In this document: positions 1-64,000 of the stretch, in pieces | How the letters are laid out: every line of letters begins with the position of its first letter | Position numbering within the stretch: position 1 is the stretch's first letter | The notes under the pieces: generated by a model | What the model saw: only the letters and a program-made list of their open reading frames with translations | Database searches by the model: none | Told to the model about the DNA's origin: nothing | Assembly (NCBI GenBank): GCA_050273025.1 | Contig: CP158635.1 | Location: forward strand, 15,872,001-15,936,000 | Source of the DNA: Cenococcum geophilum | Taxonomy: Eukaryota | Reading direction: 5' to 3' | DNA length: 64,000 bases | Translations under genes and position numbers: made by a program

Positions 1-450
1 TAAACTATATAAACTATACAAACTATACAAACTGTATAAACTATATAATTGCAACTATATAAATTATATATTACCAAATTGCTATAATATACTTTTAAAT
101 ATATTTATATTATAACTATATAAATTATAGAGCTATCTGCCTGTCTGCCTATTTACTTATCTGCCTATCTACCTATCTACTTATCTACCTATCTACCTAT
201 CTACCTATCTACCTATCTACCTATCTACCTATCTACCTATCTATCTATACCTACCTATCTACGCCTACCTATCTATATCTACCTACTTGTTTATATTTGC
301 CTACCTATTTATATCTACCTACCCGTCTATATCTACCTACCTATTAGTATCTACCTACCTATCTATATCTGCCTACCCGTTATATCTAGCTTACTATCTA
401 TATCTACCTACCTATTAGCATCTGCCTATTTATGCCTACTTGTCTATACT
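1..450. repeat. Low-complexity tandem repeats: ~10-bp TAAACTATA(C/T) (1-110) and 8-bp ATCTACCT microsatellite with longer variants (~140-450)
   Basis: Directly visible periodicity, e.g. (atctacct)n at 181-260. Confidence 0.85.
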
Positions 451-517
451 ACCTTAATTCGATCGATTAATTAAATCGTTTATATTGTTCGCTGGCTAGT
501 TGTTTAAACGGTTATTA

Positions 518-740
518 TCTAGCTCTAGCAGCGGTCGTATAGCTCTAGCGACAGTCGTATTGCTCTAATAACGGTTATCTAGCTCTAGCGACGGTCGTTT
601 AACTCTAGCGACAGTCGTCTAGCTCTAATGACGGCCGTCTAGCTCTAGCGACGGTTGTCTAAATCTGGCGGCAGTTGTCTAGCTTTAGCGACGGCCGTCT
701 AGTTCTAGCAGCGGTCGTTTAGTTCTGGTAATAGTTATCT
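518..740. repeat. 21-bp tandem repeat, ~10 copies (TCTAGCTCTAGCGACGGTCG-type)
   Basis: Repeated agctctagcgacggtcgtct units with transition-type variation. Confidence 0.85.
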
Positions 741-2073
741 GCTAGCTGCTATTCTGGTGCCTCCCTAGGTAGAAAGGATATAAAAAAGAAAGGGTAAAAA
801 ATAAGGTGGCTACCTAGGTATATATAGGGGGTATACTTGGCAGAGGCATATATAGAGGCTGTTAGGAATATAGCGGGGACCTAATATAGAGCTCTGTGTA
901 GAGCCTCTATATATAAAGCTTTGCGTAAAGCCTCGTACAAAGCCTCTATACGTAGAGCTTTATATAGAGCTTTATATAGCTTTATGGTATTTTTATTGCA
1001 ATTTTATAGCAATTTTATTACAGCTAAAATTGGGGTCTGCTTAAGTCGCAATTTTAGTAATTTACAGCAATTTATATAAGTAGCTTATATATTTATAGCA
1101 ATTTATAGAAATTTATATAAGTAGCCTAGTAAATCGCCAAAATCGCTATAAATCGCTAAAGGTATAAGGGCGTAAAGAGACTTTAGGGAAGATTTAAAGG
1201 AATAATATAAATTCTATCTAAATCTAAGGGTATATAGCTCTTATTAGGAACAAGACATTATATAAAGAAGAGAAAGGAATAATAAGAGGATTATATAATT
1301 AAATAGTTAGGGGCTTAGTAGTCGATACGTATATATATACGCACGCGGTCTTTAACAGACTTTAATAGAATTTAATTAATATGGCAGAATTTAGCAGAAT
1401 TTAGTTAAAGCGTTAAAATTTATCTGTTAAGTATTTTACTAAGACATTCCTACTATAACTGGGCTAGTCCTATTATAGTACCCCCCCTTTTAGCTAAAGG
1501 TCTAAATAATTTAATTTTAGTTAAGACTTATAACTTATCGCGTATTATATTTTTGCGTTAAGTAGTAGTATAGGGTTTTGCCGGTTCTAATTATTAAGTA
1601 GGCTAATTAGGATTTTCTATACCCGGTATAGAAAATCACTATTAGCTTAGTTAAGGTAGTAAGCTAAACTAATATCTTTATAGTAGGTCTTAGCAAGGCA
1701 ATTCTAACTAATTAAATAACTTTAACCGGCGGTTAAAGTTCCTTAATATCTTATATATTACGTAATAACATTATAAACGTTGTAATATATTTTAAGTTTC
1801 CTACTATTATAGTTCGTATATTTATATTAGGTAGCAGTTATTTACCTTTATATTATATCCATCCAACTAAAGTAGGTTGTAAAGAATGGTCTTTATAAAA
1901 TTCTTAAACTAGGGAAGGCGTATTAGTTTTAATTTAGTTATAGGTTTCCTAAGTTTATATTTTATATCCTTCCTACTTAATAAGTAGTTTAAATTATTTA
2001 GATTATGTTTTCTATTATATATTATTAATTAAGTTAATAAAGTAAAAACTATTATTGTTATTAATAATTATAG

Positions 2074-5000
2074 TATTACGGACGCTTTAAGTACGATGTT
2101 ACGACTACTTGGAAGAGAGACGGAAGAAGCTAGTTGGTTAATTTAAGCACGGTCCAGAATAGAACCGGTAGAACTATATGACGAGGAATGGTAACCGAGG
2201 TCATATAATATGCTATATGTTAAACGAGAGGAACGGGAGGAACTTACGTACCTTATATATAAAACGTATATCATATACAAGAAGGATTTTATAGGAGTAC
2301 GGTTGTGTATTTAAGGACCCTTAGTCCCTACCTAGATAGTTTCTTCCTTATAGTAATTCTTAGAATATAATTAGAGTTAATCTATTAGGCAACCACTCCA
2401 CCAGTTATTATTACGTTGTTGACTTTTATACTTATATTTCCTATACACCTAGCCCAATAACAAGCCTATCGTAGTTCTTGCTATAAGGTTTTGTTATACA
2501 ATTACTACCTAGTTACGGTATTAATATAAGAAGTCAAATAACATGCCACCAAAAGCAGCCACTATAACGCTATTGACGGCAGCAACTACTTTAAGGTTAG
2601 GTAACAACACCAGTATAGTAGACACTGACTTACAGCAATCTATAACGGTTGGACAACTATAAGAGATAGTTAACTAGTTAATAGAAAATAATGCGACGTT
2701 GGAAAATAGGATTAATGGGATAGGCGTAGCAAAGGTTAAGTTACTATTAATTAAAAGATACTTAGGAGAGAGATCAAAGCTCAAAGGATTCCTTATATAA
2801 ATGCACTTTAAGGTAGCATAGGAAGGAGTAAAGCTGGCAACACCTATGGATTAAGTAGCCTATATAGGACTATTCTTAACAGGAAGAGCACTTAAATAGT
2901 TTAAGTTTTACCTTATAGAGATATAAGCGAACAGCATAATAACCACTAACTAAGAGGTACGGTTTATATTCTTAAGCTAGAATGGATTTATAGAATAACT
3001 TATATAAATGTTTAGAGACCTAGAGGCAGTAACTACAGAGGAAAGAAAACTCTAAGATATTACGTAATAAACCTCAGCAATTAAGTATACAATGTAGTTC
3101 CAGACGTTAGCGACGTAAGTAGAGTGGAATAATAGGGCGCTTATAGCATAGTACAAATAAGGACTTAAGGCTAAAGTCTAGAACGCGATTATCCTAATAG
3201 AAGATGCGGACACCCTAAGGGAACTAATAGATTAGGCAATTAAGATTAATAATTGGATCTACTAAAGGGAACAGGCTAAGAGAGGCTAGGATAGAGTTCT
3301 ATAGTTATATAAGGCGCAAAGTACGCAATAATAGAAGCTAAGTTAGAAACTATAGTATAGCGCAGAGCTAATAGACCTAAGTGGTACTAAAGAAGCCTAT
3401 AAGAGATAAAGTAAGACACCATAGAAACCTAGAGGATAAGGATTAAGTAATTAAAGGTCTAAGGAGTAAAGGCCGAATTAGGGATCTTATTAGCAGAAGA
3501 CATTCAGGCGGACTCTATAGCAAGAAAAATGGTTTAAAGAAGGAGCTTGCATAAATTACGGAAAATAGGGTTATTACGTTAGAGACTATAGAAGTGGGCA
3601 GAGTTACTATATAGTAAAAGGCATAAGACTAGCAGACAATATATACGTATAGAGGGATGATAATATACTACAAGGAACAAAAGAATGTTTAATTAGAAGT
3701 TTTGCGTTTTGTTATAACAACGTATGCCGAATTTATAAGGACGCTAAGTATAGTATAAGCTATTAGCTATAAGAGCTAGCACCTATAGAATATAGAGGAA
3801 TTAATAAACCAGTTCGCAGATCGGATATTAAGGACAATAAATTTAATATAGGCGAAATATTTCATAACAATAAGGCAATAAGAGCGGTTTACTGGGAATA
3901 CGCAGCTATTAGAGATATTATACCAGAGGTAAAGAATAATTTCACTACAGAATAGGGAACATTAGTAGGGATTAAGACACCACTAGATATAATATCTATT
4001 GCTTCGCGAGATATAAGAGAAGTAGGACAGCGAACTACTTTGGCACTCAATAAAGGTAAAAGGCTAAAGGCTTAAGATTTTTACGATAAGATGTAAGACA
4101 ACTAAGATTCTTAAGACGAGATAAGGTAAGCTTAAGGACCTATAATAGATAATAACCGATAGAGTAGAGTAACAGCTTAGTTTAGTAATATATAAATAAG
4201 CTTAGGACAAAGTTTCCTATAGGCACAAGACTCTTAAGACGAGATGAGTGAGATTTAAGACTCTTAAGACGAGATAAGAATACTAAGTAAGCCTAGTTGG
4301 ACTAAGGCTGGAGTAAAGCTTAAGACAGAAGCAAGCTTAGGATTAAAGAATCCAAGGGATTAAGAATTTGGAGTATAAATTAGGACACCCATAAGCAAGA
4401 AGTAAGGAGCTTTTTTATAGATTAGAGAATCTATAGTATAAACAGCAATTAGACTAGGAGACGAATATATAGACCTAGAGGACTTACTAGTAGAATATAG
4501 TGTTCGGACTAAAGATTAAAAAATTAATACTAAGATTAAGAAGTAAGAGAACTTTAAGGATTAGAGCATAAGACGCAAACTAAAAGAAACTATAGAGGAG
4601 TTTAGATAAAGAATTATTATATAATAAGAATAGAAACTAGATAAGAGATCTAGTATATTAGGACGTATAAAGAATAGAGTACTAGTACGAAGAATTACTA
4701 ATAGGCTTAGGGCAGGCATACTAAGAGCTAAGTAGCTTACTAAACTAGAAGATAAAGAGGATCTAAGGATCCTAACTAGGTTTAAGGAATAACATATAAA
4801 GGGCTATTATAATATAGTAATGAGAAGATACTTCCTTACGGATAAGCCGTATACACTCTAGTAGCTATACTAAAAGTGGTATAGGCAAAGGCACAATAAT
4901 AAGTGGGAAGATTTCTATATATAGTTGGATAAAAAAGTTATCTAGGACTACCCAATTACAGAAAAGGCCATAACGCATATTAAAGGAGCCTTAATTATAA

Positions 5001-8000
5001 CGTTAAAGGATCTAGAGGAACAATTAGAGGACTAGAGAAGTAAGAGACATATCTTAGTACCTGCGAATAAAGTTATAACATTTAGATTAGTACGATAAAG
5101 GTTTAAACTTAAAGACAAAGATAAGTTAAGAGTTAACTTAAAGCACCTAGTATACCACACGTTATTATGGATCGTGTGCGTGGACGATATATACGAGATG
5201 TATAAAAATCTAAAGAAAAAGAATCGGAAATACCCTATAAGGATATACTGGATAATAGATAAGCGATAGTATAGGAATGCTAAATATATATATAGATAGT
5301 ATCCAGCAGAGATCTAAGAGGAAGGAAGTTTAGTACTTTAACCAGGAAGATTTCTTATAGAAGAATGCTTAGACGGATAATAGTAATAGGAATGCTTAGA
5401 GAATACGTATCTATAGTATATTAAAGATAAAAAGTAAACTAGGCATTAGCTAAAGAGTAAGCTAAGTATATAAGGATTAAGTAGCTAATAGTTAGGAAAA
5501 GTAAAAGCCTATGGGACTAAAGGGAGCTAGTGGTAGAGCCTTAAACCCTTAAAGGAATTTAAGGACAACACCTAAATTTACAAGTTAAATAGTAAGATCA
5601 GCAGTTTAAAGCGCTAATAGATAGTAGAGTAATAAGGAACTATATCTTACTAGTAGTAGTTAAAAGAATAGGACTACCTTATAGATAGAAGGAGGAACCT
5701 TACCTATTAGTAACAATTTTAGGAGATCCAATAGCCTATAGAGGAGGTATTATTAATCTTAAAATAGGACCTATTTAGATAACTATTAAAGGAAGACAAA
5801 TTAAGATATCTTTTAATATCCTACCATTAGGACGGGACAAGGCGGTACTAGAAATGCCTTAGTTATAGGAATATAATCTAAGGATTAATTAGATTATAGG
5901 TTAAGTCAATATTAGGGATACTTAACGCCGTAAGATGTGATAACAAGCCAAATTAGTATAGTACTAAGTAAGAGCAATCTACAAAGAAATAGAAAAAGGA
6001 TTAAGTTATATACTAAAGAGATACTATAAGTACGGCAAGAAACTATGGTTACTAGAAAGTGAAAAGCTGTTAGAGTATATAGCATGGGACTATAAGATAG
6101 AATTAGAACTAGGAATAAGTCTAAAGTTCTTTCCAATCTATAAGCTTACTAAAGAAGAAGGTAGAGTACTAAAAGAGTTTGTCTAGAAAAACCTACGAAA
6201 GGGATAGATTAGACTATCGCAGTTATTAGCAGGATATCTAGTACTATTCGTACTAAAGAAAAATAGCAAACTAAGGCTATATATCGACTATAGATAGTTA
6301 AACAGCATTACTAGGAAGGATAGGTATCCTTTACCCTTAATTAGCGAAATCTAAGATAGGATAAGCAACGCGCAAATCTTTATAAAGATAGATCTAAGAT
6401 AGGCGTACTATTAGATTAGAATTAAGAAAGGTAATAAATAGAAGGCAGCCTTTAGATTAAAGGAAGGACTATATAAACTATTAGTTATACAATTTAGGCT
6501 TATAAACGCACTAGTAATGTTCTAGAAGCGTATTAATAATATATTAGGAGAATACTTAGATGAATTTGTTATAGTATACCTTAACGATATTATTATCTAC
6601 TTAATAACTAAGGAAGAACACAAGGAATATATTAAATGGGTCTTAAAGAGACTATAAGAAGAATAGATGCTAGTAGTAATTAAGAAATACAAGTTCTTTA
6701 TAAGGAAGACTAATTTTGTTAGATTTATTATTAAACTAGGCTAACTTAGTATAGATCTAAAGAAGATTAAGGCTATAGTAAATTAGCAAGAACTAGAGAA
6801 CGTTATATAGTTGAGATTGTTTTTAGGGTTTTGCAATTACTGTAGAAGGTTTATAGTATAATAGTTAAAGGATATTAAGCCGTTTACGTAATTAATAAAG
6901 AAAGAAGAACTATAGGCATAGGGAGAGGAATAAAGGGAACTTTTTAGAAAAGTTAAAGAGTTATTTACCTAGGAGCCAGTTCTTAAAATCTATTAACCAG
7001 GACTAGAGACGGTTGTAGAAATAGATGCATTAGACTATATACTAGGGGTATACTTTATATAAAGGCATTAAGATAGATGGCACCTAGTGGCATACTATAG
7101 TCGGAAGATAATACCACTAGAGTTAAACTATAATATCTATAATAAGGAGTTATTAGGTATAGTTATAGCATTAAAGAAATAGAGAGCATTCTTATAAGGC
7201 ATAGAAAAACTATTTATAGTTAAGACGGATTATAAGAACCTAATAGGATTTTTAATAATAAAGGAACTTAACCAAAGATAGGTTAAATGGGCAGAGATGC
7301 TTATAGAATACTATTTTAAGATTTAGTATACTAAGAGTATAAACAATACGAGAGTAGATGCTCTAAGTTATAAAGCTAAACTATAAAATAACGAAAAGCT
7401 ATTAGGGGCTTTACTGCAAAGAGGTATAGATGGATTAATTAGGTATAATTATCTAAAAATTATAGTAACTTAAGAAGAACTAGATAAGGTTTATAAAATA
7501 TTAGAAAGCTTTTAGGTATAAAGAATTCTAGAAGCATAACTAGAAGATCTATAGATAGATATATACGAAAACTAAGAAGTAAAGTATATCCTAAGAAGCA
7601 TAGTAGAGTAGTTTATAGAGGACTTCTATAAGGGACTAACTTAGGGACATAATAGAGCTATAGGCTTAGTGTTAAGACTCTAAGAGGAGTATATTATTAA
7701 TAGAATCTAGAGGATAGCTAGGAAGGTTATAAGAGAGTGTTTAGATTGCTAAAGGAATAAACTAATAAGGCATAAGCTATATGGAGGGCTACAACCTATT
7801 AAAATACTAGAGAGACTATAGGAGGTTATATTATAGGACTTTATTATTAAGTTGCTAAAATTAAAAGATCCTATTACCGGATAAGATTATAACGTAATCT
7901 TAGTAATAGTAGATAAGCTTATAAAGTGGGGATACTTTATAGCATGCATAGAAGAAATCTTAGTAGAAGATGTCGCTAGAATCTATGTTAAGGAAGTGTT

Positions 8001-10021
8001 TATAAGATATAGAGCACTAAGTAAAATTATATTAGATAGAGATCTAAGATTCGTAGTAGTATTTTAGGAGGTATTCTTAGCAGAGTAAGGAGTTAGAGCA
8101 GTAACTTCTACTGTATATTATCCGCAGACAAACAGTTAAACGGAAAGATTAAATTAGACGCTAGAGTAGTATTTAAGGTATTATATCAATTACGTATAGA
8201 ATAATTGGGTATCGCTATTACTAGTTATATAGTTTATATATAATATAACACCTTAAGAGGGAATAGGTATATTACTATTTAAGGCAAATTACGGATATAA
8301 GCTAAGAACATCGTTATTACTATAGTAAGTAAAGAAAATAAGTAGCATAGCTAAAGAAAGAATAAAGACGTTAATAAATCTTTATATAGACCTTATAGAA
8401 TTAATAAAGAAAGTATAAGAGAGAATAAAAAAGTACTATAATGCTAAGAGATCTAAGGGACCAGATCTTAAGGAGGGAGATAAAGTATAGCTACTATATA
8501 AAAATTTTAAGAGTTAACGACCAAGTAAGAAGTTAAACTATGTTAGACTAGGACCTTTTAAAATTATATAAAGGATTTTACCGGTTACGTTTAAGTTAAA
8601 TCTATTAGCTAAAATAAAGATCTACCCTATATAGTATATTATAATACTAGAGCCAGTATATAGGAATATTAAGCCACCGGTTTATAAAGCAGACATATAT
8701 AGAGGATAGGAAGAAGATAAATAGCAAGTTTTAAAGATCGTTAGTTATAAGGACATTAACAATAAAACATAGTATAAAGTTAAGTGGATAGGCTATACTA
8801 AGACTACCTAGGAGCTATTAGAAAATTTAAAGAATGCTATAGAAAAGGTACAGGAGTATTAAAAGAGATTAGGTTAGGAAGTATTAAAAAAGAAGGATCG
8901 CTAAAGAATAAGTTACCTAAGGGGGACCTAGGAAGAGTAGTTGCTGAACTACTTAGATCTATTTCCTTCTCTATTAGAAGAGAATCCGTTCTTTTATTAC
9001 TAAGTTCCTATAAACCTTATTCTATAAGTTTTTACTCCTTAAAATAAACCTTTTTATAAACCTTCTTAAGACGGAGTAAATGAGCAGACGCCGTAATATA
9101 AGTATCTAGGGCCTTCTATTCCGTATCCTAAGAACGTTCTAACTTAGCAAGGGCTTAAGATAGTTTACTATCTAGCTACGTAGTAGCAGATTAAATATAA
9201 GACCCTAAGACAAATTAATTAAGGAACCAGACGACTATTAAGAGTAATAGGTCGCGTATATTTAGTATTAAAAGTAGAGCGAACGTTATAGAACAAACGA
9301 ATATTTACTTTAGTGCACTTTAAATAAGAGAATAGTTGTTATAAAGATAGGTTCGCCAACGCAATATAAACCAACCCCTCTTTTAAATAGCGAGAATATG
9401 GAGACGGCATAATCTTACTAAGAGATAATATTATAGCAACAGTGCAAGCACGACGTTGGGCGTGTAAAGAGGAAATTGCTTTAGGTATAATAAGCAATAA
9501 TATTAACTAAATTAATTAGACGGATATTATACCTCTAGTAAATAACTTAGAGATATTTTAAATCTTTAAGGACAAAGATAAAGAGGAGGGAGATAGTGTT
9601 ACGGACGCTTTAAGTATAATATTACGACTACTTAGAAGAGAGACGAAAGAAGCTAGTTAGTTAATTTAAGTACGGTCTAGAATAGAACCGGTAGAACTAT
9701 ATAATAAGGAATAGTAACTAAGGTTATATAATATGCTACGTATTAAATAAGAGGAATAGGAGGAACTTATATACCTTATATATAAAACGTATATTATATA
9801 TAAGAAGGATTTTATAGGAGTACGGTTGTGTATTTAAGGACCCTTAGTCCCTACCTAGATAGTTCCTTCCTTATAGTAATTCTTAGAATATAATTAGAGT
9901 TAATCTGTTGGGCAACCACTCCACCAGTTATTATTACGTTGTTGACTTTTGTACTTGCATTTCCTACACACCTAGCCCAATAACGAGCCTATTGTAGTTC
10001 TTGCTATAAGGTTCCGTTATA
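2074..10021 (+). mobile_element. Gypsy/chromovirus LTR retrotransposon C (7.9 kb), RIP-inactivated, nested in the 3' end of A pol
   Basis: 425-bp LTRs 2074-2498 and 9597-10021; TSD TATAG (2069-2073, 10022-10026); gag ATG at 2543; RT YLNDIIIY (~6575); RNase H, integrase, chromodomain YKVKWIGY (~8775); PPT aaagaggagggagatag before 9597. Confidence 0.93.
8910..9488 (-). pseudogene. Antisense accessory ORF of Gypsy C: Zn2Cys6-like motif plus coiled coil (RIP-degraded)
   Basis: Minus strand reads IMPSPYSRYLKEGLVYIALANLSL*QLFSYLKCTKVNIRLFYNVRS, i.e. Y-x2-Y-x6-Y-x13-Y-x2-C-x8-Y where each TAT is consistent with RIP of TGT; downstream heptad-rich LDSKLS*ALAKLERS...HLLRLKKV. Confidence 0.6.
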
Positions 10022-11269
10022 TATAGGAGGTAGCGGTAGCACTTTATAAGTTATAGGTTTACCTTTTAAGGGTTATAGCAAGTTTATATAAAACGTTAGA
10101 TATATTTTTATCTTAGTTAGCAGTTTAAGCTTATAAGCGTATAGGCTTAGTTTCTTCTTAATTTAGTACGGGCCCGCAAACTTCTAATCTAGTTTCTTTA
10201 AGGGTTATTAAGTCTTTAGGTTTTATATATTTAGGTAAACTATATTATCTTCCTTAAAGTCCCACGCGGGAGCTTATCCTTTATTTATATACTATTCCTA
10301 TACTATTTAAGCGTATACTAATTTACTTTATAGTAGTTCTATTAACTGCTTTATTTAATTAGCGAAGGTATACACGTTAATTAGTTAAATCCTCTTAATT
10401 ATAGGTCCTATTATATTAATTTTAGGTTATAGTTTAAATCTAAGTTAAGAGTCTTATCCGTAGGTTGCGTAAAACGGCGTTATACCTCTTAATTCGTTTC
10501 TTATATTATTCGTAATAAACTTAGCTAAAGGTAGCTATTTTCCCCAGTTATCTTATAGGTAGGAGCAGTATATTTATAGGTATTATTTTATAATCGCGTT
10601 TATAATTTTAGTTTAACTATCTATCTTTAGATAGAATGTAGTTAAGAGTTATATTTATATACTTAATTATTTATATAGGGCTTGCCAGAAATCTAAAATA
10701 AACTAGCTTCCGTAGTTAGATATTATTAAATTAGAAAGTCTATATAGCTTAAAGACATATTTAATAAAATATTTGGCTACTAATATTATATTAATTAAGT
10801 CTATAGGAATTATATATCGTATTTTTATAAAATAGTTAATAACTACTATAACATTTATAAACCTATTACTATTAGGTAGGTTAACTATAAAGTTAATTAA
10901 GATATCTTGCTATCTTTATATTAGAATTAGCAACGGTTAAAGTACTCCTTACTTCTTTATATAAGAGGTCTTTCCATATACGTATATTTTATATACTTAA
11001 ATGTATTTTTATATATAGTTGTATATTATAGGCTAGTAATATACTTATTAAATAATTTTATAGGTCTTTATATGGCTAAAATACCCTACTATAGGGGAAT
11101 TATATATAAATTTAAGTATCTTAAATTATAAGGGTTTGGAATTTAGGATTACTATCTTTTATTAATAGTATAGCCAATTATTATAGATTTCGCATTTAGT
11201 AAGTATAATATCCTTATATTAACGTTTCCCTATTTAAATTGTTTTTATTATATCTACTATCTAGGGGTT

Positions 11270-14200
11270 TGTTTGTACTAACTTAATAGCATGAGTGAGT
11301 CGTATCCCGGGGCACGAAATACATATAGTATTATATGCTCTTTGGGATGGTGGTGACTGTCGATTCTATTAAGGTAGACTACGTGGTCTATATACTAACG
11401 CGCCTCCCCCCTAATTAGTTAGTACGTAGGTGGTTAGTGCACGAACGCGTATTTACGCGTTCGTATACTAGGTGCTATAATTATACACTGGCGGTACTTA
11501 GAAAATGAAACCACTTATATACAGCCTCCGTAATTGCCTTAATAGAACCATAAAACACATAAGAAAATATATAGGAAACTCCTCCCGAGGTGCCTTCTGG
11601 GCTGCCTTCCAAACGGTGCCTTAAGCTAGCCGTAAGTCCTGCTTACGGTCCGTAAAATAAACCGTACGGCCTTTTAACGGGCAGTAGACGAGCCATAAGT
11701 TAGATCTTAAGGGCTGCTAAGACGCTAGTGCTAAGCGAGCCAATAGCGATTTTCCGTGCCTGGCATAGAAAATTATAATTAGTGGATTCGACCACTATGG
11801 CAGAATATAGCAGAATTTGGCAGGTTATGTAAGTCCACTAAGTTCCATTGCAGCTTTCTACCGTTTTCCACCTAATAGCTTACGGTCCGTAGAATAGGCC
11901 GTATAATAAGCCGTACGGCCTTCCAACGGGCTGTAGGCGTACCGTAGGTACTCCGTTAGTCCCGTTCTACCCATTTTATAACTTTTAGGTTAAGCTTATT
12001 CGTGTTAATTAGGGTTTTAAGGGCTTAACACGGCTTTGCCTTAGTTATAGCGTCTACTAGGTTGTTTCCGCCGCTAATCCATTTAACCTCCGCAATTTCA
12101 CGTCGTTTGTAGGCCTAATGTAAGCACATTAGGTTAACCATAAGTCTCTTCTCTTATATTGTACCTAGTTTAACTAGGCAGTCGTAGAGGGACTTTAAAT
12201 TAATGTATAAAACCAGGGGTAACTGCTCTAGTTATAGAATCTTCTAGACCGTTAATTTAATTGCGGCTGCTATATTAAAGCTATAAGCTAGTGTATATAG
12301 TTTAGAGGCTAGTATACTACGGGTTACTCATTTATACTTAATTAAAGACTAGTGCAGTATATTTGCGTCCTAATTATGGTCCGTAAGTACAATTACGAAG
12401 CCGATTTACGATAATAGGTCCCTATTATTGGCAAAGGAGGCGTCTATAAATACTAGTAAGCTAAGGGAACTTAGGTCTAGTGGTACAAAAGTAAGTCCCC
12501 TTACTGCATTGTTAATTTGCCACTAAATGCGCTTATTAAGCTGCTTAATATTTTCTTCTTGCGGATCTACTGCCTAAGCCGCAAAGGATAAATTATAGGC
12601 AGATTTAGGTTGACAGACTATAGCAATATAGGCGCCTCTTACACACTGTGCAACATATTAGTCCTTTATATTTACAGTCTTGCGGGTCTCTCTGTGGGAG
12701 CTAGTAAGGTCTATAGGCTTTATTATAACGGGCTTTAGGTTTTAAGCTTGGTGTTCCTAAGTTAGCTTAATTAGGTTACCCTTTTATATAATTAGGCCTC
12801 TATTAAACTTAATCAGATTCTGCTTAGTTAACTACTCTTACGGCTTTGCCAAGAACTTAGCCTTTTATAGTTTAGTTTCTTCAGCATCTATAAAGGTCTG
12901 GTTTGCTAGGAATAGGGTATCGTCTATTTAAAGTCTAACAATACTAAGGCCGTTTAATAGGCTATATAGGAGGCAGGGGTCGTAGGTCAACTGTTCCATT
13001 TTAAGTTTACTAACGTAGTGCTAGTAGTATGTCTTAAACCAGTGGTTTCCAGCTTCTGGTACCCCGTAAAGAGGTTTTACGACCCATAAAATTGTTCCTG
13101 GTTATAGGTTAAGCTCACAGGGTAGTCGTATAAAGATGTCCCTACTTAGGTAGATATTTAACTATACGTAGGCTTATAAGATATCCCGTAAGTAAAGGGC
13201 TACGGGTTTAGTTTGCTGTAGTCCAGGCATAAGTATAAGTATAATCCGTTAACTGACTTGTTAAATTATAGGCGATTGCGTAAGGACTAAGTCCTTTCCC
13301 TAGTCATTATAAGCTTATACGACGAGCCTTAATTTCTTAAAAGCTTTATTAGTACTAGGGTGCTTAATCTTATTAATAAAGCGTAAGTTGAATATACGGA
13401 CGCCTTGCGGAATATCTTTTTCCGTTATAACCGCAAAAACGCCCTTTTTAAGTAGTTCGTTGATCTCTTTACGCCGTAAGTCCATAAAAGAGGTTTCCTG
13501 TACTAGGACTGATATATCCGTAGGCGGAGATTATCTTATAGATATGCCTGCGGAGGTTAGGTAATTCTTTATTACGGGGTTCTTAGTTACGGGATACTTT
13601 TAGGGGCGTCCTCGGCTACACTTTATAGTAGGTTTAGCGGGTTTAGTGAGTTCCTAGGGGACTTCTAAGGTAGGCGGGGGTACTTCTAGTTTATCTAGTT
13701 CGGCGGGTGCTTCCGGTTCGTCTGGTTTAACATCATAGGTGTTTTTGGATCGAAAGTAGGGTTTTACGGACGTGCTTCTGAAGCTAGTTAGCCCGCTAAA
13801 AAGCTATACGCAGCACGTCTCGTTTTCTACGGCCAGTAGGCGATAAGGTCCATTCTAGCTGCCGCTTTTACGCCATACGAGGACTTCAGAGTTAAGCGGG
13901 AGGTTATGTACTAAGGTCGTATTAGGTCCGTTGCGGTGGTGTAGGGCGTTATTAATAGTTTGTTTGGCCCGTAATTTGACTATTTCGGCTATTGCCTTCC
14001 GTATTGCAGCTGCTCGTTCCGTAATAGATGGGGCAGAAGGGCCTAGGTTGCTTATCCTTAGGTAGGCTCCATAAACTAAGAGGGTAGGTACTAGTCCGTT
14101 AGGGCCAGCGGTGTCGTTAATGGCTTTTACAGCCATCTATAAAGCCAGTTCCTTTTAGATATCCTTGCACTCGTCTGTAATAATCTAATAAGCTCTCCAT

Positions 14201-17200
14201 AGAGCTAGGTAAGCTTACTTAATAAGCCTAATAGACTAATACGCCTTAACTGGAACAGCTTTTGTTAATATAGCTATGGCCGTAGCATACTACTAGAATT
14301 CCTTGCTAATAAAGTTCCTACTAGCGTTGTGGGTGATATACTTAGGAGGTCTAACGTACGTGTTAATCCAGCAGGTCCGTAAAATATCCTAAGTATACTT
14401 TACGGATATATTTTGCAACTAACGGGCGGCTTAGTAGTGGGTTACCTCATTAATTATATATAATACTAGGCTGCCGTTAATATACATAATGTCTATATAT
14501 ACTAAGTGGTTAAAGTTAAGGTCCTTATAAAGGGTAAACTTAAATCGGCCTAGGGAACGTCCGTATTTCTGGCAAAAGGAGCAGTATTTAGTTAGGTAAT
14601 TAACTGCCTTTCTGTCGACGTTATCGTGTCTAGAGCGTTCAAGGACTCTATATAGCTTTTCGGCTAATAGGTGGCCGAAACGGCGGTGCAGACGGTAGAT
14701 CTCCGTACTGGTAAGGTAGTACGGGTTATAGTTAAAAGATTCCTAAATGTAGGTCCGTAAAGTCTCTCCCTATATAAGGAACGGGTGTCTAAATTATTGT
14801 GTAATTGGCAGGGTAATATACTTGCTTCCTGGGGCAGTTGCGGGGCCGATTAAGGTGTTTATAATATTGTTATAGTAAACCTGTAACCTGTCTATATCTA
14901 TAAGGCAAAGTAAGAAAAGGGTATCTGCTTTTACTATGTGGAAGTTAATTAGGCCAATTAGGGTCTTAACTACAATTAATCCAATTAATGTAGTTAAGCT
15001 AATGCCGAATTGGACATTTACGGCCCTAGTTTGCGTAATATTAATATCCGTATTGTTATTTGCGGTGGTCCTATATGCGAGGTATTATCCGTAGCCTGTA
15101 GTAGACTTCTTAAAGGCGCCTGTGTCGATTATAACACCATAGAATTCCTTGGGGGTATAGCGTTCTGTGGTGATATATACAAATAGGTCCTGCTTATAAT
15201 CTATAATGTCTATAATAGGGGTGCTTGCGGAATGGTTTTTGGGTATAACTAAGTGTATAAAGGAACGGTTGGCTAATACGGTCGTAATATTAAAGGCTTA
15301 GCTATCCGTAAAAGGTTTAAAAGTAGTTAGGAATGTCTCTAGGGTCTCCTGTTTCTAGTTATTTAGGTTAAAGTTAATTATAAGGGCTTCTATTAACTTA
15401 TTAGGGGGCTCCTCTTCTTCCTCTCCTTTATATTCTAAGATAAACTAGCTAATCCGTTTATTAAATCTTTTCTTAGACCTGTTATGTTCTTCCTGGGTAT
15501 GCCTTGTAGACCAACATCCTTCCTTGCCACACACGAAGTATTTCTGGCTTGTTTATCTATAGGGGTATACTTTTGTATGGGGGTTGCTGCGGGGGTTATA
15601 GGTAGGACTTGGTCGGTACGGGTGCTACTAGCAGTAGCAGCGGTCCGTAAAGTAGACGTCTAAGTCTGTTTATAGATATTAAATATCCGTAATAAAGGCT
15701 TAAGTGCTGCCTAGTAGGTTTGAGACTTTATAGGTTATAATAGAGGAGCGTAGATTATTAATGAGGCTAGCTAAGGTATCTGTAGGCTTATAGCAGGCGT
15801 ATTTATAGGGCTTTACTTCCTGGCAGGCCGTAATAAGTTTATTGTACAGGAAGTTGTCTGTTTAAAGCTTAGCGTTAAGGCCGTACTATAGGTGCCGAAG
15901 GTCTTTGATAAGAATTTGTAGGCACTCTATAGTTAATTTTTTAGTATTCTTGTTGATTACGGTCCGTAGCTTAGTTGTATTTCATTAGGTAAGGATATTA
16001 CGCCTATATTCTGGTCCTTTAAAGTAGTTATAGGTAGCTTTGTATAGCTTATTAAAGGGGACACTAAGGGGGTTGCTTTTAAGGTTAGTGTAGTAGTGGT
16101 TAAGTGCTAGGCCGCGCAGTATAGTAGAGTAGGCTTAGCTAAACTCTTATTTAGGAATGTTGGCCTTCTGGCAGAGGTCTGTAAAAATAATTAGTTTAAA
16201 GTTAAAATTATTATTTTCACTGCTGTACTTGGATTCGTTGGTATAGAGCTTAGCTAGGTTAGCTAGCTCCTTACTATAGGTTTTTGCTTAGGTAGGTTGC
16301 GGATCTATAACTTACAGATTTATGGCTTGCGGATATATAGCTTACGGGTCTATAACTTAAATAGCGGGGGTAGTTTAGTCCATATTTTGGTTTATAGGGG
16401 TGTTGTAATCCATAACTTAAGAGTAGGGTGTATTTTGGCCAATAAGGTTAAGTCTAAAGCCGCTTAGGTTTATGGGACGAATTTGGTTAAGTAGGTTAGG
16501 TATAAGGCTAGCGATTATATTAAGTTTAGAAAAAGTAAAGAGTTCCTTAGTTTTTTAGAACTAGTTTAGGATTTCCTTTTTAGTCTATTCTATTTGGTCC
16601 TTTTTATATATTATATTGTATAAGGACTATATAATAGTAACTTATTTATTCCTTTTAACCCATATACCTTAGTTACGTAAAAGGGTTTATAGTTTACGGA
16701 TAGTAATAGGGTTATAGGCCTTAAGAATAGCTTCCGTAAAGTCCGTAAAGTCTTTCTAGTATTACTCCCATAGGTCGTTATTTATAAGCTTAAAGTGTTT
16801 ATATTTAAGGATTTTAAAACTAATATAGTCGTTAATGTCGTTTATAGACGTAACGTTGACTCCTTGTCTCTACTTCTTTTAACCTTTACTAACTTGCTTG
16901 CTAATGTCTGCCATACTATAGTGTAGTGTAGTGCGTAGCGGGTAGTAGCAGCTTATAACGGGTGGGGGAGGTCTTATAACAGTCCGTAAAATTAATTAAC
17001 GGGTCCGTAATAGTTTGCAGGAGGGTAGGGGTTTTCCGCAAAAGGTCTAAAGAGGTTTAAGGTTCAAGGGGTTTAAGGATAGGGGTTCCGTATAGGTCTG
17101 TATTCGCGTTTATAACTTCCGGTAAACTATATTAAGACTTAAATAAGTATACAGAGTTAGTGATAGTCCGTAATCCCCGACTTCCGACCTTCTAGTAGGT

Positions 17201-17511
17201 CGTACTAGGAGTCTAAACGGGTGGTTGCTGTCGTGTGTATCGCTCGGGGGGAGGTATTAAGTAATTGCTGATCTGTGCGCGCTTACTGATTAGTGTTCGT
17301 ACTAACTTAATAGCACGAGTGAGTTATATCCCGGGGCACGAAATATATGTAGTATTATATGCTCTTTGGGATGGTGGTGACTGTTAATTCTATTAAGGTA
17401 GACTACGTGGTCTATATACTAACGCGCCTCCCCTCTGATTAGTCAGCACGTAGGTGGTTGGTGCATGAATGCGTATTTACGCGTTTGTATACTAGGTGCT
17501 GTAATTATACA
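11270..17511 (-). mobile_element. Ty1/Copia LTR retrotransposon D (GalEa-like), RIP-inactivated, nested in A
   Basis: 218-bp LTRs 11270-11487 and 17294-17511; TSD GGGTT; minus-strand order knuckle (FVCGKEGCWSTRH ~15500-15540), protease YGVIIDTGA (~15115-15142), integrase LHRRFGH (~14670-14690) and AVKAINDTAGPNGLVPTLLVYG (ORF 13855-14136), RT KPLYGVPEAGNHWFKT (~13030-13077). Confidence 0.93.
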
Positions 17512-20500
17512 GGGTTGTTCTTATATTTGTTTTCTATTAATTTATTCCTATTAAGCTCCATATTTAAAAATATAGGGTATAGTTTCTTAAAGCGTTTAGG
17601 GGGCAGTAGAATTTATAATTAATTTATAATCTATTTAGTAAAGGCGTTTATAGGTAAGTCCTATAATTATTATATTAATAAGTTAAGCTTCTAATTAAGT
17701 TTACTAGGTCAATATATAATCTTAAAGTTAAATTATAAGAGGTATTCGGCCTAATAAATTTAGCGCTGTATTAATTGCTTTATAGTTATAAAGTACTATA
17801 GGTTTTTATAGTCTATTAATACGCGTATTAGGAATAACAATCCTTTAAGTTTTAAACGCTATTATTTAAAGTATCTAATAATTGTAAGCAGTTCCTTATT
17901 ATATATCTTATAGTTTAATTTAGTAGGGGTAAGTTTCCGGGAGAGAAAGGCTACTAGGTGTAGCTCGCCATTCTTATTATATTATAATAACACTCCTCCT
18001 AGTATATAATTAGACGAGTCTACTTTAACAATATATTTAAGGTTTAGATTAAAGTAGGTAAGAATTAGAGCAGTTAAAAAATAATATTTTAGGTTGTTAA
18101 AAGCTTATTTATATTTAGTAGTCTATTTAAATCTTATGTTTTTTTTATTAAGTTTACTAATAGCTAAACAATTTTTAAGAAGTAATTAATAAATTAATAG
18201 TAGAAATTTGCGAATCCTAGAAATCTTTAGATATTTTATATACTACTAGGACTTTCCTAGTTTACAATTATAGCAATTTTTTAGGGTCTATTTTAATTCC
18301 GCTACGGGATATAATTAGGCCTAAGTATATAACTTTAGACGTATAGAACTTATATTTCTTAATATTATATTATAAGCCTATGTCTTATAGGCGTTTAAAA
18401 ACTATTTAGATGTGCTTCTAATACTTAAAAAGCAAAGATAAATAAATTAAGATATTATTAATATATATAGTAATAAATATACTAAGGAATTCGCGAAGCG
18501 TATTATTAACGTATTACTAAAACGTACTAGGACCATTTTTTATACTAAATAGCATTACTAGGTATTTAAAAAGTCCCTATTATATATAGAAAGCTATATA
18601 CTTCTTATCTCCTTTATAAACATAGATTTAATTAAAGGCAGCGACTATGTCGAGCTTTATAAAGTATTATACTTTTACTAAATAGTTAAGCGTTTCTTAA
18701 AGTAGAGGAATTAGATATTAGTTTTAAATCGTAATCACATTTAGGGCTTAATAATTAATACAGAACTTTAAGCCCCCTTTATGTTTCTTAATAAATAGTA
18801 TAGGTAAGGCAAATAGTAATTAATTAGGGTAAATAAATCCTTTCTCTAGGTGTTCTTTAAGGTATTATTATATTATAAGCAGCTTTTCTTACGATATACC
18901 GGATAATGGGCTAAACTTTAGCGTTATACTAGGTTTAAGTTCTATCTTAAAATCGTACTTATCTTAATATAGGGGTAGTTAGTCTATAAATCATTTCTTA
19001 AACGTAATAATTAAATTATAATATTCTTTAGGTATAAGAGGTTATGGGTTAATATATTACTTTAGTTCTAACGCCTTTTTAATATCTTTTAGTATTATAG
19101 TAAAGATCTTATAGTCTTATTTTTTTACTAATAAATAAAAGGGCGCGGCTTATATTATATAAATTTTAAGAGGTTTTAATATATTATCTTCGTATTCTTT
19201 ACCGCAATTAGTAGTTATAACTTTATTATATTAGTTTAAGGTTTATAGTAAGGGCAATTTATATTATATTAAATTTAAATAGTTATATATATATTTATAG
19301 GGCAAGTAGTATTTTAAGTAATAACTTTAGCAGTAGGTTATACGGAATTTTAGTATTTCTTTAACCCAGCTAATTAAAGGATTATATTTTTTAGCTATTT
19401 ATATCTAAGTATTACTTTATAATACTTTAAGGGTATTATAAATAGGGAAATATATTTAAGGTATTTACCTATCTATATCTTTATAAAAGCGTAGTATATT
19501 AGTTCGCCGTATATTAAAGGCTTACTATTAAAGCCTTATAGGCCTTAGGGCTTATTAAGTTTCTTTAAATTTAAGCATTAAGTTTTCGCGTAGTTTGTAT
19601 TAATAAAGCCTATACTAGTAGCTCTGCTATCTATTAAAATTTATACCTCCTTCTATTTTTTAAGTATTTAAATTTCGCCAAGTATATTAAGGGAGTTATA
19701 TATATATTAGCGCTAGAAGAGCCTAGATACTTATACTCTTTCACATTTTATCTTAAGGCGCGACTTAGCCCTAAGACGATTTATTTTCTAAATTAACTAA
19801 AGGTAAAATACTTTATAGTAACTAAGTATAATTTATAGAATAAGTATGATTTAAGGACTAAAAGGAACTACGTTAGACCTTTGTAAAAGGGTAGGTTTGG
19901 CAATTTCTTTAAATATATCCCTTTTTACCATATCTAAAGCATTCTCTATTTATAGCTTATGTTCTTTATTTATTAGTTCCTAAGGGTATATAGGATTAAG
20001 TAGTATTAAGGTCTATAGGGTCGTATATAAGACTTTTTAGGTTTAGAGACGGGTTGCGCTTTAGGGTATATACCGGTTTTATAAAGTTTTAAATATAAGG
20101 TATAGTTAGCTTTAGGGAACGAGTTTATTTATTATATTAAAGGTTCTTATTAATTTATTAACACATTATAGCAAATTTGGGTAAATTCTTTGGCAGTTCT
20201 TTACCTACTAATTATACTCTAATTTTATCTAAAAATAACTTAATAGAGAGTAGTAACTCTAGCGGCTTTATTCTAATTTAGTTTATTAATAAGGCTTAAA
20301 AATTCTAAAAAGAAGCTAGTAAAGTCTCGGTTCCGTTATTATAGGTTTTTAAGTTTAGTAATAGCTATATATTCGCGGCTAGCGTTATTATATATTTATT
20401 TTAATAAAGAGATAAAAAATTTTAAATTAATAAAGGTGCTATTACGGAAGAATAGGTCTATAGTTTATATAGCGTCTTTATTTAAATAAGACATTCTATA

Positions 20501-21178
20501 GCTAATCTTGCTAGCTTTAGTAGGGTATTAGTTATAGTTTATTAAAAGTTTAAGATAAAGCTTAGTTATAAAGGGATATAAGTTATTTTAATTTCTATTA
20601 AATATTAAAGGGTTAGTGAGCTTTTTAGATTTTATAATAGGTACTAGGTTTATTATATATACGGGTTAAGCTACTATTACTAGTTTAGGGTGTGTATTTA
20701 ATAGGTCGGGTTTATATATAGTTATTTTAATTTTATTTATAGGTATTACTATTAGGGTCTCTAATATAAGTACTTTAGCGCCATAGAGTTCTTTATATAT
20801 TACTTTAATTAATTACTAATACTAAGCTTCTAATATAGTTTGTTACTAAGCTAATGCATCTATAAAGAACTGTTGCATTATAGTCATTTATTCCCTAACT
20901 AGAGCTATAATAGTTAACGTAGCGGATTTAAGTTCGTTTACTATTTTAAGGGTATTAGTATTAATATAACATAATATAAGGGCGCAAAGAAACTTTAGGG
21001 AAGATTTAAAGGAATAATATAAATTCTATCTAAATTTAAGGGTATATAGCTCTTGTTAGGAACAAGACGTTGCGTAAAGAAGAGAAAGGAATAACAAGAT
21101 AATTATATAATTAAATAGTTAGGGGCTTGGTGGTCGATGCATGCGCATATACGCACGCGGTCTTTAACGGACTTCGGT

Positions 21179-24100
21179 TGTTACGGCACTAGCAGAACTT
21201 AGCAGAACTTAGCAGAACTACGTACCGGCAAGTTGCCACAGATTGCCGTATATTGCGGTTATATGACGCGAAGATCGTATATAGCTTCAAGCGGCGCTCC
21301 CCTTCTTCTCCTTTCCTTTCTTTAGCTTTAGATTCTCGTTTATAGACAATCCAATTGTACAGGCTTGCGCGACCCTTTTACTATACTTATATCTTAATTA
21401 ACTAAGTCGCTAATATTATCTAAAGCTTACTCTACTCTTTCTTCCTAAAAAGGAACTTAAATATATCTATAAGAACATAGAATAGGACCCTAAGGATATT
21501 ACTAGGACTATAAGGACAGGACCTAAAAAAAAAAGAATAGAACCTTAAGGAAAGGACCTATAAGATATACACAGACCAGAACCCCTAAAGAAATTACCTA
21601 GAATTACCTAATACCCCTACTACTATGCCACGAACTATAGTAGTAGGTAAAGCAGCTATAGGACCCTTAAATACTTTAGATAAAGAAATAATTAATGTTT
21701 TAACCCCCTAGGCGGAGCTTACGGCTACTAATACCGAAATTAAATAATTGCGAGAGCTACTTAAAGCTAGAGATACCCCTATATCTAATAATAAGTCATT
21801 ATTAGACAACTAAAGACTTACTATAGTCCTTTAGGCCCTATCCCAGCGCCTTAGTAGATTTATTAAGGCCTATATAGTACCAAAGCGGTTAGTAAAGGTC
21901 GTAGACCCCCTACTACTTATAGACGGAACCAACCCTATATTTAATAATTAGAAGCTTTAATTACGGGATAAGCTTAAAGTTAATATAAACCACTTCCCTA
22001 ACGCCCAAGCTAAAATGGCCTATGTTTTTGGCCGTACTGGCGGAGACGCCTAAACGCATTTACGCCTGTAATATACTAAAGACTTAGCAGACCCCTTTAT
22101 CTCTAAAGAAGAAATAATTAAATACTTATCTTCTATTTATAAAGACCCTTTTAAAGTATAGAACGCCTATCTAGGCTATAAAAGCCTAAATATAAAAACA
22201 ACGGAGACCTTTTTAGCCTTTTAAACCCGCTTTCTACACCTAGCTGGATAGGCCTAGATCCCCTAAGAAGACCTACTGCTAGACCTCTTTAATAAGCTTA
22301 CCCTGGACCTATAGCAGGCTATATTACCAGCTTATACTACGGTATAAACATTAAAGGAACTTATAGATTATTGCCTAGCTATTAACTAAGGCCTCTATTA
22401 AATTAAGGCACGCGCTAACTAGCTAAAAACTAGAAACCTTATAAACTAGGCCGCAAGTACTATAAGTATAGCCCATAATACCCTAGTATAATTGGCAACT
22501 CCTATAGCTAACCCGGTAGCTGGCTGCGTAGCTACCCCTACTATAGGCCTAGTATATACCTAGCCTATATATAGGCCTTTAGTAATTAAGGAGCTTGCTT
22601 TTTATACGGTTAAATAGGCTACCCTATAAGGAACTGCCTAATAAAGGTAAAGATAAATAAGGTCCTATTAATTTAGGAGGATAGTACGGAGCCGGAAAAA
22701 GAGAAACCCTAAAGAAAGACTCCTCTCTAGGGTTAAAAGGGATTAATATGTTATATATTAATCTAGGTTAGCTAGTTAGTGGAAGAAGCTATACTATCCC
22801 TTATACTTTATTTCGTAATAGATATTAAGTTTTAACCTCTGCTTTAGCTGACTTAGGAATAAATGCCTTTACCTTAATTAATATAAAGTGCGCTGCAAAA
22901 CTGGCTAACTTTTTAAATATACCCCTTAAAGAACTACCTAAACTAATCCCTATTTGCGGTTATAATAGATAGATAGGGCTACCTATTATAACTATCTTGC
23001 AGATCTACCTTCGCGTTAATAGACGAAGGTAATATAATGTCCCCTTTCTTATTACAGACTTAGGAAGCTATAATATAATCTTAAAAAGAAAATAGCTAGC
23101 CTATTTAGGCTTATAGCTTAAAGTACGGAGTAGATGGCTTATCTAGCCTAAAACTCTACCCCTAACCCCTTTCTTTATAAAAGAAATTAGTATTATAATA
23201 GAAAACCTTATACGGCCCTAGATTAATACTATTTACTAGGCCAATGCTATGCGTAGAGACTAGGCCTTTAAGAAGGACGTATAGCTTAACCCGCAACGGA
23301 TCTGTATACTACGCCGCCCTTAGACTACCTATATTACGCCACCCGTACTAAAGACTTAGGAAGTTAGTAGTAACCTAGCTAAGTTCCTTATGGAGAACCC
23401 TACAAAGCTATAAAGGAAAGCTAGGGATATCGGATACTATACTAAACTAATAAATAGGAAGGATAACTTATAGAAAATAAAACGTGAGCTAAGGAAGACT
23501 ATAAATCCTATACCGCAAACCACGGCCTAATAGACGCTAAAGAAACCTACGGACCTCCCACTAGTTAATATCTGCTATATTGGCGCTATAGGATTCTACT
23601 AGAACCTGGTTTAGCCTAATACTATTACCTTTATAACTAGCCTATATAAAATTAACTAAATAATTAAGGAAAAGAAAAGTAAGCTTAGCGGATAGGAAAG
23701 CGGGCTTATAGATAAAGAATTAGTAAAGTAAAAGCTACCCGATTAACACCGGAAATTTAAGGATATATTCTTTAAAGCAGCGTTTAATATACTTCTACCT
23801 TACTAACTATATAACTATAAGATTGAGATTAAGCAAGATAAGGGAAGCACCCTTAGCTTTAGCCCTTTCTATTTATAGTCTATTACTAAATTATAGGCTA
23901 TAAAGTAGTACCTTATTAATAACCTAAATAAGGGCTTTATTAAGCCTAGCTAAGCCCCTTTTAACTTACCTATTCTCTTTATTAAAAAGCTAAATAGAGG
24001 ACTGCGCTTCTGTATTAACTACTATAAGCTAAATAATATAACCCGCAAGGACCGCTACCTACTACCCTTACTTAATAAGACTTTACCTAAATAAGTAGAG

Positions 24101-27100
24101 CTAAGGTTTTTATAAAGCTTAATATCTGCTAGGCCTTTTACCAAATTAGAATAGACCTAGGGTTTAAGGATCTTACTATATTCCGGACCTGTTACAGGAC
24201 GTATAAATATAAGGTACTTTCTTTTAGACTAACTAATGGACTAGCTATATACTAGCGGTATATAAATAATATACTCTTTAACTACCTTAACAACTTCTAT
24301 ACGGCCTATCTGAATAATATTATAATCTACTTAGAGAACAAACTGGAATATAAGGAGTACGTTTATAAAGTCCTATAACGGCTTCGCGAAGCTAGCCTCT
24401 AGGCTAATATTAAGAAGTTAGAATTTAGTGTTAAGCGTATAAAGTACCTAGGTTTTATTATTAGCATAGACGGAATTAAGGCCGACCTAGAGAAAATAAC
24501 CGTAATTAACTAGTAGACGCCCCCACGGACCGTAAAGGGGGTATAATTATTTTTAGGTTTCTGTAACTTTTACTAATATTTTATTAAGAACTACAGCAGG
24601 ATTACCTAGCCTCTTAACCGCCTTACTAGGAAAAACTAGCCCTTTTACTTTAACGCTATATATATATAGGCCTTTAATAAGCTTAAAAAACGGCTAGTAT
24701 TAGCCCCCCTATTTACCTACTTTAATCTAAAACAGCCCTTAATGCTAGAAACTAATGCCTTAGATAGTATAATAGCTAGTGTTTTTTCTAAAAGTAACCA
24801 GACGGAAAATAGCACCCTATTATATACTATTTAAAGACTATAATAGATGCTAAACTAAACTACTATATTTATAATAAAGAAATGCTAGCTATTATCTCTA
24901 GCTTTTAGCACTGGCGTATATAGCTAGAGGGGACCCCTAAACCTATTAAAGTAGTATTAGATTATAAGGCCCTAGAATACTTTATAATAACTAAGGCCCT
25001 TACGGCCTAGTAGGCACGCTAGGCGGATATCCTATCTTAGTTTAACTTCTTAATTATATATAGACTAGGCGCTACGAACCGTACGGATACTCTTATTAGG
25101 CGTAAATAAGACCTAGGTAACTATATAGCTATAAAGATCTTATTATAGACCTAGACGCTACTACGACTAAAGCACCTTAACCCCTAAATATAGGCAGAAC
25201 TAAGTATAGACTTCTTAGGCGCTAAGATGTATCCTATTAACCCTTTAGGACTTAACTTAATTAACAAATTACTATAGATAAACTATACGGCCCCTTCTTT
25301 ATAGGAGTACCGTAAAAAGGTAAAGAACGTTACTAGCCTATAGTCCCTTAAAAATAGATTACTTAAGTATTAGAAACGGCTAGTAGTGGTAGAGGAATAG
25401 AACTTACGGACTCGGCTTATTGCTAAAGTATATACCTAGGTCTTTACGGCCTACCCTAGAAAGAATAAGACCCGTAGGATTATTAGCGACCGCTACTACT
25501 AGCCCGGAATAGTTATAGATATTAACCGCTATATATAGAACTGCAATAACTACCGTAGGTCTATAATCCCATAAGATAAAACCCTAGAACTATTAAAACC
25601 CCTCTTAATACCTAACCGCCCCTAGTAATATGTCTTTATAGACTTTTATAAGCTACCTCTAGACCGTAATAGATATAATATAGTTATAATCCTAGTTAAC
25701 CGCTTTAGTAAGCGCCTGTTTTTAATTCCCTATTATAAGAATATTAATGCTAAAGAGGCAGCCTAACTATATATCTACTACGTCTATTAAATTTACGGAC
25801 TACTAGATATTATTATATCTAACTATAGGCCGTAGTTTATATTAGCCTTTTAGAATAAGTTTACCTAGATCTTAGGTATTAAGCTAAAGCTTTTTATAGT
25901 ATATTACCCCTAGATAGATAGTTAAACGGAGATTATAAATTAATACTTGGACTAGAGACTCCGGCCTTTTATTAACTACTTTTAGGATAACTAGGCTGAA
26001 CTGTTACCCTTAATAGACTATGCCTAAGCGACCCTACCCTACAACTTTACTGGATTTGCCCCTATTTAACTAGAAATAGGTTACCTACCCTATATAAGCT
26101 TTAACTAGGAAAGACTAGAAGGGCCCTAGACTATACGCAAAAAACTATCTTATAAGAAAGCCTAGCAGTATACTAAGCGCTTAGAAGAAGCCTAGAAAGT
26201 AGCCTATATAAACCTAAAAAAGGCCTAGAAATTAATAAAATAGTAGGTAAATAAGTATAGGCACGAGCCTGACTTTACTATAGGTAATATAGTCTAGGTT
26301 ATAATAAAGAACTAAAAGATAGAATGGCCTAGCTATAAGCTAGACTATAAGATAGTAGGACCGTATAAGATTTTTTATAAAGTAGGCAACTTATATAAGG
26401 TTAAGCTCCTAGACTTAATTAAAGTCTACCCTATCTTCTTACCGGATAAGCTATAGAAAGCTATAAATAATCTACTACCTAGATAAAAGAATAAACCTCC
26501 TCTATTAATTTAAGTTAATAATAATAATAAATGGGAAATTAAAGAAATACTAGCCTATAAACTTATAAAGGGAATGTTAAAGTATTATATTAGTTAGAAA
26601 GGATATAACCTAGACCCTACTTAGTACCCTATATAGAACTTTATAGGTAGCCCCTATAAGCTTTAGGAGTTTTATAGCCGTTACCCTAATAAACCTAGAC
26701 CGCTAAAGTACCTAGATAAGTGGATAGAATGCTAGTATAATAAAGATAATAAGCTACTAAAAGAATATAAGGATAAGAACACCCTAGAAATTTCTTAGTT
26801 ATATAAGGTGTTAAAATATTTAGGAACTTTAACCGGCGGTTAAAGTTGTTTAATTAGTTAGATTCTCTTGCTAAGACTTTTAGCGGCAAAGCCTAAGGGC
26901 AGGCTTTTTTGGAGGGGGGGGTAAATGTTACGGCACTGGCAGAACTTAGCAGAACTTGGTAGAACTACGCACTAGCAAGTTGCCACAGATTACCGTATAT
27001 TGCGGTCATGTGACGCAAAGATCGTATATAGCTTTGAGCGGCGCTCCCCTTCTTCTCCTTTCCTTTCTTTAGCTTTAGATTCTCGTTTATAGACAATCCA

Positions 27101-27162
27101 ATCGTACAGGCTTGCGCGACCCTTTTGCCGTGCTTATGTCTCGATTGACTAAGTCGCTAACA
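21179..27162 (+). mobile_element. Gypsy/chromovirus LTR retrotransposon B, copy 1, inserted within the 5' LTR of A
   Basis: 237-bp LTRs 21179-21415 and 26926-27162 (TG...CA); TSD TCGGT (21174-21178, 27163-27167); RT YLNNIIIY (~24308); PPT ggagggggggg; A LTR sequence resumes after 27167. Confidence 0.95.
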
Positions 27163-29293
27163 TCGGTAGAATTCAATTAATCTAGCAGAATTTGGCAGAA
27201 TTTAGTCAAAGTGTCAAAATTTATCTGTCGAGTGTTTCACCGAGACATTCCTACTATAACTAGGCTAGTCCCGTTACAAAAGGGCATATTCGGTTGCACC
27301 TCCATATTATAACGGAAATGGAGCTCCTCTATATCGGCAAGCGCGTTAAATTTACAAGCCACACCATATACAGTAGTTATAATAAGGTTCTTGGCACCAT
27401 TTTAATATAGAGCTTTAAGCTCCTATTCTATATTCTATATTTAATCTAGAGCCCTTATATACGCGCTAAAGCAACGCATATAGCGACTCCACACGCCTTA
27501 ATCGCAATACGGCAGTCGCATTTGCAAGCCTTATATAATATCATTATATTAACCTTTATAATCGCAATAAGATTATTTCCGGAGGGCGCTTATACTTTAT
27601 TACCTAATATTAGCGGTACTACTTATTAGCATTTTAACTAGTAGATCTTTGTCGTTAAGAACTAATTTAAGGTTAATAATGCTAACTCCGACTATAAGTA
27701 ACGTACGTGCTAGACTATTAAAGGTCTTATAAAAGTGAAAATAATTACCTAACTAGTTTATTACTAGTTAGGTATTAAGAATAAAAGTCCTTTACTATAA
27801 AATAAGTTTAAGACTATAGTCTAAAACTAAATTAAAAAACCCCTATAGTAGGACACTTTAATAATACTACTATATACTATACGGCTATTATAAAGAAGAA
27901 CTAGAGGTTTAATATCTTCCTAGCTCGTATATATAGCTTAGAGGACTATTTCTTATATACCCCTTTTATTAATCCTAAGTAATAGGTAGACTTTTAGTTC
28001 TTATACCTCCTAGCTTACTTATAAGTAGAGCTCTTTTACTAAAACTTTATTAAATAGGTAAGGACCTCTTTACTAAAATCCGCTCTATAAAGTAACTACT
28101 TAATATTATAAGGCTTATGGAAGATTGCATAGTTAGTAATAATAGATTCTCGCGCTTAGGGTATAGTTATAGTATAGGCTTTATATTAACAGTGCATGGG
28201 ATACTATTTAGTTCTACTAAGTCTACTAAGTCTACTAAATCCTTAAGTGCATTAGGTAGACTTATTACTCTCCTAGTTGCTAAGTTAGATAAACCGCCTT
28301 ATTGACTTGTTAAGGTCTTAGCTTATTACGGGCCTCCTTCTATATAACTTCGTAGTCCTATATTTTAAGTATTTCCCTAACCTTATAGTTCTCGAGCACG
28401 TTTATTACCCTCAGTCGATTATTTTAACCTGTCGATCTTGTACCGCTGGTACCGATTCTATTGTCTTAGGTCAGCGAGGGCTGTTCGTAACACCTATACC
28501 CCTTCCTCCAGCGACTCCCATCCCCCACCTCTACAACCTCTCCCCGCCATCAGCACATGGGACCAAATCTTCGACACGGCTACCCGGATAGATAGGGTCA
28601 TGGGACATGACCATCACATCACGAGTATTCAGCGCGGCGCGCCCATGCGAACCAGGGCTGTTTGCGGAGGAACGGCTGCTGGTTTTTGGAAGTTGGCATT
28701 GAGATAAAGATTTTGCAACGCGTCGAGGGATTTCCAGTGAGTTAGGTGGACGACGTGGATTTGCCATTCTGAAGGCATGGCGGGTGAGGGTTGGGAGAGA
28801 GATAGGGGACTGGATGCAAGTGATGGACAGGAATGGGGTGCTATATTTTAGAATACTTGTGTGATAAATACGTCGAATCTCTAGTAATGATGATTGGAGA
28901 ACGTAGTTTGAAGTTGATAGTGATATGCTGTGATGCCAAGAACATCCTTGAGGGCATTAGAAATCAACAGGCTCTCCACAAACTTCCTCTTTCGAACTTG
29001 AAACAGCTCCCAAGCATACTTCGAATAGACCTTACCGATTCACTGATCTTTCTCGAATAGGCCTAGTGGAGTGGAATTCCGCCAAAGAATTCTGTGATTG
29101 AGCTTGATAAGGTTTTCACTAGCTCTTGACTTGATACGGCAGTACTTTGAGAGACAACACGTAAATTAAATATACGGGAGGAACAGTAATGAGAGCGGCT
29201 ACAGGAATGGGAGGAATTGAATTAGTCAACCTTTGGCCACTTCTTTCCAGGCCTCCTAGTCCGTCAGACATCCCCTCTCTGTAATTGACGATT

Positions 29294-30349
29294 CTATACC
29301 AAATAATAGATGAGAGACGCAAATATTGAAATCGCGCCGTACACCATCGATGGCACAACTATATTGGCTGCAGAAGTATTTATTGGAGCAGGAGCACCAC
29401 TATCCACTGGACAGGTCAGATTGAACTGCGGGGTCGTCGACAGGTCATTTGTAATAGCGAACTTCTCCGTATTCGCCGGATTCGAGTCACGCAAGTTATA
29501 CCACCAAACATTCGTCCTACCAAACAGCGTACACCCGATCTGATCCCAATAAGTCTTCGCATTATTGACGGATGGCACAGCTTGACCGAATGAAGGTCCA
29601 CTGGTAGGCCAACCAGTCTCTGTAATCCATACGGGCTTCTTACCCGCGGCCGAAAGCGTCTTGTTGTAGATGTAGTCGAAGACAACAGTGGCATTCTCAA
29701 TCGTGTTGACCTTGTCCTTTTCGTAGTATGGGTAGAGGTCCGTGCCAATGAAGTCGACGGCTTCAATGACAGCGGTGTTGGAGGAGTTGGACCAGGCGCT
29801 CCAGGAGTCGACGTGTCCGACAGGCTTTCCGGCCAATTCTGTATTGGCAATAGCGGAACGAACATCTTTAATGAAGGCGATGATCTCATCTGGCCCTGTA
29901 CCGATGCCGGCATTGTTTTTAATGCCGCTTTCGGAGATGCGGTAGAGGTCTTCGCTACCGACTGAGATACCGACGACTAGGTCTGCAAATTTCTGACCGT
30001 ATTTTGTGATGGCTGCTTGAAGTGCGTTCAGTTCATTCGTGATCGTGTTCGATCCAGAGCACCATAGCCCCAAAAGCATAGTGGTATTGGTGTCGACAGC
30101 GGCTTGGAAGGCTGAAATTGGCGTGTCAGTCGTTCCGGCCTGGACGTTGGTGTAAAGCCGAACGCTGTTGAACGTGCCGGGAGAGCCATGGAGCGCTTGC
30201 GCAGTCTTGAACTCCTTCTCGAAATCGGATTGCTGCTTCGCTGTGCTGTCGGCGAGAGTGGCGCCTGAATTGAAACCTAGATAGGCTTGTTGTTGAGCGG
30301 TTACAAGCGCAATATAGGGCGCAAGCAGTAGTACTTTCGGGGGGAACAT
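29294..30349 (-). CDS. Glycoside hydrolase family 17 beta-1,3-glucanase/glucanosyltransferase (EglC-like), secreted and probably GPI-anchored, 351 aa, intronless
   Basis: Only long intact ORF; ATG at 30349 (the ORF track start at 30376 is TTG); signal peptide MFPPKVLLLAPYIALVTA; GFNSG, SVRLYT, LLGLW, VGSEDLYR (acid/base Glu), GHVDSW, WITETGWP (nucleophile Glu); hydrophobic C-terminus. Confidence 0.93.
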   Translation of the reverse strand: MFPPKVLLLAPYIALVTAQQQAYLGFNSGATLADSTAKQQSDFEKEFKTAQALHGSPGTFNSVRLYTNVQAGTTDTPISAFQAAVDTNTTMLLGLWCSGSNTITNELNALQAAITKYGQKFADLVVGISVGSEDLYRISESGIKNNAGIGTGPDEIIAFIKDVRSAIANTELAGKPVGHVDSWSAWSNSSNTAVIEAVDFIGTDLYPYYEKDKVNTIENATVVFDYIYNKTLSAAGKKPVWITETGWPTSGPSFGQAVPSVNNAKTYWDQIGCTLFGRTNVWWYNLRDSNPANTEKFAITNDLSTTPQFNLTCPVDSGAPAPINTSAANIVVPSMVYGAISIFASLIYYLV

Positions 30350-30428
30350 GATCGTGAGGCTAGAAAAGGGCGACAAGGGGTTAGAGTGGTAGGATTATGA
30401 CGCAGAAGGAATTGCGGCCTGAGAGGTC

Positions 30429-30436
30429 TATTATAT
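30429..30436 (-). promoter_or_regulatory. Putative TATA box of the GH17 gene
   Basis: Minus-strand ATATAATA ~80 bp upstream of the ATG, with a pyrimidine-rich stretch between. Confidence 0.4.
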
Positions 30437-31193
30437 GAGCGAGAAAAGGACACAGATCTGAAGGCTCATGCCGACTCGGCAGGGTGTATGGCGTTGTCCA
30501 TAAATTAACCAAGAAAGCGCCGCATCAAAATAGCACCTCGTGCCGTTAACATGGCCAAGGTCAATGAGCAAAGCTGGCCATTGAACGACATAGCGATGGA
30601 AATACGACGGAATGTGAGAGTTCTAGGATCATGGCCGAAGCCAAGTTGGGGGCGGCGCCCTCAGCTGGTCTTACAGTAGCTATTCGCTCACTCGCTCTAC
30701 TGTGGAGATTGCCCTTCAGCCCTGCGCACGCCGGCCTCCTTTCACGTATCGAGCCATGCAGCTGTTGGGTAGCGGATTCTAGGAAGATCGACGGCATTAT
30801 CGTTGAGTATGTTCAGGGTGTAGTGTGAGAGTTTGGTGTTCACGGCTCAGCTGAGCGCCCGCTGAGTCGCTGAGTCGCACGTGACACTAACAACCCCCGT
30901 CGACAATTCGCGAATGTCCACGGCTAAGCCTGCAGCCAAGCCGTGGACATATTCGAATATCTATCACATATCGGGGGGGCTAATTTGGCGCGGTTACGAC
31001 CCGGGTTAATACGAGGTTAGGGCTACCCCTACTGATAACGCACCCGAACCCCGCACGAGGTCGCGCAGCGACCGCCCCCAAGTACTTTCGCACGCGATTT
31101 TAGGCGAAAAGGTATATAATTTATATTAAATTGGTACTTCTAGACGGTCGCGTAATGTTACTCTAAATTTACAACACCTAAACGGGCTCTATT

Positions 31194-31570
31194 CCTATAT
31201 TAAGGCGTCTTAATTACTATAGTACAGTCCTATATTAAGACGTCTTAGTTACTATAGTATAGTCCTACATTAAGGCGTCTTGGTTAATGCAGTGCAGTCC
31301 TATATTAAGGCGTTTCGGTTACTATAGTGTAGTTATATATTAAGGCGTCTTAGTTACTACAGTGCAGTCCTATATTAAGACGTCTTGGTCACTAATACAG
31401 TCCTATATTAAAACGTTTTGGTCACTAATACAGTTCTATATTAAGACGTCTTAGTTACTATAGTACAGTCGTATATTAAGGCGTCTCGGTTACTGTAGTA
31501 TAATCGTATATAGAGGCGTCTTAGTTACTATAGTGCAGTTATATATTAAGGCGTCTTAGTTACTGTAGTA
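31194..31570. repeat. 35-bp minisatellite (~11 copies, two 33-bp variants)
   Basis: Unit CAGTCCTATATTAAGGCGTCTTAGTTACTATAGTG; TAAG(G/A)CGT core at 31201, 31236, 31271, 31306, 31341, 31376 and onward. Confidence 0.9.
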
Positions 31571-31939
31571 AAATAACTATTTAGATATTCTTATAAAGCT
31601 AATCTAAAGAATACTAACCTCGTAGCTGTTCTAGCTAATTAATAGCCTATCTCTTATCTCTTGCTATACCGTCTTCTACGCGCCATCTTACATCCTTAAT
31701 TATCCTACGGTGACGGCTATAGAATATAGCCTCGCTATTAACCCGCTAGTGTACCCCCTAGTAGTAATTAAGAGCTTTAATTAACGGCCTACTTACTAGC
31801 CCTAAAGTCTACTTAGTTTAGAGCTAGAAGACTAAATTACCGCCTTAAAGCATTTTATATTTCCTTAGTAGCGCCTATAGGTTAAGGATAAATAGGAAAG
31901 ATGGTTAAGTATTGGCTTATACCTACGCTAGTAGGGGTA

Positions 31940-32125
31940 ATACGGATATAGTAGACGGCTAAGTAGGTAGTATAGATATTATAAACGGCTAAGTGGACGG
32001 TGTAGATATTATAGACGGCTAAGCGAACGGTATAGATATTATAAATAGCGGCTAAGTAGGTAGTACGGATATTATAAACGGCTAAGTAGACGGCGCGGAT
32101 ATAGTAGACGTTATAGTAAACGGCG
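31940..32125 (-). repeat. 30-bp coding-type tandem repeat (PSTISAPSTQ-like) in the Crypton linker
   Basis: Units of acggctaagtggacggtgtagatattata(g/a); in frame on the minus strand upstream of the GCR1_C-like domain. Confidence 0.7.
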
Positions 32126-35100
32126 TGTTACGGCACTGGCAGAACTTGGCAGAACTACGCACCGGCAAGTTGCCACAGATTGCCGCATATTGCGGTCACG
32201 TGACGCGAAGATCGTATATAGCTTTGAGCGGCGCTCCCCTTCTTCTCCTTTCCTTTCTTTAGCTTTAGATTCTCGTTTATAGACAATCCAATCATATAGG
32301 CTTACGCGACCCTTTTGCTATGCTTATGTCTCGATTAACTAAGTCGCTAACATTATCTAAAGCTTACTCTACTCTTTCTTCCTAAAAAGGAACTTAAATA
32401 TATCTACGAGAATACAAAACAGGACCCTAAGGACATTACTAGAACTATAAGGACAGGACCTAAAAGAAAAGAACAGAACCCTAAGGAAAGGACCCATAAG
32501 ATATATATAGACTAGAACCCCTAAAGAAATTACCCAGAATTACCTAATACCCCTACTACTATACTATAAACCACAGTAGTAGGTAAAGCAGCTGTAGGAC
32601 CCTTAAATACTTTAGACGAAGAAATAATTAACGTTTTAACCCCCTAGGCGGAGCTTACGGCTACTAATACCGAAATTAAACAATTACGAGAGCTGCTTAA
32701 AGCTAGAAATACCCCTATATCTAATAATAAGTCATTATTAGATAACTAAAGACTTACTATAGTTCTTTAGGCCCTATCCTAGCGCCTTAGTAGAGCTACT
32801 AAGGCCTATATAGCACTAAAGCGGTCAGCAAAGGTTACGGACCCCCTACTACTTACAGACGGAACCGACCCTATATTTAATAATTAAAAGCTTTAATTAC
32901 GGGATAAGCTTAAAGTTAATATAGACTACTTCCTTAACGCCTAAGCCAGAATAGCCTACGTCTTCGGCCGTACTGGTAGAGACACCCAGATGCATTTACG
33001 CCCGCGATACACTAAAGACTTAATAGACCCCTTTATCTCTAAAGAAGAAATAATTAAACACTTATCTTCTATTTATAAAGACCCTTTTAAAGTATAAAAC
33101 GCCCGCCTAAGCTATAAAAGCCTAAACATAAAAATAACGGAGACCTTTTTGGCCTTCTAAACCCACTTTCTATACCTGGCCAGATAGGCCTAAATCCCCT
33201 AGGAAGACCTACTACCAAACCTCTTTAATAAGCTTACCCTAGACCTATAGCGGGCTATATTACTAGCTTATATTACAGCATAGACGTTAAAGGAACTTAT
33301 AGACTATTGCCTAGCTATTAACTAAGGCCTCTATTAAATTAAGACACGCGCTAACTAGCTAAAAACTAGAAACCTTATAAACCAGGCCGCAAGTACTGCG
33401 AGTATAGCCTATAGTACCCTAGTATAATTAGCAACTCCTATAGCTAACCCGGCAGCTAGCTACGTAGCTACCCCTACTATAGGCCTAGTATACACCCGGC
33501 TTATATACAGCGACCCCTATATATAGGCCCTTAGCAATTAAGGAGCTTACTTCTTATATGGCTAAATAGGCCACCCTATAAGGAACTACCTAATAAAGGT
33601 AAAGATAAACGAGGTTCTATTAATTTAGAAGGATAATATAAAGCCGGAAAAAAAGGAACCTTAAAGGAAAACTCCTCTCTAGGGTTAAAAGGGATTGATA
33701 TATTATATATTAATCTAGGTCGGCTAGTTAGTAAAAAAAGCTACACTATCCCTTATACTTTATTTCACAATAGATATTAAGTTTTAACCTCTACTTTAGC
33801 TAACTTAGGAGTAAATACCTTTACCTTAATTAATATAAAATGCGCTATAAAACTAGCTAACTTTTTAAATATACCCCTTAAAGAACTGCCTAAACTAATT
33901 TCTATTTACGGTTATAACGGACGGATAGGGCTACTTATTATAACTATCTTATAGATCTACCTCCGCGTTAACGGACAAAGGTAGTATAACGTCCCCTTTC
34001 TTATTACGGACTTAGGAAGCCATAATATAATCTTAGGAAGAAAATAGCTAGCCTATTTAGGCTTATAGCTTAAAGTATAAAGTAAACGGCTTATCTAGCC
34101 CAAAACTCTACCCCTAACCCCTTCCTTTATAAAAGAAATTAGCATTATAATAGAAAACCTTATACGGCCCTAGATTAATACTATTTACTAGGCTAATGCT
34201 ATACGTAAAGACTAGGCCTTTAAGAAGGACGTATAGCTTAACCCACAACGGATCCGTATACTACACCGCCCTTAGACTACCTATATTACGCTACCCGCAC
34301 TAGAGACCTAGAAAGTTAGTAATAACCTAGCTAAGTTCCCTATAGAGAACCCTATAAAGCCATAAAGGAAAGCTAGGAATATTAAACGCTATACTAAACT
34401 AATAGATAGGAAGGATAACTTATAGAAAATAGAATGTAAGCTAAGGAAGACTATAAACCCTATACCGTAAACCACGGCCTAACGGACGCTAAAGAAACCT
34501 ACGGACCTCCTACTAGTTAATGTCTGCTATATTAGCGCTATAGGATTCTACCAGAACCTAGTTCAGCCTAATACCGTTACCTTTACAACTAGCCTATATA
34601 AAATTAACCAAATAATTAAGGAAAAGGAAAGTAAGCTTAGCGGATAAAAAAGTGGGCTTACGGATAAAGAACTAGTGGAGAAAAAACTGCCTAATTAACA
34701 CCGGAAATTTAAGGACGTATTCTCTAAGGCAGCATCTAATATACTTCTACCCTACTAACCATATAACTACAAGATTAAGATTAAGTAAGACAAGGGAAGT
34801 ACCCTTAGCTTTAGCCCTCTCTACCTATAATCTATTACCAAATTATAGGCTATAAAGCAGTACCTTATTAATAACCTAAATAAGGGCTTTATTAAGCCTA
34901 GCTAAGCCCCTTTTAACTTACCTATTTTCTTTATTAAAAAGCTAAATAGAGGACTGCGCTTCTATATTAACTACTATAAGCTAAATAATATAACCCGCAA
35001 GGACCGCTACCCGCTGCCCTTACTTAATAAAACTCTTACCTAAATAAGTAGAGCTAAGGTTTTTATAAAGCTTAATATCTACTAGGCCTTTTACTAAATT

Positions 35101-38100
35101 AGGATAAACCCTAAGTTTAAGGATTTTACTATATTCTGGACCTATTACGGGACGTATAAATATAAGGTACTTCCTTTTAGACTAACTAACGGACTAGCTA
35201 CGTACTAGCGGTATATAAACAATATACTCTTTAACTACCTTAATAACTTCTATACGGCCTATCTAAATAATATTATAATCTACTTAGAGAATAAACTAGA
35301 ACACAAGGAGCACGTCTATAAAGTCCTATAACGGCTCCGCGAAGCTAGCCTCCAAGCCAATATTAAGAAGTTGGAATTTAGTGTTAAGCGTATAAAGTAC
35401 CTAGGTTTTATTATTAATATAAATAAAATTAAGGCCGACCTAAAGAAAATAACCGCAATTAACTAGTAAACGCCCCTACGGACTATAAAGGGGGTATAAT
35501 TGTTTTTAGGTTTCTATAACTTCTACCAACACTTTATTAAGAACTATAGTAGAATTGCCTAGCCTCTTAACCGCCTTACTAGGAAAAACCAACCCTTTTA
35601 CTTTAACGCTATATATATACAGGCCTTTAATAAGCTTAAAAAACGGCTAGTATCGGCCCCCTTACTTACCCACTTTAACCTAGAACGGCCCTTAATGCTA
35701 GAAACTAATACCTTAAATGGCGCAATAGCCAGTATTTTTTCTTAGAAGCAACCGGATGGAGAATGGCACCCTATTATATACTATTTAAAGACTATAATAG
35801 ATGCTAAACTAAACTACTACATCCATAATAAAGAAATGCTAGCTATTATCTCTAGCTTTTAGCACTAGCGTATATAGCTAGAGGGGACCCCTAAACCTAT
35901 TAAAGTAGTATTAGATTATAAGGCCCTAGAATACTTTATAATAACTAAGGCCCTTATAGCCCGGTAGGTACGCTAGGCGGATATCCTATCTTAGTTTAAC
36001 TTCTTAATTATATATAGACTAGGCGCTATAAACCGTGTAAATGCTCTTACTAGGCGTAAATAAGACCTAGGTAACTATATGGCTATAAAGATCTTATTAC
36101 AGACCTAGACGCTACTATAACTAGAGCACCTTAACCCCTAAATATAGGCAGAACTAAATACAGACTCCTTAAGCGCCAAGATATATTCTATTAACCCTTT
36201 AGGACTTAACTTAATTAATAAATTGCTATAGATAAACCGTACGGCCCCTTCTCTACAGAAGTACCGTAAAAAGGCAAAGAACGTTACCAGCCCATAGTCC
36301 CTCAAAAATGGATTACTTAAGCATTAGAAATAGCTAGTAGTGGCAAAAAAACAAAACTTATAAACTCGGCTTATTACTAAAGCATATACCTAGGTCTCTA
36401 TAGCCCACCCTAAAAAGAATAAAACCCATAGGATTATTAGCGACCGCTACTACTGGCCCAAAATAGTTATAGATATTAACCGCTATATACGGAACTGCAA
36501 CAACTACTGTAGGTCTATAATCCCACGAGATAAGACCCTAGGATTATTAAAACCCCTCCTAATATCTAACCGCCCCTAGTAATATGTCTCTATAGACTTT
36601 TATAAACTACCTCTAGACTGTAATGGGTATAATATAGTTATAATCCTAGTTAACCGCTTTAGCAAGCGCCCGTTCTTAATTCCCTATTATAAGAATATTA
36701 ATGCTAAAGAGGCAGCCCAACTGTATATCTACTACGTCTACTAAATTTACGGACTACTAGATACTATTATATCCGACTATAAGCTACAGTTTATATTAGC
36801 CTTTTAGAATAAGTTTACCTAGATCCTAGGCATTAAGCTAAAGCTTTCTATAGCATATTACCCCTAGATAAACAGTTAAATAGAGATTATAAATTAATAC
36901 TTAGACCAGAGACTCTAGCCTTTCGTTAACTACTTCCAGAATAACTAGGCTAAACTATTGCCCTTAATAAACTACGCCCAAGCGACCCTACCCCACAACT
37001 CTACCGGATTTGCCCCTATTTAACTAGAAATAGGTTACCTACCCCACATAAGCTTTAACTGGGAAAGACTAGAAGGGCCCTAAACTATATACGAAAAACT
37101 ATCTCATAAGGAAGCCCAGCAGTACGCTAAGCGCTTAGAAAAAGCCTAGAAAGTAGCCCATACAAACCTAGATAAGGCTTAGAAATTAATAAAACAGTAG
37201 GCAAATAAGCATAGGCGTAAGCCTAACTTTACTATAGGCGATATAGTCTAGGTTATAATAAAGAACTAAAAAACAGAACGGCCTAGCTATAAGCTGGACT
37301 ATAAGATAGCAGAACCGTATAAAATTCTTAATAAAGTAGGCAATTTATATAAGGTTAAGCTCCTAGACTTAATTAAAGTCCACCCTATCTTCTTACTAGA
37401 TAAGCTATAGAAAGTTATAAATAACCTACTACCCGGATAAAAGAATAAACCTCCCCTACTAATTTAAGTTAACGATAATAATAAATAGGAAATTAAAGAA
37501 ATACTAGCTTATAAACTTATAAAGGGAACATTAAAGTATTGTATTAGTTAGAAAGGATATAACCTAGACCCCACTTAGTACCCTATATAGAACTTTATAG
37601 GTAGCCCCCATAAGCTTTAGGAGTTTTATAGCTATTACCCTAATAAACCCAAACTGCTAAAGTACCTAGATAAGTAGATAGAATGCTAGTATAATAAAGA
37701 TAATAAGCTACTAGAAGAATATAAGAACAAAAACACCCTAGAAATTTCTTAGTTATATAAGGTATTAAGATATCTAGGAACTTAGACCGGCGGTTAAAGT
37801 TGTCTAATTAGTTAGATTCTCTTATTAAGACTTTTAGCGGCAAAGCCTAAGGGCAGGCTTTTTTAGAGGGGGGGTAATATTACGGCACTAGCAGAACTTG
37901 GCAGAACTACGCACCAGTAAGTTGCTACAGATTACCGCATATTACGGTTACGTGACGCGAAGATTATATATAGCTTCAAGCGGCGCTCCCCTTCTTCTCC
38001 TTTCCTTTCTTTAGCTTTAGATTCTCGTTTATAGACAATCCAATCGTACAGGCTTGCGCGACCCTTTTACTATACTTATATCTCGATTGACTAAGTCGCT

Positions 38101-38104
38101 AATA
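32126..38104 (+). mobile_element. Gypsy/chromovirus LTR retrotransposon B, copy 2
   Basis: 227-bp LTRs 32126-32352 and 37878-38104; TSD CGGCG (32121-32125, 38105-38109); colinear with B1 throughout, differing mainly by transitions. Confidence 0.95.
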
Positions 38105-39214
38105 CGGCGTAGGCTTACCTAAAGGTAGATATATAGACTCTATAGGCCCTATCTAAATACCTATCTTCCCTTACTAGATCTATATAGGTATAAATAATGC
38201 TAATAACCTTTTTATTTTACTAAGGCGTTCTAAAATTATCTATACGCGTAATTAAACCCCTTTTATTTTAGAGATTGCGGCCTTATATTTTAGCTTAGCT
38301 ACGGCCTTATAAGTAGGCTAGTATTTCTATATTATTAGCTTATTTAGCGTAACTATATTAGCTAGTAAGCTTTCTACTATATAGTAAACCTCTAATACTC
38401 CTTATAGCTAAAGAGGGGGTCCTTTTATAGGGGGTGGAGCGGAAACTGCTTATGTAGGATTACTAAGTCCTATAATAGAATTACCCTAAGTATATAGAGG
38501 AGGCGTAGAAATCCTAAGCCCGTAAAGTTAAGCTATATAACCTTATTATTAGCCCTACCTAAGTAGTAGGCCTCTATATATTTTAGCTAGATATTAGTCT
38601 TAGGCTATATCTTTAAATAGAGGGCCTCCTTTAGCACCTCCCGTGTATAAGGGAGAAAGTAGCCCTTATCTTTCTTTAGGAAACTAGTAATTAACCATAT
38701 AAATATATAGGGTAGGTAGCTAAGGTAGGTTCTCGTTATTGCGTTTATATTCTAGTATCCAGCCTATCTAATTTAGGTCTCCTTAACGCTATTAAGCTTG
38801 GTATACTAGACGCTTTACTTATAGCCGCTATAGGTTTTCTCCTTTAAGTAAATTCCTACCCCCTAGAATATCTTTTTATTTTATTTAAACTGCATATAAT
38901 AGCTTAGCGGCTATTATAGTACTTTAATACTGCTAAGGAAGACGTATAGGTTATAGTAGTCCTCTAACTACTAAAAGGATAGGAAGCTCTTAGCGCCGTC
39001 TTTACCCTAGTAGTTAAAGAAGTAAAAGGCTACTATAGAGAGGGGGTAGAGAATAGGGTTAGCGTTCTATATACAGCCTATATACTTAATTTTACCATAC
39101 TAATTCTACTTCCCTTATATTATTAATATAATTATATACAGCGCTAACTCGTCTAGTTTAGGTCCTTTATTCTCTAGTTTAATAAAAATAAGGTTAGTAA
39201 GCTAAATACCTTAT

Positions 39215-42200
39215 TATTACGGAACCCTACCGCAGGGGCCTCTATAGGAGAGCCCCGTGCTCTTATATATACCTCGCGTATAGCTTATATTAGCTACGCG
39301 TAGGTATATTACCTCCTTACGCCCTCGACCCTTACGATCGATCGCGCAACGTCTTATAGACTCCTTAAATACATACGTCTTATAGCCATTGCCCCCGTCC
39401 CATAACATTACGTTACGCCTTTTTTATTACCGACGCTTAACCTATAACCAATTCTACGTCTTTGCAATACTGCAGGCGCTGCTAGAAGCAGCGTGTTTAC
39501 AAATTACCTTACTTTAAACTTCTAAGGAACCCATAATAGTAAGACAATATTCCTTACTAGCTACTATATTAAACCTAAAGAACAACCTAATACCTATACT
39601 TAACCTACGCCGCCAATTAATCCTAGGAGAATTTAATTTATTAGCCCTAGCCTTAACCCCTAAAGGGAAGCCTAGTGGCCCAAAAGACTACAACAACCTT
39701 AACGAGGTAGATACTAATAATGTCTTATTCTTTATTAACTATATAACTACAGACAAGCAAGCGAAAGGGTTACTACCTATTAAGATTAAAATACGAGACG
39801 CTAAGATATTTATAAAAAGAGTAGTATAAGAACCTAATAAATACTACCACCTTTTATAGAACTACCACCTAAAGCTTATATAAGCTAAGATGCGTACTAC
39901 CTAAGATTACAATATTATTTAAGACCTATAAGCTTATAAGGCGCTTACTAATAACACGCGCTAAAAGACTAAAGATGACCTCCGCGTGTCTAAACGCGAC
40001 GTCTAATAGTTAAAGAAGGCTAAGATTATACTTATTGCTACGGTTACTAAAAAAGAGGGCATAATTAAATACCTATAATCTTAGCTTAATAAGCACATTT
40101 ATAATAACGCTAGATACCTCTCTATTATATATAACGCCACCTAAGTTTTTACGCCCCTGGCAACCTTACTAACTTAACGCTTAATAAAGAATTAACGCCG
40201 AGCAGCCTTACCTAACAGGAACCCCTACTAGAGCGGCAATAATAAAAGCTATAATAATTAAACCTAAGCTACTACCGCAGGGTTTAACGCACGTTACCCT
40301 AACCCCCTAGTCTTTTAGGGAGACCGTAAGGAATACAGCCACTAGAAGATATAAATCCGCAAGAAACTAACCTAGAGCGCCTACCTTTTTCCTACAGAAG
40401 ACACGAAGATTAGCTATATTATTAGGCGAATAAAGAGTACACTATTTAATAGACTCTTCGCCTAATAGAAAACTAATAGCCCCTAAAAGTGGTAGTCCTA
40501 CTAAAAAGTCCTTAATAATCTCAACCTAATATACCGCAACTATAACCTATTGGCCACTAGCCAAGCTAAACTACGTGCCCTAAAAATGAGCCCTACTAAA
40601 TTATTTAATAAGTTCTATATTAAATTCCAGAAATATACCGGAGCCCTCGCCTAAGATAACACTAAAGACTAAAAGGACCTCCTTAAAAAAGTTACTTATC
40701 GCCTTAGTTACGCAGCCGCTAGCTATAACTATAACAACGTCTATAATATAGTAGCAGCCCTATAGAAGATTAAACAACAACTAAATTAGATTGCTACTAC
40801 TAATCTTTACCTAAAGACCTCTCTATAGAAGCCCTCTGGGCCTACTAAACCTATACATACTAAGCCACTAACGCCTACTACCTTAAGTACTACGGGAGCT
40901 AATATTAACCTCTCTATACTAACCTTTCCGTAAAAACTCCTAAACGGAGAGCGGGAGCTACTCTAGAAACTAGGACGCTGCTATAGATACCATTAAGAAG
41001 GCTATTATTGCGATAACCTAAACTGCCTAATAGCTAGATTTAGTAGCTGCCGTCTAATACTTAACCTAATACCCTAAATACTAAATATATTACTACGCGC
41101 TACTACCATATAAGATAAAGACGTAGTAATAGCAGTAGAATTGGATACGGAAGTAGAAAACGCCAAGTCCCTACCCTAAGTTGTGGGTTAGGACGCCCTA
41201 ATAATAGAGGGATCTATATATTGGCCTACTTAATAAATAACTTAGTAAAGATAAATGGACAAAAATAGATAGTTTTACCTGTAATAGGAACTACTGCTAA
41301 AAAATAATATAAAAGCCGTTCTATAATTAACTGCGGAGCCACTAATAAATTTATAGATACCTAATTTGTGCGTACTTATAGCCTACCTACCTTACCCCTT
41401 ACTAAAGCCCGCGCCCTATAACTCGCTAATAGTAGTTCTACCGCATAGAAGATTACTTACGTAGTATAACTCTACTTAGATATAAACGGGCACTAAAAAG
41501 AGCTTTAGGCCTATATTATACCACTTACTAACTACCCTATTATCCTTAGAATAAGCTAGCTTAAATAATATAACCCCGCCATTAATTAGGAAAAGAGAAA
41601 AGCAACCTTTAACTTTAAATACTATAGAGAGACTTGCCTAGGACATGGCCTAGCCGCCTCTATTTACTCACTAGGATATTAACCTAAGAAACCCCTTATT
41701 ACCCCACCTACGACTAACTACCACTACGTAAGTGCTGTGGCCTTCTACTATATAGTATATAAGAAAGGCTGGACCATTACTATAGCCTCCTAATTACGAC
41801 TATATAAGCTTAATAAAGAATAAGACTACGTCCTCTATAGTAATAGAATAGATATAGTCAACCTTTTAGAAGACAACGCCCCTGCGGAACTCTATAGACT
41901 TTTACCTTTAGACTTTAAGAAGTTTATAAAGCTTAAAAAAGGACTTACTAACGAGGAACTCTATAAGCTCCTCCCTAAGAAGTACTACGACTTTATCAAT
42001 ATATGCTTATAAAAGAGCGCAGATATACTCCCCCTATATTAACCTAATAACTATACTATTAATATTAAATAAGGAAAAATACTACCCTATAAAAGACCCT
42101 ACCTAATATCTAAAGACGAACTTCTAGTTATAAAAAAATATATTAACAAACACCTTAATAAAGGATTTATCCGCCCTAGCATGTCCCTAGTAGCTGCCCC

Positions 42201-45200
42201 TATCCTTCTTACTAAGAAGCTAGAAGGAGGTATTAGATTCTACGTTAACTATAGAGGACTTAACGCTATTATAATTAAGAACTAATACCCCGTACCGCTT
42301 ATACGTAAGACTCTTAAGCGGCTTAGTTAAGCCAAAATCTATACTAAGCTTAATATTATCGCCGCCTTTAACTATCTCTAAATACGGGAAGGTAACGAAT
42401 AGAAAACCGTATTTATATTACGCTTTAGCCAATTTAAATATACTATTATACCCTTTAGTATATATAACGGCCTAGGCACTTTCTAAAGCTATATTAATAA
42501 CGCCTTATAGGACTACCTTAATGACTTCTGCTCTACGTACCTGGACGACATACTTATCTATAATAATAACCCTTTTAAGTATACTGAGCACGTCTAAAAA
42601 GTCCTAGAGCGCCTTAGGGACGTAGGACTTTACATTAATTTAAAGAAGTGTAAATTTTTAGTCACAGAAGTAAAATACCTTAGACTAATTATTACTACTA
42701 AGGGTGTCTGTATGGACCTTAAGAAGGTATATATAATTACCAAATAGCAAGCCCCTAACTGTATTAAGGACGTATAAGCCTTCCTTAGTTTTACTAACTT
42801 TTATTAGAAATTTATATATAACTTCTTAGGCGTAGTAGCACTACTTATAGCAATAATGCGAATAAAGGGCCTTTCTACAAAAGGAAGAAAAACGTACCTA
42901 CGTTTTACCTAGATGCCTAAATATAAGAAAGCGTTCTAAGACCTTAAAAATGCTTTTACTAAAGCACCTATTCTAGCTTACTTTATACTAGGACAATAAC
43001 TCTACCTTAAAACTAACTCCTTAGACCACGTTAACGTAGGCGTCCTTTTCCAAATAGGTAATAACAGCCTCCTCTACCTAGTCGCATTTTACTCGTTTAA
43101 GCTTATACTATAAAAGTATAACTATAAGATCTATAATAAGAAACTTCTCGCGATTATATAAGCATTTAAGAAATTCTAACTAGAACTCTCCTTAGTAGAA
43201 CCCAATTAGCTAACTAAAATCCTTACGGACTATTATAACCTTAAATACTTTATAACTATAAAGTAGCTAAACTAAAGCCAAGCACGCTAGAACAAGTTCC
43301 TCTCTAGTTTTAACTTTAAAATTGTATATAGACTAGGAGTATAAGGTACTAAACCTAATAGCCTAATACGCCGCTTGTAAGACCTTCCTTAGTCTAAAGA
43401 TAACCCCTACAATTAGTTCCAATAATAGACGATCTTAAAAGTACAAAATTTGGCCCTAGGTATACTACCTACAATAGAGCTAACTATACCTTAGCTTTAT
43501 ACTATAGAACTAAAGTTACCTCCCAAAATTAACGAGCTTATTACTACAGTATATAACACCTCTATTAACCCATTACTGTATTAACTTATTACCGTAAAGA
43601 CCGCTAGCGCCTATACGCTACCTACTAACCTTTAAAGCTTAGGCTAGATTAATATAGCAGCCTTAGAAGTAAAAGAGAATAGGCTCTATTATAGAGGCCG
43701 CCTATTTATCCCTAACTTAGAAAATCTATAACGGCAACTAATCTAAATAGCCTATAACCTCTAATTAAGCGGCTACCTAAGTAAAGGAGGAACCTACGAG
43801 CTTTTTAGCCGATACTACTTCTGGCTAAAAATAATAGACTTAGTTAAACACTTTATAGGCGCCTACTATAGTTATAAGCGCGCCAAGGCCTTTAATATAA
43901 AGTACTAAGGACTACTATACCCTCTACTAGTACCTATATAACGATAGGCAGATATCGCTATAGATTTCGTTATTAACCTACTACCTTATAAATAATACGG
44001 CTATACCTATAAGAACATCCTTATAATAATATACCAACTTATAAAAGAGCGCCACTACGTCCTAACTAAAGGTGTAGCCGTTAGCGACGTTACTAACGCC
44101 TTCCTTTACGAAGTTTACCAACTACATAGGTTACCTAACTTAATTACGTCCGACTAAGGCATATAATTTAACTCTGATATATAGAGACGAACCTACCAAC
44201 GCCTTAGTATCTCCGTTAAGATATTTATATCCTTTTACTATAAAACTACTAGGCAACCAGAAAACGCTAATGCTAGTATAAAAGCGTACCTATAATAGGT
44301 AGTTGCCTATAGTTAAGATAACTGGGTAGATTACCTCCCACTAGGCGAATTCGCAGCAAATAACTACGTCTTAACCACTATAGGACTTACCCCGTTCTTC
44401 GCAAATAAGGGTTATTACCCCTAATCTGGCATAAAGCCACTAGAACCTATTAATAAGAAACTACTATATAGAAAACGCCTTAAGATACTACTTGCCGACT
44501 AGTATACGGACCGTATAAAAAATCTACTCGACTACTATAAGGGAGAAATGGCCTAGGCTTAAGTAAAGTAGGCCTACTTCGCCGACTATTATAGAACGCC
44601 ACCACCGGAGATGCGTGTTGGCGACTGGGTATAGCTAAATATACATAATATCTCTACATAGAGGCCTATAAAGTCACTTAATTATAAGAACCTCGGCCCC
44701 TATCTAATTAAACAAGTTATTAATAGGGGAGCTGTATATAAGCTAGAACTCCTACCTACCCTAGCCACCCACGGGATATAGCCTATATTTTACCTATAGC
44801 TACTACACCTCTATTAGCCTAACCCCTTACCAGGGCAAATATAGCTTAAACCCCTACTAGTACTAATCTAAGATAAGAATAAAGATAAGAACTATAAGGA
44901 ATGGACTATTAAACGAATTATTAACTCTAAATACTTTAATAAAGGTAGAGGACGACGGCTCTACTACAGAGCTATATATATAGGATTTAATATAGATTAG
45001 CTAAAATGGTAACTATAGGAAGACTTTAAAAATGTAAAGGATCTAATTAGTAACTTTTACTATATAAACCTATAGAAACTAGGCCTAAGTAGAGATTTTA
45101 TACCTAATCCTCTATAGGAGCCCTTATAGAGTTAAACCGTTATATATTGCTATATAAGGGCAAATTACTATTAAATTGCCGTTAGATTGCGGTAAAGTGC

Positions 45201-45614
45201 GATTATATAACCGGAAAATTGTTAAGATGTCCAGGAACTTTAACTAGCGGTTAAAGTTATCTAATTAGTTAGATTCTTAGATGCTAAGCCCTATTATATA
45301 ACGTTATTTTAAACCTTTAGTAATACCCCCCTTTTTTTCTTTTCTATACCTTAAGTGTCCCTTTTATATATATAGTAACTATAGCGTCGCCGGAGCTCCG
45401 CCTCTATAGGAGGGGGGGTAGTGTTATAGAACCCTACCGCAGGGGCCTCTATAGGAGAGCCCCGTGCTCTTACGTACACCTCGCGTACAGCTTATATTAG
45501 CTACGCGTAGGTATATCACCTCCTTACGCCCTTAACCCTTATAATCGATCGCGCAACGTCTTATAGACTCCTCAAATACATATATCTTATAGCCATTGCC
45601 CCCGTCCCGTGACA
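39215..45614 (+). mobile_element. Gypsy/chromovirus LTR retrotransposon E (6.4 kb), RIP-inactivated
   Basis: 193-bp LTRs 39215-39407 and 45422-45614; TSD CTTAT; protease INCGAT (~41325); RT YLDDILIY intact at ~42538; chromodomain-like EWTIKRIINS (~44900); PPT aggagggggggtag. Confidence 0.94.
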
Positions 45615-47269
45615 CTTATCTACTTTTACTATAGGTAATAGTAGTATAGCCTAAGGAATAGGTTAGAAAACGGCAGCTATATAGACCTAGTAGGGTATAT
45701 ATAAACCTAATAAATACTTAGCTATAGTTTAAAGGTAAGACTTAACTAAACCTAGTATTTTAGAGCCCGTCTTTTAGTACTAAGTAATCGCCTTTTTTAG
45801 CCCTTTAACGTTATAGCCGCTAGTAATTATAAATAGGCCTTAATTAATAAAGTTAACGTATTAAATCCGGTCCTTATTACGGCGGACGCTGTCTAGTACT
45901 ACTAAGAGCTTTACCCCCTATAGCGGCTATAAGGTCTTATCTTCTAACTGCTATATATAAAGCTTAGTAATAGCGGAGACGTAGCTATTTATAACTAAGT
46001 ATTAGATTATCTCGTTAAATAGGACGTCTAGGGCCTCCTTATCCTATATCTCCCCTTCCTCCTTTATAGGTTCATCCCCTATAACTATAGCTGCCCCTAT
46101 AGCTGCCTTTCCCCCTAGCTACTCTACCCGCTTAACTGTCTTTTACCTCTTTTTTACCTACTTACTACCTTTTTATATTTCTTTCCGTTTTAACTTCCAT
46201 TTTTAATAGCTAATAGCCTATAATTTTTAGTTAATAACTTACTGCTCTAAAAATAGGTAAAGCTTATTTCCTATTACCTAGGCGCCGTCTGTATTACCTT
46301 TTAGTCTTATATACTAGTTTTCCTACTTTTTCTATTTTAGCTTATACACCCTTATAGTATTCTTTAAGCGCTAGGCCTTATAAATATTGTATAGCCGTAC
46401 TATTTAAGCCTTAAATTCGCTTTAGAGGCTATAGGGGGAAAAGGCTAGGGGGCTTCTATTAACCATAAAGTGGACTATAGGGTAAGAAGATTCTTAAAAG
46501 ACTTTATATCTATAAAAGGTAAGGGGGGAGATATATAAGTATAGTATAGGTAAATAAAGTTACTAAATATGTAAATATTAAAGGAGAAGGAGAAGAAGAG
46601 GGCTTTATATTATATAATTAGAATTATAGTAGGCCTTTCTATATAAAATTAAAAGCCCTATATAAGCTAGCGCGGGTATAAAAAAAGAGAGGGTTGGAAA
46701 ATATATTATTAAGGCGACGGTAAGGTCAAAGGCGCGCTAAGGCCCTTTATACTAACCTAGTACTAACCTAGGCCTTAAAAACGCGTCTAAAAAGTAGGGG
46801 CCACCACTAAAGGAGAGGGGGGGGGTAATATTTAGATGATATGTCGCGGACCTTAGGGGTTTATGCGTAACCTAAGGTTATACTAAGCCTAACCCGGACC
46901 TCCAATACCTTACCCCCCTACTAATTAAATTACTAATACGCGCGTACTATTAGCCTATTAGGCTAGCTATACGCCTATATATTTATCCTATATAGTAAGT
47001 TTACTTATTTACTTACTAAGCGGCCAGTAAGCAGGTATACTTTCTCTATCTCTTTTTAGCGTAAATATATTTATTTCCTAATAGAGATAGAAAGGCTATA
47101 TAAAATTAGTCTTTAGAACCTAATACTCAGTTTTATAAACTATTTAAGTATAACTTTTAAAATATAAGATGTTATTTAATATTATATAGCTTTCCTTACA
47201 CACTAAATAGCTATTAAATAAATTTATATTTAGTATAAATAAATTAAGATATTTATCCTTAATATAATC

Positions 47270-47991
47270 TGTTATCTTTATTATGGACCTTATATTAGTA
47301 GTAGTAAAACTACTAAAAAGAAACATGTATAGGTTAGTTAAAATAGTATAGAAGGCGCTAGAACTAATTAAGCTATAGAATAAGGGGTAGCTATAAGTTT
47401 AGAATATAAAAACATAGGAATATAGGAATATAACGTAGTAACGTAGTAACGTACTTAGTATATTTCTTAGGCCTAGTATTAAATACTTAAAGAACTATAG
47501 TCCCTACTATAGATAGTTCTCTTCTTTATAGTAAATCTTAAAATATAATTAAAGTTAATCTATTAGGTAACTACTCTACTAGTTATATTTACGTTATTAA
47601 CTATTCTATATCTATATAACTAGCCTATTAATAAGTCCACTATAGTATTTCCTACAAGGCTTCGTTATATATTTACTTCTATAGTTATAATAAAAGAAGT
47701 TAAACAATATACTACTTAAGTAAGTAATAGTAGTAACGCTAACCGCGGCAATAACTACTTTAGGATTAAAAGGAGATACTAGTATAAACGACGGTAACTT
47801 ATAGGTAGTCACGATAAACTAGTTAAAAAGTATTATTAAGCAGAATAACGCTAATAATTAGGCACTACTTTAACAAATATTGGATATAAAAAGAGAAAAT
47901 ATTAAAATACTATAGATTAAAAGGGTTGTAGGAGAAAAATATAAGCTAAAAGGATTTCTTACGTAAATAAGAATAAAGGTGCTATATAAAG
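47270..47991 (+). mobile_element. Truncated Gypsy related to C: 5' LTR (~47270-47669) plus gag start
   Basis: 47500-47640 aligns by eye to the C LTR (tagtccctac...gttaatctattagg); the following sequence matches C gag (KLKGFL). Confidence 0.7.
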
Positions 47992-48900
47992 TGTTACTGG
48001 ATACCCCTATAATACCTTATATACGTCCACCTGTTTCTACTAACTTAGCAACTAGAGACTAACTATAAGATAGCAATCTAATAGCAATCTGCGGCAATCT
48101 AACGGCAACCTACCGTATTCTGCTATATTTTACTAAGTTTTACTAAGTTCTACTAAATTCTGCTAAGTTCTGCTAGAATTACTACCTAAATCCTATTTTA
48201 CTCCATGTATATATTAACTAAGCAACTAAGTCTATAATATATACCCTTTCTTTCTATTTTCTACCTTCTTTCCTTATATAACATCTTAACCTCCTTATAC
48301 AGTTTATATATATAGCTTAATAATATTAATCTTACTATATATTATCGCTGCTTATACTTACTCCGTAATACTACATTACGTTAACTATTTATACTATTAT
48401 TAATATATAGAACAAACTTAAAACTCCTATAACGGCCACTAGCATTATATCCGTACTTTAAAAATAATTAATAGAGATATAGAAGTCCTTTATAAACGCC
48501 CTTATATAAAACTAAGCTATTTTAAATTAATAATAAGCCGAATAAAAAGTATAATACTAGTAATTAATTAAGGACCTCTAAGAAGAAATCCGCACTCTTA
48601 AGATGCCTACGCTAGGACCTTAAGACTAAATACTATCTCTGGAGATAAATACGCGGAACGTAAGTCCTAAACCTATAGTAGTCTCTTACTCTAAGCTAAC
48701 TACTATACTATAACAATCTAAATAACTACTAAATCCCCTAGTATTTACTAATAAACGATAAAAGCTCTAATTATTTCTAAGCTAGCTTAAAAATAAGCTA
48801 ACTAGTAATGCTAACTGCTACCTAACTAAAGCTAACTAACTCTATTACGCCCTAAGTTAACTAGGGGGAAAGGTAGCTAACCTTATTAAACCTAATAAGT
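47992..48900 (+). mobile_element. Truncated Gypsy head: LTR (47992-48370) plus gag fragment
   Basis: TGTTAC...CCGTAATA termini; gag-like FLS*LKNKLTSNANCYLTKAN*LYYALS*LGG at ~48775-48870; no second LTR. Confidence 0.65.
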
Positions 48901-49880
48901 CTTACCCCTAGAATATATAGTTTAAGCTATTAGGTAATCGTCTATATAAATATAGCCTTAATATCCTTTTTTACTAAGAATTTAATAACGCTTACGCTGT
49001 TACTTATTCGCTATATATAGAAGTCCTTAAGTATAGCTCCTATAAGCCTCTTAACCTCCTTTATACCTTATATAATAGTCTATTTTACTACTTTAGTAGT
49101 AGCTACCTTCTCTGTTACCTCCTTACCTATTTAGCTAATATCTATTACTAGCTACTAATTAGGTTTCTTAAAGTTCCTAACACTTATTATTTATAGCAGG
49201 GCCTCCCCTACCCCTACCGTGTCTCTACTAGCCGCTACTAACGCCTATACTTATATTAGAGTTAAGGGCGTATTTAGTTACGCTTGTAGGGATTAGATAG
49301 CTTTTTAGAGTTTAGTATTTTACTTTTTAAGGCTTTACTATTCTAATTTAATGTCTATAAGGTTATTTCTAATACTCTTAATAATATTGTTCTGGCTTAT
49401 AATAATATTGCTCTATAATGCTATAGTTTCTTTAAGGCTTTTAATAAGTCAACCAACTTTGTTAAGATTAATACCTCTTTTTTTATATTTGGGTAAGGTT
49501 ACTATAGGAAATAGCAGTAATATATTCTACGTAGCTTATAGTTTAATTTATAGTATAGTTTACGGTGTAGTTATTTGCTGTTTATATTACGCTAATTATT
49601 AAGCTTATATCCTTAGTAACTGTTAAGCCTCTAACACCTTCGCGCTCGGTTTCTTTATATATCCTCTTAGTAGAGCCGCTAGCGGGTCTAAAGGTAGTAT
49701 TGCTAATACACACTTAGGGGTTAAAGTAGCTATTAGGGCTTTAGGGCTTTGTTTAGTAGGCTATAGGGGCCGCCTTATAGTGGGAACTAGCTAAATAAAA
49801 GACTAGGATTTGATTAAAAGAATACCCAAGATAAATATCCTCCTCTTTTAAAAGTTTATTCTAGTAAGGCGACTTTAACG
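48900..49880 (-). mobile_element. 5' fragment (ORF1/5' UTR) of a LINE of the same family as LINE F
   Basis: 49140-49860 colinear with 60530-61500. Confidence 0.75.
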
Positions 49881-52310
49881 TATATATATATTCTATTATA
49901 GCCATATACTATTTAGGGTATATGCCGTTATAGAGCGCTAACTAAATACTTTCTACTATTAATATACTTGCTCTAGTTTAGAAGCCAACTATAAGAACTA
50001 TATATCCATTACCTAATACTATACTTAACTAAGGAAATAAAGGAAAGTAATATATTACTATTTAGAAGAAAGTTAGAGTTTAAAGGCGAGCCTAAGTAAG
50101 TAGTTTTTAACGCCTTGTATCCGTAGGGCTATTCTAGCGTTATACGTTTCTTAATTAGTAATATACTAATAGAGGCACGTATTAAGGAGGCTCGCGGTAT
50201 ATTTAGTTAGATAATTAGAGAAGGAATTCTTAAGAGTCTTTACTTATTAACCTTGGCTTCTATACTGTCTATATCTTATATACTTAAGTATAAACATCTG
50301 GTCTCCTTTATAAATTTAATTATAGCTTTAATTATACTAATGCCTAGCTTCTAGCGTTTAATTAGGCCGTTAATATTCCTACCTCCTTCTTGTCTACGTA
50401 AGTAGCCTCCTAATACATATAATAGATCCCTAAATTAATCTCTATACTATTCTCTTAGTTTAATCCTCTACTATACCTACTTCCTATAAAAAAGAGGAAG
50501 TGCTATATTAATTCTATAAGCCTATAGTCGCATAACCCTATCTTTAATGCATTAATTTTATAGAGATATTCCTTTAGAAATAACTTACCAGTCTATAGCT
50601 GCGTAAAAATAGCAGCTTTAAGCTAATTAGCTGCTAGTATAATCCTACAGCCTTTTTAAGGTAGAGTGCTGTATTAATCTTCCTTATAAACTTGCCCGTA
50701 TTAAATCTTCCTACTAAAAGCGATCCTATTATTATCTTAGCTCTTTTTAAGGCTTGCGTTATAAGGTACTATAAAAGGCCGTCTCTCTATAGTAGCTCCT
50801 CGCTCTCTAGTCTTATTACTACCTTAGTAAGCTTATTAGCCTTCTTATTTCCTATAAATCCTAAATAGCCTAAAATCTAGTATAGCATGATATTATTTAG
50901 CTAAAGCTTCTTTAAGATCTCTAAAACTATTTTCTAGTAGGCTCTAGCCCTAGCTTTATACTAATAGCAACGCTAATTATAAGTTAGAGAATATTCTTAT
51001 ACTAAAAGCAGGTATTAAAAAACCTACTTAGTTAATAGCTGTGTATATAGAGTCCTATAGCTAGTTAGCTACCTTACTAATTACTAAAAGCTCTATAAGG
51101 TAGGCATTAGCCTAATTAGAGCTTACTACTATTTTTAAAAGCATTACTTTAAATAGCGTAGCATACACACTAACCTTTACCCTACTATTGCGCACTAATG
51201 TATTAATGTATATATTAACCTACCTTAGCTTATAGTCTTTAATAATAGCTTAAGCATATTCTTCGTCCTTATATATTACTATATTAGGCTTAGCGACCTA
51301 TAGCGAGTATATATATAGTTTAACCTCTAGCACCCTATTTACCTAAACATCCTTATATATCTCTGCTGTCCTTTAAAGCGGTAACTGGTGCTATTTATAG
51401 AGCCTCTGTCTTTAAATTATCTAATAAGAATATAACTTGCCTAGTTTATAGATTAATACCTAAAACGCGATGGCCTAGTTACGCAGCCTTTACTTAAGAG
51501 GGAGTAGGCTAACTTTTACCTCCGCTATTAGCAAAGCGATAATACGGAACCCCCTAATAATAGCTTATACTATAATCCTCTACACTTACTAAAGGAGCTA
51601 TATTAACTCTTATATTATAAGCGGGTACTATATTAGTAACGCGTAGTTTACTACTAGTAGGACTAAGCTCTTAGCTAGCTACTTAACGCTTTTAGGCTGT
51701 AGTCCCTTTAATCTACGTAACACTAGCGCTACCTTAGTGGCTTTACCTAGCTTATTTACTAGATATACCTTAAACCTTAACTCCTTATTAAGAATTACCC
51801 TAAGGATTTTAATATCCTATATTAAGGGGATTCCTCTTCCTTTAAATTAGAGCGGCGTAGTAATATCCCTTCTTGCTTCTCTATATCTAATAAGATAAAT
51901 AAATAACATTTTCTTCGCTTTAAATTAAGCTCTATTAGTCCTCTTCTATTTTTTAAGTATTAGTATAATCTTACCCTAGATAATCTATATATTTTCCTTC
52001 GCTATAGGGCCTATAACCTATATTAAGTAGTCGTTAATAAAGGCTATAGAGCTACTATTTCTAGGTGCGCTTTATATAAGATCCATATTAAAGAATAAAA
52101 AAAGTATTAGGGCTAGTACTAATCCTTATAGAAGACCCGCCTATAGGAGCGCCTATGCTTTTAATATATATCCATTAACTAGGATATAGGCTTAATAGTT
52201 TATATAGAAGTCCTATACCTATTATATAATTATCTAAGGTATCTATTACTACTATAATATCCTAATTTCCGACTCTATATGTTATGTTATGTTATAATAT
52301 TCAATTACGC

Positions 52311-52680
52311 TGTTACGGCTCCCGTTAGGGTCCATGCAGCGGGTCTATATAGGTATATATATATACATATATAAGAGGGGAACCGTACCACTAGGGCCGG
52401 ATAAAACCTCTCCTTCTCTTATTATACGGCCTATATGGCTTATTATGCGGCCTATATAGCCTCTCTTCTAATTAGTGACTGCTGAGCACAAGTAGACGTC
52501 TCTTTAAGGCGCTATAGAAAAGCCATCTTAATGCGTACTCCTGGGTCTATCCGGTGGGGTGTATAGCTAGGGCCTAGGTTCCGTTCCTAGCTACTCCAGT
52601 TATCTAGGTAGGGCGTAGGCCGGTGGCCCATAAGGCTAGTAGTAGTGTAGAAGGTTCCGTTATTTGCATCTACGTTAACA
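52311..52680. mobile_element. Probable solo LTR in the 3' end of LINE G
   Basis: TGTTAC...TTAACA termini; flanks TACGC / TATAT differ only by transitions. Confidence 0.55.
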
Positions 52681-52699
52681 TATATAGCTCTATACCTTG

Positions 52700-53125
52700 C
52701 CAAGTTTTATTAAGTTCTATTAGGATATTAACCTCTACTAAGTTCTGCCAGGTTACTAAATTCTATTAGATTCTGCCAGGTTGCTAAGGTTCTACCAACT
52801 TCTGTTAGATTATTAGATTCTGCTAGGTTACCAAGATTCTGCTAAATTCTATTAGGTTATTAAAACTCTGCCAAATTCTATTAGGTTACTAAAACTCTAC
52901 CAAATTCTATTAGGTTGCCAAAACTCTGCCAATTTCTATTAGGTTGCTAAAACTCTGCTAAATTCTATTAGGTTGCTAGAATTCTGCCAACTTCTATTAG
53001 GTTACTAAATTCTGCCAAATTCTGCTAGGTTAATAAGTTCTGCTAAATTCTACTAGGTTGCCAAAGTTCTGCCAACTTCTACCAGGTTACCATCTACTAA
53101 ATTCCAAATTCTACCATATTCTACT
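52700..53125. repeat. Dense ~10-bp-unit array (TTCTGCCAAA / TTCTGCCAGG / TTGCCAAA) in the LINE G 3' UTR
   Basis: Directly visible tandem periodicity. Confidence 0.85.
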
Positions 53126-56100
53126 ATTCCTACAGTATTTATCCTCTGCCTCTTAAAGCACTTCCTAGCCTCCTCTCTTTACCCTAGCTAGCTCTCTAGC
53201 AAATAAAAGGTATAGTAAGAGGTTTATCTATATAAACCAGTCCGTAACCGCCTTAGCAGCCTTTAGCTTAGTTAAAAACTCTTTATATAAGGATATTCTA
53301 GTATAGTAATATATTTCCGCCCGGCTAGCAGCGTATCTAGAGCAGAACACCACTACGTGCATTATTAATTGTTGGCTATAGCCGTATAGGCAGGCCGGGG
53401 TTAGGTGCCCTAATACTTTTCGGTGGTAGAGGTATCTGTTAAGCCCTATATACTCAATTCTAAGCAGCGTATTAATTGTGCTCTCTACCTTTATAAGCCT
53501 CGCGTGGCGTTTAAAGACTTCCTTATTTTATGGCTCGGCCTAGGCCGTTATATAGTAGGTAAGCGTGCTCTAGTACTTTTCCTATTCCCTTTTCTACCGC
53601 TCCTTAAACGCCTCTTATATCCTAGCCCTTCTGCTTCTCTTATACTGCGCTTTAGATAGGTCCATTAGCTATATATCTATTCCTAAAATAGCGGCTGCTA
53701 TCCTCTTAAGCTTATCCCGTCTAGTAGGCCGCATTAATAGCTTTATTCTGGGCCGGAGTTAGTAGGCTATCGTGGCCTATATAGTGTTGCACTCCCTCTT
53801 AATATGCTCTCTTGCCGGTCCTTCCTACGTCCTCTCCGCGTAGGCTATAGCTAGCTCTTTAAGGTATATCTAAAGCGGCGGAAACCCTATCTTATACTCC
53901 AGTACTACTGTTAGCGTTAATTTATACACCCCCGCAATAGTGCGGAGGCATAGGTTCTATACTATACCCAGCTAGCGCAGCTTAGTTTTACTTATTTCCT
54001 TAGGCTTTATCCACTCCGGTAGCGAGTACTAGGTACTATATCTATATAAAATTACCGGCCGGACTACGGCGGAGTATATTATCCGCGCCTTTTAAAAGGA
54101 GGCGCCCTATATAGAGGCCGTAAGCCGGGTTAGTGCGGCTATTTAGGTAATCGCCTTTATCTTAACAATGTTAACGTACGGTCCCTATTTAAGCTTTAAG
54201 TTAACTTATACCCCTAATACACATAGGTTACTAACTAAGCCTTCCGTAAAGCCATATATATTAGCTATAGCCTTTATATTAAACTTTTTATGGCTCCTTA
54301 TAAAATGGATAAGGTAGTACTTTTTAGGGGCAAACACTACCCTATACCGGTGTGCCCACGCCATACATACCTTATGCGCCCTTTCTATAGTTCTACAGTT
54401 TTCCTCCGTAGTCTTACTATACGTTAGTATATTAGAGTCGTTGACAAATCCAAATACCGTAGTGGTTCCCCCTTATAGCTCTAATAGGAGTATATAGGTA
54501 AAAAAGAGGAATAGGATTAGCAACAGCGCTAAGCCTTAGGGTATACTGGTGTTCGTTTATATTATTTATACCATATATCCTCCAATTAAGAGCCTTGTTA
54601 TTTAATCCTTAAGAAATAACTTTATAAACTATACTATCTAGTAGGGCACGGCTTAGGCCTTTATATTATAGATTATTCTTTTATAGGAGACTTAGTTAAA
54701 GGCCCCGGAAATATTAAGGCTAAGTAATAAGGCTACTAGGTTTAGGTTACTCCTCCACACCATATATACCTATTGGGTTAGTAGCTCCAGTGCTATCTAC
54801 GTTAAGTGCCCCAGCCTTACTCCCATCTAACTAGCCAGTAGCATACCCGTCTCCTCCGCAATTTTAGACAATTAGCTAGCTATTATTCTCTTAAGTAGCT
54901 TCCCAATGGTATTAAGCAGCGCGATTGGCCGGTAGGCCTTTACCGTAGTATAGGATGGTTTCTATAGTTTCCGGAGGACTACTATAATAGAGTCTTTAAA
55001 TGGTTTTAGGTAATGTCTAATTGCTATACAGCTGCTAAAGAGTTTAGCCAGCATTAGGGCTAGCTACTCTCCGCACGTCTTAAGGAATTAGTTAGTAATC
55101 TTCTTTAGACCTAGGGCCTTATTAGGGGTAAGCCCCTTTAGGGCCGTAATAATATCCTCCTCCTTAACTACTTCCTTTACTATTCGCGGCTCCGGGTATA
55201 TAAACCCTAGTATATCGCTAAGGTCCGCCTCTACCGGCAGTAAGAAGAACTGCTCTATAAGGATAGTGGCTTTCTCCTTATTATTATAGTGTAGGGTCTC
55301 CTCTCCTAGTCTACTAATAGGAGGAAACTGTGGTAGGGCCTTTGGCTTCCCATCCGCTATACGCGCCCATTTTACCATCCTCTACATTCCTTTAGAGTTG
55401 TTTATTAGCTTTTTAACGGTCCTTCTCTATAGCTTATTAGCCTTTTATTAGATTGCCCTTTTCTTCTTATTTTATATAACTCTATAGTTAATCTAGTTAG
55501 GCACTAACTAAGAGACCTTCTACGCCCAAAAGGCCTATCGGGTTTCCTTTACTACTTCTATATATTCCTCTAACCATACTTTAAAGGCTTACGGCGAGGG
55601 CCGCGCGTTAGGTACTATTTTTACTATAGTATTCTTAATTGCTTAGTGTATAGCCTCCGCTAGTGCGTCTAGTTTATCTCTTATGCCATATAGGAGTCTA
55701 TATAGGGGCTAGAGTTGGCCCTCTAGCTCACTCTACACCACCTTCTAATTGGCCTTCTTCTATAGCGGTCTCCTAGGTAAGGGGGGCCCCTCTAGCGTCT
55801 CTACATCCACCTCCATAATAATAGGAAAGTGGTCGGACCCTATATGCTAGCGGTCTTATCTTTAACTTTATAGCAGCCTATCAGTAATCTAGGGGGAGGT
55901 AAACACCAAGTCTAGCGTGCTCCTCGACGTGCCCTTTACCTATATCTCCATGCCCGCCTTAGTAGCTAGGCTTAGGCCAGCTACCTCTATAGCGCAGATA
56001 AGGTCATCCGCCGCGTTGTCCGCGCATATTACTATTACACCCCCCTAGAAGGGGTGGTATAGATTAAAATCACCTAACAGTATATATTCTCCTTCGGCCC

Positions 56101-59100
56101 TTAGCAGCTCCGGTAGCATACGGATACTACTATTCGTCTATTAGGGGTTATAAATATTATAGATCTGGATAGTCCTCTCGCAGCCCTCCAGCTTAATTGT
56201 ATATATGTCTGCTAAGTAGTATATAGGCGCCCACTTATTTATATTAATAGCCTTATTTATATAGAAGCAGACCCTTATATTGCCTACTCCCGCGTATACT
56301 AGGTAGTAGGATTTTATAGTATATATTATATTTCCTTAGTCCCTCCGCTACAGCTCCTAGATAGCTAATATATCCGGCTAAAGATCCGCCTACTCCACCT
56401 CTTATAGGAAGTAGAGTAGTACGCCGTTTCTACTATTATTAGTATTATATTATATAATTATAAGTGTTTTCCGGTATCCTAATATAAGAGATCTATACTG
56501 GCCTCTAAGTTAGCTAAGTCGGTGCCCTTTAGCGTCTGTTTACTTCCTTATAACGCAGTTTCGGAGCCTCTAAATACCTCTCTCCAGATCTAGGCTTCTG
56601 CTTTCACCTCCGTGTTAAACTCTATATTTAGTAGAGGCTCCTAGGTTACTAGGATTTAAATTAGGGCGTATATACTACTATATAGTGCTGTTTAGAGTGT
56701 TAATTAGAGGGTCCTTTGGCCTATTTCCTTCCTAAAATAATTAAAAGTCTGCAGCCGGCTGACCTTCCGGGGGGCTTCCTCTGCCTATATAGAGCTCTCT
56801 TACATAACTATCTCCTTTAGCTTCCTTTTCTTAGCTCGTTATAAGGCCTCCTTAGTAGTGATCTCGTACTATAATTGTAATTGCTGTCCGCTTGTAGGTG
56901 CCTTATAGGTGCTTACGTAGTGTGTTGGCGTATAGGCCCTAATTACTACAGCCTTCTCCTACTATATCCGCTTAACACTGCACGCCCCGTTCCATGCCTT
57001 ATAGTCTACTTTATAGTTAATACACTTTTTAGGTAGATCTCCTATACATTCGCTAGTATTATATTACCTAGCATAGCATCCGCATCTAGCTTCTTTCCTG
57101 CAACTCTTAGCTATATAGTTAAAGCCTTAGCATTTAAAGCACTGCGTTACTAGAAACGTTGTCTCGTGCCTTATAACTAGGTAGTAGTCTCCTCCTAAAA
57201 AGAGGCCCCAATTAAATAGCGCATTTGCTAACTCTTCTAACTGTATACCCATAATAAGTAACAATTTGACCTTTTGTCCCGTTCAGACTCTTCTTAGCCT
57301 TTTCCACGCCAGCCTTTCTACTATAAGCCCCGCTATAGTATAGTTCTACTTTATTATATCTTCTATTATCTGCTTAGCCTCCAGGCCTTAGATAGTAAGG
57401 CTTGTAGGTACCACGTAGACCTCTACTAGTACTAGCGGAATAGCTAGTATAGCAGAGCATCTAAGGACCTTCATTCACTCTGTTTCTTATAGCAGCCTAT
57501 CTTTTACGTCTTTATCCGTAACATACGCCCTAACGTCACCACTTTATAACTTCTTTACAGCCTGTATCCTGTGGGTGTCTAGGGGTCCTACGGCCTAGAG
57601 TTTATATACTAGGGCTTAGCTGTTCTACTTTAAGGTTTCCTCGCGGTTAGCGGCGTCGCCTATACGGATTGTAATCTTATATATATCTATAGGTTTATGG
57701 GCAGCTTATCTTATAGCTTAGGGCATTATAGGTGTGGCAGCGATATGTACGTACGACAGCGGGCCTATAGACGTTAGTTCGCTCTTCGTAGCCATCATTA
57801 CGGCCTTTCTAAGGGCGCCAATATCTGTCCGGATTGCCTTTATATCCTAGGCATATTACTCCTAGGTTCCTTAGGTCTAGATAAGCTCCGCTAACGTAGT
57901 AAAGGCTATCCAGAGGGTTATAATCGCAGTAGTAAGGAAGGAGAGCATAGTAGAGCGCTCCTTATCTGCATCAAGAGATCGTTTCTGTAGTGCCTGCTAG
58001 GTTTATTCTGCGGTTTGTATAGTCTATAAAACGCGTTCTTAAAAGGCACGCTGTTTAATTGGGGTGGTTAGGGTGGTTGGGGTTAGGGGTTTATTTATTT
58101 ATTATAATCCGGTTTTAGGGGCTGTATATTGGAAAACACCATATATACCTCCACTAACGCCGAATTAGGGTGTGTGGTTTTGATAGGAAGGGTCTCTACA
58201 GTCCTCTAGAGCTCGTGGGAGCTCTATAGGGCTTGTTTCGCAGGTTTCTTTAGCGGGCGATTGCATTGTATGAGTTGATTTATAAAGCAGCTGTTCTGAC
58301 TCTATAGCCATATTATTATACGTACTTTTAATATTAAATAATACTAAAGATAGCGTCTTTTTTTCTCTTTATACTTTAAATATGTCCTTATAGAGATATA
58401 ATAGCGTATATATTATTAACCTTTACTTCTTAGCTCTAAAGTATATCTTAGGTAGTAGGCTATATTCCTCTACTAGGTATACTATCCTCTCCGCTACTAG
58501 TAATTTAAGTACTTTTCCTAGTATTAGGAGAAGGGAGATTGGCCTATAGTTATTTACTACTATATAGTCCCCCCGCTTTAGCTTCTATAGTAGTATAATC
58601 TTTACTACCTTCTATTCCTATAATACTTTTCCTATTTTAAATAATTTAGTAAAAAGAGTAGGAATTTTACCGCTTAGTATAGGCTATAGTTCTCGCTATA
58701 CCCTAGCTAGTAAGCCGTCTCTTTTAAGGGCCTTATCTAGGGTAGCCCTAAAACCAGCTGCCTTAACCTTATATTTAGTAATAGGCTCCTACGGCAATTA
58801 ATTATAGCTAGCTATAGTATCCTCCTTTTATTCGCATAGTAGTAGGACTAAAAAGAATATCTAAAGTGGTTCTTTTATAATATTATGGTTCTTTATAATA
58901 ACCTCTACCTATTCTCTAACCTTTTTAATTAATAATATTCTAGAAAACGTAGATATAGCCTACGGATTAAGATATTTTAACACTTTTATATATTCTTACT
59001 ATTACTAGGAAATTCGTCCTAAGAGAGCTTTCTATATTACTAAATAGTCCTATAGAAGAGCTTCTTCACTCTTACTATAATATTATATAGCTTAGAGTTA

Positions 59101-60947
59101 TCCCTTTCTTACTTCTATATCGCACTATTCCTATTCCTTTAATATATATATAACTTCCTCGGCGTTATAAAATCTTTATTCTACTATCTTTTTACATATA
59201 GTAATAGCTTAACCTACTAGCAGTGTACTTTAAGGACTTTATTAATCTACCTATTAAGGCAGTTAACCATTTTATCTATATTTTCTATAGGGAATCCTAT
59301 CTCTTTCTATTACTTTATATCTTCTTAAATCTTATCCTAGTTTATATTTTTAATAAGTAGCCTTTTTTAGCTCTTCTATATATATATATTAATCTAAAAG
59401 CTAATATAGATAGCTCTATAGTCTAACCCGTACTTATACTCCTAAATAGCGCACTTTACTAGTTTACTTACTAGGCCTAGGGTAATAAGTATAAGGTTAA
59501 TTATAAATATTTACCCTACCTCGCTCTTAAATATAGGTACTTCTATTAAAAGTAGGCTTTAAAGTAACTAGTCCGCTATAAAGTTAATAATTAGCGAGCT
59601 TTCTTCCTATATTAATATAGTACTAATATAACTTCCTCCCTATAGCGGGTTATACTAATTAAAATTGCCTATAATTACCACTTTAGTATATAGGTCGCGC
59701 AATAATTTACCCTAAATTAAACTATTAATTATCTCCAGCTTACTAAAGAGCTCCTATAGGTTCTTTTCCTTAGTTCTTCTTAAGTATTTATCTAAAATAT
59801 ATACTAACATAATTATAAGTCTCCTTTAGCCAATATACGCTACTACTGCTATAATATTTACTAAATCCACCTATAGCTATATAGCTACTAGCTCTTTAGA
59901 TGTCTAGATATATAACCTAACTAGGGGATACTAATACTTCCTACCTATTAGGATAAACCTTATCTACTAGGGTTTAAGCTAGCTAGTATTACTTCCCTAT
60001 TTAAGAGAAAGTAATAAGGCTTCTAGCCTAGAATAAAGTAAAAGTCTACTAGCGTTTTATGGTTATATAGTGCATATTACACTTCCCTATACTTCCTTAT
60101 ATTCGCCTAAATAATTTGGAGTTCTTTATCTATAGCGCTGTTATATAAAAATCCTATCCATCTCTTTTCTATATACTAGGCATTTATAGTATAAGGCCTA
60201 ATAGGGACCCTAGCAGTTTATATAATATAGATTAACCGTCTTATACTAAAGATAGCCTTCCCGTCTATATATTTTATATATATTAGGTTATATATAGTCT
60301 TTAGCCCTATATCTAAACCTTTTATATTTATAGCATGCTATAGGGGTACGTTACTCCTTAAATGGCGATATAATAATTACACTTCCCTTAAATAATACGT
60401 TGTTTGATATAAGCAGCTTCTTTATATCCTTCTTTATTACCACTTTAATAATTACTAATATATACTAGCCGCGCGGCCTTAGTTATTCGAGCTATCTTAT
60501 TATATTAATGTTTATTACTAGCTAACGTTTATTACTAGCTACTAATTAGGTTTCTTAAAGTTCCTAGCGCTTATTATTTATAGCAAAGTTATTTTTAGCC
60601 CTACCGTGCCTCTACTAGCCGCTGCTAATACCTATAATTATATTAGAGCTAAAAGAGTATTTAGTTACGCTTATAAGGACCGGATAGCTTTCTAAAGTTT
60701 AGTGTTTTGCTTTTTAAGGCTTTGCTATTCTAATTTAATATCTACTAGTTTATTTCTAATACTCTTAATAATGCTATTCTAGCTTATAATAATATTGCTC
60801 TACTATACTATAGTTTCTTTAAGGCTTTTAATAAAGTCGACAGAATTTATTATAATTAATACCTCCTTCTTTACGTTTGGGTAAGGTAGAGACTCTTACT
60901 ATAAGAAATAGAGGCAGTATATACTGCGTAGTTTGTAATCTAGCTTA

Positions 60948-61195
60948 TATTACAGAAGTGGGCACAAGCTGGAATACAATGTACTAAACGGGGTAGTAAT
61001 TAAAGAAGGCTACGTACGTGACTATGCGTGGTTAATACAAAGACATTTGGATGAAGAAGAAGAGTCTTTATGTGTTAGGTACGGGTATAAATAGAAGTTG
61101 TAGGGATACGTGCGTAGGTGTCTCAGGACGAACGTAAGCATGGGTCAAGAACGTCAAAGCGCGCAGGGACGTGAGAACGGGTGAGTCCCGTAACA
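60948..61195. mobile_element. Solo LTR (248 bp) in LINE F ORF1
   Basis: T(A)TTAC...GTAACA termini; TSD GCTTA/GTTTA; absent from the paralogous LINE segment near 49550. Confidence 0.85.
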
Positions 61196-61536
61196 GTTTA
61201 TAGTACGGTTGTCTGCTATTTAAACTGTACTAATCTTTAAGCGGCTCGTGTCCTTAGCAACTGCTAGGCCTCTTACACCTTCGCGCTCGGTTTCCTTATA
61301 CGTCTTAGTAGAGCTGCTAGCGGATCTAGAGATGGTGTTGCTAATACGCGTTTAGGGGTCGAAGCAGCCATCGGGGCTCCGGGGCTTCGTTCGGTGGGCC
61401 GCAGGGGCCGCCTTGCAGCGGGAACTACTGTAGCTAAACGAAAGACCAGGATTCGTTTAAAAGAATGTCCGAGATGAATATCCTCCTCTTTTAAAAGTTT
61501 TACGCCTCCTTCCGTATTTCTTTTTCGAGCCGTATA

Positions 61537-61758
61537 CGGAGGACGGAGCAAAAAGAGATTTCCACTTCCTTTTTGGGACTAGTGGCTACCCCCCATAAGG
61601 TCGCCAAAGTTATGGGGGCTCTGTCGCCTGAGTATCGAGATTTCAGGCGGTCTATGCCGCCAAAGGCCTAAAACCTCAGCAACCTTATAGGCACCTTATG
61701 GGGATAAACCCGCTAGTCCCAAAAAGGAAGGGGAAATCTCTTTTTGCTCCGTCCTCCG
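61537..61758. mobile_element. MITE, Tc1/mariner-type (222 bp)
   Basis: ~49-bp near-perfect TIR CGGAGGACGGAGCAAAAAGAGATTTCC(A/C)CTTCCTTTTTGGGACTAG; TA on both flanks. Confidence 0.88.
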
Positions 61759-61849
61759 TAGGCGACTTCAACAAGGGTGTGGCCGGAGCGGGTCGGCCGT
61801 CCTCCCTGCTAGCGGTGGCGACATAATGTACCACTCCACATTTGTTATA

Positions 61850-61930
61850 CAGTCAAAACTCTTTATAACGATGCGGGTCGTACGGCCGACCGTATCGTAA
61901 TACTAATGGTATTGTTATACATAAAGTCAC
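61850..61930 (+). mobile_element. Possible left end of a pogo/Tc1-mariner-like DNA transposon
   Basis: TA|CAGTCAAAACTCTTTATAACGA resembles pogo-type termini; partner TIR not found in window. Confidence 0.45.
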
Positions 61931-62464
61931 GTGTTAGATTAATAAGCGGGGAAAAGGAGGCCGATACGTTATCTCGGTCCCAGACGATTAACCAATCATA
62001 AGCTGCTTACATAACAGATTAATCATCTTATGTTGTTGTCGTCTGGTATTGTCTCGTTCCCAGACCTTCTTGCCAAGGCTTACCTTGCCAAGCCGCTAGC
62101 CGCTTTTGGCAAGACCTTCGTTAGAAGGTCTGGTACACGGTTCGGATTTTTATTAGTCCCGCGCGGGGTATTTAGGCCTATATACACCTACTTTGAGCCA
62201 AATTATCTTAACTTCCATAGCTCCCTAAGCTATTCCTAATGGCTAGAATTACTAAATCAAACCTGGCGAAGAAGACTACGTTGCCCGATTTGCCCGATTC
62301 CAATTTGTTATCTCGTCGTTGCGCCCGACGCCCCCGAGTTGTAGCAGCCGCACCTTTCCCACGACCTCTTTCTACCGCAGCCAGAGTACCCAAACCGACG
62401 AGCCAGCTTTAAATAATAACTAAGGACTACTAGTAGGTATAGATTTGCTTTATAGAAGGGGGTA

Positions 62465-62945
62465 AGCTTTAGGTAGAGCCTCGCGCAGAGCTTCAATAAA
62501 GCCTTATGTAGAGCTTTAGTAGAGGCTTACGCAGAGCCCTACGCAGAGCTCCGCGTAGAGCTTCGTGCAGAGCTTCTGCAGAGCTTCGTGCAGAGCTTCG
62601 TGCAGAGCTTCGTGCAGAGCCTTGTGCAGAGCTTCGTGCAGAGCCTTGTGTAGAGCTTTAAGGAGCTTTAAGCAGAGCTTTAAGCAGAGCTTCGAGTAGA
62701 GCTTTAAGTAGAGCTTTAAGCGGAGCTTTATATAGAGCCTTATATCCCTTAACCCGCTGGTTCTGGCGCCCAGTTATCGATAAGGCTTTAGCCAATAAAG
62801 AGCCCTAGATCGACGAACTTTTGGTGTTCCATACACACGGACCATCATCTTATCGATAACGGAGGACGCCAGCGGGTTAAGGGATAGAGCTTTGTATAGA
62901 GCCTTGTATATAACTTTATATAGAGCCTTATATAGAGCTTTATAT
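62465..62945. repeat. 12-bp tandem repeat (GCAGAGCTTCGT) with increasing RIP decay outward
   Basis: Near-perfect core at ~62555-62645; AT-shifted copies (tagagccttata) on both sides. Confidence 0.9.
62746..62883. mobile_element. 138-bp MITE with CCC...GGG termini inserted in the 12-bp array
   Basis: TIR CCCTTAACCCGCTGG / CCAGCGGGTTAAGGG plus inner IR GTTATCGATAAG / CTTATCGATAAC; removing it with one AT restores gagccttatatagagc. Confidence 0.8.
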
Positions 62946-64000
62946 AAATATATAGGCGTATAAATATATATTTTTATACTAGTAATTAATTATAGAATTT
63001 ATAGAAATAATTATATAGGAAATTATATAGATATTTATTTATTTATTTATAGTAAGGCTAATAATATTATACGGCTCCTAGATCTAGGGCCTAGGACTAG
63101 GTAGTAAGGTATTAATAAAAAGCTCCTTAGCGTTATTAGCTAAGCTATAAAACTAGTACCTATATAGAACTATAGGGGTTTATAAAAAACACTACGCGCT
63201 ATACTATAATATAAAGTAGTAGTTCTACTAGTAGACTTATATATTAATATAACTACTATATAGAGAATAGTTATAGTATAAGGCTACTTAGTAAAAGAAA
63301 ATATATACTAAATACTAAAACGTATATAAGGATTAAGGGCCCCTTAAAAAGGTAATACGCCTAAGTATACTAGCTAGGAAGCCCTCTACCTATAGATAGT
63401 AAAGAAAGAAAAGAAAATATAGAAACTATTAGCTTACTAGATAGAGACCTAGCGCTATACTAGTAGAGTATTACTATAGTAATAGAGGATAAGAGGCTAT
63501 TAGTATAGATAGAGATCTACTATACTTATTTATAAAATAGGTAGACCTTAAATAGAAGCGATAATAGAAGGAGGTAGTAAAAATATAAGACGTAGCTATA
63601 TAGAATACCCTATAGTTAATACTAATACTCCTCCTATATAAAGGACTAATAAAGGTAAAATATATAACCGCCTTCCTACTATAGATAGAGATTTTAAGCC
63701 TAAATATATAGCTAGTAAGTATCTATATTTTAAATACTATACCTTAATACACTTATAGATAGCCTATTTAGTTAGTATACTATATACTACTTTTCTATAG
63801 CTACTACTTAGTAAGGTACTAGCTATTTACTAGTATAGGTATAAATAATATTACTTATACTCTCTATAAGTAGGGGCCTATAAGTAGTATTAATATTGCT
63901 TATAGGCTAAGGAGTTTTTTAGTAGTTCTAAATAGTATATAAGATTTAATAGGAGGACACTAAATGATATACCCCTTTTAGCCCCTTAGAGACTAAATAC

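Follow-up and report, generated by a model that had tools for sequence, protein, structure and literature searches.

The window analysed here, a stretch of 64,000 nucleotides of Cenococcum geophilum DNA (GCA_050273025.1, contig CP158635.1), carries on its minus strand, from position 46910 to 30957, what is very probably one copy of a CryptonF-type transposon that was split by Ty3/Gypsy elements and killed by RIP; without the two Gypsy elements, B2 and E, it measures 3565 bp. Its gene is split in three pieces by these two later retrotransposon insertions, and a GH17 gene adjoins the element. No open reading frame of at least 80 amino acids is present in any of the three Crypton segments, and the element is therefore invisible to an ORF listing, just as the first-pass annotation of this DNA had remarked. 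The features are:

46905-46910, minus strand: 5' terminal hexamer AGGTAT, start of the element
46467-46904, minus strand: 5' non-coding part, which aligns in all full-length copies
45707-46466, minus strand: exon 1, recombinase N-terminal region, start codon uncertain (family profile nodes 11-187, E = 2.8e-10)
45651-45706, minus strand: 56-nt intron, GT...CTAAC...TAG (profile match merged on removal; signals kept among copies)
45620-45650, minus strand: first stretch of exon 2, extending to the first Arg box, the insertion site of E (codons opposite the RGE..RR box of the family)
39215-45614, plus strand: Ty3/Gypsy LTR retrotransposon E, lying inside the Crypton (LTRs 91% identical, perfect 5-bp TSD)
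38110-39214, minus strand: tyrosine-recombinase core and start of the linker (Pfam NDC10_II at about 39153-38395, E = 1.5e-18; family profile, E = 2e-47)
32126-38104, plus strand: Ty3/Gypsy LTR retrotransposon B2, lying inside the linker of the Crypton (LTRs 92% identical, perfect 5-bp TSD)
31581-32125, minus strand: remainder of the linker and GCR1_C-like DNA-binding domain, the latter at about 31859-31620 (BLASTP to P0007; profile nodes 591-685)
31936-32093, minus strand: 30-bp coding tandem repeat in the linker (TRF)
31583-31581, minus strand: stop codon TAA of the gene
30963-31580, minus strand: 3' non-coding part, made up of a 35-bp minisatellite and a G+C-richer tail (aligns in other copies up to the terminus)
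31193-31570, minus strand: the 35-bp minisatellite, 10.9 units (TRF)
30957-30962, minus strand: 3' terminal direct repeat AGATAT, equal to the 5' AGGTAT with G>A

Both nested elements show, on the plus strand, the order of reverse transcriptase, RNase H, integrase and SH3_Tf2-1 that is typical of Ty3/Gypsy, with Pfam matches in the order RVT_1, RT_RNaseH, Integrase_H2C2 and SH3_Tf2-1 in B2 and RVT_1, RT_RNaseH and SH3_Tf2-1 in E. The LTR pairs lie at 32128-32350 and 37880-38102 (B2) and at 39212-39407 and 45419-45614 (E). B2 is flanked by the TSD CGGCG (32121-32125 and 38105-38109) and E by CTTAT (39210-39214 and 45615-45619). It had been proposed that the three minus-strand segments join once B2, E and one TSD copy each are removed. 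Indeed, the TSDs are perfect and uninterrupted copies span the junctions: among the matches listed, 14 metagenome loci contain 16 full-length blastn matches that run across both without an insertion. These loci were fished from metagenomes with the 3' minisatellite motif (at least 133 loci), which makes them a biased sample, and they may derive from related species rather than from the window's own. After excision, the E junction reads AGT AGA TAA GGT ATT, in frame as predicted, and two natural proteins of other copies, P0005 (73% identity over 126 aa) and P0152 (77% over 115 aa), cross it in one frame; the empty site of E is also crossed by six contigs of sequencing run X10, which has a loose end at 45615. 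The B2 junction is crossed by one tblastn match of P0007 (38377 to 31584). None of the at least 133 metagenome loci listed bridges the native Crypton/Gypsy junctions of the window. One other Crypton copy is inserted within an E-type Gypsy LTR; insertion between the Crypton and Gypsy E went both ways, and their periods of activity therefore overlapped.

Closer inspection of the gene confirmed the 56-nt intron. On its removal, two profile matches (31.3 bits and 156.1 bits) fuse into a single one of 212.8 bits (nodes 11-485), 51 other copies conserve its GT, CTAAC and TAG, and L058, the least-mutated natural copy, requires the same frame change at this point. Behind the intron, the first codons of exon 2, TAT AGT AAA AGT AGA/TAA, stand against the RGE..RR box of the family, which agrees with the earlier view that E landed in the first Arg box (RGESRR). 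The start of the gene is less certain: the ATG at 46466, where the outermost segment of the first-pass annotation begins, and an upstream ATG in L058 both lie at columns that vary among the copies. Also overlooked before was a frameshift: between 38377 and 38376 this copy has lost 1 nt, a deletion private to it.

For the encoded protein, 42 full-length homologs were built into a family profile of 702 nodes. Along it the three pieces lie colinearly (nodes 11-187, 194-464 and 591-685), in the order N-terminal region, tyrosine-recombinase core and GCR1_C-like C-terminus, and across the whole window (642 six-frame pieces) matches at E ≤ 1 occur only in these three segments. The middle segment matches Pfam NDC10_II with 67.4 bits, and the recombinase-core segment has 357 homologs at E ≤ 1e-3; a separate search for homologous proteins gave only two matches, P0151 and P0152. 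Among 19 homologs checked against Pfam, all 19 carry NDC10_II and 12 of them GCR1_C as well. The first-pass annotation had staked its reading on these two domains, and the outcome did not refute it. The recombinase part held directly in the window copy, whereas Pfam GCR1_C does not match that copy in any of nine frames (E ≤ 10) or 12 flank frames (E ≤ 0.01). The assignment of this domain in the window copy is made because the C-terminal segment is homologous to P0007 and L058: residues encoded by 31901-31581 share 48% identity across 104 aa (E = 2e-27) with the part of P0007 that Pfam assigns to GCR1_C, and L058, which is 53% identical to P0007, shows in a single frame both NDC10_II (E = 6e-43) and GCR1_C (E = 4.2e-12; 46.6 bits, the cut-off being 23). 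An intact element would thus be predicted to encode one protein from two exons, with an NDC10_II-fold core, a repetitive linker and a C-terminal GCR1_C domain. Identity between the mutated window reading and the best full-length homologs does not exceed 32%. These data support a new family of the known CryptonF kind, assigned by its architecture and ends.

Judged by its sequence, the window copy is dead; it could encode no protein and would not move autonomously. It has 76 in-frame TAG/TAA stops (51 TAG, 26 TAA and no TGA codons are counted in the spliced reading) in addition to the private deletion. At the seven core positions, where the 42 homologs conserve R (41), R (37), K (42), H (39), R (42), W (41) and Y (42), the window copy reads Y, stop, K, Y, Y, stop and Y, and at least four of the seven have been altered by RIP-type transitions. 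The Arg of the first box is now TAT or TAA and both the His and the Arg of HxxR are TAT, whereas the Tyr is retained; all changes at catalytic positions are C>T or G>A, as the claim that reversal of RIP restores R, HxxR and Y had predicted. L058 has the H, R, W and Y core residues. The dinucleotide indices show the same signature: TpA/ApT is 2.0 to 2.2 in the Crypton pieces, 1.78 in the 5' non-coding part and 0.75 in the adjoining GH17 gene, and (CpA+TpG)/(ApC+GpT) is 0.17-0.19, 0.26 and 1.11, respectively, and 0.34-0.39 in the Gypsy elements. Of 134 mismatches to P0001, 93 are derivable by C>T or G>A and 8 by the reverse changes, and among copies transitions outnumber transversions by 10.7 to 1. 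All 65 copies of at least 1,500 nt are RIP-mutated, the longest open stretch being 141 aa, and no intact copy is among them. Because every copy seen is RIP-mutated, activity can only be historical.

Alignment of copies, recommended earlier as the route to the termini, fixed the ends at 46910 and 30957, and the element is hence longer than the gene, to which the first-pass annotation (46466 to 31581) had confined it. Among the matches listed, 41 blastn matches begin at 46910/46911, none extending beyond, and 95 end at 30953-30961. At least 80 distinct ends of this family, all uninterrupted, came from the metagenome scan. Of the distinct 5' ends among the matches listed, 34 of 35 begin with AGGTAT; 14 of the 35 have unrelated flanks and 21 are head-to-tail junctions. 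The 80 3' ends listed comprise 53 with unrelated flanks, 25 head-to-tail and two tail-to-tail. After the 3' end of the 53 listed copies with unique flanks, the first six positions read A (53), G (51), N, T (51), A (50) and T (47), and positions 7-10 are random; the landing motif would accordingly read AGNTAT. The repeating unit is 3.5-3.7 kb long with sharp ends at 46910 and 30957, and contig Ga0307515_10004259 holds at least three full Crypton units in a row. In each of four sequencing runs, the sites on 45620-46940 are covered by tens of distinct contigs apiece, which break at 46910, and loose contig ends at 46910 occur in runs X1, X4 and X10. The family is multicopy at unrelated sites and hence was mobile in the past; this is shown directly and bears out what had been deduced from RIP. 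Summed contig depth, about 200 to 1200 times that of the window-identical contig, was rejected as an estimate, since this measure is not a copy number. Terminal inverted or long direct repeats were not found when the first and last 300 nt of the window element and of L028 were compared (best matches 10-17 nt, E ≥ 0.065, internal), and inspection by eye for recombinase-binding inverted repeats around the hexamer revealed nothing convincing.

RIP is known to leak into sequence adjoining repeats. The locus might therefore be read as a domesticated, single-copy, Crypton-derived host gene of the Ndc10/Gcr1 type that was mutated from the nested Gypsy elements; the matching Pfam family is named after the domesticated Ndc10, no second Crypton copy was found within the window, and Crypton-derived host genes do exist, as set out in excerpts of PMC3212892. 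However, dozens of copies share the same non-coding ends and the terminal hexamer in unrelated flanks, which refutes this reading in practice, and so do the tens of contigs per site in each of the four runs. Furthermore, RIP is heavier in the Crypton pieces than in the Gypsy elements (0.17-0.19 versus 0.34-0.39), and the core positions are conserved in 37-42 of 42 homologs, with H, R, W and Y present in L058, whereas Ndc10/Cbf2 and Gcr1 are described in the same excerpts as without a catalytic site (PMC3212892). We regard a host gene as highly improbable. Equally slim is the chance that the sequence is part of a composite or other element, such as a MarCry-like Mariner-Crypton fusion with a DDE transposase, a Starship captain or a DIRS-type retroelement. 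Starships and DIRS elements likewise use tyrosine recombinases. As MarCry-1_FO illustrates, other transposons can carry Cryptons (PMC3212892, in part). However, GH17 is the sole Pfam match in six frames of 26000-32125 and 45620-52000, so that these flanks hold no DDE transposase, reverse transcriptase or DUF3435; the unit is only 3.5-3.7 kb long and sharply ended, it has neither terminal inverted repeats nor a TA duplication, and the flanks share the hexamer alone.

With a CryptonF-type transposon as the preferred reading, a course of events may be proposed. By analogy with Goodwin's model, the recombinase would excise the element as a circle, which would integrate by site-specific exchange between the AGGTAT of the element end and an AGNTAT target, leaving a hexamer on both sides. 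If the target were the hexamer of a resident copy, a head-to-tail tandem would result. On this reading, the window copy integrated beside the GH17 gene, Gypsy B2 then entered the linker and Gypsy E the first Arg box, and RIP ruined the copy. It is conceivable, though we put it somewhat short of an even chance, that the high copy number was reached partly by integration into resident AGGTAT or by integration of multimeric circles, and that the arrays are footprints of the recombinase. If this is true, the arrays offer a handle on how "cut-and-paste" Cryptons gain copies. The head-to-tail tandems may also be later tandem duplications or products of unequal crossover, with the hexamer merely the unit end, a view that has a real chance of being correct without reaching the even mark; it bears on the origin of the tandems only and not on the identity of the element. 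Neighboring copies resemble each other more closely (0.91-0.93) than does the median pair (0.856), and because their differences are almost all transitions (330 versus 1 and 218 versus 4 transversions), they were near-identical before RIP. However, a sister copy integrating into its neighbor would yield equal near-identity, the junctions are exact with a single shared hexamer in all 25 head-to-tail cases listed, and as many as 21 of the 35 listed 5' ends are such junctions.

In fungal regions rich in RIP, entire transposon families escape annotation that relies on ORFs. The present case supplies base-exact ends, an AGNTAT landing motif, a gene model and a nesting chronology, so that masking and dating of the family become easy. 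Well-defined termini are available for few Crypton families, and this high-copy family, with its many exact tandem junctions, lends itself to tests of the circle-integration model; the existing knowledge of Cryptons is left unchanged. A literature search by title and abstract, within the papers accessible, returned nothing relevant on head-to-tail tandem Cryptons.

Crypton-Cn1 is reportedly an example of CryptonF that goes back to Goodwin et al. 2003. Like it and other CryptonF elements of fungi and oomycetes, the present family has a gene with an intron, a recombinase joined to a C-terminal GCR1_C in one protein, and 6-bp terminal direct repeats without terminal inverted or long direct repeats. 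According to excerpts of PMC3212892, CryptonF elements have a tyrosine recombinase with GCR1_C and mostly 6-bp terminal direct repeats, this architecture is described only for CryptonF, and very low copy numbers are reported for most Cryptons. In contrast to most Cryptons, the present family has a high copy number, and compared with CryptonF its copies often lie in head-to-tail tandem, a 35-bp minisatellite follows the stop codon, and every copy seen is RIP-dead. Its short end motif and near-identical target (AGGTAT/AGNTAT) resemble those of the active CryptonF-1_cRei of Chlamydomonas reinhardtii, which ends in CACCG and targets CAYCG (PMC9977147, in part), and this likeness agrees with site-specific exchange by the recombinase. 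The same source raises, for that element, the open question of how "cut-and-paste" Cryptons gain copies. CryptonF-1_cRei differs in host, motif and family, and it was seen moving in mutation-accumulation lines (PMC9977147), whereas movement of the present family is inferred from dead copies only. Finally, the two domain families that Pfam detects here are those of Saccharomyces Ndc10/Cbf2 and Gcr1, the sources of the Pfam names. These are single-copy host genes that, in the account excerpted from PMC3212892, have lost the catalytic site, whereas the present family is multicopy, has defined ends and keeps the core positions in its intact relatives.

The stretch 46910-30957 is, by structural criteria, a dead copy of a new CryptonF family, and the ends and the target motif of this family are now defined. 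It lies in an A+T-rich fungal repeat landscape of the RIP (repeat-induced point mutation) type that covers the whole window and leaves only small islands of normal G+C content. The first-pass annotation had described a Crypton split by two Gypsy elements; we confirm this observation and support its interpretation, with corrections. Two LTR pairs were found between 31 and 47 kb, and the corresponding elements, B2 and E, are assigned to Ty3/Gypsy because Pfam places RVT_1, RT_RNaseH and SH3_Tf2-1 in this order on the plus strand of both, with an additional Integrase_H2C2 ahead of the SH3 domain in B2.

Gypsy elements nested within the Crypton (ends as read)
32126-38104, plus strand, Gypsy B2; LTRs 32128-32350/37880-38102, 92% identity; CGGCG at both flanks
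39215-45614, plus strand, Gypsy E; LTRs 39212-39407/45419-45614, 91% identity; CTTAT at both flanks

A second copy of the B2 family is located upstream (about 21190-27150, with an LTR start at 26926), and 21202-25081 is matched to 32139-36035 by repeat families D1-D4 and D6, at 89-94% identity. More LTR-like pairs are present at 2070/9593, 11270/17294 and 49209/60596.

None of the three Crypton segments has an ORF of at least 80 aa in the ORF listing, and the gene is therefore hidden there, as had been proposed. The segment translations were read with X in place of stops. Of the two domains to be checked with HMMER, NDC10_II was found in 38110-39213 on the minus strand (E 1.5e-18, profile positions 65-316 of 317), and the Pfam GCR1_C model did not match the window copy itself; the Pfam-assigned GCR1_C region of a homologous protein, P0007, shares 48% identity (E 2e-27) with the last 104 residues of this copy (31901-31581). 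When 1.84 billion representatives were searched with phmmer, 357 homologs reached E ≤ 1e-3, of which 121 also reached E ≤ 1e-10; NDC10_II was present in all 19 homologs scanned, and C-terminal GCR1_C as well in 12. A family profile of 702 nodes, built from 42 homologs of 550-900 aa, was run on the joined sequence, from which B2, E and one duplication each had been taken out, and gave three colinear matches in the expected order.

Matches of the family profile to the joined sequence
Upstream segment: nodes 11-187, E 2.9e-11
Stretch spanning the E junction: nodes 194-464, E 5.9e-49
Downstream segment: nodes 591-685, E 4e-6

As a control, the native window was translated in six frames as 642 pieces, and the profile matched only these three places at E ≤ 1. 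Natural proteins span both junctions: P0005, P0152 and P0004, predicted from other copies, cross the E junction in one frame, and P0007 crosses the B2 junction in one single match. Together with the colinear profile, this bears out the earlier joining of three minus-strand segments into one gene.

The 56-nt GT..CTAAC..TAG intron proposed earlier is real. Its removal (45706-45651) brings exon 1 (46466-45707, with a putative start) in frame with exon 2 and fuses two profile matches into one of 212.8 bits (nodes 11-485); its GT, CTAAC and TAG are conserved in 51 other copies, and the same frame change is required in the less-mutated metagenome copy L058. A second frame shift, between recombinase core and linker, had been overlooked. 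In the copy alignment, about nine of ten other copies have a base between 38377 and 38376 that is missing from the window; the loss is a deletion private to the window copy. The ATG at 46466, the putative start, falls in columns that vary among the aligned copies. The reading, which ends with TAA at 31583-31581, is 813 codons long and interrupted by 76 in-frame stops (51 TAG, 26 TAA and no TGA by type). Directly after the stop codon, 31193-31570 is a non-coding 35-bp minisatellite of 10.9 units, and within the linker, 31936-32093 is a 30-bp coding repeat that yields decapeptide units, repeated in L058 too. Both arrays interrupt many blastn matches, and therefore, unit numbers differ among copies.

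The three segments carry a strong RIP signature, with TpA/ApT of 2.0-2.2 and (CpA+TpG)/(ApC+GpT) of 0.17-0.19; the latter is 0.34-0.39 in the two Gypsy elements, and the neighbouring GH17 gene has values of 0.75 and 1.11, respectively. Most mismatches to normally composed homologs are derivable by C>T or G>A (93 of 134 for the homolog P0001, versus 8 by the reverse changes). Conservation of the recombinase core was scored at seven positions. E is inserted within codons 264/265 of the RGE..RR box, and its placement in the first Arg box therefore holds.

Recombinase-core positions (model numbering; 42 full-length homologs)
260: R in 41/42; window TAT (Tyr)
265: R in 37/42; window TAA (stop)
299: K in 42/42; window K, kept
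392: H in 39/42; window TAT (Tyr)
395: R in 42/42; window TAT (Tyr)
418: W in 41/42; window stop
427: Y in 42/42; window Y, kept

The RIP signature weakens across the last 150-250 bp of the Crypton. About 580 bp from its 3′ end, an intact 360-aa ORF (29294-30376, minus strand; Pfam Glyco_hydro_17, E 1e-7) lies in a G+C-normal island without RIP signature.

The family is multicopy, as had been deduced from RIP. Contigs of four public runs, aligned to 45419-49200 at 80% likeness, provided tens of distinct contigs per site across 45620-46940, and six contigs of run X10 cross the empty E site. The differences are mostly transitions (in run X1, A>G 184, T>C 198, C>T 121 and G>A 97, with 81 transversions in total). 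At least 133 metagenome loci were retrieved with a 21-nt motif of the 35-bp minisatellite. Among the 133 listed, 119 match the joined element over at least 300 nt, 14 contain full-length matches to it (16 in all), and none bridges the native Crypton/Gypsy junctions of the window. All 65 listed copies of at least 1500 nt are RIP-mutated, with a longest open stretch of 141 aa. L058, the least mutated copy listed, has NDC10_II (6e-43) and GCR1_C (4.2e-12) in a single frame and is 53% identical to P0007. Median likeness between listed copies is 85.6%, with 10.7 transitions per transversion, and neighbouring tandem units differ almost exclusively by transitions. E-like sequence occurs in 6 and B2-like sequence in 15 of the 133 loci listed. 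Summed contig depth at 47451-47704, a very abundant repeat with loose ends at 47510, is far above its surroundings in all four runs and much lower in bins 46943-47196, directly outside the Crypton.

The limits of 31581..46466 given in the first-pass annotation are too short. Among the loci listed, 41 blastn matches start at 46910/46911, where contigs of the four runs also have loose ends, 95 end at 30953-30961, and none extends past either point. AGGTAT opens 34 of 35 distinct 5′ ends, of which 14 have unrelated flanks and 21 directly follow another copy's 3′ end. The 80 distinct 3′ ends listed comprise 25 joined head-to-tail with one common hexamer, 2 tail-to-tail and 53 with unrelated flanks; the latter are followed by AGNTAT (A 53, G 51, N, T 51, A 50, T 47), beyond which positions are random. 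Comparison of the first 300 nt with the last 300 nt revealed neither inverted repeats nor long direct ones. From these match limits and end hexamers, the window copy is 46910-30957. Its termini carry AGGTAT and AGATAT, and it measures 3565 bp once the insertions are taken out. By analogy, the Crypton would be excised from its site, pass through a circle form and integrate by exchange at the hexamer.

Contig Ga0307515_10004259 (L050/L051) holds at least three full copies head-to-tail and the start of a fourth, and in Ga0307515_10050582 (L042), two copies stand tail-to-tail, separated at their 3′ ends by a few bases. At L045:4654-4762, a Crypton copy terminates within the LTR of an E-family Gypsy element; the AGGTAT at this point is present in the LTR of the window's E as well. 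Since E sits in the window's Crypton, each has inserted into the other, and the two were thus active in overlapping periods.

Kojima and Jurka (PMC3212892) characterize CryptonF by a tyrosine recombinase plus GCR1_C, by the absence of terminal inverted or long direct repeats, by mostly 6-bp terminal direct repeats and by a copy number that is usually very low. In Chlamydomonas, an active CryptonF has CACCG at its end and CAYCG as its target (PMC9977147). A RIP-dead relic is of an ordinary kind, since several fungal TE surveys (e.g., PMC4522978) mention Cryptons hit by RIP. A literature search on tandem head-to-tail Cryptons, with Goodwin et al. 2003 outside its reach, returned no relevant paper. 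Our family agrees with CryptonF of Kojima and Jurka in every structural criterion tested, an assignment made by structure, and stands out by its abundance, its many exact tandem junctions and its minisatellite.
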